Assembly: GCA_017481225.1 (NCBI GenBank)
Contig: JAFUPM010000038.1
Span: forward strand, 1-55,898
Source: Clostridia bacterium
Lineage (GTDB): Bacteria; Bacillota; Clostridia; Oscillospirales; CAG-272
DNA: 55,898 nucleotides
Direction of reading: 5' to 3'
Part shown: positions 1 to 55,898 of the stretch, in pieces
Layout: each line of letters starts with the position of its first letter
How positions within the stretch are numbered: the stretch's first letter is position 1
Made by a program: the position numbers and the translations under genes
The notes under the pieces: generated by a model
What the model was told of the DNA's origin: nothing
Database searches by the model: none
What the model saw: the letters and a program-made list of their open reading frames with translations, nothing else

Positions 1-200
1 TCAACTCTCTCCCCGCCGTCCATAACGTAGCCGTAACTCTGTACTCTCGGGGGGATTGCGCGGTACTCCTTGCCCGTGGCGCTTACGAATACCTTCTCGG
101 CAATCCTATCCGCGTCCACACCCGATATTCGGATAAGGGCAACCCCACCCTTGCCGGGTGGGGTGGATATTGCCGCTATTGTGTCGAAGTAACCCTGCAT
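1..200 (-). CDS. mnmE: tRNA modification GTPase MnmE, N-terminal part (runs off the window)
   Basis: Manual translation from ATG at 200 gives [27 protein letters not shown], the canonical MnmE N-terminus; it lies directly downstream of jag. Confidence 0.93.
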
Positions 201-201
201 A

Positions 202-1260
202 TTACTGAAGGTCGAGGTCGTCCTCAACAACCTCGTCAGCGGGGCGAAGAGTCTCAACAGGCTCGTTAACGCTCTCCTCATCGTCGGAGGCGTGAGCAAT
301 CTCGTTTGCTACAAGCACTGCAGATGCGTCAATCTCCTCGTCGGGAGCGAACTCCTCTGCGAGGGGAGTCTTTTTCTCCTCCTCAAAGATGCCCTTGGGC
401 TTCTTGTCTGTAAGGAAAATGACAATCTTTCTGTTGTTGTCGGAGCCGATAGAGTTGGTGGAAACGCCCTCAATGTTCTGAATTTCAGAGTGAATGATGC
501 GGCGCTCGTATGCGCTCATAGGCTCGAGCATAACGCTTCTTCTGTTGCGAAGAGCCTTTGCCGCCATTCTTCTTGCAAGAGCTCTGAGAGTTTCCTCTCT
601 CTTCTTTCTGTAGCCCTCAATATCAATAGTAACGCGGCTCTTGTCGCGCTCGCCGTTTACATTCTTTCTCGCCGAAGCCAGGTTTGCAAGGTACTGAAGC
701 GCATCGAGAGTGTCGCCGTGGTGACCGATAAGCACAGATGCATCGTCGCCGACGATGGTAATTCTTCTTGTGCCGTCCTCGCAAGCGTAAAGCTCTGCGG
801 TAGCGGAAAGTCCGATATCGGAAAGCACGGTCTTTACGAAGTCGAAGGACATATCCTCGCCCTCGCCGACCTCGCGGCGCTCCATTTTAAGCTCAGCCTC
901 GGGGATAACCTCGCTTCTGGGCTTGGATACCTTCTCGACCTCCTCACAACGCTCTGCCTTCTTCTTCTCGGGACGTCTCTTTTTCTTCTTATGTGCGCCC
1001 TCGGGACGGCTTTCGCTTACCTCGCCCTCTGCCTTCTTGGGCGCGGGCTTCTCGTGTCTTTTGTTTCTTTCAACGGGGTCGGGCATCTCAATGAAGGCTC
1101 TGACCTTCGCGGGTCTTGACATAAAGCCGAAGAAGCCCTTGGTTCCCGCATCTATAATCTCAAACTGAACGTCCTCAAGCTCCCCTGCGCCAAGCGCTGC
1201 ACGGGCATTTTCCTTTGCCTCGAGAATGTCCTTTCCTACTGCTGTAATTTCTTTAATCAT
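202..1260 (-). CDS. jag: Jag/EloR/KhpB RNA-binding protein (Jag_N, KH, R3H) with acidic C-terminal tail
   Basis: KGFFG Jag_N motif, KH motif [14 protein letters not shown]3H motif ERRIIH; conserved position after yidC. Confidence 0.93.
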
Positions 1261-1285
1261 TGTATAATAATCCTATCGTTCTGTC

Positions 1286-2365
1286 TTAGTCTTTAATATC
1301 GGGCATATCCATAGTGGAGCCTGACCTTTTGCCGCTGTCGTTACCCTTGGATTTGATTTCGGGAAGCTCGTCGTAATCGTCCTCGTCGATATAGTGGAGA
1401 GAACGGTACTTGGGAACCTCCTTAAGAGCTGCCTTCTGAGCCTTTTCAGCCGCCTTCTGCTGGCGCTTCATCTCCTTAAGCTCCTCCTCGGTGTACTTGG
1501 GAAGGGGCATTGCGCGGGAGAGTATGAAGGTCTGGAGAATTCCGAGCGCTGACTGATAAATCCAGTAAAGACCCAGCATACCCGAGAAGCCGAAGGCAAT
1601 GAACAGAGTCATCGCAGGCATAACAAGGTCCATCATTTTCAGAGAAGCCTGAGCCTGGGCGTCCTGACCCTGAACGGCGTTTGCATTGCCGTTCCACTTA
1701 CGGGAAAGGAACATAGAAAGCCAGGTGAGGGCTGCTGCGATAAGGGGTATAAGGGTAATCCAGGTAATGTTTGTAATGCTGGGGGTGGCTGCAAGGTTTA
1801 CACTGCCGAAAAGTGTGAAGTCGGGTCTGTTTGCAAGCTGCTCGGACCACTCGCCAAGCTGTGCTGCATTCTCTCCTGCGAGAAACTCGTTAATCTTGCC
1901 GATAAGCCCTATCTGGTCGATAGACTTGAAGTCGGCAAGCTTCTCTGCATTCGTAACTATCTGATGAATTTTCTGCACAGCCTCGTCACCGAGATTGCAG
2001 ATGTAGGAGAGAGGGTTTCTTATAATGTTGTAAAGGAAGATGATTATAGGAAGCTGAAGGAGCATAGGGAGACAACCGGAGAGGGGGCTGTAGCCTTCCT
2101 TCTGCTGGAACTCAAGAATCTCCTGCTGCATCTTCTGCTGGGTCGCCTGGTCGGTTCTTCCTTTGTATTTTGCCTTAATAAGCTCGATTTTAGGTGTGAG
2201 CTTTGCCATCTTGATCTGATTCTTCTGCTGCTTTATGGAGAAGGGAAGGAATACAATCTTGAAAAGCAAAGCATAAAGAAGCAATGCGAGGGCGTAGCTT
2301 CCTCCGAAGAGGTCGCTGAACCACGAGAGCATAGCTCCTATCCATTCGTAGAGAAAATCAAACAT
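1286..2365 (-). CDS. yidC: Membrane protein insertase YidC/Oxa1
   Basis: PFSIKQQK, GCLPMLLQLPI and LGLYW motifs; operon context. Confidence 0.93.
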   Translation of the reverse strand: MFDFLYEWIGAMLSWFSDLFGGSYALALLLYALLFKIVFLPFSIKQQKNQIKMAKLTPKIELIKAKYKGRTDQATQQKMQQEILEFQQKEGYSPLSGCLPMLLQLPIIIFLYNIIRNPLSYICNLGDEAVQKIHQIVTNAEKLADFKSIDQIGLIGKINEFLAGENAAQLGEWSEQLANRPDFTLFGSVNLAATPSITNITWITLIPLIAAALTWLSMFLSRKWNGNANAVQGQDAQAQASLKMMDLVMPAMTLFIAFGFSGMLGLYWIYQSALGILQTFILSRAMPLPKYTEEELKEMKRQQKAAEKAQKAALKEVPKYRSLHYIDEDDYDELPEIKSKGNDSGKRSGSTMDMPDIKD

Positions 2366-2402
2366 TTTATTTTTCCTTTAATTCTTTTGTTTGTCGGCAC
2401 CG

Positions 2403-2660
2403 TCAGCGCGCCTCTTCATCACGCATCTTTCTTTTAGACCTTTCTCCGCGCTCGGGAACAGGGTCGTAGCCGCCCTTAGAGAAGGGGTTACAACGCAAAA
2501 TTCTCCACACGGTAAGCCCAAACCCCACGAAAAAGCCTCGTTTCGTAAATGCCTCAATGGCATAGGTTGAGCAGGACGGTGTAAACCTGCAGCAGGGGGG
2601 CTTCAGGGGGGAAATAAATTTTTTGTAGAGGCGTATGAGCCATATCATCACGTGCTTCAT
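2403..2660 (-). CDS. yidD: Membrane protein insertion efficiency factor YidD
   Basis: [11 protein letters not shown]...RILRCNPF...GGYDPVP signature. Confidence 0.95.
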
Positions 2661-3034
2661 TGGCTGAACATACCGAGCTTTTCAAACGCACCCTTTAGCT
2701 GGTGCTTGATATCGTCGCTCTTCATATTAACCGCCGAGGACCGCGCCGCGATAACGATAAGGTAGCCGACCTTAAGAGGTCTTTCCTTCTCCAGCGCGCG
2801 GAGTCCCTCTCGCAGTATTCTGCGAACACGGCTGCGCACTACGGCGCCTCCGAGCTTTGTGGATACGGTCAAGCCAATTCTGTTGACCGTTATCTTCTGT
2901 GGGTGAGCTTTCGCAAGTCGCTTTGCCCCATAGTCGGGCAGAACGTAAACGGCAAGAGCCGACGTCACAGCTCTCTTGCCCTTCGAATACGCCTTGGAAT
3001 ACAGATGATTTTCACATATTGCAGAGAATTTCAT
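2657..3034 (-). CDS. rnpA: Ribonuclease P protein component
   Basis: [21 protein letters not shown] is a variant of the RNR motif; it lies between rpmH and yidD. Confidence 0.92.
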
Positions 3035-3117
3035 ATTCCGTATTCCTCCGTTCCGTGTCCCGAGGACACAATAATAGTCGGGGACGGTTATGCCGTCGCC
3101 TCCCCGATAGGCGAATT

Positions 3118-3164
3118 AAAACCTCCGATAAAGTCGGCAAACTGAGCGCTTTATCGGAGGTTTT
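3118..3164. terminator. Hairpin between rpmH and rnpA (terminator or attenuator-like)
   Basis: 16-bp inverted repeat AAAACCTCCGATAAAG / CTTTATCGGAGGTTTT. Confidence 0.55.
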
Positions 3165-3198
3165 TATAGCCATGCGGCCATCAAATCATAAGACTTGA

Positions 3199-3333
3199 TT
3201 AATAGGTGAGCTTAGCTCTACCCTTGGCGCGTCTTCTCTTAAGAACTTTTCTGCCGTTAGCGGTTGCCATTCTTTTTCTGAAGCCATGCTCCTTTTTTCT
3301 CTGTCTCTTCTTGGGCTGATATGTTCTCTTCAT
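3199..3333 (-). CDS. rpmH: 50S ribosomal protein L34 (44 aa, missing from the ORF track)
   Basis: Manual translation [44 protein letters not shown]; GGAGG RBS. Confidence 0.97.
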
Positions 3334-3415
3334 GGTGCACCTCCTTGTTCAAATTGTAATAACGTCGCGGGCAAATTTATGCCCGTCAGTGCGTATTCAT
3401 ACGAAAGCAGAGTAT

Positions 3416-3444
3416 ATTATATCCTAATTTTATCCTTTTGTCAA
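3416..3444 (-). promoter_or_regulatory. Sigma-A promoter for the rpmH operon
   Basis: Perfect TTGACA-N17-TATAAT on the minus strand. Confidence 0.85.
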
Positions 3445-3537
3445 GAGAAAAATCAAAAAACTTTCTATATAATAATAATGAATAATAAAAATCATTTGTA
3501 TAAAACGGAGAAAATAGTAAAAACACCCCCTCCGTAC

Positions 3538-3566
3538 TTGACAATTCCCTCTGTTTCTGTTAAAAT
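3538..3566 (+). promoter_or_regulatory. Sigma-A promoter for hpt-mtaB
   Basis: TTGACA-N17-TAAAAT with an extended TG. Confidence 0.8.
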
Positions 3567-3603
3567 TAAGGTTGTATAATTTTGTGACGTCGGGAGATGT
3601 GTT

Positions 3604-4155
3604 ATGATAAATAAGGATATTGACAAGGTGCTTATATCCGAGGGAGAGCTTGACGCCGCGGTTTCAAGACTTGCGGAGGAAATCAGCCGCGATTACGCAG
3701 GCGAGGATAAAAAGCTCGTTCTTCTCTGTATACTTAAGGGCTCCATAGTATTTATGGGCGACCTTATGAAAAAGCTTACGGTTCCCCTTGAGATAGACTG
3801 TATGCGCGTTTCCTCATACGGCGCGGGTACTCAGTCCTCGGGAAACGTCAATATCGTCTTGGACCTTATAAGACCTGACCTTGAGGAGTGCGACGTGCTT
3901 ATCGTTGAGGACATCATCGACAGCGGCAGAACCCTCTCCTACCTTATGAAGTACCTTACTCATAAGGGCGTAAAGAGCGTCAGAACCTGCACCCTTCTCG
4001 ACAAGCCCTCTCGCAGAGTAGTTGATTTCACCCCCGATTACGTAGGATTTGAGATACCCGACGAGTTCGTGGTGGGCTACGGACTTGACTATGCAGAGAG
4101 ATACCGCGCGCTGCCCTACGTAGGTGTACTCAAGCCCGAGGTTTACTCGGATTAA
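3604..4155 (+). CDS. hpt: Hypoxanthine phosphoribosyltransferase
   Basis: PRPP-binding motif VLIVEDIIDSGRTL and FVVGYGLDY. Confidence 0.95.
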   Translation: MINKDIDKVLISEGELDAAVSRLAEEISRDYAGEDKKLVLLCILKGSIVFMGDLMKKLTVPLEIDCMRVSSYGAGTQSSGNVNIVLDLIRPDLEECDVLIVEDIIDSGRTLSYLMKYLTHKGVKSVRTCTLLDKPSRRVVDFTPDYVGFEIPDEFVVGYGLDYAERYRALPYVGVLKPEVYSD

Positions 4156-4156
4156 A

Positions 4157-5668
4157 ATGTATAAGGTTGGTTTATACACCCTCGGCTGCAAGGTTTCAAG
4201 CTATGAGACCGAGGCTGTGGCGGAGGAGTTCAGTCGGCGCGGCTTTCTGGTGCGGGACTTTTCCGAGGTGTGCGACGTTTACGTTATAAACACCTGCACC
4301 GTTACCGCCGAAAGTGATGCGAAATCCAGGAAATATATTCGCCGCGCTATAAGGAAGAACCCCGAAGGGCTGGTGCTTGTTATGGGCTGCTACAGCCAGC
4401 GCGCCCCCGAGGAGGTATCCGCCATAGAGGGCGTTGCGGCAGTTGTCGGAACGGCGGACAAGCTGTCTTTAGTGCCTATCGCCGAGAGGCTGCTCGGGGA
4501 GAAAGAAGCGAAAAAGCGCGACACGGGTGCCGCATTTAGTGTAGAAAAGTTTGAAAAATGCGACGAAATGCAACCGCCCTCGGAGGAAAAGCTTTCGGGC
4601 GGAGATAGAAGCTGTGCGCATATTGCTGCAGGACGCTCTAGCGGTGACGGCAGCAAATTACAAGCTGAAGATAATTCCTATGATGGAGATAGAGTAGCGG
4701 CACCGACCGTGGAAAAGCTCCCCATAGTAAACGTCGGCTCGCTCGACGGGGCGACCTTTGAGAAAATGTGTATCGAGCACGCTCCGAGGACACGCGGTTA
4801 CGTTAAAATAGAGGACGGCTGCGAGTGCAAATGCACCTATTGCGCCATTGCGGCGGCGAGAGGTCCCGTCCGTTCGAAGCTGCCTGATGAGGTAATAGCC
4901 GAGGTCAAGGGACTTTACTCCCGAGGTACTCGCGAGGTTGTACTTACAGGTATTGAAACGGGCTCTTACGGTGCGGACTTCGACGAGGAATACACGCTTT
5001 CCGACCTGCTTTGTGAGCTTGACCGCATAGGTGCCTGCGACAGAATTCGCTTGGGCTCTATGGCGCCTGAGCTTATCGGTGAGAAATTCATTACGAAGGT
5101 GAAGGACCTTAAAATACTGGTTCCTCATTTCCACGTTTCGATGCAGTCGGGCTCAAGCTCGGTGCTGAAGGGTATGAAGCGCCGATATACGCGAGAGCGC
5201 GCACTGGAGAACCTCACGAGAATAAGAGAATATATACCCGACGTTACATTTACCGCCGACCTTATGGTTGGCTTCCCCGGGGAGAGCGAGGAGGACTTTT
5301 TGGAGACTGTCAGCTTCGTCAGAGAGGCAGAGCTTCTTGATGCTCACGTTTTCGCCTACTCAAAGAGGGTAGGCACTCCCGCAGCACAGAGAGCCGACCA
5401 GGTTCCCGAGGACGTAAAGCACGACAGAAGCGCAAGGCTTATCGCCGTCAAAAACGAGGTGCGCGACAGTGTGCTTTCGGGTATTGTTAAAAGAGGCAGG
5501 CCCTTGTCGGTGGTTTTCGAGACGAAGCGAGGGCGGCTCTATACAGGGCACAGCGATTCCTACGTGGAGGTTGTCTGTGAGGCTATGCGAGACGTTCGCG
5601 GCGAGATATGCGAGGTTATCCCGACAAGCTTTAACGACGGCAAAATCGTCGGTGTTTTGAAGGAATAA
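4157..5668 (+). CDS. mtaB: tRNA t6A37 methylthiotransferase MtaB (radical SAM) with a long linker insertion
   Basis: TLGCKV and INTCTVT (UPF0004), CxxxCxxC as CECKCTYC, RGPVRS, MVGFPGE; start moved to the ATG at 4157. Confidence 0.88.
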   Translation: MYKVGLYTLGCKVSSYETEAVAEEFSRRGFLVRDFSEVCDVYVINTCTVTAESDAKSRKYIRRAIRKNPEGLVLVMGCYSQRAPEEVSAIEGVAAVVGTADKLSLVPIAERLLGEKEAKKRDTGAAFSVEKFEKCDEMQPPSEEKLSGGDRSCAHIAAGRSSGDGSKLQAEDNSYDGDRVAAPTVEKLPIVNVGSLDGATFEKMCIEHAPRTRGYVKIEDGCECKCTYCAIAAARGPVRSKLPDEVIAEVKGLYSRGTREVVLTGIETGSYGADFDEEYTLSDLLCELDRIGACDRIRLGSMAPELIGEKFITKVKDLKILVPHFHVSMQSGSSSVLKGMKRRYTRERALENLTRIREYIPDVTFTADLMVGFPGESEEDFLETVSFVREAELLDAHVFAYSKRVGTPAAQRADQVPEDVKHDRSARLIAVKNEVRDSVLSGIVKRGRPLSVVFETKRGRLYTGHSDSYVEVVCEAMRDVRGEICEVIPTSFNDGKIVGVLKE

Positions 5669-5780
5669 TGCGCGGAAAAACCGTGAAGGTCAAACTGTTA
5701 AGCAGTGTGTAAAAAATAGCCGAATTTAGGCTGAAAATATAACTAAAGTTTACAAAAAGACAATTAAATAGAGGTGTAAA

Positions 5781-7172
5781 ATGAAAAACACAGAAAAGAC
5801 AATGGACAAAGTTGTCGCACTTTGCAAAAATCGCGGCTTCATTTTCCCCGGCTCCGAAATTTACGGTGGCCTTGCTAACTCCTGGGATTACGGTCCTCTC
5901 GGCGTTGAGTTCAAGAACAACGTAAAGCGCGCTTGGTGGAAAAAATTCGTGCAGGAATCCCGCTACAACGTAGGACTTGATTCCGCTATCATTATGAACC
6001 CTGAGGCTTGGGTTGCATCGGGTCACGTTGGCGGCTTCTCCGACCCCCTTATGGACTGCAAGGGCTGTAAGGCGCGCCACAGAGCAGACAAGCTCATTGA
6101 GGAATATGCGTTCGCAAACGGCCTTGACGATAACCCCGCAGGCTGGAGCTTTTCCGAAATGGCAGATTACATCAAGCAGAAGGGCATAACTTGCCCCGAT
6201 TGCGGCGGTAAGGACTTCACCGACATCAAGAAGTTCAACCTTATGTTCAAAACCTTTATAGGTGTAACCGAGGACTCCACCAATACCGTTTACCTTCGTC
6301 CCGAGACGGCTCAGGGTATCTTTGTAAACTTCAACTCCGTACAGAGAGCATCGAGAAAGAAGCTCCCCTTCGGTGTTGCGCAGATTGGTAAGTCCTTCAG
6401 AAACGAGATTACCCCCGGTAACTTTATCTTCCGCACCAGAGAGTTCGAGCAGATGGAGCTTGAGTTCTTCTGCAAGCCCGGCACCGACCTTGAGTGGTTC
6501 GCATATTGGAAGGACTACTGCCACAAGTGGCTCCTTAACCTTGGTATGAGAGAGGAAAACCTCAGACTCCGCGACCATGACCCCGATGAGCTTTGCTTCT
6601 ACTCTAAGGCTACCACCGACTTCGAGTTCCTCTTCCCCTTCGGCTGGGGCGAGCTTTGGGGCGTTGCTGACAGAACCGACTACGACCTCGGTCAGCACCA
6701 GACCCACTCGGGCAAGGATATGACATACTTCGACCAGGAGACGGGCGAGCATTATATTCCCTACGTTATCGAGCCCTCCCTCGGTGCTGACAGAGTTGCG
6801 CTTGCCTTCCTCGTTGATGCTTATGACGAGGAGACTATCGGCGAGGGCGACGTTCGTACCGTTCTTCACCTTCACCCCGCACTTGCTCCCATTAAGGCTG
6901 CGGTTCTTCCTCTCTCCAAGAAGCTCTCCGAGAAGGCTCTCGAGCTTTACGACGAGCTTGCAAAGGAGTTCGCAGTTGACTTTGACGAGACGGGCTCTAT
7001 CGGTAAAAGATACCGCCGCGAGGACGAAATTGGTACTCCCTTCTGCATTACCTACGACTTCGATACCGAAAACGACGGCTGCGTAACCGTTCGTGACAGA
7101 GACACGATGGAGCAGGTAAGAATTCCTCTCGCCGATGTCAGAAGCTACATCAGAGAGAAGCTTGAGTTCTAA
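5781..7172 (+). CDS. glyQS: Glycyl-tRNA synthetase, alpha2 homodimeric type
   Basis: [38 protein letters not shown], anticodon domain GSIGKRYRR. Confidence 0.96.
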
Positions 7173-7184
7173 TACAAACTTTTG

Positions 7185-7213
7185 AAGGGTTGCCGCTTAG
7201 CGCGCAACCCTTT
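7185..7213 (+). terminator. Putative terminator after glyQS
   Basis: AAGGGTTGC...GCAACCCTT stem with a short T run. Confidence 0.55.
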
Positions 7214-7325
7214 GAATATAAGCAAAATGCACGAAAATGTAAATATAGGTTTTCAAATACCTTGTATTTTGACAAAAAACAGGTTCGAAAGGTTCTAACC
7301 TTCTGAACAAAAAAGGAGACGGATA

Positions 7326-7790
7326 ATGTCGGAAGTAAAAAAGATTGCTTCGTTCACCGTTGACCACGATAAGCTGACCGAGGGAATATACGTTTCCAGA
7401 GTTGACGGTGACGTTACAACCTACGATATGCGGACACGTGTCCCAAATTCGGGGGTTTATATGGATAATCTCACAATGCACTCCGTAGAGCATATGTTTG
7501 CGACCTACGTTCGTTCAAGCTCTATTGGCAACAGGGTAATTTACTTTGGACCTATGGGGTGCCAGACGGGCTTTTACCTGCTTGTCAGAGATGCCGAAAA
7601 TGCCGAAATTCTGGACACTGTCAAGGACGTACTCGCTAAAATTATCAATCACGAGGGCGAAATGTTTGGAGCCGTAAGACGTGAGTGCGGCAATTACAAA
7701 AACCTGGATTTAGACTCTGCTAAGGCAGAGTGCAGAAGATATCTTGCTATCCTCGAGTCTCGGGCTTGGGATTTTAAATACGAGGAGTAG
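7326..7790 (+). CDS. luxS: S-ribosylhomocysteine lyase LuxS
   Basis: SFTVDH, HSVEH (HxxEH), GPMGCQTGFY, CGNY. Confidence 0.95.
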   Translation: MSEVKKIASFTVDHDKLTEGIYVSRVDGDVTTYDMRTRVPNSGVYMDNLTMHSVEHMFATYVRSSSIGNRVIYFGPMGCQTGFYLLVRDAENAEILDTVKDVLAKIINHEGEMFGAVRRECGNYKNLDLDSAKAECRRYLAILESRAWDFKYEE

Positions 7791-7812
7791 TTGTACTTCG
7801 GAAAGGAAAGAT

Positions 7813-8508
7813 ATGAAGGTTGATATAGGAATTATCGGCGCGATGGAGCCCGAGGTTTTCGGACTTCTTGAGAAGCTTGATGGCGCGGCGTGCGAAACCG
7901 TAAGCGGCATATCCTTTTATACGGGAACACTTCTCGGCAAGAGGGTGGCAATAGCCAAGTGCGGTATCGGCAAGGTGTTTGCCGCCGTTTGTGCCGAGGT
8001 TATGATACTTAAATATTCACCGAGCCTTATAGTGAATACCGGTGTTGGCGGTGCGCTTTCGGGCGGTCTTACTACGGGTGATATAGTTATAGCCCGCGAC
8101 CTCGTTCAGCACGATATGGACACCTCAGCGATAGGCGACCCCAAGGGACTTGTCTCGGGTATAAACAAAATTTATTTTGAAGCTGATATGAGGGCGTCCG
8201 ACATTCTTTTAAGCTCTGCTCGGGCTTTAGGTCTTCGCGCGACTGTCGGTAGGATTGCGTCGGGCGATAAATTTATCGCATCGGCTGAGGATAAAAGCCG
8301 TATCGTCTCGGAATTTGGAGCCGACGTTTGCGAAATGGAGGGCTGCGCTGTTGCCCAGACTGCCTTTATAAACGGCACACCCTTTGCGGTTGTGCGCGCA
8401 ATATCCGACTCCGCCGACGGTGAGGCAACCATGGACTACCCCACGTTCCTTCCCATTGCGGCGAAAAACTCCACAGAGCTTACTCTCGCCCTTGTTAAGG
8501 AATATTAA
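7813..8508 (+). CDS. mtnN: 5'-methylthioadenosine/S-adenosylhomocysteine nucleosidase
   Basis: IGIIGAMEPE, CGIGKV, CEMEG, VRAISD; start moved to the ATG at 7813 (AAGGA RBS). Confidence 0.94.
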   Translation: MKVDIGIIGAMEPEVFGLLEKLDGAACETVSGISFYTGTLLGKRVAIAKCGIGKVFAAVCAEVMILKYSPSLIVNTGVGGALSGGLTTGDIVIARDLVQHDMDTSAIGDPKGLVSGINKIYFEADMRASDILLSSARALGLRATVGRIASGDKFIASAEDKSRIVSEFGADVCEMEGCAVAQTAFINGTPFAVVRAISDSADGEATMDYPTFLPIAAKNSTELTLALVKEY

Positions 8509-8771
8509 GGTTTGCTTTCTTTGGGTGCGGGCAGATAGTATAGGTTCGTCTTTGCTTTGTGTTTATTGATGGTTACTGATATATACTTTTTCCTTAGCTG
8601 TTATTCTAAAATGGCTTGCTTTTACGGAAGCCTTACTACGCACAGTATAGGAAGGGCACGTTTGCCTGAACGGAAAAATACAGTATAAAAACCCCGAAAA
8701 ATATAACAAAACAACGATGACGAACCCAAAATGGCACCAATTTTTGTATTTTTGGATTAGCAATATTTAAG

Positions 8772-8804
8772 AAAAAAGAACGGAAAGCTCTTCCGTTCTT
8801 TTTT
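8772..8804. terminator. Bidirectional intrinsic terminator between convergent mtnN and helicase
   Basis: AAAAAAGAACGGAA-agctc-TTCCGTTCTTTTTT. Confidence 0.8.
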
Positions 8805-8912
8805 GTTTTTGGTTTTCTTATTCGCTTGGAGTATGTTCTTTTGTTTTTGCTTTTTGGTTTTTGCTTTTGTATTTGTGCTCATGCCTGTTTTGCAGCTAAT
8901 CAAAAAGGCGAG

Positions 8913-11300
8913 TTACTTTTCGGCCCAGAATTGGTCGAGAATTTCGCGCAAGCGTTTCGGGTCGCCGATAAATTTAACACCCTTCCATAGGGCGGGGAGA
9001 GATTTTTTATAAATGGGGTCGTCAAATCTATCGTCTATAAGGACAATGACGCCTCTGTCGTCCTCGCGGCGAATTACTCTGCCTGCCGCCTGGAAAACTC
9101 GGTTCATTCCCGGGTAAATGTAGGCGTATTGCTTGCCCATCTCGTACTTTTCGTCGTAGTATTCTGCCACCGCCTCGCGCTCGTAGGAAAGCTGTGGCAT
9201 ACCGATACCGACCACAACTGCGCCGATAAGGCTGTCTCCTGCCAGGTCAACGCCCTCGGAGTAGATACCGCCCATAACGCAGAAGGCTATAAGGTAAGAG
9301 TTCTCCTCGCGCTTGAAATTCTCTAGAAATTCCCTCTTTTCGCGAAGGGACATATCCTTGCTTTGAGATATGATTTTGATTTTCGGGTACTTTGCGGCGA
9401 ATGCCTTGGAGAGCGCCTCGGAGTATGCGAAGGAGGGCGAGAATATCATATAATGCCCCCTCTTTGCGGATACGGTTGCAGCGATAACCCTACAAACGGC
9501 ACCGAGAGTGTCCTCTCTTTCGGAGAAGCGAGTGCTTACCTTGTCCATTATGGTGACCGAAAGCTGGGAGGGGTCGAAGGGAGAGGAGACCTCGAGGGTG
9601 TCGTCTGACCTTTCGCCGCCAAGCACCGCCCTGTAGTAATCGAGGGGTGAGAGGGTCGCGGAGAAGAGTACCGAGCCGTGGCATTTTTTGAGTCTCTCCC
9701 TTATATTAGGAGCTGTATCCAGGCAGTATAATTTAACACGGATAGCCCCTTTTTCGTAAAATGTAAACAATTTATAACATTCGTCAAACCTTGCGGCAAC
9801 GTCTCTGAACCGCTTCACCGTATAGAGATAAGAGCGTATTTCGTGAGCGCGAGCCTCGGACTCCGAGTCCTTTGCCGACAGGGCTCTGAATAGCTCGCTC
9901 TCTGTCGCCGCGCATAGCTCGTCAAATAGGGAATAGAGTCTCTCGGGTATTTCGGAGAGATTTGCCCAACCTACAAGCTCTCCGTCACGGCCTTCACGCA
10001 GCTCGTCCTTGAGATAAAGCATCATAGTATCGTGGAAAACGCGACACGCCTCCCCACAAATCGCGCGAAGCGAGGAATGCTCCCCGAGAATTTCGCTCTC
10101 GGTAGGTGCCAGAATTGCCGCCTCGTCTATCTCGGCTGAGTATATCTCGCGCGACCTTTCCACAAGGTTGTGCGCCTCGTCTACCAGCAGGGCGTATCTG
10201 CCGCCCTCTGTGAAAAATCTTCTGATATATGCTCTCGGGTCAAACAGGTGGTTGAAGTCGCAGCACACAACGTCGCACAGCTCCGCGTATGATAGCATCA
10301 GCTCATAGGGGCAAATTGCCCATTTTTGCGACACGTCCGCCACCTCGGAAAGAGTGATTACGGGCTTTTGAAGCTTGTATAAATCTAAGGTTGCATCGGC
10401 GAGATTATTACATTCCGCCCGTCTGCAGAGCCGCTTTGACCTGCGGCAGAGGTGATTTTCCGTACACGCCCTGTCCTTTGCCGTCATAATTATGGCGCGA
10501 ATTACAGCGCCTCTTTCGCACATAAGGTTGACGCAGTCCTTCACCGCCTCGGAGGTGGTTGACTTCGGGGTGAGGTAGAACACCTTGTCGCATCTTCCGT
10601 CACCGAGAGTGCGCAGGGCGGGGTAGAGGGCGGAGACGGTTTTTCCCGTACCTGTGGGTGCTGACGCGTACAGCACACCGCCCCTGGATATGGTTCTGTA
10701 GGCGGCTCTTACAAACTCGCCCTGACCCTCTCTTACGTTGTCGTAAGGGAAGCGCATACCCAAGAGAGTGGGGAGTCGCCTTGTTACTCTGTCAATTTCG
10801 GGAGCTGCATATTTTTCCACAACCGAGATGCATTTCTCAAAGAATTTTTCAAGCTTCTCCCGAGGCTGCCTTTCCTCTGTGACGTTATATTCTCCGGTGA
10901 GCGAATTAATATAAACCAGCCTTATGCCCACCGTCTTATATCCGTTTATGCTTGCGAGGGCGTGAGCCAGCACGAATGCTTCGCCACGAACCTCCGAAAT
11001 CTCCTCGCGCCTCGGCTTGTTCAGTGAGGAGGTAATCTCCCGCGCCACGGTGATAACGTCGCCGGATATATCCTCGGCACAGCCCGAAAGCTCAAAGCTA
11101 TGTTCTCCTGCCTCGAAGCTGTAATAGAGCTTCTCCGACCTTACCTCTCCCAAAATTGCGCGAAGCCTGCGGGAGGTGACCTCGAGGAGATTAGGCTCCT
11201 CCTCGTCGAATGGCAGAGTCGGGGATATGCCGCGCCTTGCGATGCTCACAAGCTCGCCGAGAGTTATTCTTATAATATTTCTTTCCTTATCAAACAGCAT
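8913..11300 (-). CDS. DinG/Rad3 (XPD)-family ATP-dependent DNA helicase with Fe-S cysteines
   Basis: Walker A APTGTGKT, DEAH, SATL, SEGVD, QAAGRVIR, Cys cluster with CPYE; start at ATG 11300 after a GGAGGTG RBS. Confidence 0.9.
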   Translation of the reverse strand: MLFDKERNIIRITLGELVSIARRGISPTLPFDEEEPNLLEVTSRRLRAILGEVRSEKLYYSFEAGEHSFELSGCAEDISGDVITVAREITSSLNKPRREEISEVRGEAFVLAHALASINGYKTVGIRLVYINSLTGEYNVTEERQPREKLEKFFEKCISVVEKYAAPEIDRVTRRLPTLLGMRFPYDNVREGQGEFVRAAYRTISRGGVLYASAPTGTGKTVSALYPALRTLGDGRCDKVFYLTPKSTTSEAVKDCVNLMCERGAVIRAIIMTAKDRACTENHLCRRSKRLCRRAECNNLADATLDLYKLQKPVITLSEVADVSQKWAICPYELMLSYAELCDVVCCDFNHLFDPRAYIRRFFTEGGRYALLVDEAHNLVERSREIYSAEIDEAAILAPTESEILGEHSSLRAICGEACRVFHDTMMLYLKDELREGRDGELVGWANLSEIPERLYSLFDELCAATESELFRALSAKDSESEARAHEIRSYLYTVKRFRDVAARFDECYKLFTFYEKGAIRVKLYCLDTAPNIRERLKKCHGSVLFSATLSPLDYYRAVLGGERSDDTLEVSSPFDPSQLSVTIMDKVSTRFSEREDTLGAVCRVIAATVSAKRGHYMIFSPSFAYSEALSKAFAAKYPKIKIISQSKDMSLREKREFLENFKREENSYLIAFCVMGGIYSEGVDLAGDSLIGAVVVGIGMPQLSYEREAVAEYYDEKYEMGKQYAYIYPGMNRVFQAAGRVIRREDDRGVIVLIDDRFDDPIYKKSLPALWKGVKFIGDPKRLREILDQFWAEK

Positions 11301-11386
11301 AAGACACCTCCCGTAGCGCAACCACACCTTTGTATGAGCGAATTTTGCTGCCTTGCGGCAAGCTTTTTCACGAATTATTTTAACAT

Positions 11387-11424
11387 AAAAAACAGGCAAA
11401 GTCAATAGCTCTGACTTTGCCTGT
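11387..11424 (-). terminator. Intrinsic terminator closing the phage-like operon
   Basis: 13-bp stem ACAGGCAAAGTCA/TGACTTTGCCTGT followed by a U run on the minus strand. Confidence 0.8.
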
Positions 11425-11444
11425 CCGCGCTTTACCGCGTGGCT

Positions 11445-11815
11445 TTATAAGTTAGCTCACATCCGTAGCTGAAATATAAGGCTTTGGCGCGGTTGGACTA
11501 GCTATTCTCCTCTGCGCGAGCCTCGGTGCGTGTAGCACTGAACCAGCTAATTTCTCCCTTGTGAGTCTCGGGACGTGTCGCGTTTTGAACTAATTAGGCG
11601 CTCATTCCGAGGCTCGTTGTGCATAACGTTATAAGCTATCTCACATCCGTAGCTGAAATATAGGGCTTTGGCGCGGTTGGACTAGCAAATCTCCTCTGCG
11701 CGAGCCTCGGTGCGTGTAGCGTTAAACTAGCTAATTTCTCCTACGCAAGCCTCGGTGCGTGTAGCACTGAACTAGCTAATTTCTCCTACGCAAGTCTCGG
11801 GACGTGTCGCGTTTT
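11445..11815. repeat. Degenerate tandem array of ~45-47 bp units with a higher-order 184-bp duplication
   Basis: Units like ACTAGCTAATTTCTCCTACGCAAGCCTCGGTGCGTGTAGCACTGA; 11445-11557 resembles 11629-11741; the last unit holds the stop codon of ORF 11772-12644. Confidence 0.85.
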
Positions 11816-12644
11816 CGGCATTTACGGTATCAATAAAGCCCTCGAGGAGCCTTGTTTTCGTCTCGAGCCAGCTAAGCCCTGCGCCCAAGGCGAAGGCGTA
11901 GCCCGAGCTGTAGCCCTTGAAGCCCACTATTGGGAGGGCAGAAAGCTTTAGTATGCCTTCGATAATCACCGAGGGGGTGAGGTCGGGCTTGGCTGTAAGA
12001 ATTACCGAAGCGGTGAAAAACATACACACGGTAGAGGGCAAAAGCTTAAGAAGTGACCCTACGCGCCTTGCGACGTTTGGATTTACAAGCTCTCGTGCAT
12101 CTGCGCCGTATCTTGAGAGAAGGGAGGTGGGAGTTATGCCGACGGGCTTCATTCTGTCCATTCGACGGAATGCCTTCGCCTCACTGGCTGTTACCCTTTC
12201 TCCCGCCTTGTATTTTTCGTAGGAAATAGCAGAGCAGCCCTCGCGACACAGATAGCTTCTGCGCCTGTAGCTTAGCTCTCTTTCAGAGTAGCTTGCAAGG
12301 TACTCGCGCAGCTTGTCTATATGTTCGGGCTGAATTTTGCGTCTCGCTTCCAGGTAACGGGCACTTGCCTCGCGATACTCCTCACTCTCCTCTCCTAACC
12401 TTTCACTTGCGTCCTCGAGGGAAAAGTAAATAAGGTAAGATGCAATAAGCATCACGAGAAGAGTAGTTGTAAATTCGGCAGTACCAAAGCCCGTTAAGGC
12501 AACGTCGGTAAAGGTAACGAGCGCTGCAACCAGAGCCGTTATTAAAGCTATAATCTTGCCGGAATTGGCGGCGATATAAGCATAGCCGCGTCGCAACAGT
12601 GAGCCGCCCTCCAAGAGGTCTCTATCAAAGCTATGCTCTTTCAT
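11772..12644 (-). CDS. Hypothetical membrane protein (2 TM, soluble region, 2 TM); last gene of the phage-like operon
   Basis: Hydrophobic pairs near both ends; ATG at 12644 overlaps the upstream TGA (ATGA). Confidence 0.75.
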   Translation of the reverse strand: MKEHSFDRDLLEGGSLLRRGYAYIAANSGKIIALITALVAALVTFTDVALTGFGTAEFTTTLLVMLIASYLIYFSLEDASERLGEESEEYREASARYLEARRKIQPEHIDKLREYLASYSERELSYRRRSYLCREGCSAISYEKYKAGERVTASEAKAFRRMDRMKPVGITPTSLLSRYGADARELVNPNVARRVGSLLKLLPSTVCMFFTASVILTAKPDLTPSVIIEGILKLSALPIVGFKGYSSGYAFALGAGLSWLETKTRLLEGFIDTVNAENATRPETCVGEIS

Positions 12645-13003
12645 TTCCTTCTGCCCCCTTTTGCAATGCGGAAGCATACGGCGCCGAGAATATTGCCCAC
12701 AAAGCCCATAAAGGATATGACCGTCATCTCCTCGGCAATCCGCGAGAGCGAGAAGAAAATAACAAATATGATAAGCCATACCGTATAGGAGGCGGCAGAG
12801 CGAAGTATTCTCCCAATATGCTTATACAGAGGAAGCATACAGAGAGCTAAAAGCAGAGCCGTACCGCCTGCCAGGGCGTGCTGTCCTCCCCGTTCAATCC
12901 ATAACGGAAAATAATTAAGTGTCGCAAGCAGCGGAGGAAGAATACAGAGCGAAAAACCGAGAATATGTAAAAGATACTTTACAAAATCGGGCTTTTTACT
13001 CAT
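12641..13003 (-). CDS. Small ~4-TM membrane protein, possibly holin-like
   Basis: 120 aa, four hydrophobic segments, basic C-terminus; overlaps both neighbours. Confidence 0.7.
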   Translation of the reverse strand: MSKKPDFVKYLLHILGFSLCILPPLLATLNYFPLWIERGGQHALAGGTALLLALCMLPLYKHIGRILRSAASYTVWLIIFVIFFSLSRIAEEMTVISFMGFVGNILGAVCFRIAKGGRRK

Positions 13004-13916
13004 CGCGAGCCAGCTCCTCTCTCATCTTAACAACTCGCGCACCAACCGCCTCCTTTTGATATTGAGGAAGCGATGACGACATAAAGATATCGTAGAGAAG
13101 GTCGATTTGAGATGCCATAATAATCTTGAATTTTTCGCGCTCGGACGAGTCGTTTTGAAGCCCTGAGAGCCTCTCTTCAATAGAGGTGAGGCTGCTTTTG
13201 TAGCCTTCAATGCTCTCGTCAAAGAGACTGAGCTTCTGAGCGATTTCCTTGTAGCCCTCGCCCATACCCACCTTAGTTTCGTCGGCGGACTTTTTTACCT
13301 TGTCCAAAGCACCCTCAATACCCGTTACGGCGCGTGTGAGGGCGGGGAGGAGCCCCTTTTTGTAGGCTATTGCAATAAGTAAGCTGGAGATAAACGCAAG
13401 GGTTGAAAAAATATCCCCGGCATTTTTCATTATTTCGCCGTAGATGATGGAGAATACATTTTTGTCATCTTCGTTTGAAGTGTCTGCACCTTCGGCTGAG
13501 GCTGCATCTTCGTCTGTAGGGGTGTCTTCTTTGTCAGAGTTTGTCTGTGTGTCTACAGTGCCGCTTTCGGTGCCGCTATCCTCATTTGAGGCAGGGCTAT
13601 CATTGCTTTCCGTTTCTGCTATGGCAACGTTATCGTTGCTCTCGGCTTCGGCTGCGGTCTCACCGTAGCTTTCAGCAGCGTTCTCGACGCCGTTATAGGC
13701 GGAGCCAACTACGGGTGTTTCCGCCACGGTAAGACTTCCGTTGCTTTCCGTTTCTGCTATGGCAACGTTATCGTTGCTCTCGGCTTCGGCTGCGGTCTCA
13801 CCGTAGCTTTTGGCTGTATTAGCTGCGAGGGCTGTTACGGGGAGCGCGGCAAAAAGCAGAGCAGAGAGCATTGCAATTGCGGTTGACTTTGCTAAAAATT
13901 TAAATTTCCTTTTCAT
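12996..13916 (-). CDS. Signal-peptide protein with acidic repeat ectodomain, one TM and a coiled-coil tail
   Basis: Sec-type signal MKRKFKFLAK...VTALAA, duplicated SYGETAAEAESNDNVAIAETESN, TM IFSTLAFISSLLIAIAY; AAGGA RBS. Confidence 0.8.
   Translation of the reverse strand: MKRKFKFLAKSTAIAMLSALLFAALPVTALAANTAKSYGETAAEAESNDNVAIAETESNGSLTVAETPVVGSAYNGVENAAESYGETAAEAESNDNVAIAETESNDSPASNEDSGTESGTVDTQTNSDKEDTPTDEDAASAEGADTSNEDDKNVFSIIYGEIMKNAGDIFSTLAFISSLLIAIAYKKGLLPALTRAVTGIEGALDKVKKSADETKVGMGEGYKEIAQKLSLFDESIEGYKSSLTSIEERLSGLQNDSSEREKFKIIMASQIDLLYDIFMSSSLPQYQKEAVGARVVKMREELARDE
13603..13810. repeat. Perfect 70-bp intragenic direct repeat (13603-13672 and 13741-13810)
   Basis: Identical copies spaced 138 bp apart, in frame. 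Confidence 0.92.
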
Positions 13917-13935
13917 TAATTTCCTTTCCCGTATA

Positions 13936-14331
13936 TCAGAACAGAGGCGTTCCGTATACGCTTTTTGATATTTTAGCTATCTCCCCCTCAAGCTCCGCAA
14001 CTCTCCGAGAAAGCTGCCTTTCGCGAAGGGATATCCTGCGGATAAAATCGGAGTCGGGAGATGCAGGCTCGAGTATACGTGAGCTTTTGATAAGCTTCGG
14101 CAGCTCGCGGCGGCAGTCCTTTAAAATGAGAATAGGCGTAAGCTCGCCGTCGTCGATAAGTCTGAGGTCGATTTTTGCGACACCCTCCTTGAGGCGCACC
14201 GTTACGTCACCTAAGGTTATGAAGCCGTCGCAGGGCTCAAGGAAGGATATTTCCGCCTCGTGTCCTGTGCCGCTTTTGTAATCAATAAGCTCTGCCTCTC
14301 CCTCGAAAAAGCCTATAACAATTTTAATCAT
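13936..14331 (-). CDS. Hypothetical protein with C-terminal coiled coil (phage-like operon)
   Basis: 131-aa ORF, TAATG-coupled to the upstream gene, GGAGG RBS. Confidence 0.75.
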   Translation of the reverse strand: MIKIVIGFFEGEAELIDYKSGTGHEAEISFLEPCDGFITLGDVTVRLKEGVAKIDLRLIDDGELTPILILKDCRRELPKLIKSSRILEPASPDSDFIRRISLRERQLSRRVAELEGEIAKISKSVYGTPLF

Positions 14332-14696
14332 TACAGCACCTCCTCGAGCTTTGTAAGTCTTGCTTCAAGATTTGCAAGAGCTGTGGCAAGAGAGGAATTT
14401 CCGACGGAAATAAGGCTTGCAAGATTGCCGTTTCCTATTGCCTCTATCAACTCGCTGAGCTTCATACCGTCGCCTACCGCCACCTCCATAGCCTCAAGCA
14501 CACAGCCCGTGGTGATGTCGTCTATAAGGCTGTTAAATCTTTCGGCTATCAGAAGCGGCAGCTTATCGAACGCCGCCTTCATCTGCGCCGGAGTGTAGCC
14601 CTTGCCGCCCATAGATGCGGGAGCAGTGGGTCTTGTGGGAAGAGAGGAAACCCTTAAGGGGGTTACCTCGCTTGATAGTAATTTGTGAGTTTTCAT
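14331..14696 (-). CDS. Hypothetical protein resembling the N-terminal attachment region of tail-fibre proteins
   Basis: Follows the nozzle-like gene; VSSLPTRPT...TPAQMKAAFD recalls fibre N-termini of Firmicute prophages (from memory, not searched). Confidence 0.5.
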   Translation of the reverse strand: MKTHKLLSSEVTPLRVSSLPTRPTAPASMGGKGYTPAQMKAAFDKLPLLIAERFNSLIDDITTGCVLEAMEVAVGDGMKLSELIEAIGNGNLASLISVGNSSLATALANLEARLTKLEEVL

Positions 14697-14720
14697 TTTA
14701 ACCTTTCTCGCCCTTTGGCG

Positions 14721-17396
14721 TTAAGTTGTGGTTTTCTTTAGTTTCCCTTTGATTTTGTACCTGTAGTAGATGGAATATACACCGAAGGGAGAACAAAATT
14801 CCTCTGTGTAAAGAGCAATTTGCTTTTCGTTCCACCCTTGACTTCTGTCATCAACACGGATAGCCGAAGCGCCTCCCGTCATAGCCGACATCTGCTCAAA
14901 GCCCATACTGCTGAAGGTCAGGTCGGAGGCGGGGGAAAGACCGTAGGTGACCTTGCCCTTATCGGTGCAAATATCGCAATACAGCCGACCCGTGTCGAAG
15001 TTTTTAAGCTTCAGAACGAGAGATGAGGGAACCGTTCGCTTCTCAAGATACCCGACGTCGCAGTCGTCCATAGCGGTTACGGCGGCATATTTTACCGCCC
15101 TTCCAGCAAAGGAATAGAAGCTCGGGTGAATTCGGTTGCCCATATACGAAGAGTATTCAGCCTCGTCAAAGCTCGCAGAGCCCTTGACACTCGGTGGCGC
15201 GACACCTCGCTTGTCGTTGTTGAAAACGCAAATGTCGCCGCACTCGGTACCGAAATAGAGGTGTATGCCGTCTCCGAGAGCCACCGTAGCCGGGGAAAAT
15301 TCTCCTCCCGAAAGCTCCTCGGTGGGGTGAACCAGGTACTTCGTTTCACCTACTAAGGTGTAGTAGGTAATGTTAGGACTGTGTATCAGCGAGGTGTATA
15401 CAGTTCCGATTGCAACCTCACCGGGATTATCCGCTACGGCAAAGCCCTCGAGAATTTCGTCGGAATATCTATACACCCTTCGTGCCTTCAGGTAGGTTCC
15501 GACACCCGAAACGTAGTACCAATCAAGGTCCGCGGTGCCTCCCGTAAGTCTGTCCTGTGCATTTCCAAGATACATTTTACCGCCGATAAGCACCGCAAGA
15601 TAGCTCTGCCATCGGGTGATAGACGCACTCTCCATATCCTCGTTAAGTAAAAGAGGAGATATATTACCCGAAATGCACCTCAGGTCTCTGTAATCGGAGG
15701 AGGAGCGCTTGAGCGTGGAGATGCCGACGGGGGAGATAAATACCGCGCCGCCGAGAAATCTGTAAGCCTCTCCAAGGACGGGAGTTTTGCTGTGGGAGAA
15801 GCTTTGAGGATAGCTTCTTTCCGTGCCTAAGCCCGAGGGCGTGTGGTAAATAATGCTTCCCGAGCCGTCGTCGTCGCTTTTGAATACTACCAAATCTCCG
15901 TCGTCCACAAGCAGGGATGTGACCTTCGAGCTTCCCTGACCGTCAATGAAATATGACTCTCTACCAAAGTACAGGGGCTGGGGCTTGCCCTCGCTGTCGA
16001 GGCTGCTGTAGAATACAGCACCCCCAAGGCTCGGATTGCCCGAGAGAAATATTCTTCCGTCATATACCGCGCACACGGTGGAGCCGAGTATTGCCGCCTG
16101 CCCGTTGCAGGACGGCGAAGCATTGCCGAAAAGCATTTTGCCAACGTCAATATCAGAAGCATTTCCGTATACGGTAACGACCCTTCCGTCTATTTCGAAG
16201 CGGTCTGCGAAGGTAAGCACAACCTCGCGCGTTGCGGGCTTGAAGGTGAAGGGAACGTTACTTCCGCCAAGGCTTACGCGATATACACCCTTCGCGTCCG
16301 TATGAAGAGGAATAGAAACAGCTACCTCTCTATCCTCCTCCACGTAAAGCACCTCGCGCTCTCCTACGGCGTCAATTCCTTCTATGACGGCATAGTCAAC
16401 AGCGCTACCCGTGTAGCGAATTTCACTCAGAGCATCGCAGCCATAGAACACGTTCGTCCCAAGACTTGAGACCCCAATACCGAGCTGAAAGTATTGGAGA
16501 GACTCGCAGCCCGAGAATACGAATTTGCCTATTTCCGACACCGTGGAGCTGAGGATTACCTTGGTGAGATTTTTGTCTCCCATAAAAGCGTATTTGCCTA
16601 TTTTTACAAGGCCTTTGTTGGTAATAAGCTCCGTTATAGTGAGGTTGTCGCGCAGGGCGGAGGGAGCTATCTCGGTTACGGTATAGCTTCTGCCACCTAT
16701 AGTAGCCCTTGCAGGTATGTAAAGGGGACCCTCGTCCCTTTGCCCGACACCCGTTACGGCGCAGGTCATTTTCTCGCTATCGGTTATTGAATACACAAGC
16801 TCGGGTGAGCCGAATGAAAACTCGGTTGAGGAGCTTACGGTTGTCACCTCGGTAAACCTTGGAGTCAGAAGATTGAGCTGCTCCAGCCGTCTGCCCTCCT
16901 TGTAGGTCGTGGGAATATAGTAGGGCGTGAGGTCCGACTCTGTTGCCTCGGTGACGTTGCCATCACCGTCAATAAGAAGAATTTTCTCACCGTCTATAAC
17001 GTAGAGAAGCCTGCCGAAGGTGAAGGCGCGGCTCTTTTCGTTTCTGAGGGTTGCAATAGGCTCGGGTGACAAGCCTCCGGCTAACAGCTTCTCCTCTTTA
17101 AATCGGTAGAGCTTAGTACCCGAGTGAACGAGAATATACTTTTCTCCGCTGAGGAGAGTTTGAGTGAAAATGGAGTTTATTCTCTCTCCGAGGGAATAGA
17201 GAATTCTAAAGCCCGGAATACTCTCTAAGGCTCCGTCACCCGACATAGGGTCAACGTACATATTCTCGGTATAGAGATATTTTTCCGAAGGCTTGCAGTC
17301 GGCAACAGAGGAGCAGATGCCGCCCATTTTTTCGTAGCTGCGAGTGTATTCCGCATCGGATTTGATTATATTTCTGTGAGTAGCCATTACGCCCAC
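14721..17396 (-). CDS. Putative short-tail nozzle / head-closure protein with an inserted BspA-type LRR domain
   Basis: 891 aa, beta-rich, placed after the adaptor as in podovirus gene order; LRR_5 repeats KIGKYAFMG, EIGKFVFSGCESL, SLGTNVFYGCDAL. Confidence 0.65.
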   Translation of the reverse strand: MGVMATHRNIIKSDAEYTRSYEKMGGICSSVADCKPSEKYLYTENMYVDPMSGDGALESIPGFRILYSLGERINSIFTQTLLSGEKYILVHSGTKLYRFKEEKLLAGGLSPEPIATLRNEKSRAFTFGRLLYVIDGEKILLIDGDGNVTEATESDLTPYYIPTTYKEGRRLEQLNLLTPRFTEVTTVSSSTEFSFGSPELVYSITDSEKMTCAVTGVGQRDEGPLYIPARATIGGRSYTVTEIAPSALRDNLTITELITNKGLVKIGKYAFMGDKNLTKVILSSTVSEIGKFVFSGCESLQYFQLGIGVSSLGTNVFYGCDALSEIRYTGSAVDYAVIEGIDAVGEREVLYVEEDREVAVSIPLHTDAKGVYRVSLGGSNVPFTFKPATREVVLTFADRFEIDGRVVTVYGNASDIDVGKMLFGNASPSCNGQAAILGSTVCAVYDGRIFLSGNPSLGGAVFYSSLDSEGKPQPLYFGRESYFIDGQGSSKVTSLLVDDGDLVVFKSDDDGSGSIIYHTPSGLGTERSYPQSFSHSKTPVLGEAYRFLGGAVFISPVGISTLKRSSSDYRDLRCISGNISPLLLNEDMESASITRWQSYLAVLIGGKMYLGNAQDRLTGGTADLDWYYVSGVGTYLKARRVYRYSDEILEGFAVADNPGEVAIGTVYTSLIHSPNITYYTLVGETKYLVHPTEELSGGEFSPATVALGDGIHLYFGTECGDICVFNNDKRGVAPPSVKGSASFDEAEYSSYMGNRIHPSFYSFAGRAVKYAAVTAMDDCDVGYLEKRTVPSSLVLKLKNFDTGRLYCDICTDKGKVTYGLSPASDLTFSSMGFEQMSAMTGGASAIRVDDRSQGWNEKQIALYTEEFCSPFGVYSIYYRYKIKGKLKKTTT

Positions 17397-18226
17397 CCGT
17401 CAGTATCCCGATACGATGTGTCGGGAACACTTACCCTGCTTTTCTTTTCCTCCTCTGCGGCTTCTCTGTACCGCTTTCCGTAAAGCTCCGCAAGCTCGGG
17501 ATAGGAGTCTACGTAAACGTAGGACGCCACCAGCAGCGCGAGTAGATGCTCGCAGCCCGTGGGGAGGTCGATTTGCGCATCGGGAGCCTCCGCGAAGCTT
17601 CTTTTCGGGGTCCTCTTATAGACTATGTAAACGTCCTCTTTTAAGTCCGCGGGAATAGAAATGCGCTCACCGTCAAGCGTTACCTCGGGCAGTCGCTTGC
17701 CGCGTGAGTCCGTGGGGTAACTAACGAAGGAGTGAAAATCTCCCACAAGCTCCGTCATATCAAGAAGCCTCTTGCTGCCACCGTCGGGTATATCCTCGAC
17801 GTTGTCGCTGAAGCGGGAGCCGAAGCACACAAGGTCGGTGACGGTGAAGGCGAACTGCCCCTCGAAAATTATGCTGCCGCCCGAGGAAAGGAAGCCCTTA
17901 TGCCTTTCTCTTGCCGCATTAAACGAGCGTGTAAATTTGTTGTCTCCGTCAACTACGGTATACCTGCCCTCGCCCGATACGAAGAAGCTGTAGCATACAC
18001 CCGAAAGGGGAAAGATTGCTCTCTCCCCAGAAGGATGCCGATAAATCGGAATACGGCCAAGGGGCTTTGTGACGCGGCTCGGAATGACCAGCGTTCCAAC
18101 CACGCGCCTCTCTGAGAAAAGCTGTCTTTTGCTTCTTTCAAGGGCACAGAGAAACGCCTCGTCACACTCAAGCGCACCGTCGTAGCCAAGGGCAGAAACT
18201 TCACTTAAAAGTTCTTTGACAGTCAT
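17387..18226 (-). CDS. Putative head-tail adaptor protein
   Basis: Follows the capsid gene; MTVKELL N-terminal helix and IDLP..CEHLLALLVAS C-terminal helix typical of adaptors. Confidence 0.6.
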   Translation of the reverse strand: MTVKELLSEVSALGYDGALECDEAFLCALERSKRQLFSERRVVGTLVIPSRVTKPLGRIPIYRHPSGERAIFPLSGVCYSFFVSGEGRYTVVDGDNKFTRSFNAARERHKGFLSSGGSIIFEGQFAFTVTDLVCFGSRFSDNVEDIPDGGSKRLLDMTELVGDFHSFVSYPTDSRGKRLPEVTLDGERISIPADLKEDVYIVYKRTPKRSFAEAPDAQIDLPTGCEHLLALLVASYVYVDSYPELAELYGKRYREAAEEEKKSRVSVPDTSYRDTDGWA

Positions 18227-18278
18227 TGGTGATTACCTGTCCTTTCTATGTAAAATAGCCGTTTTTGACAACTATTAT

Positions 18279-19334
18279 TTACATAGGAATAGAATCAAGG
18301 TAGCCGTCGTTAGCGTCAACGGCGAGTATCATATGCTTGTATGAACCGAAGCCAACGCCAAATCTGCAGCGTCCGTTCCAGATGTAATTACCGGTGTGGT
18401 TATCTACCCAGTTGGTTACGGTGAGGGGTACGCGGTTGAAGAACATATTACCGCAAAGGTTCTTGTTCGCCTCGGAGGACATAACTATAAGTCTGTCGTC
18501 TGTGGACTGCCAGCCGGGGAGAACTACGATGTTCCAATTTGCGTAGTGGAGGTTAATATCGTTGTTGGAGCTGCCTACAACGTAGGGTGTGCCGCAAACC
18601 TTCTTTGCGATAGCCTCGGCTATGGGTCTGTTGCCGGGGAGGATAATGGTATCCGCGGTGTAGCCGAGAGCCTCACCGGTCTCGTCAACCATATTACGAA
18701 GCTTTACGGAGAGGTCATAAAGGCTCTCCTCGAAAACGGTTGCGGAGGGGGTACGGTCATCACCGTGACGGAAGATATCGCCGTAGTAGAAGTTGGACTG
18801 AACGCCGCTCTTGTTGCTCATCTGGTCACCCCATACGTGCTCGGAGTGGAACACGGGCAGACCGTCGCCTGTGGTGAGGTCAAGGCTTGCGTTGCCGAAG
18901 GGGCATCTGTCGAACTCGCCGTTTGTAAGGGCGGTTAAGCAGAGCTTGTTGATGGTCTTATAATATGCGCGGACAAAGTTTTCTGCCCTGTGCTTTGCAT
19001 CGACGGCAATGCCGTAGTTTGCGTCCTCCATCATCTCTGCGGTGATGGTGAACTCCTTCATAAACTGAATATGCTCGATGAACTTGTGGTAGGTCTCGCT
19101 GACAGAGTCAACGTCTGCGCCGCCGCCCTCGGGCGCAGCCGAGAAGATGCTGAACTCGTTGCCGCCGACTATGGTCTCGCCGAATCTGTTGCTCTTTTCA
19201 ACGTTGAAAAGAGATACTGCGCCGCTTGCGGTGGCGAGAAGGTCGCTCTCGCGCTCGATTATCATCTTGATAGGTGTTTCAAGCTTGCCTATTGCGGCGG
19301 AGGTGTTGCCTGTGCTTTTAGAGTAAATTATCAT
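18279..19334 (-). CDS. Major capsid protein (HK97 fold, Mu gpT-like)
   Basis: 351 aa in capsid position; FTITAEMMED, DGLPVFHSEH, ADTIILP and GRCRFGVG resemble gpT-type capsid motifs. Confidence 0.8.
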   Translation of the reverse strand: MIIYSKSTGNTSAAIGKLETPIKMIIERESDLLATASGAVSLFNVEKSNRFGETIVGGNEFSIFSAAPEGGGADVDSVSETYHKFIEHIQFMKEFTITAEMMEDANYGIAVDAKHRAENFVRAYYKTINKLCLTALTNGEFDRCPFGNASLDLTTGDGLPVFHSEHVWGDQMSNKSGVQSNFYYGDIFRHGDDRTPSATVFEESLYDLSVKLRNMVDETGEALGYTADTIILPGNRPIAEAIAKKVCGTPYVVGSSNNDINLHYANWNIVVLPGWQSTDDRLIVMSSEANKNLCGNMFFNRVPLTVTNWVDNHTGNYIWNGRCRFGVGFGSYKHMILAVDANDGYLDSIPM

Positions 19335-19363
19335 TTGTTTATCCTTTCTTGCTTAGCTTGTAA

Positions 19364-19777
19364 TTATACGAACCTTACGCAAACCTTTCCGTACCGTTCG
19401 TTTGAGTCTGAGTAGTTTGAAAATATCGTAGCTACTCCGCCGTCCTTGACGTTCTTGATACCGACGGCGTATCCTTCTACTATGTTAAGAGCATACTTTT
19501 CGCCGACAAGGAAGGTGGAGGTGTAGGAGTTACCCACGGTTTCTACAATCACGTCGGGAGTAAGGGGGATTGCGGGTACGGAGTAGTTATAAGGCGCATT
19601 CTCTACGTCCGCAAGAATAATGTGGGTGGGCATATCGGTCTGTGTGCAGTTGACGGGCCAGCCGCTCTTGAACGTAACGAGAGTGCCTTTCTTGTAGGAT
19701 TCGCCCTCCTTGAGGTAAAGGTAGGTAATCTCGGGCGCGCCCTTTGAGGAATTAAGTATTTTTGTTACTTTGAACAT
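19364..19777 (-). CDS. Putative capsid decoration/cement protein
   Basis: 137 aa, beta-rich, between scaffold and capsid genes; strong RBS. Confidence 0.55.
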   Translation of the reverse strand: MFKVTKILNSSKGAPEITYLYLKEGESYKKGTLVTFKSGWPVNCTQTDMPTHIILADVENAPYNYSVPAIPLTPDVIVETVGNSYTSTFLVGEKYALNIVEGYAVGIKNVKDGGVATIFSNYSDSNERYGKVCVRFV

Positions 19778-19805
19778 TGTTTTTCCTTTCTTTTTTTATT
19801 GGAAT

Positions 19806-20621
19806 TTAGTTATTTTGGTTTGTGACCTTGGCGTAAAGGCGTTTGATTTCGCTTTCGGGAAGGTCGGAGAATAAAGCTCTGGCGCAGCTCATCTCCCAGC
19901 TTGTCATTCCCGTGGAATGAACCCTCGCTCCCGAGGGAACCTCGGTGACAAGGTGGGCTCTGTTGTCGGCTGCTTTTGGCTTTGAGGTGGCAAGATAAGC
20001 CTCCCTCGGGGTAAGACCCAAAGCGCGGAGCTGCGAGTATCTTTTGTCAGAGGTAATGCGGCACAGGTCCTTGGCGCGCATATCGGGGAATTCAAGGCAG
20101 AGCTTGAATACGTCCTCGGTATTGTTTACCTGCGCGCCCGCCGTCGAGCGCTCTGACCTGTTGGAGGGGATTTTGTCGGTGTCCGGGATAGATTCCGAGC
20201 TATTCGGTTCTGCCGATGCGCCGTCGCCCGATAGGGGTGAATTCTCGGAGTCTTTAGCATCGCCCGACACGTAGCCACCATCGAAGGGGGTAGCCTCGCT
20301 TGTGACAGAGCTTCCCTCAAATGGAGCAGCTTCACTTGCAACGGAGCCGCCATCGAAGGGAGAAGCCTCGCTCACGTTTAAGCCACCCTCGAAGGGAGAA
20401 GCCTCACTTGCAATGGAGCTGCCCTCGAAGGGTGCAGTCTCACTTGCAACGGAGCCACCCATTAAGGGAGAAGTCTCGCTTGCGTTGAAGCCACCCTCGA
20501 AGTGAGAGACCTCCTCCGATGCCGCTTTTTTTGACACGGGGTAGGCGTCTGTGGTGATAGCCTCCTCGCTTGTGGCACCTTCAGCCTCGCGGCTCTGCTC
20601 CTTTTCAAACAGCTGCTCCAT
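19806..20621 (-). CDS. Putative capsid scaffolding protein with 12-aa repeats
   Basis: Acidic disordered N-terminus, helical C-terminus, located between portal and capsid genes. Confidence 0.55.
   Translation of the reverse strand: MEQLFEKEQSREAEGATSEEAITTDAYPVSKKAASEEVSHFEGGFNASETSPLMGGSVASETAPFEGSSIASEASPFEGGLNVSEASPFDGGSVASEAAPFEGSSVTSEATPFDGGYVSGDAKDSENSPLSGDGASAEPNSSESIPDTDKIPSNRSERSTAGAQVNNTEDVFKLCLEFPDMRAKDLCRITSDKRYSQLRALGLTPREAYLATSKPKAADNRAHLVTEVPSGARVHSTGMTSWEMSCARALFSDLPESEIKRLYAKVTNQNN
20262..20501. repeat. 36-bp coding tandem repeat, about 6.5 copies
   Basis: FEGGFNASETSP/LMGGSVASETAP/FEGSSIASEASP/FEGGLNVSEASP/FDGGSVASEAAP/FEGSSVTSEATP/FDGG. Confidence 0.88.
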
Positions 20622-20758
20622 TACTTACCAGCCTTGCTTCTCAAGTCAGATGAGGACTTGATTACGGTGGACTTCGGGCCGCTCTTAGGGCTGTTAGGAG
20701 CCTTTATGGGACCCGGATTAACGTTTGCATAAGGGTTGTTTTTGATTTCCTGTTTCAT
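20621..20758 (-). CDS. 45-aa basic small protein (missing from the ORF track)
   Basis: MKQEIKNNPYANVNPGPIKAPNSPKSGPKSTVIKSSSDLRSKAGK; AAAGGA RBS; TAATG overlap with the scaffold start. Confidence 0.78.
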   Translation of the reverse strand: MKQEIKNNPYANVNPGPIKAPNSPKSGPKSTVIKSSSDLRSKAGK

Positions 20759-20818
20759 TGTTCAGTTCCTTTCTTTGTTAAGGGGTTGTGTGAATTTTTA
20801 CACCTCGGTGTGCCTATG

Positions 20819-21006
20819 TTAGGCTTTCGCTTGCTCGCTGTCAGCGCGTTCAGTCGCACCCTCCGCAGCACCTTGGGCAGCTATTTGCGCCGCGCTCTCG
20901 GTGCGCTTTAGGTTAGGCTTTCGCTTGCTCGCTGTCAGCGCGTTCAGTCGCGCCCTCCGCAGCACCTTTTTCGGCTATTTGCGCCGCGCTCTCGGCGTGC
21001 TTTAGG
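20819..21006. repeat. 94-bp tandem duplication of the portal 3' end including its stop codon
   Basis: 20819-20912 vs 20913-21006, 87/94 identical. Confidence 0.92.
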
Positions 21007-22718
21007 TCGGATATCGCTTGGCTTTCCTCGGAGCTATCCTCTCTGAGCTTTATCAGGCGGCGGAAATACTCAACGTTTTCCTTGGCGAAGGGGTAGCTCG
21101 CCCTCTCTTGGGATTGCCAATAGCAAAGGAGAGTATGGGGGTCGGATACGTCTCCGAGGGTTCCTGACTCAAGGTTCGCAAGATTTCTCTCCCACAGAGC
21201 CTCGCGGGAGTAGTCACTTCCCGAGTTCAGGTCAACAGAGAAGAGATATGCGTCGGAGTAATAGAGAAGTCCGTCACATCCCGTCTCTATAAAGTCGTGA
21301 CGGTTGAAGCTCTCGTCGCATACAAGCCCGTATGGGTCCTTGTAGGTTAAGAGCCTCGGCTCGTCGGCGAAGGCGAGGTAATGCTCGAAGATAATCTTGT
21401 AAAGCCTTGAATATGCGTGGTATTTCATACGCTTTTTCGTCTCAAGTCGGCTGCTTGCTCTGGCAATCTTCAGCTGCCTTGCCAAGCCCGATTCCGCCTG
21501 GACGGTTCTGTCCGTACCCTGGAGGGCGTCGGTTATTCCAAGGACTCTTTTCGCCTGGTCGTAGAGCCTGTCTGCCTCGGCTATATCCTGGGATATGTCG
21601 GGGGTCGTGTCGATTTTTCCGTAATTTTCCACGCTTTCCCCGGGGCGCATTCTTATGACCTCGCCGAACACAGAATTGCCAAGGGTAACAGAGGCGTCCT
21701 CGGGTATTACGGGAGTCACTCCAGCGCGTAAAAGCTTCTTTAATATCCTTGACTCAACCTTGTTTATCGCCTGCTGCTGAGGGCGTATTCTCTCGCAGTC
21801 GGAAAGTCCGAGGAGGGTGTCGGATATTCTGGTATTGCGCCTTATAACGATAGGCATAGTGCCGGGGGTGTAGTACTTTATATGGGTGTCCTCACCCACA
21901 AGCTCGAAGGGGGTGTCGAGGTATTCGGGCTCAAAGCTTTTGCAGCCGCACTCACTCTCGGGCTTTTTGCAGCTTTTGCAAACTGCAGCCTTCCTTGAAT
22001 AGTACTTCGGAAGGTCGGAGAGTAAAAGCTCTCCCGAGAATACCAGCTTGCCGATATCTCCGTCCGAGTCTCGGTACAGGGCAATAATCACCGTAACGGT
22101 GTCCTCGTCGGTGCCAAGCTCCGAGTATCTGTATTCACATTCGGAAAGCGACACCTCCTCGGGCTCAACGCCGTAACGGAGCACAAGCTCGCTTTTGGTG
22201 GTGGTGAAGCGGAGGAAGCAATACTGCATACAGTCCACATCGCATATGCTGGGCTGTGGAATAAAATCCAAGGGGGATATGCAATGAATCTTAACTCCGC
22301 CCGCGGCCCCCGAGGAGCGAATACCGCTGTCCCATTCCACGTACCAGATGCTGCCGCCGTAGATGTAGGTGTATCTTTCGTCTAAGTCGTTGAGGGACTC
22401 AAAGGGAAGCCTTTCTCTGACGGTGCGGCAAAGCCTCTCGATAGCGTGGGCGCATCTCTCGCCCTTCTCGGTATATATTTCCGGCTCAGCCTTGGGGTAG
22501 GGGATATCCGGGTCTATCTGGCTTTCTATGACCTCGTAGGTGACGTTTCGGACGGTGGTCGCACGCTCGCTCGAGTTGTCTATTTCGTAGGAGCCGAGAT
22601 ATTGTCGCATATGCACCTCAAGCTCCGAGCATACCTCCGAGTGAACCTCTTTCGCGGCGTGATACAGCTCCTTATATCTTTCAAAGAAAGCCTGTCTTTC
22701 GGGTTTTATGTTTTTCAA
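20913..22718 (-). CDS. Phage portal protein
   Basis: 601 aa directly after TerL (TTGA overlap); helical; QQQAINKVESRILKKL stem-like segment. Confidence 0.75.
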   Translation of the reverse strand: MKNIKPERQAFFERYKELYHAAKEVHSEVCSELEVHMRQYLGSYEIDNSSERATTVRNVTYEVIESQIDPDIPYPKAEPEIYTEKGERCAHAIERLCRTVRERLPFESLNDLDERYTYIYGGSIWYVEWDSGIRSSGAAGGVKIHCISPLDFIPQPSICDVDCMQYCFLRFTTTKSELVLRYGVEPEEVSLSECEYRYSELGTDEDTVTVIIALYRDSDGDIGKLVFSGELLLSDLPKYYSRKAAVCKSCKKPESECGCKSFEPEYLDTPFELVGEDTHIKYYTPGTMPIVIRRNTRISDTLLGLSDCERIRPQQQAINKVESRILKKLLRAGVTPVIPEDASVTLGNSVFGEVIRMRPGESVENYGKIDTTPDISQDIAEADRLYDQAKRVLGITDALQGTDRTVQAESGLARQLKIARASSRLETKKRMKYHAYSRLYKIIFEHYLAFADEPRLLTYKDPYGLVCDESFNRHDFIETGCDGLLYYSDAYLFSVDLNSGSDYSREALWERNLANLESGTLGDVSDPHTLLCYWQSQERASYPFAKENVEYFRRLIKLREDSSEESQAISDLKHAESAAQIAEKGAAEGATERADSEQAKA

Positions 22719-24076
22719 TTTGGTTCTCCGTATTTATCTATAAGGTATTTTTTCTCTGCCCGACCTGCCGCCCGATAGTCCTCCCACATATCCTTGCTCC
22801 ACGGTGTTTTTTTCGCCGCCTTCTCACGGGACGGACGGGAGTGAAAAATGGCAAATCCGCGCAAAGCGTCGGGGGCGTGTGTAATTTCGTGGGGCTCCGT
22901 CGAGCAATCCGTGGGGCGCAGCTTGTCTACGGTCAGGGCAGGGAGGCATCTTATTATCTCGCGGCAGGTATCAAAAATTCTCAAGCCGCAAGAGACGCCG
23001 TCTCCCCGTAAAAGCTCCTTCACCGCAAGCCAGCCGCACTCTCTGTCGTTTGAGGTTTTGGTGAAGTGAACTCCGTACTCCGAGAAAAGCGTAGCCTTAC
23101 TTTTGCCTGACTCCTGACTTCTGCCCCACAGGTCGGGAGGTGCCAGCGTTGCGTACACGTCCTCGTCCTTTGCGGTTCTTTCGAGTATCCCTCGCGCCGC
23201 CTCGGATATGGGAAGGTTTGACTCGCAAAACTCTCTGTAAACGTAAGCCACACCGTCGGGCGAAAGTGCTATCCACAGGCAGGCGAGGCGGTCAAGGCCG
23301 TAATCGAGGGTCCTGTATCTTCTCCAATGGGAGGGTATCTCAAAGGGGGAAATAACGTGCCGAGCTTCGTTGAATTCGTCGAAGTACTGACCCTCGAAAA
23401 TGTTCCAATCGCCGAAAAGAAGCGCGCGCTTTTCTCTTTCGGGCAGGGCAGCGAGCCTTGCGCGGTATTCGGGGTCGCCCTCGGCGAGGAAGCGGTTATC
23501 ATCAAGAAGCGAGGGTAGAAATATTCTCTTTAAGCCGTTTTCCCCAAGGAAGGCTGTCCTTGGAGCCGACGGCTCGATAAATCGCCGCTTGACCCACACG
23601 TGTCCCACACCTCCCGGGTTTGTCGAGGACTTAATCTGCTTTGGGTAGCCGTTAGCTCCTCTCACTCTTGATAACAGGTAGACGTATTGGTTCTCGGTGA
23701 AGTGGGTCAGCTCATCGAAGCGCACTACGTCGTATTCCGCGCTCTGGTACTGATAGACGTCGTTTTCGGTAGCCAGATAGCCGAAATCAATCGTGGAGCC
23801 GTTTTTGAACCTGCCTACGTGAGAGGAGGAGTTGAAGGAATATATCTCTCTCGGGAAAAGGGCGAGAGAGGTGCGAATGAGGGATTTATCAAGCTCGGGG
23901 AAGGTCCTTCTCAGAACCAGCTGCTTTGAGCGAGGATACCTCAGGGCAAAAATCAGCGCGTCCGCCATCTGCCCGAAGGATTTGCCCCCTCCCGCAGCTC
24001 CACCGAAGAGAACCTCCCCTTCGGAAGAATCAATAAATTCCTTCTGTTTTTTCGTAAGCGTAAGTGATATATTCAT
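22715..24076 (-). CDS. terL: Terminase large subunit
   Basis: Q motif, Walker A GGAAGGGKS, Walker B VVRFDE, coupling motif STNPGG, nuclease LDYG and HAPDALR. Confidence 0.93.
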   Translation of the reverse strand: MNISLTLTKKQKEFIDSSEGEVLFGGAAGGGKSFGQMADALIFALRYPRSKQLVLRRTFPELDKSLIRTSLALFPREIYSFNSSSHVGRFKNGSTIDFGYLATENDVYQYQSAEYDVVRFDELTHFTENQYVYLLSRVRGANGYPKQIKSSTNPGGVGHVWVKRRFIEPSAPRTAFLGENGLKRIFLPSLLDDNRFLAEGDPEYRARLAALPEREKRALLFGDWNIFEGQYFDEFNEARHVISPFEIPSHWRRYRTLDYGLDRLACLWIALSPDGVAYVYREFCESNLPISEAARGILERTAKDEDVYATLAPPDLWGRSQESGKSKATLFSEYGVHFTKTSNDRECGWLAVKELLRGDGVSCGLRIFDTCREIIRCLPALTVDKLRPTDCSTEPHEITHAPDALRGFAIFHSRPSREKAAKKTPWSKDMWEDYRAAGRAEKKYLIDKYGEPN

Positions 24077-24163
24077 AAAGGTAGAAAACCGTTTTCGAGC
24101 TTAGCTTATACCCGTGTCGTGCTTTTATTAGCTTTTTCGTGCTTTGCCGAGCTTTTGCGGCGT

Positions 24164-24502
24164 TTATTCCACGACCTCAAGTCTTAGGGCTATATCTCTG
24201 TCCTCTGAGTCACCGTCGCCGAATTCACAGCCGATGAGGAACTTGACAAATGAGGGGTCGAACCGACGTGTCAGCGCGTTGTCAATAAGATAATCTCTTC
24301 GGATTTCGCTGCATTCTCGGTACGCCCGCTCGAACCGTTCCTTGCTTCTCCATCTCTCGACGTCCTCTCGGGTCGCGCCTATTGTAAGCGCGAATTTATC
24401 GAAGCTTGGCGCACCCTGTCCGTCGAAGGCTCTGAAGAAGCGGTACATTGCGGCAGGATATTCGGGGCTGTACTTTTGCCGTCCCTTTCTTTTTCCTTCC
24501 AT
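24164..24502 (-). CDS. Putative terminase small subunit
   Basis: 112 aa immediately upstream of TerL; HTH-like FALTIGATREDVERW; ATG at 24502 after GGAAAGGA. Confidence 0.7.
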   Translation of the reverse strand: MEGKRKGRQKYSPEYPAAMYRFFRAFDGQGAPSFDKFALTIGATREDVERWRSKERFERAYRECSEIRRDYLIDNALTRRFDPSFVKFLIGCEFGDGDSEDRDIALRLEVVE

Positions 24503-24580
24503 ATATTTTTCCTTTCCCACGGTGATTTTTCCCTGTGCCTCGTTGGTACCTTTTCGAGGCGGGTCTCACCGTCCAACAGT

Positions 24581-24609
24581 ATTGTAGCAAATCTTTAGGA
24601 ATTTGTAAG
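24581..24609 (-). promoter_or_regulatory. Putative sigma-A-like promoter of the phage-like operon
   Basis: CTTACA-N17-TACAAT with an extended TG. Confidence 0.55.
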
Positions 24610-24666
24610 TAAACCACCCCTCCAAAAATGTCACCTATTACGCAACAAAAATTGTTCAAGCTAAAC

Positions 24667-24692
24667 AAAAAAAGCCCCCTTTCGGAGGCTTT
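24667..24692 (-). terminator. Terminator after the AraC gene, insulating the phage-like operon
   Basis: AAAGCC...GGCTTT stem followed by a U7 run on the minus strand. Confidence 0.7.
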
Positions 24693-24713
24693 GAGAAAAA
24701 TAAGGACGTAAAA

Positions 24714-25505
24714 TTACTTTTGTCCATTATTATTTGGCTGTTTTGTAACGTATTTTGAAGGGGATATCCCCGTGTGCTTTTTGAAATCCCTTGAGAAATC
24801 GTAGAGGCTCGCGTAGCCCAAAGCTGCCGCGACGTCGGTTAAGGTGCCGTAGTCACCACGCAGAATTTCCTTAGCTCTTTGTATTCGAAGACCTTTTGCA
24901 TAGGCTATGGGCGATACACCCGTAACGGAGGTGAAAAGCTTTCTGAAATATACAGTTGAAAGCCCTGTTAGCGCGGCGAGGGAGTCGTTGGTAATAGGCT
25001 TATCATAGTTTTCCGATACGTATTCAAGGGCTACGGCTATCTTCTGCTGCTTTTGAGACGGGTTATAATCCTCTCCAACAGCTGAGGCGAGAGCGAGGAT
25101 AATGGAGTAGGTGTCCCGAATACCTTCAATTTGAGTAAGACTCCCCTTCATATTTCGCTTGCGCTCAAGCTGCTTGAACATTTTCAGTATTTTCTCACCG
25201 TGACGTACGTTAAACACGATAGGCTCTTGAAGCTCTAAGTCACTTTCAAACTCGATAATTGAGAAATGCCCCGACCTTGTACAGTGCCAATCGTAGCTGC
25301 ACCCCTTCGGCAAAAGCGCAATGTGAGAAGCATCCGAGAGGTATCTCCTTTGCCTTACCGTATACACGGTTTCTCCCTCGTATTTCATTAATACAGCCCA
25401 TCTCGGTCTGTTGCATCTTCTGCCCTTAGCACCATCGGAATTGTAGAAGGTGTAAGCGGAATGAATACCTGTGATGAGCAGATTTGATAAACAATCTAAA
25501 TTCAT
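24714..25505 (-). CDS. AraC-family transcriptional regulator
   Basis: C-terminal double HTH: YFRKLF...SP and VAAALGYASLYDFSRDFKKHTGISPSKY. Confidence 0.93.
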   Translation of the reverse strand: MNLDCLSNLLITGIHSAYTFYNSDGAKGRRCNRPRWAVLMKYEGETVYTVRQRRYLSDASHIALLPKGCSYDWHCTRSGHFSIIEFESDLELQEPIVFNVRHGEKILKMFKQLERKRNMKGSLTQIEGIRDTYSIILALASAVGEDYNPSQKQQKIAVALEYVSENYDKPITNDSLAALTGLSTVYFRKLFTSVTGVSPIAYAKGLRIQRAKEILRGDYGTLTDVAAALGYASLYDFSRDFKKHTGISPSKYVTKQPNNNGQK

Positions 25506-25539
25506 ATTCCTCGAGGCTCCTCCGTCTTTTTACAAACGT

Positions 25540-25638
25540 ATTATACCATAATAGAAAAGCATTGGCAAGAGTTTTGTATCAAAATTGATAAATTGTAGCA
25601 TAATTGATATTTACCGCGAGAATTGCTTGTGCTATACT
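25540..25638. promoter_or_regulatory. Divergent promoters for araC and the catabolic cluster
   Basis: Minus strand TTGCCA-N17-TATAAT (25540-25568); plus strand TTTACC-N17-TATACT (25610-25638). Confidence 0.65.
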
Positions 25639-25656
25639 CTCATTGGAGGTGAGTAT

Positions 25657-26481
25657 ATGAAACAAAGATTATCACAGCTTTATGCTCCCGCTATAGCAGG
25701 AGTAGTAAAGGCAAAATCCGTTAAAGGTGCGATAGCCGAAATTAAAAATTGCACTTGTGACGGCGCAACGATGATTGATTTACATATGTCCTGTCTTGAC
25801 AGCAGTGACACTGAAAGCTTGAAGCAAATTATTACTTCATCTAAGCTCCCCGTTTTAGCGCTGAATTACAACAACCTATATGAAGGTGGGACTGCAGGAT
25901 TATCGGAAGAGCAAAGAACAGCCAGCTTCTTGAGGGCAGCAGAGGCGGGAGCCGCAGGCGTTGATATTCAGGGCTATACCTTTCATTTGCCGTCCAGGGA
26001 TGGCTTTTTTGGAGAGGATAAATATTCCTTTACCAGGGGTAATCCCAAAGAGATCGTAACCGACGAGAAAATTATTTCAAAGCAATGTGAGCTGATCGAA
26101 AGGGTTCACTCCATGGGGGCAGAGGTGCTTCTTTCCTGTCACCCGGGAATTACAATGACTTCTGAGCAGGTAGTTGATCTTGCGCACTTCTTGGAAAAGC
26201 GAAATCCCGACATTATCAAGATAGTTACCAAGGCAGAAAACGAAGAAGATCTGGCAGAAAGCATACGCACGATACTTTTGCTCAAAAAAGAGATTAAAAC
26301 GCCCGTTGCCTATCACGCAAACGGAAAAGCGGGTATGCTTTCCAGAATCATCAATCCTCTGCTTGGCGGGCAGATTGCATTCTGTGTCGATCGCTATACC
26401 GAGGCGAGCGTGATGGAGCAGATCGATCTGCGGACGGCGGCGGCAGTCGTTCAAAATGTGAAAAAAATTACGGAGGACTAA
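25657..26481 (+). CDS. Type I 3-dehydroquinate dehydratase-like TIM-barrel protein (divergent)
   Basis: VDIQ, LLSCH (SxH His), DIIKIVTKA (Schiff-base Lys) and GMLSRI; start at ATG 25657 after GGAGG. Confidence 0.65.
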   Translation: MKQRLSQLYAPAIAGVVKAKSVKGAIAEIKNCTCDGATMIDLHMSCLDSSDTESLKQIITSSKLPVLALNYNNLYEGGTAGLSEEQRTASFLRAAEAGAAGVDIQGYTFHLPSRDGFFGEDKYSFTRGNPKEIVTDEKIISKQCELIERVHSMGAEVLLSCHPGITMTSEQVVDLAHFLEKRNPDIIKIVTKAENEEDLAESIRTILLLKKEIKTPVAYHANGKAGMLSRIINPLLGGQIAFCVDRYTEASVMEQIDLRTAAAVVQNVKKITED

Positions 26482-26482
26482 T

Positions 26483-27232
26483 ATGAAGCTATTTGAAGGA
26501 CGCACCGCCATGGTCACGGGAGCGGGAAAAAATATGGGTAAGGAAATCGCGCTCTCCTTTTCCAAAAACGGCGCGAATGTGATCGTTTGCGATTATAACG
26601 AGGAGGCGGCAAAGGAAACTGCCGAGGAAATCCGTGCTTTGGGTGTAGAGGCAATGCTCGCCGTTTGCGACGTGCGTGACAGAGAAAAGATATTTGCCTA
26701 TGTGGCAGAGGCAGTGGAACGCTTCGGAAAGGTGGATTATCTTGTCAATAATGCAGGAGGAAGTGCGGGCTTGCTCAAAAAGCTGACTCGTTTTGTAGAT
26801 GCCGAGCAATCCACTCTTGATTTTGTAATCGATACGAATTTGAAGGGCGCAATGCACTGCGCACAAGCCGTTCTGCCTTCAATGATCAAACAAAGGTACG
26901 GAAAGATCATCAATATTTCCTCGATCGCTGCCGTTTGCGGTCTTTATGACCGCGTAGATTATGCGGCGGCAAAGGCAGGTATGATCGGTATGGTCAAGGC
27001 GCTTGCCATGGAGGTCGGAGAATATAACATCTGTGTCAATGCTATATCCCCCGGCGCTATCGAGCGAGACGGCAAACGGGGCACGCATATGACCTATATG
27101 GGAGAGAACGGCATGGGTGGCACTACCAAGGATATTGCGGATACGGTGCTTTTCCTTGCTTATCAGGACTATATTACGGGTGAGAATATTATTGTGGACG
27201 GCGGAAGAAGCCTTGGTCCGAGTCATCGCTGA
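26483..27232 (+). CDS. Short-chain dehydrogenase/reductase
   Basis: TGAGKNMG, NNAG, YAAAK, VNAISPG, VDGG. Confidence 0.93.
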   Translation: MKLFEGRTAMVTGAGKNMGKEIALSFSKNGANVIVCDYNEEAAKETAEEIRALGVEAMLAVCDVRDREKIFAYVAEAVERFGKVDYLVNNAGGSAGLLKKLTRFVDAEQSTLDFVIDTNLKGAMHCAQAVLPSMIKQRYGKIINISSIAAVCGLYDRVDYAAAKAGMIGMVKALAMEVGEYNICVNAISPGAIERDGKRGTHMTYMGENGMGGTTKDIADTVLFLAYQDYITGENIIVDGGRSLGPSHR

Positions 27233-27271
27233 CTAATACTCCCTCGCACAGTATTAGATTGGAGAGATAAA

Positions 27272-28300
27272 ATGAAAAAGCTAAAAGTAGGACAGATTGG
27301 CATAGGTCACAATCACGCGGAAGCGAAAATGCTTGCCGCGAGGAAATTTCCCGAGCTTTTTGAGGTAGTCGGCTATGCTGAGGAAAACGAGCGCTGGATA
27401 GAGAAGCGCGGTCATCTTGGTGGCTACGAGGGGCTTCCCCGTTTGAGTGTTGAGGAGGTTATTGAGCGCTCCGACGCCGTGCTTGTTGAGTCCGACGTCT
27501 GGAATTTAACCGACTATGCGAGAATGTGTGTTGACAGAGGAAAGCATATTCATATGGATAAGCCCGCAAGCGGCACCCTCGAGGACTATAAATACGTGCT
27601 TGATACGGCAGAGGCAAAGGGGCTTACGGTTCAGCTTGGGTATATGTACCGCTATAATCCCGCGGTGCTTAAGTGCTTTGAGCTTATAAAGGAAGGAAAG
27701 CTTGGCGAGATTTATTCTATAAATGCCGAGATGAGCACCCGCCACCCCGTTGACTATAAAAGGTGGCTTACGAACTTTGGCGGCGGAATTATGTATATTC
27801 TCGGCAGCCACCTTGTGGACCTTATAGTCTATATGCTGGGTGAGCCGAAGCGCGTCACTCCGTTTTTGAAGCATACCTGTCTTGACGGGGTAGACTTTGA
27901 GGACAACAACCTCGCGGTGCTGGAATACGATAAGGCTCTGGCGCGTATTTTCGTTTCCTCCGTTGAGGTGAACGGCTACGGCAGACGTCAGCTGGTTGTA
28001 TCGGGTAGCAAGGGCACGGTGGATATCTGTCCTCTTGAGAGTGTCACCACTGAGGAAAGTCCCATTACTATGAGATATTCCGACACGGATATTGCGGTCA
28101 AACCTTACGCAGATTGCAAAAGGAGCGAAACCTTCCGTGATGACGCGCGCTGCCGCTACGACCTTATGATGCAGGATTTCTACGCATACATAAAGGGCGC
28201 GAAGCAAAACCCCTTCACCTACCGTCACGATTACCTTGTCCAGAAGGTGTTATCCGAAATTGTGGGAGGAGTACGGTTTTGTGGCAAGGATATTGATTAA
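27272..28300 (+). CDS. Gfo/Idh/MocA-family oxidoreductase
   Basis: N-terminal Rossmann fold, GKHIHMDKP, GYMYRYNP, GSHLVD. Confidence 0.9.
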   Translation: MKKLKVGQIGIGHNHAEAKMLAARKFPELFEVVGYAEENERWIEKRGHLGGYEGLPRLSVEEVIERSDAVLVESDVWNLTDYARMCVDRGKHIHMDKPASGTLEDYKYVLDTAEAKGLTVQLGYMYRYNPAVLKCFELIKEGKLGEIYSINAEMSTRHPVDYKRWLTNFGGGIMYILGSHLVDLIVYMLGEPKRVTPFLKHTCLDGVDFEDNNLAVLEYDKALARIFVSSVEVNGYGRRQLVVSGSKGTVDICPLESVTTEESPITMRYSDTDIAVKPYADCKRSETFRDDARCRYDLMMQDFYAYIKGAKQNPFTYRHDYLVQKVLSEIVGGVRFCGKDID

Positions 28301-29348
28301 AAACGGACGAATTTTTGACGGTGAGAGATTTTTTTACGGAGACATTCTCACCGACGGAGATAAAATTGTAAAGATTGAAGATACCCTTTTTGACTCTGCC
28401 GATTACGTTTATGACGCTTTAGGGAAGACTGTTTCTGCGGGGCTTATAGACATTCACGCGCATCTACGAGGAATATCAAGCGAAACGTTTGGTATACAGG
28501 GTGAAATCAGTTGCTTCCCGTTTGGAGTAACCGCTGCCGCAGACGCGGGCGGCGGACGAGGAGATAAGGCGCTGCTTGATACCTTTATGCTGAAGAGCGT
28601 TGTATTCGTCGAGGTCGGAATAAAGAGCAACCGCGCCGTTTTTGAAAACCTTGAAAAAAGGCTTGATTGTTACGGCGACAGAGCCGTCGGATTAAAGGTT
28701 TATTTCGACACGGGGGTCTCGGAGGTTCATGATACGTCCCCCCTTCGCTGTGTGTGCGATTATGCGCACAGCCGCGGCCTTCGGGTAATGGTTCACTCAT
28801 CAAACTCCCCGGTCGGCATGGATGAATTGATAGAGACGCTTGATAAAGGCGATATTCTAACCCATGCCTTTCACGGTGGGAAAAACAACGCTTCAGAGGA
28901 CGGTTTTGAGTGTTTGATAAGGGCGCGAGAGAGAGGCGTTGTGATTGACGCCGGCTTTGCGGGTCATGTTCATACCGATTTTGACGTGCTAAAGGAGGCT
29001 ATCAGGCGCGGAGCTTTGCCGGATACTGTAGGCACGGATATCACCAGATACAGCGCGTACACCCGAGGCGGTCGCTACGGAATGACTATGTGTATGAATT
29101 TGGCGCGCGCAGTCGGAATGGACGAGGAGAACGTTTTCAAGGCGGTGACCTCCACGCCCGCCAAGGCTCTGGGTAAGGAGAGCGAGTGGGGGTATCTAAG
29201 AGTCGGACGCGCAGCCGATATTGCGGTTTTTGATTATACCGACGAGAGCTTTATGCTGACAGATAAGGCAGGAAACAGCGTTCGTAGTACAGAGGGCTAC
29301 CGATGTGTTCTTACTGTATCCGACGGGCAGGTGGTGTATAGATGCTAA
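28281..29348 (+). CDS. Metal-dependent amidohydrolase (dihydroorotase-like / deacetylase)
   Basis: GLIDIHAH, MVH, LTHAFHG, GTD, TSTPAKALG; GTG start at 28281 after GGAGGA. Confidence 0.85.
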   Translation: MARILIKNGRIFDGERFFYGDILTDGDKIVKIEDTLFDSADYVYDALGKTVSAGLIDIHAHLRGISSETFGIQGEISCFPFGVTAAADAGGGRGDKALLDTFMLKSVVFVEVGIKSNRAVFENLEKRLDCYGDRAVGLKVYFDTGVSEVHDTSPLRCVCDYAHSRGLRVMVHSSNSPVGMDELIETLDKGDILTHAFHGGKNNASEDGFECLIRARERGVVIDAGFAGHVHTDFDVLKEAIRRGALPDTVGTDITRYSAYTRGGRYGMTMCMNLARAVGMDEENVFKAVTSTPAKALGKESEWGYLRVGRAADIAVFDYTDESFMLTDKAGNSVRSTEGYRCVLTVSDGQVVYRC

Positions 29349-29425
29349 AACAATATATCATACCCCGTGTATGAATTTAACGGTGATAAAGCCGAAGATT
29401 TAATAGATTAAAAAAGGAGCTAATT

Positions 29426-30430
29426 ATGAAAAACGTATTGGTTATTGGAGCGACGGGCGCTATGGGCAGATATCTTGTACCCGAGCTTTTGATTATGGGA
29501 TACAAGGTGACGGCAATAGGACTTGACGAGACCTCGCCCTTTGGTTCGAATGTGGAATACCTGAGGGGTAACGCCTTCGAGACAGACTTCATAGCGCCTA
29601 TCGTTGAGAGAAGGTTCGACGGAATCGTAAACTTTATGGACTATGGAGGAAAGCGCTATTTCAAGGATTATTATAAGCTCTTTTTGGATAATACCGAGCA
29701 TTATATATTCCTCTCTACCTGCCGTGTTTACGATGATAAGGAGCAGCCTATAAAGGAGAGCTCGCCGAGGCTTCTTGATTCCTCGGAGGACGAGGCGCTT
29801 AAGTCCTCCCGCGACTACTGCATCTACAAGGCGCAGGACGAGGACCTTCTTTATGCATCGGAGTACTCCAACTGGACCATAGTCCGCCCTGCCACAACCT
29901 TCTCGACAATGAGGCTTCAGCTTGTAACCTTGGAGTTTAAAAACGCCATAGCACGCGCCCTGATGGGCAAAAAGGTTGTCCTTCCCGTACAGGCAAAGGA
30001 TAAGCCTGCCACACTCAGCTGGGGCGGTGACGTAGCTAAGATGTTAGCGCGCATCCTCTTTAAAGAGAAAGCTATGCGCGAGACCTACAACGTCTGCTCG
30101 GCAGAGCATAGAACCTGGGAGGAAATTGCCGAGTATTACCGTAAGCTTATTGGGCTTCAGGCGGTGTGGGTTGATAAGGAAGACTACCTCGAAATACTAA
30201 GCCCCGAGGGTCGCATCAACGTCCGCTGGCAGCTTGAATACGCCAGACTCTTCCGCAGAATAACCGATAACTCCAAGGTGCTCGCGCTTACGGGACTTAA
30301 GCAGGAGGATATGATGCCGATGTACGACGGCTTGAAGCTTGAGGTAGGCAATATTCCCTCCGATTACGTTCCCGAGGATACCGAAATCGGACTTCGTATG
30401 GACGAGTATATCAAAAACCGTAATTTGTGA
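29426..30430 (+). CDS. NAD-dependent epimerase/dehydratase family protein
   Basis: GATGAMG, YIFLST, YCIYK, TIVRP. Confidence 0.85.
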   Translation: MKNVLVIGATGAMGRYLVPELLIMGYKVTAIGLDETSPFGSNVEYLRGNAFETDFIAPIVERRFDGIVNFMDYGGKRYFKDYYKLFLDNTEHYIFLSTCRVYDDKEQPIKESSPRLLDSSEDEALKSSRDYCIYKAQDEDLLYASEYSNWTIVRPATTFSTMRLQLVTLEFKNAIARALMGKKVVLPVQAKDKPATLSWGGDVAKMLARILFKEKAMRETYNVCSAEHRTWEEIAEYYRKLIGLQAVWVDKEDYLEILSPEGRINVRWQLEYARLFRRITDNSKVLALTGLKQEDMMPMYDGLKLEVGNIPSDYVPEDTEIGLRMDEYIKNRNL

Positions 30431-30438
30431 GGTGAAAA

Positions 30439-31419
30439 ATGAAGGCTATACTTATTAACGAGAATAAAAACCTTGTTTGGAGCGAGGTTTGTGACCCTGA
30501 AATTGCTGAGGACGAGGTTCTTGTAAAGATATATGCGGCGGCCTTGAACCGCGCGGACCTGCTTCAAAGGCATGGTAAATATCCTTCCCCCGAGGGCTGT
30601 CCCGAGTGGATGGGACTTGAGATTGCAGGCGTGGTTGAGCGCGTTGGCGACAAGGTCACAAGGTGGAATGTTGGAGACAGAGTTTGCGCTCTTCTCGGCG
30701 GTGGAGGCTACGCTCAGTACGTATCGGTGAAGGAGGATATGCTTATGCCCGTTCCGAAGGGCCTCTCCCTCGTTGAGGCGGCGGCACTCCCCGAGGCGTA
30801 TGCGACATCTTACCTCAACCTGTTTATCGAGGGTCATCTTGAAAAGGGACAGACCGCATTTATCCCTGCGGGCGCCAGCGGACTTGCCTCGGTGGCAATA
30901 CCTATGGCGAAGGCGTTCGGCGCAAGGGTAATTACCTCGGTGCTGACCGAGGAAATAGCGGAGAAAATAAAAAATCTCGGAGCTGACGTAATTATAAACT
31001 CCGAGAAGGAAAACACAGAGGATATACTTGCCGAGGAGGAAAGACGCGGAACACCCGTGAACGTTTCTATGGACTGCCTGTCAGGCGAGACCTTGGGCAA
31101 AAGCCTTCCCTATATGGCGCGCGGCGGATATTGGATTGTAATATCCACTCTGGCAGGTATCGAAACGAAGGTAATGCTCAGACCTCTGCTTACCAAGGGC
31201 TTGCACCTGGTTGGAAGCATGCTCCGCAACCGTACACCGAAATTCAAGGCGTATATTCTCTCGGAGCTTGTTAAGAACGTTTGGCCGAAAATAGAGGACG
31301 GAACTATAAAGCCCTCTATATATAAGGTGCTTCCCATAACCGAGGCGGAGGCAGCTCACGCAATACTTGAGAGGGGCGAGAACGTCGGCAAGGTGGTTCT
31401 CTCGGTTTGCGATGAATAA
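30439..31419 (+). CDS. NAD(P)H-quinone oxidoreductase (PIG3-type MDR)
   Basis: ALNRADLLQRHGKYP, GLEIAG, GGGYAQY, NVGKVVL. Confidence 0.92.
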   Translation: MKAILINENKNLVWSEVCDPEIAEDEVLVKIYAAALNRADLLQRHGKYPSPEGCPEWMGLEIAGVVERVGDKVTRWNVGDRVCALLGGGGYAQYVSVKEDMLMPVPKGLSLVEAAALPEAYATSYLNLFIEGHLEKGQTAFIPAGASGLASVAIPMAKAFGARVITSVLTEEIAEKIKNLGADVIINSEKENTEDILAEEERRGTPVNVSMDCLSGETLGKSLPYMARGGYWIVISTLAGIETKVMLRPLLTKGLHLVGSMLRNRTPKFKAYILSELVKNVWPKIEDGTIKPSIYKVLPITEAEAAHAILERGENVGKVVLSVCDE

Positions 31420-32323
31420 AAGGAAAACTCTTATCTCGGCACTGGTGACAATGCTTCTCTGGGGCTCGCTTTTTCCTATGGTTAAGCTGGGCTTTTCCTC
31501 CTACGAGGTTTCGGGAACTGCGGATATTCTCCTCTTTGCAGGTATACGCTTTGTAATATGCGGCGCAGTTATCTGTGTATTCGCAGGGTTTAAGGACAGG
31601 TCCTCTTATAAGCCCGTCCGACACTCATTAGTCCCAATTCTCCTCTCGGGTGCCTTTGCCATAATCCTGCATTACGGCTTTACCTACGTAGGACTTAGCC
31701 TGACGGACAGCTTCAAAACAGCCATAATCAAGCAGATTGGCGCGCTTCTGTACGTTTGCTTTTCCTTCCTTTTTATCAAAGAGGACAGACCTACGGTCAG
31801 TAAGATTTTTGGCGCGCTGCTTGGCTTCTTGGGAATTGTTGCCCTAAATTTTGGCGCCGAAGGCTTCTCCTTTTCCATAGGTGACATGCTCATTCTTTGC
31901 GCCTCGTTTTGTACCGTTATATCAAACGTTATCTCCAAAAGAGTGTTTGAAAGGGTATCTCCCATAACCTCGACTGGAGTGTCGCAGCTGTTCGGCGGCG
32001 CGGTGCTTTTAGCTGTCGGCTTGGCTATGGGCGGAAGTGTGCGCTTTCAGGTGAATGCAGAGCTTCTGATTATGGGGTATATTTGCATAGCCTCGATTGT
32101 AAGCTACTGCATCTGGTACGGAATTGTGAAGTACGGAGAGCTTTCACACCTCTTTATTATCAAATTTTCCGAGCCTCTTTTCGCTTGTGTCTTTGGATGC
32201 TTGATATTGGGAGAGGATATTTTTAAGGTGCAGAATTTGCTTGCCTTTATCCTTGTGGGAGCAGGTATATGGCTGTCCAATTTGAAGCGCAAGAGCAAAA
32301 ACAAAGCAGAAAAAACCAATTAG
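31412..32323 (+). CDS. DMT/EamA family transporter
   Basis: About 10 TM segments, LLWGS and EP motifs; start at ATG 31412. Confidence 0.88.
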   Translation: MNKRKTLISALVTMLLWGSLFPMVKLGFSSYEVSGTADILLFAGIRFVICGAVICVFAGFKDRSSYKPVRHSLVPILLSGAFAIILHYGFTYVGLSLTDSFKTAIIKQIGALLYVCFSFLFIKEDRPTVSKIFGALLGFLGIVALNFGAEGFSFSIGDMLILCASFCTVISNVISKRVFERVSPITSTGVSQLFGGAVLLAVGLAMGGSVRFQVNAELLIMGYICIASIVSYCIWYGIVKYGELSHLFIIKFSEPLFACVFGCLILGEDIFKVQNLLAFILVGAGIWLSNLKRKSKNKAEKTN

Positions 32324-32405
32324 CAACAACAAACGTGCGAAGATTAGTCAGAATAAATTATCAAAACCAATTAGCAACAACAAACTTGCAAAAAGAAAGA
32401 AAAGT

Positions 32406-32442
32406 AAAACGGTGAGGATAATTATTATCCTCACCGTTTTTT
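32406..32442. terminator. Bidirectional terminator between the DMT gene and pdp
   Basis: 17-bp inverted repeat AAAACGGTGAGGATAAT/ATTATCCTCACCGTTTT. Confidence 0.8.
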
Positions 32443-32531
32443 ATAAAAAACGCCAATATGTATAGTTTGGTAGTCATTTTTGCATTGTTTATCGCATTTT
32501 TTAAGATAAAGTTATTTGTAAGCAAATGCTT

Positions 32532-33833
32532 TTATCCGACGATTTTATATATCAAAGGCTTTTTCTCGGGAGCTTCGTCGGATATGGTTATAGCCTTCAG
32601 CACAGCGGACTCTGCAGCTTTTACAGCCTCGTCTCTGTCGGTGTGTAATAGAGCTAAAAGCTCGCCCTTCTCGACCTTATCCCCGGGCTTTGCGTAGAGC
32701 GTAATGCCTGCCGCGTGGTCAATTGGCTCGTCCTTTTCGGCTCTGCCGGCTCCGAGAGTTACGGAGGCTGTGCCCACAGCCTCGGCATCAATTCTTGCAA
32801 CGTATCCCGACTCGGTTGAATAAACCTTGTGTATAATCCTCGATTTGGGGAACAGCTCGGGGTTGTCGATATATGACGCGTCACCGCCCTGGGCTGCAAT
32901 CCAGACCTTGAGTGTACGAAGAGCCTCGCCGCCCTCAAGAGAGGAGAGAACGCGCTCTCGCGCCTCGCCCTCCGACAGTCCGAGAGCAAGCCTTACCATA
33001 GCTACCGCAAGCTCAACGCACACCTCTCTGAGGTCCTCGGGACCCTTGCCCGAAAGCACCTCGATAGCCTCGCGCACCTCAAGGGAGTTTCCTATTGCAT
33101 ACCCGAGAGGGGTATCCATATTTGTTATAAGGGCGGCGATATTTCTGCCGCATAGCTTGCCGATATTGACCATTCCCACCGCCAGCCTCTCGGCGTCCTC
33201 GGGGGTTTTCATAAATCCGCCTGAGCCGCACTTGACGTCAAGGACGATGGAGTGAGAGCCTGCCGCAAGCTGTTTGCTCATAATTGACGAGGTAATAAGG
33301 GGGATAGAGTCTACGGTTGCGGTAACGTCTCGGAGGGCATAGAGCTTTTTATCTGCGGGAGCGAAGCTTCCGCTTTGACCGATAACGGCTATTCCAACCT
33401 TCTCAACCTGGCGAAAAAAGTCCTCTGCGGAAAGCCCCGTGTCGTAGCCGGGGAAGGACTCCAGCTTATCGACGGTGCCGCCCGTATGACCAAGCCCTCT
33501 GCCACTCATCTTGGCTACCTTGCAGCCCACAGATGCGGCAATGGGCGCGACAATAAGGGTGGTTTTGTCACCGACACCGCCCGTGGAGTGCTTATCAACC
33601 GTCAGCGTGCCGAAGGAGGAGAGGTCCAGAATGTCACCCGACTCTGCCATAGCCATAGTAAGGGCGGAGGTCTCCCTGTCGGTCATACCGCGGAAGTATA
33701 TAGCCATCATAAGGGCGGAAGCCTGGTAATCGGGAAGCGCGCCGCGGGTATACTCACGGACAAAGTCCCGTATTTCGCTCTCGGTCAGCTCCTCGCCGTG
33801 CTTTTTCTTGGTAATGATATCGTACATTCTCAT
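32532..33833 (-). CDS. pdp: Pyrimidine-nucleoside phosphorylase
   Basis: DKHSTGGVGDKT, KMSGRGLGHTGGT, LYALRDVTATV. Confidence 0.95.
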   Translation of the reverse strand: MRMYDIITKKKHGEELTESEIRDFVREYTRGALPDYQASALMMAIYFRGMTDRETSALTMAMAESGDILDLSSFGTLTVDKHSTGGVGDKTTLIVAPIAASVGCKVAKMSGRGLGHTGGTVDKLESFPGYDTGLSAEDFFRQVEKVGIAVIGQSGSFAPADKKLYALRDVTATVDSIPLITSSIMSKQLAAGSHSIVLDVKCGSGGFMKTPEDAERLAVGMVNIGKLCGRNIAALITNMDTPLGYAIGNSLEVREAIEVLSGKGPEDLREVCVELAVAMVRLALGLSEGEARERVLSSLEGGEALRTLKVWIAAQGGDASYIDNPELFPKSRIIHKVYSTESGYVARIDAEAVGTASVTLGAGRAEKDEPIDHAAGITLYAKPGDKVEKGELLALLHTDRDEAVKAAESAVLKAITISDEAPEKKPLIYKIVG

Positions 33834-33850
33834 AGTGAATTCTCCGTCAG

Positions 33851-34261
33851 TTAAAGATAACTCTCGGTGAAGCTGTAGGGAAGAAGCTCCCCGAGTGTAT
33901 GGACGGTGTATCCGTCAGCTCCCACAATAATGACCTTAAAGTCGGGGGAGCAGAATTCGCGCAGCACCTGTCGGCAGGCACCGCAGGGAGGAAACTCGGA
34001 GCTGACCTCGCACCCAACCTTGCCGCCTGCAATGGCGATAGCGGCAAATTTGCGCTCACCCTCGGACACAGCCTTGAATATGGCTACGCGCTCGGCGCAG
34101 GTAGTAAGTGAATAGGAGGCATTCTCGATATTCGCGCCGAGATATACCTTTCCCGACTCACAGAGAAGTGCCGCGCCTACGGTGACACCCGAGTAGGGCG
34201 AGTAGGCTGCAGCTCGCGCCGCAAGGGCGGAAAATGCAAGGTCGGAATATACGTTCTCCAT
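33851..34261 (-). CDS. cdd: Cytidine deaminase
   Basis: AYSPYS, NIENASY, CAER, PCGACRQ; start at ATG 34261. Confidence 0.95.
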   Translation of the reverse strand: MENVYSDLAFSALAARAAAYSPYSGVTVGAALLCESGKVYLGANIENASYSLTTCAERVAIFKAVSEGERKFAAIAIAGGKVGCEVSSEFPPCGACRQVLREFCSPDFKVIIVGADGYTVHTLGELLPYSFTESYL

Positions 34262-34604
34262 ATTTTCTCCTTTCGTATATTCGGGCGACGGACGCGAAAT
34301 TCCGCGCACGGGTAGCCCGTTTTCCGGTTTTTAGCATTATTTAGGGTATTTTTTGATAGCTTTCATCGCTGTGCGTCCAATAACTCGGCAATGAGTCAAA
34401 TCCCGAGTGCCTATCCCAAAAGTGCTGTGGATAAGCCTATAGACAAAGGTCCTGCGGATAAGCCTGTAGACCTTGATGTGGCAGTGACCGACACCGAGCC
34501 CCCCGAAGGCAAGTCAAGGTCTATGAGTATATCAGAAGCTCTGCAGCAATGAAAGAAGTGAATATCGGCTGCACGGGAAAAGACGTGAGCCAAAACGTAG
34601 AGGC

Positions 34605-35774
34605 TTAGGTAATCTTAGGCACAAGGCTTTCGCCAACCTCGGAGGAGTACTTAACGCCCAGAAGGTCAGCCGCGGTAATACCAACCTCGGTGAAGCCTAT
34701 GCGAGTGCCAAGGTTTACGGGCTTAATACCGTTTCCGTAAATCAAAAGGGGAACGTACTCTCTGGTGTGGTCGGTGCTGGTGTCACCGGGGTCGCAGCCG
34801 TGGTCGGCTGTTATCATAAGGACGTCGTCCTCCGAAAGCTTCGACATAAATCCGCCGAGCCAGGAGTCGAACTCCGAGAGAGCATTTGCATATCCGTCAA
34901 TATCCTGCCTGTGTCCGTAGAGCATATCGAAGTCAACGAGGTTTACAAAGCACAGTCCGCTGAAATCTCTTGCGAGAAGCTCCTCCGTCACCTTCATACC
35001 CTCAAGGTTGCCGTGAGTGGGATTGGATTCCGTGATGCCCTGACCGACGAAAATATCGCCGATTTTACCCACGCCGATAACCTCAAGCCCGGCCTCGGAA
35101 ATGGCGTTAAGAGCAGTTTTTTTGGGAGGAAGGAGAGAGAAGTCACGGCGGTTTGCTGTGCGCTTGTAGCTGCCCGACTCACCGACGAAGGGTCTGGCGA
35201 TAACTCTGCCTACGGCGTGCTCGCCTGCCAGCAGCTCTCTTGCGACTCTGCAGTATTCATAAAGTGTCTCGAGGGGAACAACCTCCTCGTGGGCAGCAAT
35301 CTGGAATACGCTGTCGGCTGAGGTGTAAACTATGAGGTCGCCGCTCTTTACGTGCCGGTCGCCGTACTTTGCAATAACCTCTGTTCCCGAGTAGGGAAGG
35401 TTACAGAGAACGCCTCTGCCGACCCTACGGGAAAACTCATCGATAACCTCCTTCGGGAAGCCCTTTGGGTAGGTAGGGAGAGGCCTTTTGGATACTATAC
35501 CCGATATCTCCCAATGCCCTATGGTGGTGTCCTTGCCGAGGCTTACCTCTCTCATTCTTGCAACAGCACCGAGAGCGTCTGTCCGAGGAAGGAAGTTTAC
35601 TCCGTCAAGCGAGCCGAGCCCCAGGGACAAAAGGTTTGGAATATTAAATTTTTCCGATGCGCTGATGCGAAGAAGGGTGTTTGCTCCCACGTCGCCGAAG
35701 GCATCTGCATCCGGCTCGTATCCGATACCGAAGGAGTCAAGCACTATAAGAAAAACTCTTTTTGCTTTTTTCAT
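34605..35774 (-). CDS. deoB: Phosphopentomutase
   Basis: LDSFGIG, GKDTTIGHWE, YTSADSVFQIAAHE, TADHGCDP, DHTRE. Confidence 0.96.
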   Translation of the reverse strand: MKKAKRVFLIVLDSFGIGYEPDADAFGDVGANTLLRISASEKFNIPNLLSLGLGSLDGVNFLPRTDALGAVARMREVSLGKDTTIGHWEISGIVSKRPLPTYPKGFPKEVIDEFSRRVGRGVLCNLPYSGTEVIAKYGDRHVKSGDLIVYTSADSVFQIAAHEEVVPLETLYEYCRVARELLAGEHAVGRVIARPFVGESGSYKRTANRRDFSLLPPKKTALNAISEAGLEVIGVGKIGDIFVGQGITESNPTHGNLEGMKVTEELLARDFSGLCFVNLVDFDMLYGHRQDIDGYANALSEFDSWLGGFMSKLSEDDVLMITADHGCDPGDTSTDHTREYVPLLIYGNGIKPVNLGTRIGFTEVGITAADLLGVKYSSEVGESLVPKIT

Positions 35775-35837
35775 ATTTACATTAAAAACCTTTTTAAAAC
35801 GATAATTTGACAAGTATTATTTACAAAATTAGGGAAA

Positions 35838-36563
35838 TTACAGTCTGATAGCGGTATTGAGCGCAATCTCCATCATTTCGGTGAAGGAGCTTTGTCTTGC
35901 ATCGGAGTCGAGACTCTCTCCCGTGAGAAGGTGGTCGGATACTGTGCAGATAGCCAAAGCGCGCTTGCCTGCATAGGCTGCATTCATATAAAGAGCCGCC
36001 GCCTCCATTTCCACACCGAGAACACCGAGGGACTGCCACTTTTTTGACGCCTCTGGGTTAGCGTTGTAGAAAATATCCGAGGAGAGAAGGTTGCCGACGC
36101 AGTATCTTGCCCGAAGCTTTTCCGCCTCCTCTATAGCCACTCTCATCATATCGTAGCTTGCAATAGGTGCATAGGTTCCCTCAAGTCCGTACTGAACGGC
36201 AAAGTTTGAGGTGGTGCATGCGCCCATACCGAAGATAATATCCCGCACCTTGACGCTCTCGCTCATAGCTCCCGCAGAGCCTATACGCATAATGTTCTCG
36301 ACTCCGAAGAAGTTATAAAGCTCGTAGGAGTATATGCCGATAGAGGGCATACCCATACCGCTTGCCATAACAGAAACGCGCTCGCCTTTATAGGTGCCGG
36401 TGTAGCCGTGAATACCGCGAACGTTGTTAACGAGCTTCGCGCCCTCAAGGAAGGTCTCGGCTATAAACTTTGAGCGAAGGGGGTCGCCGGGCATAAGCAC
36501 GGTTTTTGCGAAATCGTCGGGCGTTGCCTTTATGTGGGGTGTATAGAATTTAGAGTTATCCAT
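35838..36563 (-). CDS. deoD: Purine nucleoside phosphorylase, DeoD type
   Basis: TPHI, MPGDPLRSK, GMGMPS, VEMEAAALY, TVSDH. Confidence 0.96.
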   Translation of the reverse strand: MDNSKFYTPHIKATPDDFAKTVLMPGDPLRSKFIAETFLEGAKLVNNVRGIHGYTGTYKGERVSVMASGMGMPSIGIYSYELYNFFGVENIMRIGSAGAMSESVKVRDIIFGMGACTTSNFAVQYGLEGTYAPIASYDMMRVAIEEAEKLRARYCVGNLLSSDIFYNANPEASKKWQSLGVLGVEMEAAALYMNAAYAGKRALAICTVSDHLLTGESLDSDARQSSFTEMMEIALNTAIRL

Positions 36564-36579
36564 TTTTAATCTCCTTCCA

Positions 36580-37248
36580 TCAATAGCCCTGAATATTCTT
36601 TTCAGCCTTGACTATCTTAACGATACGGCTGGTGCCGAGTCTCTCTGCTCCAAGCTCGAGGAATTTCTCCGCGTCCTCAAGAGAGGAGATGCCGCCTGCC
36701 GCCTTGATTTTAGTACCGCCCGAAACGTTAGCGGCGAACAGCTCAATGTCGTGTACCGTAGCACCTGCGGTAGAGAAGCCCGTGGAGGTTTTGATAAAGT
36801 CGGCGTCGGATTTCGACACAATCTCGCACATCTTGACCTTCTCCTCGTCGGTGAGCAGGCAGGTCTCGATTATAACCTTCAGAAGTCTGCCGTCGCAGGC
36901 TGCCTTTATGGCGTTAATCTCGGTGAGGATATCGTCGTATCTTTTCTCCTTAAGCATACCGATATTGATAACCATATCAATCTCATCTGCGCCGCGTCTT
37001 ACGGCATCGGCTGCCTCGTACGCCTTGACGCCCGTGGTGGAGTAGCCGTTGGGGAAGCCTATAACCGTGCAGATAGCCAGCTTGTCGCCGACGTACTGCT
37101 TAGCTCTCAGAACGAAGGAGGGGGGGATACATACGGAGGCTGTTCCGTACTTAATTCCGTCGTCGCATATAGCGCGGATATCGTCCCAGGTTGCACTCTG
37201 GGAAAGAAGTGTGTGGTCGCATGCGGAAAGTATTTTTTTGATGTCCAT
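36580..37248 (-). CDS. deoC: Deoxyribose-phosphate aldolase
   Basis: [36 protein letters not shown]. Confidence 0.96.
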
Positions 37249-37266
37249 TTTTATATTCTCCTAAGT

Positions 37267-37869
37267 TTAATTATTTTTTTCTTCTGATGCTTCTGCCTCG
37301 CGGCGGATTCTTTCGCGCCAGCACTTGTGGCACATTGCGACGTATCTGTCGTTACCTCCAAGGAACACCTGTCTGCCTCGGGTGACAACGCGACCCTCGC
37401 CGTCAATGCGGGCGTTAACTATAGCCTTCGAGCCGCAATCGCAGATAGTCTTTATCTCGGCGATAGAGTCCGCCACCTCGAACAGCCTTGCACTGCCGGG
37501 GAAGGTGTGGGTGAGGAAGTCGGTTCTGAGGCCGAAGCAAAGAACGGGGACGCTATGCTCGTCCACAATCCTGCGGAAAACGTCTATTTGCTCGGGCGTG
37601 AAGAACTGACACTCGTCGGCGATTATAACGTCCACCTCCGAGTGGCTCTCGGTGAAAATGCCGTAAAGGTCGTCACCTTTGGATATAGCCTGGCACTTCT
37701 CGGAAAGCCCGATGCGGGATTTGATAATATCGTCACCGTCTCTTGTGTCTGTGGCGGGCTTGATAAGCCACACCTTCATTCCTCGCTCCTCGTAGTTGAA
37801 CTTGGTTATCAGAACCTGGGCGGTTTTTGATGAGCCCATAGCTCCGTATTTGAAATACAGCTTCGCCAT
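37267..37869 (-). CDS. tdk: Thymidine kinase
   Basis: YGAMGSSKT, DECQF, GLRTDF, Zn motif CDCG...CHKC. Confidence 0.95.
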   Translation of the reverse strand: MAKLYFKYGAMGSSKTAQVLITKFNYEERGMKVWLIKPATDTRDGDDIIKSRIGLSEKCQAISKGDDLYGIFTESHSEVDVIIADECQFFTPEQIDVFRRIVDEHSVPVLCFGLRTDFLTHTFPGSARLFEVADSIAEIKTICDCGSKAIVNARIDGEGRVVTRGRQVFLGGNDRYVAMCHKCWRERIRREAEASEEKNN

Positions 37870-38299
37870 ATAATCCTCCGTCAGCTTCGCGGCAATGCGC
37901 GAAAGATATTGTCATACTCTATTTTACCATAAAATAGTTAAAAATGGAAGGGTTTTAAAAAATATATTTTGCGCGTGCATAGTTTTTTATAAAATACACC
38001 CGAAACGGCTTTTGCGTGTCCGTTGTGAGCTGAGAACAGGAAGGTCGGGTGAGCAAAACAAAAAAGGGGAGCGAAGAAGGTAAAAACACGGTACGGTAGA
38101 AAATAGGGAAAAATCAAAAAAATGTAAAATCTCAAAAAAGGTGTGGAAATTCTTTTCCGAATATGATACAATATATTAGTAACCGACAAAGACGGGAAGG
38201 GTATAGAGCCGACCCGTAGCACGGGCGGAGCTGTGTCTGCCTGAAAAAACGGAGAGCTGAGATGTCGGAACAGAAGAAATCAGAAAGGGGGAAGGTCGA

Positions 38300-40414
38300 G
38301 TGATTTTGATAATTGCGGAAAAGCCGAGCCTTGCGAGAAATATCGTCGCGGGTATCGGGGAGCGCTCGGAACGCTCCGACGGGTATATTACCTGCGGTAA
38401 TTATATAGTATCCTGGGCGTTCGGTCACCTGTTCTCCCTTAAGGATATAGAGCATTACAATCCTACGGAAAGCACCAAGTGGACCCTTGACAATCTCCCC
38501 TGCTTCCCCGAAAAATTCGAGTTTGAGCTGCGTCGCGCAGATGGCAAAAAGACGGTTGACGGAGGTGTCAAAAAGCAGTTCGAAACTATAAAGAAGCTCT
38601 GTAACCGCCCCGACGTTGACACCATAGTAAACGCAGGAGACGCGGACCGAGAGGGAGAAATAATAGTCAGACTTTGTATAGATAACGCCCTTAAAACGGA
38701 AAAGCGGCAGCTTCGCCTCTGGCTCCCTGACCAGACACCCGAGACGGTCTCACGCGCTCTCACCGAGATGAAGGAGGAGCGTGAGTACGATAATCTTGCG
38801 GGCGAGGGCTACGCCAGAACCTATATAGATTGGCTCTACGGAGTTAACCTTACAAGGTACGCATCTATTATGACGGGCAAGCTTCTGAGGGTCGGCAGAG
38901 TTATTGCTCCCATCGTTCGCGCTATATATGACCGCGATATGGAGATACGCAATTTTAAACCCGAAAAATACTACGTAATCAAAAGCTCCGAGGAGACAAA
39001 CGGAGAGAAAATTGAGCTTGTAAGTAAGCTAAAGTTTACAAAAGACCAGATTTCCGAGGCAAGCGAGACGGCAGAAAGGTATAACGCCGAGGGCGCGGTT
39101 GTCACTCACGTTGAGAGTAAAAAGGACAGCATAAACCCGGGAAAGCTCTTCTCTCTTTCCACTCTCCAGAACGTCCTTGGCGACAAATACAAGATGTCGA
39201 TGACCGACAGCTTGAAGATAATACAGAAGCTCTACGAGGAGGGCTATCTCACCTACCCGAGAACCAACTCGGAGTATCTTGCCACAGCGGAGAAGGATAA
39301 GATGAAAACCATCATATCCAATATATCAAAGCTTGGTTATCCCGTTCGCTTCAAGGACTCAAAGACTATATTTGACGACACAAAAATTGAGGCGCACTCC
39401 GCCCTTACTCCAACCTATAAAATTCCGCCGAAGGAGAAGCTTACCCCAGACGAGTCGAAGGTTTACTCCACGGTGTTCCGCCGCTTTGTAGCAGTATTCT
39501 GCGCCGAGCCCTGTGTCGCGGAGAAAAGCGAGATAAAAATTAAGGTGGGCGAGCTTGAGGAGTTTTCTCTTAAGGGAACGGTTATCCTTGAGCTCGGCTG
39601 GACCAAGTACGACGATTATAATAAGAAGGATAAAATTTTACCAAGACTTTCGGTTGGCGATGCTGTCAATATCGCCTTCGCCCCCGACGAGAAGGAAACC
39701 ACACCGCCGAAGCACTACACCATAACCACCCTCAACAACTACTTGAAAAATCCCTTCAAGGACGACAAGGCGAGGGCAAAGGAGCTGGAGGAATCGGGCG
39801 AGGTTGACGATGCGGAGGATTACCGCGCAATCTTCGAGGGCTTGGAGCTTGGCACTGAGGCAACGCGCTCGGGAATTATCGAGAATGCCAAAAAGAGTGG
39901 GTATATAGAGTTAAAGAAGGATACCTATAAAATTCTTCCCGGCGGCGAGCATTTTATCGAATCTCTCGGCAGGCTTTCCATAAGTATGGATAAGTACAAG
40001 ACAAGCGAGCTTGGCAAGGCACTTAAGCGAGTATATCGCGGAGAGATGACCGTCGACGAGAGCGTGAAGCTTGCGCAGAATGAAATTGCCGCAGTGTTCC
40101 AGCGAGGCGGCAAGCCCGTTGTGGGCGTTGATACGGGCAGCTACGGTGACGGTGTCGGCTACTGTCCCAAATGCGGCAGAGGCGTAGTTCGCGGCAAGTT
40201 CAACTACGGTTGTATGGGCTACAGCGACGGCTGCAATTTCCGCATAGGAGTCAACATCTGCCACAGAGATATTCCCATAGATGAGGTTCGCCGACTTCTT
40301 GCCACGGGCTCAACGGTGAACCTTGACGGCTTTATCTCGAAAAACGGCAAGCGCTTTTCTGCGAGGCTTGTTATCAAGGACGGAAACGCCGTCTTTGATT
40401 TTAACGGAAGATAA
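38300..40414 (+). CDS. topB: Type IA DNA topoisomerase (topoisomerase III-like)
   Basis: IAEKPS, DADREGE, catalytic TYPRT, GTEATR, C-terminal Zn ribbon and FISKNGKRF repeat. Confidence 0.88.
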   Translation: MILIIAEKPSLARNIVAGIGERSERSDGYITCGNYIVSWAFGHLFSLKDIEHYNPTESTKWTLDNLPCFPEKFEFELRRADGKKTVDGGVKKQFETIKKLCNRPDVDTIVNAGDADREGEIIVRLCIDNALKTEKRQLRLWLPDQTPETVSRALTEMKEEREYDNLAGEGYARTYIDWLYGVNLTRYASIMTGKLLRVGRVIAPIVRAIYDRDMEIRNFKPEKYYVIKSSEETNGEKIELVSKLKFTKDQISEASETAERYNAEGAVVTHVESKKDSINPGKLFSLSTLQNVLGDKYKMSMTDSLKIIQKLYEEGYLTYPRTNSEYLATAEKDKMKTIISNISKLGYPVRFKDSKTIFDDTKIEAHSALTPTYKIPPKEKLTPDESKVYSTVFRRFVAVFCAEPCVAEKSEIKIKVGELEEFSLKGTVILELGWTKYDDYNKKDKILPRLSVGDAVNIAFAPDEKETTPPKHYTITTLNNYLKNPFKDDKARAKELEESGEVDDAEDYRAIFEGLELGTEATRSGIIENAKKSGYIELKKDTYKILPGGEHFIESLGRLSISMDKYKTSELGKALKRVYRGEMTVDESVKLAQNEIAAVFQRGGKPVVGVDTGSYGDGVGYCPKCGRGVVRGKFNYGCMGYSDGCNFRIGVNICHRDIPIDEVRRLLATGSTVNLDGFISKNGKRFSARLVIKDGNAVFDFNGR

Positions 40415-40499
40415 AATATCAAGAACGTTTTTTCTCCTCCGACATAACATAATAGTGTAAGCGCACAGTCGCTGAAACAGACATTTCGGAGGAAACATA

Positions 40500-40598
40500 A
40501 TGAACAACAACTGCTTATGCCACATCTTTGACGACAACTGCACCTGGATTATCATTCTCGCCATAGTTATCGTATTTTGCTGCTGCTGCCACAACTGA
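40500..40598 (+). CDS. 32-aa Cys-rich hydrophobic micropeptide (missing from the ORF track)
   Basis: MNNNCLCHIFDDNCTWIIILAIVIVFCCCCHN; CGGAGG RBS; hairpin directly after the stop. Confidence 0.72.
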   Translation: MNNNCLCHIFDDNCTWIIILAIVIVFCCCCHN

Positions 40599-40734
40599 CA
40601 GTCACGCAGGGTAAGGCGTGACACAATTCGTCACCCCTTCGACCTTTGGCTCTGAGCATTGACAGCGTCCCCGCCTCCTTGAAGAAGTGACGCGCGGTGC
40701 GAAAGAATTTTGGCATAACCTAATAGAATAAGAG

Positions 40735-40775
40735 CAAAACGGCGCGCCTGCAATAAATAGGCGCGCTGTTTTTGC
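40735..40775 (+). terminator. Putative terminator downstream of the micropeptide
   Basis: AAAACGGCGCGCCT...AGGCGCGCTGTTTTT. Confidence 0.6.
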
Positions 40776-40916
40776 GTAGCGGTATCAACAAAAGTCACTA
40801 TGCGAAGCGGCAATTTATTGAGCCTTGAAAAATAGGCGAAGAACAATCCATTGATATAGCATAATAATCACCTCTCGTAAATATACTTTAGTAATAATAA
40901 ATGAGGGGAGACTTAT

Positions 40917-41405
40917 ATGTTTATATATGCCGTAAGGGCTAGGACGGTTAAATTTTTCGGCTTGGTTATTTTGGTTTGCGCGCTGGTTTTGGGAGTTGTA
41001 ATCTTTGGAGGCGAGGCATCTGTCAGCGCCTCGGCATCGGGCGGCGAGATTGATTTCAGCGGAATTAAGACTAACGAGGACAGAGTGAAATTTATTGAGA
41101 GCTTCGGCTTGAAGGTTGACTCAGAGCCTCTTGAGGAGGACGCCTTCGCTATGCCCGAGAACTTTGACAGAGTAATACTTGGCTACAACGAGCTGCAGAA
41201 AAAGCAGGGGCTTGACCTTTCCAAATACGCGAAAAAGCGAGTCACCAGGTACACCTACAAGGTGACAAACTACGATTATGAGGGCGAGGTTATGGCTAAT
41301 CTTTTCGTCTGGAGAGGGAAGATTGTAGCCTGCGACGTATCCTCCCTTGACCCCGAGGGCTTCGTTTTGCCCCTTACCTTAGTTGATAGAGCAAGCCTGA
41401 AATAA
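40917..41405 (+). CDS. DUF4830-like membrane-anchored protein
   Basis: N-terminal TM; YNELQKKQGLDLSKY...RYTYKVTNY recalls DUF4830. Confidence 0.75.
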   Translation: MFIYAVRARTVKFFGLVILVCALVLGVVIFGGEASVSASASGGEIDFSGIKTNEDRVKFIESFGLKVDSEPLEEDAFAMPENFDRVILGYNELQKKQGLDLSKYAKKRVTRYTYKVTNYDYEGEVMANLFVWRGKIVACDVSSLDPEGFVLPLTLVDRASLK

Positions 41406-41484
41406 GGGGTTACATAAAGGCGAAAAAAGCAAAACAAATATTCAAATAGTAAAAATGTAACCTCAAGGAAAATAAATAGAAAAA

Positions 41485-41520
41485 GCCCCATATTGCAAAC
41501 TAAACTTTGCAATATGGGGT
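41485..41520. terminator. Hairpin between convergent genes
   Basis: CCCCATATTGCAAA/TTTGCAATATGGGG. Confidence 0.65.
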
Positions 41521-41524
41521 AAAA

Positions 41525-42304
41525 TTATGCAAAAATCTGTAAAAATCCAACTACACCATAAGAGGCGAGGCACATAATAACACCCGAAATGAGAACTCCG
41601 AGAGTGACGGCTAAGAAGGACTTTCTCTTCGGTAGACCGAAAAGCGCCGCTACAAGAGAGCCGGTCCAGGCGCCCGTGCCGGGCAGGGGAATTGCAACGA
41701 ACAGAGTCAAAGCCCAGAACACCGCAGTACTCATAGCCCTATGAGAGGATTTGAATTGCTTTTCTGCTCTCGCGCTGTCGGCTGCCGCAAGCTCTGCGCC
41801 CTCGGCTGCTACGGCATCTTTGCTCTTTATTGTTGTAGGTTTCGCGCCTTCAGCTGTCAATGCTTTTTCGCTCTTGTTTGCTGAAAGCTCTGCGCTATCA
41901 GCTACCGTGGCTTCTGCGACCTCGGTTGCAGTGAGTTCTACACTATCGGTTGCCGCGGCTTCTGCGCTGTCGGTTGCCCCAAGCTCCGCACTCTCACTCT
42001 CCGTACCCTCTACAAGTACCCTTGAGGAATGCTTATCTGCCTTTCTTCTCAACCAATCCACAAGGGGCTTCGTTCGTTTGAAGCGAGAGAGAAAGTCCAG
42101 AAATTTGGAAATGAAAAGCAGAATAAACGGAATAGGAATAAGGTTTCCGATAACGCTGCAAATATAGTTTGTGTAGAAGGGCATTCCTAACCCTGCGCCA
42201 AGAGGTATCGAACCCCTTAGCTCAACTATGGGGAACAGAGAGACTACCAGAACGTATAGCTCCTCGGGTAAGGATGCGAAGAAATCAATAATTATCTCCG
42301 ACAA
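41525..42304 (-). CDS. Small multi-drug export family protein (COG2426) with an Ala/Glu-rich insertion
   Basis: PIVELRGSIP and FVAIPLPGTGAWTG signatures. Confidence 0.85.
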   Translation of the reverse strand: MSEIIIDFFASLPEELYVLVVSLFPIVELRGSIPLGAGLGMPFYTNYICSVIGNLIPIPFILLFISKFLDFLSRFKRTKPLVDWLRRKADKHSSRVLVEGTESESAELGATDSAEAAATDSVELTATEVAEATVADSAELSANKSEKALTAEGAKPTTIKSKDAVAAEGAELAAADSARAEKQFKSSHRAMSTAVFWALTLFVAIPLPGTGAWTGSLVAALFGLPKRKSFLAVTLGVLISGVIMCLASYGVVGFLQIFA

Positions 42305-42476
42305 GCCTGCCTTCTCCTTTCAAGGTTATATGTACTTTGCCAAAAGGGCGGGGACGTGTCCGAATTTTTAGTCATATTGAGTGATACGCAAGGCGTTCGG
42401 CTCGCTTTGAACTTTCGTTCGTCTATCCGTGTGGTGTGGACGTGTGCTGAGCCTTTACGCGCCTTGCGCGAAGGGC

Positions 42477-43694
42477 TTACCAGTACTTTTTCCAATCGGG
42501 CTTGAGGTAGCGAAGGAGTGCTTCGAGGTAGAAGTAGTCGCCGTAAATCGCGCACTCGTCAACGCCCTGACCCTGGGGCTTCGCGTGGGTAACGTGGCAG
42601 ATAAGTCCGTCGTACTTCGTGCCAATATCACCTGTGCAATTGTCGATAACCGCCTCCAGCATCTGTGCGCCTGCGCTCTCGTATATCGCCTTATCGGGGT
42701 CACCGTCCTCGAGGAAACGGCACATTTCGTGGAGTCCGCAGACTGAAATGCAAGCCGCGGAGCTGTCGCGGGGCTGAGTACCGCCGACGAAGTCATAATC
42801 CCAATAGGGAATAAAGTCCTCGGGAAGGTGGTTAAGCATAAAGTAGGTAACGTCGCGGTGAACCCTCTTCATAAACTCCTCACCCGTATAGGAGTAGGCG
42901 ATGGGGAAGCCGTATACGCCCCAGGAGTGACCGCGGGACCAGCAGGACTCGTCGCCAAAGCCCTGAAGAGTAACGCCGTGAAGGGGTGCGCTGGTCTCGG
43001 GGTCGAACTGATAATGGTGATAGGAGGAGCCGTCGCAGCGAATGAGGTTCTCCTCGGTGGTTCTGACGTGGTCAATACCTGCCTGCTTATACTCCTCGTT
43101 GCCTGTTACCTCTGCTGCCCAGAAGAAGAAGGGAACGTTCATAAGCGAGTCCATCATAGTGCGGTAGCCGTAAGCGTGACCCGCCCTCCAGGATTTGTGA
43201 GACCTGATTATGAACTTACCTTCCTTGGAGTAGCTGGTGTTATAGTAGTAATCAAACACCTTAAGTGCGGTTTCCTTAGCAAGCTCGTTGCCTGTCACCT
43301 TATAGGTAGAGACACAGCCGGGCATATAAACGAAGCCAACGTCGTGGTCGTCAAGACCGCGCATAGACTCAAATCTTTCAACGTAGGTGGGTAAGTGCTG
43401 CTCGAGAGCAACCTGTTTGAAGAACTCGTCTCCCGTAAGCTCGTATGCGAGCCAGAAGCAGCCGGTATACATACCCGACTCCCAGTTTCTGTTCTGACCG
43501 AGGCCGGGAGCTGTCAAGCCCTTTTTATAGCTAAACTGAACAGAGCAGGTAGCGGGGAAGTCAGCGCCGTCTCTTTCAACTCGCTCCTTAAGCTTCGCGC
43601 AGGCCGCCTTTGCTGCCGCCTCCAGCTTTTCTCTCGGGATTACGTGGGGCTTTGCAAAGCGCTCTGGCCTTTCAAGTCTGAGTTTTCTTTCCAT
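42477..43694 (-). CDS. GH88 unsaturated glucuronyl hydrolase
   Basis: WESG..GCFW, DHDVGF, MDSLMN, WSRGHSW, DSSA, YGDYFYLE; start at ATG 43694. Confidence 0.9.
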   Translation of the reverse strand: MERKLRLERPERFAKPHVIPREKLEAAAKAACAKLKERVERDGADFPATCSVQFSYKKGLTAPGLGQNRNWESGMYTGCFWLAYELTGDEFFKQVALEQHLPTYVERFESMRGLDDHDVGFVYMPGCVSTYKVTGNELAKETALKVFDYYYNTSYSKEGKFIIRSHKSWRAGHAYGYRTMMDSLMNVPFFFWAAEVTGNEEYKQAGIDHVRTTEENLIRCDGSSYHHYQFDPETSAPLHGVTLQGFGDESCWSRGHSWGVYGFPIAYSYTGEEFMKRVHRDVTYFMLNHLPEDFIPYWDYDFVGGTQPRDSSAACISVCGLHEMCRFLEDGDPDKAIYESAGAQMLEAVIDNCTGDIGTKYDGLICHVTHAKPQGQGVDECAIYGDYFYLEALLRYLKPDWKKYW

Positions 43695-43822
43695 AATGCG
43701 TCTCCTTGATTGTAAATAATAGTAAAAAACAATGATAATCGGTGAAAAACGCGCAAAAAGCTTGTAGTTTTGCGCCGAGTAACCGTATATTTGCACCCTG
43801 GTTTACGGGTGCCTCAAGTGTT

Positions 43823-43934
43823 AGTATACCATATATATTATGGTTTGTAAAGCCTTTTTTGCTTTTTTATTAATATAAATATTTAGTTACTTTTGCGTCT
43901 ACGACTTGACAAGCAAACTGCACTGTGATAAAAT
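43823..43934. promoter_or_regulatory. Divergent sigma-A promoters for GH88 and MATE
   Basis: Minus strand TTTACA-N17-TATACT (43823-43851); plus strand TTGACA-N17-TAAAAT (43906-43934). Confidence 0.75.
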
Positions 43935-43984
43935 ACGTTGGTAGAATAGCGCAGTCTTTAAAGCGCTTAAGGGTCGGTGATATA

Positions 43985-45370
43985 ATGAAGCAATATACAA
44001 CGGATTTCACGCAGGGGAAGGTTACCCCCGCGTTAATAAAATTTGCAACTCCTCTGTTTATGGCAAGCCTTTTGCAGGTGTTCTACAATATGGCGGATAT
44101 GGTCATTGTAGGACAGGTTATGGGAAAGGTCGGACTGTCAGCCGTTGCAGTAGGAGGCGACGTTTCCAACTTTTTAGCCTTTATTGCTATGGGCTTTTCC
44201 GCGGCGGGGCAGGTTATTATTTCAAAAATGCTTGGAGAAGGCAGGCGCGATAAGCTCTCCGCCTTCATAGGCACTATGTGCAGCTTCCTAGCTCTGTCTG
44301 CAATTGCCTTCACGGTAATCGGTTACGTTTTCCGCGACCTTCTTTTGAAGCTTATGAACACCCCTGCCGAGGCGGAGGGCGAAGCCTTGGCTTACGCCAC
44401 GGTATGCATATTCGGAATGGTGTTCATCTATGGCTATAACGCTATGAGCGCTATCCTGCGCGGTATGGGCGACTCGAAGCACCCCTTTATATTTATAGCC
44501 ATATCCTCGGTAATTAACGTTGTTTTAGATATAATACTCGTAGTATTTTGCGGCATGGGTGCTATGGGTGCCGCCGTCGCCACGGTTATCAGCCAGGCTG
44601 TGAGCCTTATTCTGTGCGTCATCTTCGTCTATAAAAAACGCGCAAGCTACGGGCTTGACTTCAAGGGTGGGGACTTCCTTATTCAGCTCGAGCATCTTGT
44701 GCGACTTTTAAAGCTCGGTATACCTATGGCAATTAAGTTTGCTGCAATACAGCTCTCCCGTCTTTTCGTCAATTCCTTCATCAACACCTTCGGCGTTACG
44801 GTATCCGCGTTCTCGGCTGTTGCGAATAAAATTAACAGCATCTCGAACCTCATTTCCAACGCCTTCAACACCGCGGGCTCCTCTATGGTAGCTCAGAATA
44901 TCGGAGCTAAAAAATACGAGCGAGTACCCCGAATTCTCTACACGGTAGGGGGGATAACCTGCAGTGTGGCTATAATTTTAAGCCTTACAACCGTCATTTT
45001 CCCCGACCTTGTATTCGGTATATTCACAAGCGACGCCGACGTTATCGAGGTCGGCTACAGCTACCTTCCCGTGGCTGTGATAATTTTCTTCGGCTCGGCA
45101 TTGCGCGCTATTGCAAACGCCCTTATTAACGGTACGGGTAATACTGTAATAAATTTCGCTACAGCAATACTCGACGGCTTGGTTTTACGCATCGGATTTT
45201 CGCTACTGTTCGGTATCGTGCTGGGTATGGATGCCGTCGGCTTCTGGCTTGGCGATGCTCTCGCAGGACTCACCCCCTTCGTTATCGGAGTCGTGTTCTA
45301 TCTGAGCGGCTCCTGGAGAAAGGATAAATCACGCCCCGAAAAGGAAAAAGCGCAAAAAATCTCGGCGTAA
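43985..45370 (+). CDS. MATE family efflux transporter
   Basis: LQVFYNMADMVIVG, LRGMGDSKHP, NVVLD, GAAVATVISQ, QNIGA. Confidence 0.93.
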   Translation: MKQYTTDFTQGKVTPALIKFATPLFMASLLQVFYNMADMVIVGQVMGKVGLSAVAVGGDVSNFLAFIAMGFSAAGQVIISKMLGEGRRDKLSAFIGTMCSFLALSAIAFTVIGYVFRDLLLKLMNTPAEAEGEALAYATVCIFGMVFIYGYNAMSAILRGMGDSKHPFIFIAISSVINVVLDIILVVFCGMGAMGAAVATVISQAVSLILCVIFVYKKRASYGLDFKGGDFLIQLEHLVRLLKLGIPMAIKFAAIQLSRLFVNSFINTFGVTVSAFSAVANKINSISNLISNAFNTAGSSMVAQNIGAKKYERVPRILYTVGGITCSVAIILSLTTVIFPDLVFGIFTSDADVIEVGYSYLPVAVIIFFGSALRAIANALINGTGNTVINFATAILDGLVLRIGFSLLFGIVLGMDAVGFWLGDALAGLTPFVIGVVFYLSGSWRKDKSRPEKEKAQKISA

Positions 45371-45480
45371 TAAAAGCCGAAGCTCTGACCGTTTTAAGAT
45401 GGACTAAATAGTCCTCTCATAAAAACTTTTTGCCCTTCAAGATTGATTTAATCAATAATCAACTTCCACATAAATGCTTT

Positions 45481-45511
45481 AGGGACTGCCTGTTGCGGCA
45501 GTCCCTTTTTT
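45481..45511 (+). terminator. Intrinsic terminator after MATE
   Basis: AGGGACTGCC-tgttgc-GGCAGTCCCT followed by a T run. Confidence 0.85.
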
Positions 45512-45558
45512 ATTAAAAATTCAAAGATTTGATTATAACTATTTACATTTTATTGCGT

Positions 45559-46419
45559 TTACAGCCCTATACCCCGTATAATGTCCATAGTCTTTAGACT
45601 ACAACCATTGTATTCAAGCTCGTCCTTTTCAAAGGGGAGGGGTGCGTGAGAGTCTAGCCTTATTAAGGAGATGTTGCGGAGTATATCCTCTCTGTGACCC
45701 TCAATTAACTCGCGGTACCTTTTGTTCTCGATTTTGTGGCTGTCACGAAGCAAATCTTCTATATGTCCGTATGTATTTATTAGTTTTGCGGCAGTTTTGG
45801 GCCCGATACCCGACACACCGCGTATATTGTCTGCGCTGTCTCCAAACAACGCCTTTGCATCGGCGTAATGGGTGGGCGGAATACCGAATTTATCTCTGAC
45901 GTACTCCTCGTCGCACAGCACCGAGCTATCTCCTCTATACCTGATAATTCGGACACTTGGTGACACAAGCTGGAAATAGTCGCTATCGTGAGAGGAGATA
46001 CAGACCTGCATATTCTCCCCATACCTTATAGCATAGGAGGCTATTACGTCGTCACATTCACACTCCACCGCCTCGGTGTGACATATCCCCATATAGTCGA
46101 GGGCGCGATAAATGTCCGGTAGGGCTGTAAAGGGATTTTTCTCCTCTGGCAGCTCTGAGTAGTCGGGACGGTTAGCCTTGTACTCCTCCAGAAGCTCGCA
46201 TCTCGGGTTGTGGGTTTCGCTGTCAAATATTACTGCAAGGTGGGTAGGGCTTGTCATTTTTATAAGCTTCAGCACAGCTCCCACAAAGCCTATTGCAGCC
46301 CGTATGTCCTTTCCGTCCCGAGAAGGAATTTTTGCAGGCATACCGTAGAACATCTGGAAGAGCAGGTGATGCCCGTCTATGAGCAAAAGCCTACCACGTG
46401 TCTCAATTTTCTCTTTCAT
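45559..46419 (-). CDS. Stand-alone 5'-3' exonuclease / flap endonuclease (PolA N-terminal-like)
   Basis: LLIDG, YKANR, ECDDVI, DSDYFQL, GDSADNIRGVSGIGPKTA (H3TH). Confidence 0.92.
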   Translation of the reverse strand: MKEKIETRGRLLLIDGHHLLFQMFYGMPAKIPSRDGKDIRAAIGFVGAVLKLIKMTSPTHLAVIFDSETHNPRCELLEEYKANRPDYSELPEEKNPFTALPDIYRALDYMGICHTEAVECECDDVIASYAIRYGENMQVCISSHDSDYFQLVSPSVRIIRYRGDSSVLCDEEYVRDKFGIPPTHYADAKALFGDSADNIRGVSGIGPKTAAKLINTYGHIEDLLRDSHKIENKRYRELIEGHREDILRNISLIRLDSHAPLPFEKDELEYNGCSLKTMDIIRGIGL

Positions 46420-46847
46420 TTCTTTAGTGAAACGATATTTGCCACAAGGGCTACGGCTGAGATAAACGTGAGTATAAGCGAGATTATCATACCGCCTCTC
46501 AGCCCTGCGTCAAGCATAAATGCCACACTCATCAGTGCCGCGCAAATGACGAACAAAACGTCGAAAACAATACACGCCACCACAGCTCCGCGACCTCCAC
46601 GCTTCAGCGCAACGCACCGCAGGACCAGGGGTACAAGCTCTATTATCATAACCGACAGAGCTATAATGGCAAAGACCAAAAGCAGAGCCATACCAAGCCC
46701 TGCGCCCAGGCCCTCCCAGCCCTCGTAATCTCCGCCTCTTAGGGCAAGGGAAGAGAAAAAGCATATTGCAGCAAGCACTAAAGAAGCCGCCGCCGCGGAG
46801 ATATAGCAGGCGAGGGCAACCCCTCCCCAAAGATTTTTTCTTCTCAT
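46416..46847 (-). CDS. Hypothetical 4-TM membrane protein
   Basis: Four hydrophobic helices; AAGGAG RBS; ATGA overlap with the exonuclease gene. Confidence 0.72.
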   Translation of the reverse strand: MRRKNLWGGVALACYISAAAASLVLAAICFFSSLALRGGDYEGWEGLGAGLGMALLLVFAIIALSVMIIELVPLVLRCVALKRGGRGAVVACIVFDVLFVICAALMSVAFMLDAGLRGGMIISLILTFISAVALVANIVSLKK

Positions 46848-47045
46848 TTCTTTCTCCTTTTGATGTAGTTTAGAGTTTTGTGAATAGGAGCAAATATTTG
46901 CCCGATTTTCTGTAAATCTCGCCTGAAAGCAAGACTTATCCCGATAGAACCGAAGGCGATAGCGCTGATTTCTGACAGCCTTGGTTCAAAGCTTTGAATA
47001 TGATTTTTAATTTCTATTGAACAAGAGCCTTGAGCTGACAGAGCT

Positions 47046-47834
47046 TTAACCAAAAACCTCTGCTGCACCAACGACCCTGAGGACGTCACTGTCAACTCTG
47101 TCTCTGCCATAGGCATCAAAGAACCGCTCGCGAAGGCTGTCTGTGCCCAGGTTAAAGCCGAGAGTCCAAGCACCCCAGAAAAGGTCAACGTGTCTGTCTC
47201 CCACGCCCGCAAGCCCCAAGTCGATAAAGCTCGAAAAGCCCCAGGAGTCGAGAAGTATATTGGGTAGGCAGAAGTCTCCGTGAATAAGAGTATCCGACCT
47301 CAGAAGGCAAGCGCCCTCGGTCAGTACGGCGAACGCTTCTTCTGCGCAGCGGTAGCCGAAGCTGTCGGGGAAGTGGGACGTGTCGTAATTTCCTGTAAAA
47401 TAGTTCTCTCTTGCAAGGGCTATATATTCACTCGTCCTGTCTTTTACAGGGCAGGTAGAAAAGTCCATTTCGTGCAGCTCGCGGAGAACCTTTGCTATAG
47501 TGTCGCACAGCTGCTTCGGGTTTTCAAGATACGTGTTGTGAGTGCAGTCCTCACCCCTTGCCCGACGGGTTAAAAGCAGGTCGCAGTCGGGCGTGGAAAA
47601 ATACCCGAGAGCTTCGGGCGCAAGCCCTATCTTATGGAAGTAGGAGGTCATACTCGCCTCCCTTTTTAGGGTGCCCGGGGCGGCACGCTTTAAGTAATAG
47701 CCCGTGTCTTTTTCTATGTAGTAGACTCTCGCCTCGGGAGACGAGGAGCTGTCGTATATCTTTGCGCCCGTGATAAGCGCTCCGAGCTCTGTCGGCAGCT
47801 TTTCCGTTTTGATAGTTGTAGGCGTTCTTTTCAT
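47046..47834 (-). CDS. Aminoglycoside phosphotransferase, APH(3')-like kinase
   Basis: YYLK, Brenner motif HGDFCLPNI, FIDLG, DRHVDL. Confidence 0.85.
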   Translation of the reverse strand: MKRTPTTIKTEKLPTELGALITGAKIYDSSSSPEARVYYIEKDTGYYLKRAAPGTLKREASMTSYFHKIGLAPEALGYFSTPDCDLLLTRRARGEDCTHNTYLENPKQLCDTIAKVLRELHEMDFSTCPVKDRTSEYIALARENYFTGNYDTSHFPDSFGYRCAEEAFAVLTEGACLLRSDTLIHGDFCLPNILLDSWGFSSFIDLGLAGVGDRHVDLFWGAWTLGFNLGTDSLRERFFDAYGRDRVDSDVLRVVGAAEVFG

Positions 47835-47846
47835 ATTGCCTCGTTT

Positions 47847-49433
47847 TTATAGCTTGACGGACTTAAGTGACGAGACGTGTCCGAGTTTTTGACTTTTTGC
47901 GTCACTCTGAGCCTTACTTTTTCCAGTGTGTCCGAAAAGCTTAAATAAAGGATAAAAAATCAGAGTTCCAATATAGTATCCCGACATATCAATAAGCACG
48001 TCGGATAGTGTGCTTGTTCTTCCCGGCATATAGCTTTGTATGTATTCGGTAACGGCCGCAACCAGCAGCGCGCCTGCGCTATAGTTGAGAAAACTTAACA
48101 CGGGGTGCCTCTTTTTGAAGAATCTGAACATATTAAGCCCGAAAGCTGCAAAGGCAATAAAGCCCAGAGTGTGTCCGAGAACCTTGTGTACGAAAACCGA
48201 GGTGTTATTCTTCATAATTCGGGTAAGGCTCGTATCTATGACAGTCTTGACGGTGTAGGTGCGCTCGTCTCTGGAGACACCGTCATCAACTATAAGCTTC
48301 AGCGAGCTTCTACCGAGCTTTTTGCCCGTCACGGTCAGTATGCCGTCCTTGACGCTTGCCGACAGCATTTCGCTGTCGTATTCTAACGTCACCTCCCTGT
48401 AGGTTGCGTGGGCGTCGAAAACAAGGGGAAGGGCGGTTTCATTTTTGTTATATAGCTTTATTTGCTCCTCCGAGACTGCAATAGTCGGTGCCACCACAAC
48501 GTTTTTTATATTCAGCGTTATTGATTTAGAGAAGCCGTTCGGGAGAGTAACCGTCAAGGTTTCCTCGCCGCTTTTATTGTAGATAATTTTGTCCGATTTT
48601 CCAACATTGCAAAGCCCCGAGCCGAAGGCCACGTTGTAGTCGGTTATCACTCGCTTTCCGTCCTTATAAAGGGTGAGGGCGTAGAAGCTTTTGACGCTGC
48701 CGTCGGGCCTTTTTGATATGTTCGTTAAACGAATTTCGTCAAAGCTTGTGACCTCCCGCGAGGACTTGACAGAAAAGCTTTTGGTTACGGCTTCGCTCCC
48801 GTTTCCAAGCCTAAAGGTAAGAGATACCGTCTCGCCTTCAGGTGTTGCCTTAATAGGCATTAGTGTTCTATCATCTATAGCCTCAAAGTACTCGGGGTCA
48901 AAGATTACCTCGAAGTCGCTCTCGGAGTACACCTCGCCCGTCGCAATCCTGAGTACCGCAATAACAGGCACTCCGACACGGGTATAGCTGACGTTTGTGC
49001 CAAGGCTTCTGACAACGTACTCCGCCGTAATGTTCTCGGGATATTTTTTTATAAACCTTACGGTTATGATTTTTTCAAAGTCGGGGTCAGCCTCCGAGCT
49101 TATACGTATTCTGCCCTCGCTAAAGTCGTCATCGGTTCGCACACCCTTGAATTCGCCGCTTTCGGCATTTACTGTCAACGTAGAGTCCAAAGCCTCAAAT
49201 CTGAGGCAAGGGTCGCTGCCTATCCGTCCCTCTGCCGTGTACTTTGGAGATACGCTTTTCCCGACAGGGTAGCTATCCTCCAGGTCGACGGAAACGTCCT
49301 CAATCTCCACCCTTCCAAGCTCATCGGTAATGAGGCTCATAATACTGTTTGATATGGATTTGCCAAAGGTGAGAACGAGTGTTAAAAGCAATCCGAAGCT
49401 GATATAAAGGGCTATTGCCCAGCGTTTGTTCAT
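47847..49433 (-). CDS. Membrane protein with large extracellular beta-rich region and C-terminal VanZ-like domain
   Basis: N-terminal TM; HKVLGH...F and TEYIQSYMPGRTSTLSDVLIDMSG match VanZ; start at ATG 49433. Confidence 0.78.
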   Translation of the reverse strand: MNKRWAIALYISFGLLLTLVLTFGKSISNSIMSLITDELGRVEIEDVSVDLEDSYPVGKSVSPKYTAEGRIGSDPCLRFEALDSTLTVNAESGEFKGVRTDDDFSEGRIRISSEADPDFEKIITVRFIKKYPENITAEYVVRSLGTNVSYTRVGVPVIAVLRIATGEVYSESDFEVIFDPEYFEAIDDRTLMPIKATPEGETVSLTFRLGNGSEAVTKSFSVKSSREVTSFDEIRLTNISKRPDGSVKSFYALTLYKDGKRVITDYNVAFGSGLCNVGKSDKIIYNKSGEETLTVTLPNGFSKSITLNIKNVVVAPTIAVSEEQIKLYNKNETALPLVFDAHATYREVTLEYDSEMLSASVKDGILTVTGKKLGRSSLKLIVDDGVSRDERTYTVKTVIDTSLTRIMKNNTSVFVHKVLGHTLGFIAFAAFGLNMFRFFKKRHPVLSFLNYSAGALLVAAVTEYIQSYMPGRTSTLSDVLIDMSGYYIGTLIFYPLFKLFGHTGKSKAQSDAKSQKLGHVSSLKSVKL

Positions 49434-49491
49434 ATCGTTACTCCATAAGTAAACTTGCGAATTTGTAAAGTATAGTATGAATTTGTGCCTA

Positions 49492-50172
49492 TTAAAGGTC
49501 CCACCAAAGGTCATCTCCGCCCTCAAGCTCCATACCGTCGCGGAGCTTTTTAAGCTCCTCCTTGGTCACCTCGGGGTCGGCTCCGTTAGTCACGGCGAGC
49601 TTGTAATATCTTTTGCACTCCTCGCGCCTCTTTAATACGAAGTGGCAAAGACAAAGGCAATTCGCCGCCTGGTAGATATTGCCCTTAATGGAGAGGGCAC
49701 GCTCGCAGCAGGTAATGGCTTTCTCGTACTCTCCCATACGGTAGTAGGTCAGCCCGAGATTGTTGTGGGCGTAGGGGTTCTCGGGGTCACAGCTTATTGC
49801 ATTCTGAAATGCCTCAATGGCATCACCGTAGTTGCCCTGACGGCGGTATAGGAGTCCGAGGTTTGAGTGGATTGTGCTTCTTTTTGGGTCGATAGAAAGT
49901 ACCTGCCTATATGCATCAATGCAGGGCGCAAAGTAGTGCATTTCGTCGTAGCAAAGAGCAATGAACGTTAGCACCGCGCACCTTTCGTTGTCGGTTTTGC
50001 ATTTTCTGTTTAAGCTAATGAGTATTTTCAGAGCATCCTCGTTTTTATCCTTGTTGAAAAGGTCGATAGCCTCCAAGAGCTTATCCAATAACCTCCGTCT
50101 GAAAAATCCCGAGAAGGAATCCCGTATATGCTCAGAGTAGGTTCTCATATAGTAATCGTATTTAATGTTCAT
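49492..50172 (-). CDS. Tetratricopeptide repeat protein
   Basis: HSNLGLLY...AIEAF..A...DP and HNNLGLTYY TPR units. Confidence 0.88.
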   Translation of the reverse strand: MNIKYDYYMRTYSEHIRDSFSGFFRRRLLDKLLEAIDLFNKDKNEDALKILISLNRKCKTDNERCAVLTFIALCYDEMHYFAPCIDAYRQVLSIDPKRSTIHSNLGLLYRRQGNYGDAIEAFQNAISCDPENPYAHNNLGLTYYRMGEYEKAITCCERALSIKGNIYQAANCLCLCHFVLKRREECKRYYKLAVTNGADPEVTKEELKKLRDGMELEGGDDLWWDL

Positions 50173-50209
50173 TTTTTCTCCTCTTTATTCTTCGGCATTG
50201 GCGTAGCAT

Positions 50210-50641
50210 CTATTGCTTTAATATCATAGTGACGTGAGGGATACCCTCCTCGTCGAATTCGGGAGATGCGACAACAAACCCTAACCTCTCGTAGAAACGC
50301 ATCGCGTGAGTTTGGGCGTGGAGCATAATTTTATCAGAGCCGAAGTGGTTTTTAATCTTTGGAATAGCCTCCTCCATAAGCCTTGTTCCAAGCCCCTTGC
50401 CGTGAGGTGTGGAGAGAACTCTGCCGATTTGTACCGCACCGTCCTCAGCCCTGTAGGCTCTGAGGTAGGCTATAACCTCTATTCCTTCCTTAATGAAGCA
50501 ATGAAGGCTACCGTAGTCAACTCTGTCGAAATCCTGGCAGACGATACCCTGCTCAAGCAGAAATATCTTCGTCCTGGCTCTGACTATCTCGTATAGCTCA
50601 CGCGTTGTAAGCTCATCAAATTCTTTTATTATCAGTTCCAA
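50210..50641 (-). CDS. ElaA-like GNAT acetyltransferase
   Basis: ELYEIVRAR..IF..EQ, IGRV, GKGLG, HAQ, FYERLGF, EEGIPH. Confidence 0.9.
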   Translation of the reverse strand: MELIIKEFDELTTRELYEIVRARTKIFLLEQGIVCQDFDRVDYGSLHCFIKEGIEVIAYLRAYRAEDGAVQIGRVLSTPHGKGLGTRLMEEAIPKIKNHFGSDKIMLHAQTHAMRFYERLGFVVASPEFDEEGIPHVTMILKQ

Positions 50642-50718
50642 TTAATTCCGTTTACCTTTCTTAATATAGGGCTTTTTGAAAAGTATGGTTTACAAAAATG
50701 GGGAAAATTGCGATAAAT

Positions 50719-51594
50719 TTATGCCTCCTCCGACCTTCCCAAAAGGAATACTGCGAAAATAATCAGCGCAATTCCAAGGGCGGAGAATACGTCGAGTGTC
50801 TCCCCAAAGAGCGCAACGCTGAAAAGTGTGGCTGACATAGGCTCTACTATGCCGAGGGAGGAAACGGTTCCTGCAGGAAGCTCCTTCATAGCTAAGGTGT
50901 AGAGGAAATACGGCACGATAAAGGTACAGACACCGAGAGCCAGAAGCAGAGGAATTGTAGCGACGGGCTCCCTAATAACGCTTTCGGCATACCGCGCGGG
51001 CTCCGACACAAAGAGGGAAATCGCCGTCATTGCAGCGAAGGCGTAAAGGGTCACTGAAACGGGAGCCATACCCCGTCGCATAGCGATTTTCGTCAGTATA
51101 TTATATGCGCCGTAGGATATTCCCGAGGCAAAGCCGAGAAGTATTCCCGTAGCATCAAATTTCAGTCCCCCCACAATTCCCGAAACAAAGCAACAGCCCG
51201 TAAGCATCAAGACCACAGATACAAGCTTACCTTTTGTCAGCTTCTCGCCAAAGAAGAGAACCGAGAAGATAAGGACGTAAATGGGCGCCATATACATCAG
51301 CACAACGGCGGTTGAAACAGAGGTCATCTGCATAGAGAGGAAGTAGCAGCCGCCCGTTCCGAAAAGCGACGCGCCAATGCCTAAAAGCAGGGGAAGCTCC
51401 CCAAATTTTATCCGCAGAAGCTCTCTTTTGGCTATCAGAACGTAGCCGAGAATTCCAAGGAAGGACACGGCGGCTCTCGTTGCCGTCATTTGCAGGCTCG
51501 TGAAGCCGTAGGGCGCAAGATAGTGAACGAAAATGCCCGACGTGCCCCAGAGTACACCCGCTACAATGACGTATATAATTGATTTGGTTTTCAT
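50719..51594 (-). CDS. DMT/EamA family transporter
   Basis: About 10 TM segments, LWG, LMYMAP, VEP motifs. Confidence 0.9.
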   Translation of the reverse strand: MKTKSIIYVIVAGVLWGTSGIFVHYLAPYGFTSLQMTATRAAVSFLGILGYVLIAKRELLRIKFGELPLLLGIGASLFGTGGCYFLSMQMTSVSTAVVLMYMAPIYVLIFSVLFFGEKLTKGKLVSVVLMLTGCCFVSGIVGGLKFDATGILLGFASGISYGAYNILTKIAMRRGMAPVSVTLYAFAAMTAISLFVSEPARYAESVIREPVATIPLLLALGVCTFIVPYFLYTLAMKELPAGTVSSLGIVEPMSATLFSVALFGETLDVFSALGIALIIFAVFLLGRSEEA

Positions 51595-51734
51595 TTTTAT
51601 GTTCTTTTTGTGTTATTATATTTTACTGCTTTTCTTAATTAGTCTGAAGGTGGGCTAATAATCAGCCCGAGGGGCAACGCCCGGGGGTTCTTTTTTGTTG
51701 GTACCGAGCCACGCAAGGCAAACCGTTAGCCGAT

Positions 51735-52742
51735 TTATCGGTACTCGTCAAGCACCTCTTTTAAGAGCTTCGGATTGTCGGTCATAATGCAGTCGCAACC
51801 AAGCTCTATAAGCTCTCTCATAGTTTCCTCGTCGTTGATAGTCCAGTATTGCACTGCAACGCCCCTTCTGTGAGCGCGGTTTACGTAGGATTTTTTAGCT
51901 AATCCAAGAGTTATGCCAACGTCGTACTCGACGGGTATCTGCAGGCAGGCAAAGTCGGAAGAATCGAAAATATTAACGCCCAGCATCGTCGTAACGATGA
52001 AGGTAGCCGCCGTGCCGGTAGGCGCGCCGCGGTAAAGGTCGGGATACTTGCTTTTCAGCTCCTCCTCAATCTCGTCGTGGAAGGTACCGACCACAATTCT
52101 GTCTCTGTAATTTGGGTAGGCATCGAGAGTTCCGTCCAGAATTTCGCAGGCTCTGTAGCCGCGCTCGCCGCTGTCCTTAATCTCCACGATAAACAGAAGC
52201 TCGGGCACCTCCTCGTAGAACTCTGCGAAAAGTCTGTCAACCGTAGCTATCTGCAGTCCTGCGCCCTCAAGGTCGTCCTCGTCCTTGTAGATGCGCTTGC
52301 CCGATTCGTCCTCGAAGTAGTAGCCGAAATTGTACTCGCGCAGCTCTTCGAGAGTCATATCCTTAATATAGTGACGCGCCGATTTGTCGCGGCACAGCTC
52401 ACGAACCTCCTCGAGGGAAATGTCTCCGTTTATATTGCAGGTCTCGTCAATATAGCTGTCGTGGTTATATACGAGATAGCCGTCCTTGGTAAGATACAGG
52501 TCGCTCTCAATAATCTCAACTCCGTAGGTTCTCACAGCCTCGCGGAAAGCGAGCATAGTATTCTCGGGATTGCACTCGCCTCCGCCGCGATGTGCGGCAA
52601 TCATTGGCAGCTCTCCTTCCCCAACAATAAAGGGATTGTTTTCAACGTTCTTTTTCGGCGGTATAACGTTTATTACCGTCATAAACAGAATAACCGCAGC
52701 GATAGTGCCGCCTAAAATCTTAAGACCGGTATGCTTTTTCAT
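51735..52742 (-). CDS. Glycerophosphodiester phosphodiesterase, membrane-anchored
   Basis: AHRGG, PENT, ESDLYLTKDG, VEIK, WTIN, MTDNP; N-terminal TM. Confidence 0.92.
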   Translation of the reverse strand: MKKHTGLKILGGTIAAVILFMTVINVIPPKKNVENNPFIVGEGELPMIAAHRGGGECNPENTMLAFREAVRTYGVEIIESDLYLTKDGYLVYNHDSYIDETCNINGDISLEEVRELCRDKSARHYIKDMTLEELREYNFGYYFEDESGKRIYKDEDDLEGAGLQIATVDRLFAEFYEEVPELLFIVEIKDSGERGYRACEILDGTLDAYPNYRDRIVVGTFHDEIEEELKSKYPDLYRGAPTGTAATFIVTTMLGVNIFDSSDFACLQIPVEYDVGITLGLAKKSYVNRAHRRGVAVQYWTINDEETMRELIELGCDCIMTDNPKLLKEVLDEYR

Positions 52743-53039
52743 TGTACATTCTCCTAATAAAATTTTGTAAATTCTTCGCAATTAATTTTTATATTCCGAT
52801 TTTATAATGCTTAAATTTATGCTATTTTGCAAACTATAATTTACTATTTTCTGCATTTTTAACAATTTGACATTATCTGATGAGTGATAAACTTAAAGCA
52901 AAAGCAATGCCAGACTAGACAAATAATGAAGCTAGAAAGAGTCAAGTCGCGCTTGCTTTGCTCATTGAACGAGGTTTCCTTCGACTGCAGTCGGAGCCTC
53001 ACAGTTTCGGACTCCTCTCGCTTCAGGCGAGCATAGCTT

Positions 53040-53546
53040 TTAATAAAGCTCGCTTGGATCGACGGGGCTTGAAATATCAAGGGTTGAAAGGAGCGCGTTA
53101 TCTGCGGTGACCATTTTATAGAGTCCGTCTCTGTGCGAACCCCTCACGGTGCAGATGCGAAAAGGCTCGTCGCGGCGAAGTTTCCTTACAGTACTGCCGG
53201 CCTCCACGTCGGGAAAGTCGGATTTTCTTTTGAGCGCATCCTTAACGGCATCTGTGCGGAAAGAAAAATACCCGTCGCTTCCCAGCTCGAAATCAGCAGG
53301 GAAACAAACAAAATCCCCGGTGGAAAGCGCGCTGAGCCTTTTTTGGAAAAGCGCTCTCGCTTCTTCGCTTATTGCAATAAACTCATAGCCGTAAATGGCG
53401 GTGCTCAAACGCACGCTAACTCCGCTCGACCCCGCTTTTTTCCCGGCTACCCGTATATATCCCTCCTCGTCCTTTGCCGAGGAATCGAAAACTAAAACGT
53501 CCGTCCCGTCCGCGTCCTTTTCGACGAATATTTTTGCATAGATCAT
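53040..53546 (-). CDS. Hypothetical protein
   Basis: 168-aa ORF with AAAGGA RBS; no motif recognised. Confidence 0.65.
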   Translation of the reverse strand: MIYAKIFVEKDADGTDVLVFDSSAKDEEGYIRVAGKKAGSSGVSVRLSTAIYGYEFIAISEEARALFQKRLSALSTGDFVCFPADFELGSDGYFSFRTDAVKDALKRKSDFPDVEAGSTVRKLRRDEPFRICTVRGSHRDGLYKMVTADNALLSTLDISSPVDPSELY

Positions 53547-53698
53547 ATTTTTTATTTCCTTTCAGGGGAGCCAAAATTTGATTTAATAAACGTTATTGCT
53601 ATATCGGTATCCCCGTGCGCAGCACGCGACACGCTGGACGCGTGGTATTAATGGGTCTTAAAATGTGCGAAAAATGGGGGTTGTAATACCTTAAAGTC

Positions 53699-54091
53699 TC
53701 ACTTTTCGTTTCTTTTTAGGATTTCATTTGCTGTATATATGCGCAAATACTTCTTCTTCATAAGTGAAGCTTTTTTAGTTTCAAATTTTTGTTTGCTCAT
53801 TATTTTCAAATTCCAGGGTTGCAATAAGGAAAACATTTTTATTGAAAACTTTCGCGTATCTTGCACAAAAACCATATTTCCTTGAATAATATCAAAAAAT
53901 AGCTTGTTATCCGCTCCATCAAGATGCGCATGCGTGAATCCATGATTGATATCAATATAATCATCATCAAATCCAAGCGTTAAATACTCATGAAAGTTAA
54001 TAACGCAAAAGTCTTTCCTTTCGTTTTCAATCTTATCCTTCAAGCTGGGATTGATTTCAAAAACTCTTTTATAAATTTCGCTAAACTCCAT
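53699..54091 (-). CDS. Hypothetical AT-rich protein
   Basis: AGGAG RBS before ATG 54091; the stop codon lies inside repeat A. Confidence 0.7.
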   Translation of the reverse strand: MEFSEIYKRVFEINPSLKDKIENERKDFCVINFHEYLTLGFDDDYIDINHGFTHAHLDGADNKLFFDIIQGNMVFVQDTRKFSIKMFSLLQPWNLKIMSKQKFETKKASLMKKKYLRIYTANEILKRNEK

Positions 54092-54243
54092 AATTATCTC
54101 CTCGTCAGGCAAACGACACTTGCTTCTCTTTCGGAAAAAATATTCCCGATGGGATATTTGTTCCTCTCGCGCCGAGGGCGTGACACGATACGTGGAAAGG
54201 TATATTTTTGTGTCAAAAACGGGGGTGGTAATACCTTAAAGTC

Positions 54244-54543
54244 TCACTTTTCGATTCGCAGATTTTTATATTCACGCAGTTTTTTCACAACTTTATCAGA
54301 AAAAGACCAAATATGATACTTGCCTATACCACATTCATTTGCCAAAAAGAAAGCAGTTTTTTCTTTTTCAGTCACAGTGAAAACACGCGAAAATGTAGGG
54401 CTTACCCCTTGGATTGTTTTCCCGAAGGGCAAGATAATTGGACGCAGCAAGCACTTCCATTCAAATTGCATAATCTTTATACCGTTAATTTCTAAATCTC
54501 CACCTAGCGGATAGTAACCTAAATAGATTGCTTTGGCTAACAT
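54244..54543 (-). CDS. Hypothetical AT-rich protein
   Basis: AAAGGAG RBS before ATG 54543; the stop codon lies inside repeat A. Confidence 0.68.
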   Translation of the reverse strand: MLAKAIYLGYYPLGGDLEINGIKIMQFEWKCLLRPIILPFGKTIQGVSPTFSRVFTVTEKEKTAFFLANECGIGKYHIWSFSDKVVKKLREYKNLRIEK

Positions 54544-54760
54544 CAATTATCTCCTTTCGATATTCAAGTCCAGCCGTATCTGCAAGCTCGCTTGCAAGGA
54601 CGGCGGCGCAGATTGCTCCGCGAGCGCTTCGGTGTACCTAAGCAGGGTGCGTAGCGCCGCCTCGCATGAGGCGTGGCTCGCAGGAGCATATGTTATACCG
54701 TACTGCTGTAAAATGAACTTTCGAGTTTCACTCAAAATCATTATTTGTCCCAACGAATTG

Positions 54761-54957
54761 GTGAAGTTACTCGCTAACGCTCGTAGTGAAGTTGTTCGCT
54801 TCGCTCACAGTGAAGTTTTGCTCGCATCCCTCGCAAAGTGAAGTTAAGCTCGCCCCAAAGTAACTTCTCACTTGCGCCACTCGTGGCGCAAACTTCACTG
54901 CCGATAGGCAACTTCACTTTCGTAAGAAAACTTCACTCGCCGCAGGCAAACTTAGTT
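54761..54957. repeat. Palindromic GTGAAGTT/AACTTCAC repeat element (REP/MITE-like)
   Basis: 4 copies of GTGAAGTT, then 3 perfect and 2 degenerate AACTTCAC, with small hairpins in the spacers. Confidence 0.85.
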
Positions 54958-55061
54958 GTCGAGTCGGCGTGTCAACGGCACGACGGACTCGACGTGGGTC
55001 AAGACTCCAAAAGGTATATTTTTATGCCAAAAACGGGGGTTGTAACGACAAAAGGTATATT

Positions 55062-55691
55062 TTATTCTGTTTCCCACAAAGGAATATCTTTTAATTTGCT
55101 CCAAACAAATTGGCCCATATTCTTCCCACCAAGTTTGTTCAGATGTATGTGATCCAGCTGATATTCTCCCGCCTTCACACGGGCGTAGCCAAAACCGGCT
55201 TCGCAAAACACATTAATCACAGGAACACCGTTTAACTTCGCCACACGCTCTATTATTTCGGCAAATTCAAATTGGGTTATTTTTCTGCTTTCGATTACCG
55301 TATCGGGAGTCTTGTCATTCCCACCGATCATAATAATAACAACGATCTGCGCCTTGGTATTTTCTTGTAAGTACCTTAAACACTGATTGAAGCAACCGCA
55401 GAAGGATTGATCGTCCGTGTCATAGATATTTCCTACCATGGCTCCCTCGTTCGGCAAAACCTCAAGTGTGATAAGGTCCGCGTTTTCCTTGCCGTCATCC
55501 ATATTCATCACGGCGCGCTTGGTGTTACCTTTGCCATAACCGTCAGGTGTCAGGCATCCCCCGGGAATGCCGAGATTTACAACGGTCATACCCGAAAGCT
55601 CTTCCACAACGGGAACGTATTCTCCTTGCTTAATGCTTGTCATAGAGGTACCGTATGCATACCATAGTTTACCATTCCAGTGATTATTCAT
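55062..55691 (-). CDS. SGNH/GDSL hydrolase family protein
   Basis: Block I GTSMT, NLGIPG, PNE, block V DHIHLN. Confidence 0.8.
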   Translation of the reverse strand: MNNHWNGKLWYAYGTSMTSIKQGEYVPVVEELSGMTVVNLGIPGGCLTPDGYGKGNTKRAVMNMDDGKENADLITLEVLPNEGAMVGNIYDTDDQSFCGCFNQCLRYLQENTKAQIVVIIMIGGNDKTPDTVIESRKITQFEFAEIIERVAKLNGVPVINVFCEAGFGYARVKAGEYQLDHIHLNKLGGKNMGQFVWSKLKDIPLWETE

Positions 55692-55772
55692 TTTGCTCTC
55701 CTTTTTTCGTTATGTTATACCGTACTGCTGTAAAACAGACTTTTGAGTTTCGCTCAAAAGTAACATTTGTCC

Positions 55773-55898
55773 CTAACTATTTTCCTTTGCGGTGGTGATG
55801 GAGGCGATGAGTCTGCGCCGTATCGAACCGCATTTGTTTCTTAAATCCTTGTAGGTTATTTCTGTTATTTTACCTTTTCTAAAAATCAGTTCAAGCCA
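55773..55898 (-). CDS. C-terminus of a four-helix-bundle protein (TIGR02436 / IVS-protein / Avd-like), partial
   Basis: Manual translation WLELIFRKGKITEITYKDLRNKCGSIRRRLIASITTAKENS*; the WLEL...C..IRR.L..SI.TAK pattern fits the family. Confidence 0.7.
   Translation of the reverse strand, partial: WLELIFRKGKITEITYKDLRNKCGSIRRRLIASITTAKENS

Follow-up and report, generated by a model that had tools for sequence, protein, structure and literature searches.

Comparison with described gene transfer agents

FpGTA of Faecalibacterium is described as a 10.5 kb operon of ten open-reading frames (ORFs), encoding TerS, TerL, portal, scaffold, capsid and podovirus-like proteins, which is near-ubiquitous in that genus and for which particle, DNA-size and proteomic evidence is given, the 40 nm particles containing 8.4–8.9 kb of DNA (PMC12946183, Nat Commun 2026). 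The same report describes a second, 5.5 kb operon with baseplate, fibre, RBP, holin and endolysin genes, reports the FpGTA TerS as being without a DNA-binding domain, and in its discussion leaves open a non-transfer role for FpGTA (PMC12946183).

Here we analysed a contig of 55,898 nucleotides from a Clostridia bacterium (JAFUPM010000038.1 of assembly GCA_017481225.1; the whole stretch is referred to as the window), in which a 14-ORF cluster had been picked out as a candidate gene transfer agent (GTA). An earlier note on this DNA knew of no characterised GTA with such an architecture in Clostridia, a statement made outdated by FpGTA in 2026 (PMC12946183). As FpGTA is described there, it resembles the cluster in being a single ~10 kb operon which opens with TerS, TerL, portal, scaffold and capsid genes and continues with short-tailed-phage proteins (the first ten ORFs of the cluster, from terS to a 121-aa gene, span 10.2 kb), in having no integration or replication genes in the operon described, and in being near-ubiquitous in one gut Clostridia genus. 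The likeness drawn here is one of operon architecture and distribution (FpGTA proteins include RCH50849.1 and RCH50851.1), and no Faecalibacterium-named protein was among the matches listed in the sequence searches. Set against the published description, the cluster differs in carrying three membrane-protein genes within the same operon and in a TerS which keeps an HTH-like core, whilst the second FpGTA operon has no counterpart in an own-family HMM search of the host genome (G000, 63.5% complete). FpGTA particles have been observed; those of the cluster are predicted from its genes.

RcGTA-type GTAs of Alphaproteobacteria share with the cluster phage-derived head and packaging genes without replication or integration genes, vertical inheritance and purifying selection. 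RcGTA resembles a siphovirus and has tape-measure and tail genes, scattered accessory loci and known host regulators, whereas the tail of the cluster is of podovirus type. PBSX of Bacillus subtilis, which is similar in being a defective phage-like element of a Gram-positive and packages host DNA, is myovirus-like with a contractile tail, has repressor and lysis genes and kills without DNA transfer. Capsid-forming PICIs (cf-PICIs) are, like the cluster, compact islands of ~10–15 kb with their own TerS, TerL, portal and capsid; they have integrase, regulator and replication genes, no tail genes and a patchy distribution. We rejected a cf-PICI as the identity of the cluster, as it has no integrase, alpA-type regulator or replication genes and possesses an adaptor and a nozzle.

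Operon structure and mobility genes

All 14 ORFs lie on the minus strand, from position 24520 of the window down to 11772, in the order TerS, TerL, portal, 45-aa protein, putative scaffold, putative cement, capsid, adaptor, nozzle, two small proteins and three membrane proteins. None contains an internal stop, which bears out the co-oriented set without frameshifts seen at first reading. The terL and portal genes overlap by 4 nt, and the 45-aa/scaffold, adaptor/nozzle, 121-aa/131-aa and 306-aa/120-aa junctions overlap as well. The 3′ end of the portal gene is tandemly duplicated (94 nt) at 20815..21002, the position at which phage relatives carry giant genes, and 187 nt are skipped at this duplication in one contig of run X4.

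The single sigma-A-like promoter proposed earlier corresponds to a promoter-like site upstream of terS (CTTACA-17-TACAAT with TG, 24581..24609, minus strand, 9/12 match). The pattern CTTAC-N16-19-TAnWWT has a single occurrence in the entire window on both strands, and was found 5′ of terS in 15 of 17 clade-A loci, in none of 14 clade-B loci and in neither of two phage-lineage loci (0.7% matches in the shuffled-sequence control). The araC terminator noted upstream bounds the cluster at 24692..24671; an intrinsic terminator closes the operon as predicted, with a 16-pair stem followed by a T run, but at 11390..11426 on the minus strand rather than at 11387–11424. The helicase gene start called at 11405 is probably over-called. 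No conserved regulator gene was found 5′ of terS among the loci compared. In one metatranscriptome run there were contigs matching the adaptor, capsid, portal and TerL genes at 98–99% identity, which hints only weakly at expression because the RNA library may contain DNA.

Pfam, PHROGs and NCBIfam scans detected no integrase, recombinase, repressor or replication domain in the whole window, no direct (att) repeats bracketing the cluster were found and no tRNA was found in the window; the absences of integrase, repressor, replication genes and att repeats listed in the earlier note are therefore upheld by scans and repeat search alike. With no integrase, repressor, replication module or att sites, an intact temperate prophage was rejected. 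In contrast, a prophage on another contig of G000 (C93) encodes an integrase and two S24 repressors. No integrase was found among the 72 ORFs in the flanks and inserts at 12 other loci, where a single Phage_rep_org_N gene (G001) and a single HTH_3 gene (G009) were present 5′ of terS. The cluster thus has the gene composition expected of a GTA, with phage genes for structure and packaging and none for integration, excision or replication.

Packaging, head and tail proteins

The small terminase subunit TerS (118 aa, 24164..24520) matched phrog_3064 at 1.7e-9 and, weakly, PF16677 (GP3_package, 7.9e-5, below the Pfam cut-off). Its HTH-like core, PSFxKFAxxIG...L..W, is kept in 14 of 14 aligned copies, so packaging could begin at a defined pac site instead of randomly; a basic N-terminal extension of ~40 aa, present in two aligned phage-lineage TerS, is missing in the cluster TerS. 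The large subunit TerL (453 aa, 22715..24076) matched Terminase_6N at 2.5e-9 and phrog_979 at 3.3e-48. An alignment of 38 TerL sequences has 100 invariant columns, and Walker A (G25–S33), Walker B (E122) and the nuclease aspartates D258 and D403 are invariant throughout, in agreement with the earlier reading that the ATPase and nuclease motifs are kept. The portal (601 aa, 20913..22718) matched phrog_156 at 6e-25 and SU10_portal at 29 bits, marginally under the 30-bit cut-off.

A 45-aa protein (20621..20758) is conserved ahead of the scaffold gene, phage lineage included, with tblastn matches in loci L016, L039, L046, L050 and L076. The putative scaffold (271 aa, 19806..20621) is assigned by its position between portal and capsid; it possesses acidic 12-aa repeats (36-nt DNA repeats) and a conserved C-terminal ~100 aa, conservation being limited to residues ~170–268, and had no family match. 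Position also assigns the putative decoration/cement protein (137 aa, 19364..19777), whose nearest named ESM Atlas clusters are ‘phage cement’ (0.90–0.91, a weak lead only) and for which a profile search of the PDB gave no match. The major capsid protein (351 aa, 18279..19334) is Phage_capsid_4/P22-coat-like, matching phrog_371 at 6.3e-7 and sharing 24% identity (tblastn) with the annotated capsid protein of Pelagibacter phage HTVC027P; its ESM Atlas neighbours are Phage_capsid_4 and Mu gpT clusters, and PF25209 is precomputed on close homologues.

The head-to-tail adaptor (279 aa, 17387..18226) was identified by fold: its AF2 model (pLDDT 89.9) aligned over the full length, at VIA Z of 10.6–13.3, with the adaptor chains of B2, Moo19, A4, N4, KHP30, DEV, SU10 and VP1, unrelated VIA matches reaching Z≤9.2 and covering a beta-sandwich only. 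Similarly, fold and a PDB profile identified a tail nozzle of T7-gp12 type (891 aa, 14721..17396; AF2 pLDDT 87.4, pTM 0.80), for which the top 29 PDB matches in Foldseek were all podovirus nozzle or tail-tube chains, including A4 (3.9e-18), T7 gp12, SU10 and P22 gp10. Both had been assigned, as adaptor and nozzle-like, from the letters, and the folds (Foldseek, VIA) bear this out; an adaptor and a gp12/gp10-type nozzle after the capsid gene constitute a T7/P22-type podovirus tail. The nozzle contains a BspA-type LRR insert at residues ~197–328 (LRR_5, 5.6e-15), and the LRR-bearing form is conserved in 28 of 28 aligned orthologues. Downstream, a 121-aa protein (14331..14696) is homologous to the N-terminal anchor domain of tail fibres and needles; its homologues form the N-terminus of 290–1124-aa proteins in clade B and the phage lineage, and stand alone in clade A at 96–136 aa. 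It is followed by a 131-aa protein with a C-terminal coiled coil (13936..14331), conserved in part of the genus and without a family match in the Pfam, PHROGs and NCBIfam scans.

Distribution, selection and host tracking

The genus, which is uncultured, is represented by >120 species-level genomes recovered from the guts of ruminants, yaks and humans. The earlier note had named patchy presence, neutral dN/dS and pseudogenisation as signs against a domesticated element, and the opposite was found for each. Of 120 other species genomes of the genus, 112 carry the capsid gene, as do 43 of the 44 high-quality genomes (G000 included); TerL was found in 22 of 24. The seven genes which run from terS to nozzle are all intact at 29 of the 33 loci from other genomes, and contig ends cut three more. 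Cluster genes exhibited dN/dS of 0.06–0.31 at an unsaturated dS of 0.43–0.79 (G018–G020), a comparison in which dS was 0.42–0.55 for flanking host genes and 0.35 for RpoB. An internal stop (TAG, G127) was found in only one of the capsid matches listed. Capsid and portal are both missing in five species, one of which is 96% complete, and in G118 the whole stretch running from the nozzle to the membrane genes, these included, has been lost; a second, phage-type capsid copy occurs in some species, a minority of genomes.

The cluster has diverged along with its host. Between G000 and G006, TerL, TerS and capsid share 75%, 63% and 57% identity, and the flanking host genes pdp, helicase and cdd share 74%, 69% and 64%. 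Congruence with the host tree, proposed earlier as a check, was found in part: a TerL, portal and capsid tree has 7 of 13 splits in common with the RpoB tree (label-shuffle null, mean 0.27, maximum 3 in 2000), but an AU test rejects identical topologies for the element and RpoB (p=0.0004). The expectation of a constant neighbourhood also stands in part, as the cluster adjoins a DinG-like helicase in G000 and nine other clade-A genomes, but occupies at least four different chromosomal contexts in clade B; both there and in G013/G074 the surroundings, and even the order of the genes, vary with the genes still intact. Codon usage of the cluster is host-like (JSD to host genes 0.0081, against a host–host null 95th percentile of 0.0105 and 0.0135 for the resident prophage).

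With the caveats of the AU test and the clade-B positions, the cluster exhibits the vertical inheritance and purifying selection which characterise GTAs; both selection and host tracking would be expected also of an active host-specific temperate phage. The observations support a conserved, selected and immobile short-tailed particle module, in agreement with the earlier note's view of a domesticated system and not a decaying prophage.

Phage relatives and membrane proteins

Related podophages are found in the same genus and family (loci L042/L043, L046/L047 and L179–L181) and are patchy, occurring in 13 of 81 other genera sampled. They share the gene order of the cluster and homologous TerS, TerL, portal, 45-aa protein, scaffold, capsid (43–54% identity), adaptor, nozzle, fibre anchor and membrane proteins. 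The phages differ in carrying 2040–3245-aa ART-PolyVal/PBECR3/LPD proteins and a 700–1200-aa protein between portal and scaffold, as well as long fibres, VRR-NUC, C5 methylase, DUF3799 and reverse transcriptase. The earlier note would have counted homologues inside full prophages against domestication; homologues do lie inside full phages, but these form a branch apart from the cluster (support 99–100), which fits an ancestor–descendant reading.

The three membrane proteins were assigned from hydrophobic stretches read in the translations: a 306-aa protein with acidic repeats (12996..13916), a 120-aa protein with about four hydrophobic helices (12641..13003), a putative holin-like or ejection protein whose gene was found in 24 of 33 loci with dN/dS of 0.10, and a ~291-aa protein (11772..12647) weakly similar to SLATT_4 (4.9e-4, below cut-off). 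This last ORF was called from 12779, its true start probably being Met45 near 12647 as orthologues align from residues 45–49. The three genes occupy the lysis-cassette position of related prophages, and homologues of all three are present in the C93 prophage (120-aa match 4.1e-34), where that of the ~291-aa protein adjoins the integrase; this prophage was the only second locus detected in G000 (63.5% complete) with HMMs of the cluster's own families. The membrane proteins could serve release, or could equally be ejection proteins. No endolysin was found in the cluster, as stated at first reading, which is a gap in the particle model; nor were recognisable ejection or core proteins, the equally accurate observation of no large ejection protein being the main difference from the phage relatives.

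Origin, function and alternative explanations

We interpret the cluster as a domesticated, podovirus-derived particle operon of GTA type, to which we assign a probability of roughly 0.6. An ancestor of this gut genus would have captured a phage of a lineage which still infects the genus and family, and the captured copy would have lost its integration, regulation and replication genes along with the giant polyvalent proteins between portal and scaffold, whilst the head, packaging, adaptor, nozzle and membrane-protein genes would have since been inherited vertically under purifying selection. Transcription may start from the conserved promoter upstream of terS, a procapsid would be built from portal, scaffold, capsid and cement proteins, TerS and TerL would fill it with DNA by headful packaging, and the adaptor and LRR-bearing nozzle would close it, capped by the 121-aa anchor protein; the three membrane proteins may then act as a holin-like lysis module for release, or as ejection proteins. 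As the locus can neither excise nor replicate, any DNA packaged would have to come from the chromosome. That particles are made, what DNA they contain and that they transfer it is what we infer.

Several other explanations share part of this evidence. The HTH-like core in all 14 aligned TerS, the inability to excise and the fixed position in clade A would suit a locked-in defective prophage, in which TerS recognises a pac site in or near the cluster and one-way headful packaging proceeds into the neighbouring chromosome, resembling lateral transduction with uneven sampling. We consider this unlikely, as a search for a pac site had no result to show, TerS has lost the basic N-terminal arm of the two phage-lineage copies, and neighbourhoods and gene order vary in clade B and in G013/G074 around intact genes, which argues against selection for moving particular neighbour genes. 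Less likely again is a particle with no role in transfer, be it a PBSX-like killer or an adhesion, decoy or vesicle-like structure which packages DNA only for head stability. Clade A has lost the distal fibre, its 121-aa protein being an anchor domain only, recognisable ejection proteins are absent, and the FpGTA report leaves the same possibility open for its own particles (PMC12946183); however, podovirus-type particles have no contractile or killing apparatus, the TerL ATPase and nuclease residues are invariant, and the LRR-bearing nozzle is retained in every aligned orthologue, as expected for adsorption and delivery.

A slightly lower probability still attaches to a helper-dependent satellite, an island which would form its own capsids but depend on the polyvalent-protein phages for mobilisation, replication, lysis, fibres and ejection proteins. 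Related phages whose adaptor, nozzle and membrane genes are homologous do occur in the same genus, the G000 prophage carries homologues of the three membrane genes and the cluster is without an endolysin, yet it has no integrase, replication or excision genes or att repeats, is near-universal with a fixed site in clade A, and has a dS equal to that of its host flanks, whilst a second, phage-type capsid gene is found in a minority of genomes only. A decaying remnant without function, the least probable of these readings by some distance, is already disfavoured: the partial deletion in G118, the five species missing capsid and portal, the duplication scar after the portal gene and the stop in one capsid copy are what decay would leave, but the ORFs are intact across species with saturated synonymous sites, dN/dS is low, the promoter is conserved and codon usage is host-like.

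To our knowledge very few GTAs are known outside Alphaproteobacteria, and FpGTA, reported in 2026, is the first from a gut commensal. On the domesticated-operon reading the cluster would be the second gut case, from comparative genomics. The domesticated form and still-active phage relatives occur side by side, so the steps of domestication can be read, including loss of the giant polyvalent proteins, of lysogeny and replication genes and of the TerS N-terminal arm, promoter fixation, codon-usage amelioration and fibre truncation. The HMMs and promoter motif could be used to find host-DNA-filled particles of the genus in gut viromes.

More tentatively, and at somewhat less than even odds, domestication may have occurred independently of FpGTA, one lineage of podophages which encapsidate giant polyvalent proteins having been stripped more than once into single-operon GTAs of gut Clostridia, with the BspA-type LRR of the nozzle as a built-in receptor-binding module and one clade without a distal fibre. 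If so, GTAs would be common and recurring in the order and not a rarity, and this genus, a large uncultured one living in animal and human guts, would exchange chromosomal DNA through them. The instances under this reading are the genus of the cluster, genus g23 and possibly a sigma-factor-led compact cluster in [Clostridium] cellulosi; in g23 the instance is seen in 3/3 genomes, with another TerL type and gene order.

A compact podovirus-type operon

The cluster had been described from the sequence as 14 intact, co-oriented ORFs with their own promoter, closed by one terminator and insulated upstream by that of araC, lying among ordinary chromosomal genes without mobility genes or att repeats. 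All of this was recovered, with small corrections at two starts: the last ORF probably starts at Met45, and the helicase start is probably over-called. The ORFs follow one another in tandem on the minus strand from 24520 to 11772, with no internal stops and several overlapping junctions. A terminator with a 16-pair stem (11426..11390) closes the cluster, and a promoter-like site (24609..24581) and the araC terminator (24692..24671) precede it. Domain scans detected no integrase, recombinase, repressor or replication domain throughout the window, which also holds no tRNA and no direct repeats bracketing the cluster; the remainder is ordinary chromosome, including jag, yidC and rnpA.

Family scans assigned four of the 14 ORFs, all on the minus strand: TerS (phrog_3064, 1.7e-9), TerL (Terminase_6N, 2.5e-9; phrog_979, 3.3e-48), portal (phrog_156, 6e-25) and the capsid protein (phrog_371, 6.3e-7). 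The capsid assignment is supported by a tblastn match (24% identity) to the protein annotated as capsid in Pelagibacter phage HTVC027P and by its feature-based neighbours in the ESM Atlas, which are Phage_capsid_4 and Mu gpT clusters. An alignment of 38 TerL sequences has 100 invariant columns, including Walker A (G25-S33), E122, D258 and D403.

Folds were predicted for the 891-aa and 279-aa proteins from alignments of 28 and 29 orthologues, respectively. The 29 best PDB matches to the 891-aa model (14721-17396; pLDDT 87.4, pTM 0.80) are without exception podovirus nozzle or tail-tube chains, among them those of cyanophage A4 (3.9e-18), Carin-1, Kp9, LME-1, SU10, T7 gp12 and P22 gp10. The 279-aa model (pLDDT 89.9) aligns over its full length (Z 10.6-13.3) to the adaptor chains of Shigella phages B2 and Moo19, A4, N4, KHP30, DEV, SU10 and VP1, the next matches being unrelated proteins with Z ≤9.2 and coverage of the beta-sandwich only. 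A sequence-based PDB profile search with the adaptor returned nothing useful (best match the N4 30 kDa protein, E = 0.086), and the same searches with the capsid and 137-aa proteins gave no useful match. Nozzle residues ~197-328 form a BspA-type leucine-rich-repeat (LRR) insert (LRR_5, 5.6e-15, also found by PDB profile), the motifs of which are visible in the consensus of the 28-sequence alignment; no LRR domain features in the descriptions of the solved podovirus nozzles listed among the model's matches. The insert may act as the receptor-binding part where a distal fibre is absent. Gene position makes the 271-aa ORF a putative scaffold and, together with a weak 'phage cement' lead, the 137-aa ORF a putative decoration protein, both more tentatively than the preceding assignments, whilst the 121-aa protein has its homologues in other species as the N-terminal domain of fibre-like proteins (290-1124 aa). 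In layout the cluster corresponds to a complete short-tailed virion lacking cargo proteins.

The last three proteins contain hydrophobic helices, seen in the translations, the final one with a sub-threshold SLATT_4 match (4.9e-4), and an NCBIfam scan of all cluster proteins returned no holin or endolysin family match. Homologues of these three membrane genes end the late operon of a different prophage on another contig of the source genome (C93; L027, L173, L174), where they adjoin the integrase. This prophage encodes a tyrosine integrase, two S24/HTH repressors and a Rep-like protein, as well as a TerL (39% identical), a P22-like portal, a BppU-like baseplate protein and an LPD23 polyvalent protein. 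The trio is therefore a module common to unlike phages of the same host, at the usual position of a lysis cassette. In P22 and T7 the corresponding position is occupied by ejection-protein genes and, by analogy, that of the trio could hold ejection proteins instead.

Distribution, selection and descent within the genus

The earlier note had expected a domesticated element to be present across related genomes, with dN/dS well below 1 and a tree congruent with that of the host; the first two expectations hold in this genus, the third in part. A full-length TerL match (65-74% identity) occurs in 22 of 24 other species genomes, and the capsid protein in 112 of 120; counting the source genome, 43 of the 44 genomes with completeness of at least 90% encode the capsid, and just one of the capsid matches listed has an internal stop. 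Of 33 loci from other species, 29 have the full seven-gene stretch from terS to nozzle intact, and three are interrupted by contig ends. One locus (L088, in G118), from the same clade of the genus as the source genome (clade A), keeps terS through adaptor, with the nozzle and everything downstream gone and the helicase gene directly next on the same contig. In five species neither the capsid nor the portal gene is present, one of these genomes being 96% complete, so that the cluster is nearly, not strictly, universal in the genus, all relatives being uncultured gut MAGs. Beyond the genus the capsid profile is patchy (17 of 148 genomes, 13 of 81 other genera of the family).

Substitution rates were taken from the closest pair, G018 and G020. 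Eight element genes gave dN/dS of 0.06-0.31 (dS 0.43-0.79), compared with 0.06-0.08 (dS 0.42-0.55) in two flanking host genes and 0.05 (dS 0.35) in RpoB. These rates show that the element is under purifying selection and equal in age to its host flanks. Between the source genome and its nearest relative, G006, element proteins (TerL 75%, TerS 63%, capsid 57% identity) have diverged as much as neighbouring host proteins (pdp 74%, helicase 69%, cdd 64%), the faster-evolving adaptor and nozzle sharing 37% and 42%. Codon usage of the cluster is indistinguishable from that of host genes (Jensen-Shannon divergence, JSD, 0.0081; 95th percentile of the host-host null 0.0105), the resident prophage lying at 0.0135.

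The concatenated TerL, portal and capsid tree was compared with the RpoB tree for 16 shared genomes, G023 being left out owing to an internal TAG in its RpoB. The two trees have 7 of 13 splits in common, above label shuffles (mean 0.27, maximum 3, n = 2000), yet the AU test rejects identical topologies (p = 0.0004) and patristic distances correlate only moderately (r = 0.58).

Chromosomal position and promoter

The expectation of a conserved neighbourhood holds for the helicase side in clade A but not for a second clade (clade B). In the source genome and nine other clade-A genomes the cluster adjoins the same DinG-like helicase, with luxS-PNP-glyS beyond in several, whereas clade B holds it in at least four other chromosomal contexts. 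Two sister species, G013 (L078 and L014) and G074 (L079), carry a circularly permuted cluster in which the scaffold, capsid, nozzle, fibre and membrane genes are followed by terS-terL-portal, with all genes intact; in G013 a pectate-lyase-like 805-aa gene comes after the portal.

Fifteen of 17 clade-A loci have a promoter of the form CTTAC-N16-19-TAnWWT ahead of terS, against none of 14 clade-B loci and neither of two loci from related true phages (the phage lineage, described below); the promoter is thus clade-A-specific. The pattern occurs once in the window, counting both strands, and shuffled sequences contain it at a rate of 0.7%. A scan of 72 flank and insert ORFs from 12 other loci detected no integrase, and the loci have no conserved ORF in common upstream of terS. 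Directly upstream of terS, one species has a small HTH gene and another (G001, L021:17442-18446) a phage replisome-organiser gene (Phage_rep_org_N, 1.1e-37), which may be a remnant of an ancestral replication module.

Phage relatives and other compact clusters

A further capsid copy, more distantly related (43-54% identity), is present in some of the genus's genomes. Gene order at these phage-lineage loci is unchanged, except that proteins of 700-1200 aa and 2442-3245 aa are encoded between portal and scaffold, the giant ones bearing ART-PolyVal, PBECR3, LPD38 or LPD3 domains; genes for VRR-NUC, C5 methylase, DUF3799 and reverse transcriptase lie nearby. In one such locus, in G126, the reverse transcriptase gene (L042:8728-9780; RVT_1, 1.4e-12) sits among tail-fibre genes, which suggests a diversity-generating retroelement. 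Elsewhere in the family, outside the genus, the strong capsid matches likewise belong to the giant-gene type, with ORFs of 2040-2700 aa. In the TerL, portal and capsid trees one branch, with support of 99-100, divides the phage-type copies from all compact ones. A ~40-aa basic extension at the TerS N-terminus is present in both aligned phage-lineage copies and in none of 12 aligned compact-cluster copies, whilst the HTH-like core is retained in all aligned copies of both lineages.

Among database phages, INPHARED yielded four capsid-matching and two portal-matching records at 24-31% identity, two of them unannotated faecal fragments, and no cultured relative. IMG/VR yielded nine contigs of 4.5-12 kb, each just the cluster, one (L036) additionally with host ABC-transporter genes, and no complete viral genome. 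The capsid profile search gave 1941 matches dominated by close relatives, the best 120 of the 1941 all being 65-71% identical.

Compact clusters also occur elsewhere. All three genomes sampled from genus g23 (L175, L176, L177) have terS, terL, portal, scaffold, capsid, (cement), adaptor and nozzle without a giant gene, although with a divergent TerL type and, unlike the window, with the cement gene after the capsid gene. The complete genome of [Clostridium] cellulosi (G033), from another family of the order, holds a compact cluster flanked by metabolic genes (L024:8027-18753): a sigma factor, an HTH/TerS-like protein, TerL (44% identical), portal (phrog_156), a 262-aa protein, a 292-aa capsid protein (phrog_267), two small proteins, a 674-aa nozzle-like virion protein and a 533-aa protein. 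These two cases suggest that compaction of such clusters is recurrent. No Faecalibacterium-named protein was among the matches listed for the [Clostridium] cellulosi capsid.

TerL homologues at 40-51% identity from the order's other families do not belong to this cluster: the TerL of G026 is isolated, a serine integrase interrupts terS-TerL in G040, and G027 and C93 hold other phage types.

A putative gene transfer agent

The cluster is a real, intact, selected and immobile podovirus-type particle operon. In the reading that the evidence supports, a phage module became immobile and selection has maintained it from roughly the time the genus arose. The element is most likely gene transfer agent (GTA)-like, of the kind represented by FpGTA of Faecalibacterium, with putative packaging of host DNA. 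The two FpGTA loci, I and II, are at CP030777 2536737-2546346 and 2672270-2677176 (proteins RCH50849.1 and RCH50851.1). FpGTA is described as a 10.5-kb, ten-ORF operon, near-ubiquitous in its genus, with 40 nm, tail-less-looking particles containing 8.4-8.9 kb of DNA and with fibre and lysis genes supplied by a second operon (PMC12946183). The two share gene order and a genus-wide presence, a likeness of architecture. A possible difference is the fibre/lysis operon of FpGTA, no endolysin having been seen in the window cluster. PMC12946183 was the only literature found on FpGTA, and searches on GTAs in Clostridia and on gut podovirus-like elements found nothing closer among the papers listed.

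Several observations weigh against the GTA-like reading: the varied clade-B contexts, the permutation in the two sister species, the few species without the cluster and the lack of a visible endolysin, to which may be added that the cluster TerS may still be sequence-specific.

One metatranscriptome run contained contigs 98-99% identical to the adaptor, capsid, portal and TerL genes; since DNA may be present in RNA libraries, these contigs give no more than a hint of expression. RNA contigs of run X14 left 11335-15336 and araC uncovered, although contigs cannot show absence.

Variation within and beside the cluster

A 94-nt tandem duplication (20815-21002, 91% identical) has copied the 3' end of the portal gene into the spacer between the portal and the 45-aa ORF, the exact place of the giant polyvalent-protein genes in the phage relatives. 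One contig of run X4 omits 187 nt here, so the copy number of the duplication differs between strains. At 11445-11810 a ~137-nt repeat occurs three times (63-87% identical), extending from the 3' end of the last membrane gene into a 346-nt untranslated stretch ahead of the terminator. Beside the cluster, a block at 24714-32323 (araC, dehydroquinase-like, SDR, GFO/IDH/MocA, amidohydrolase, epimerase, ADH and EamA transporter genes) is absent in G006, where pdp-cdd-deoB lie directly upstream of terS; the same genes are 8 kb farther away in the window, and the araC-to-EamA block is therefore an indel.
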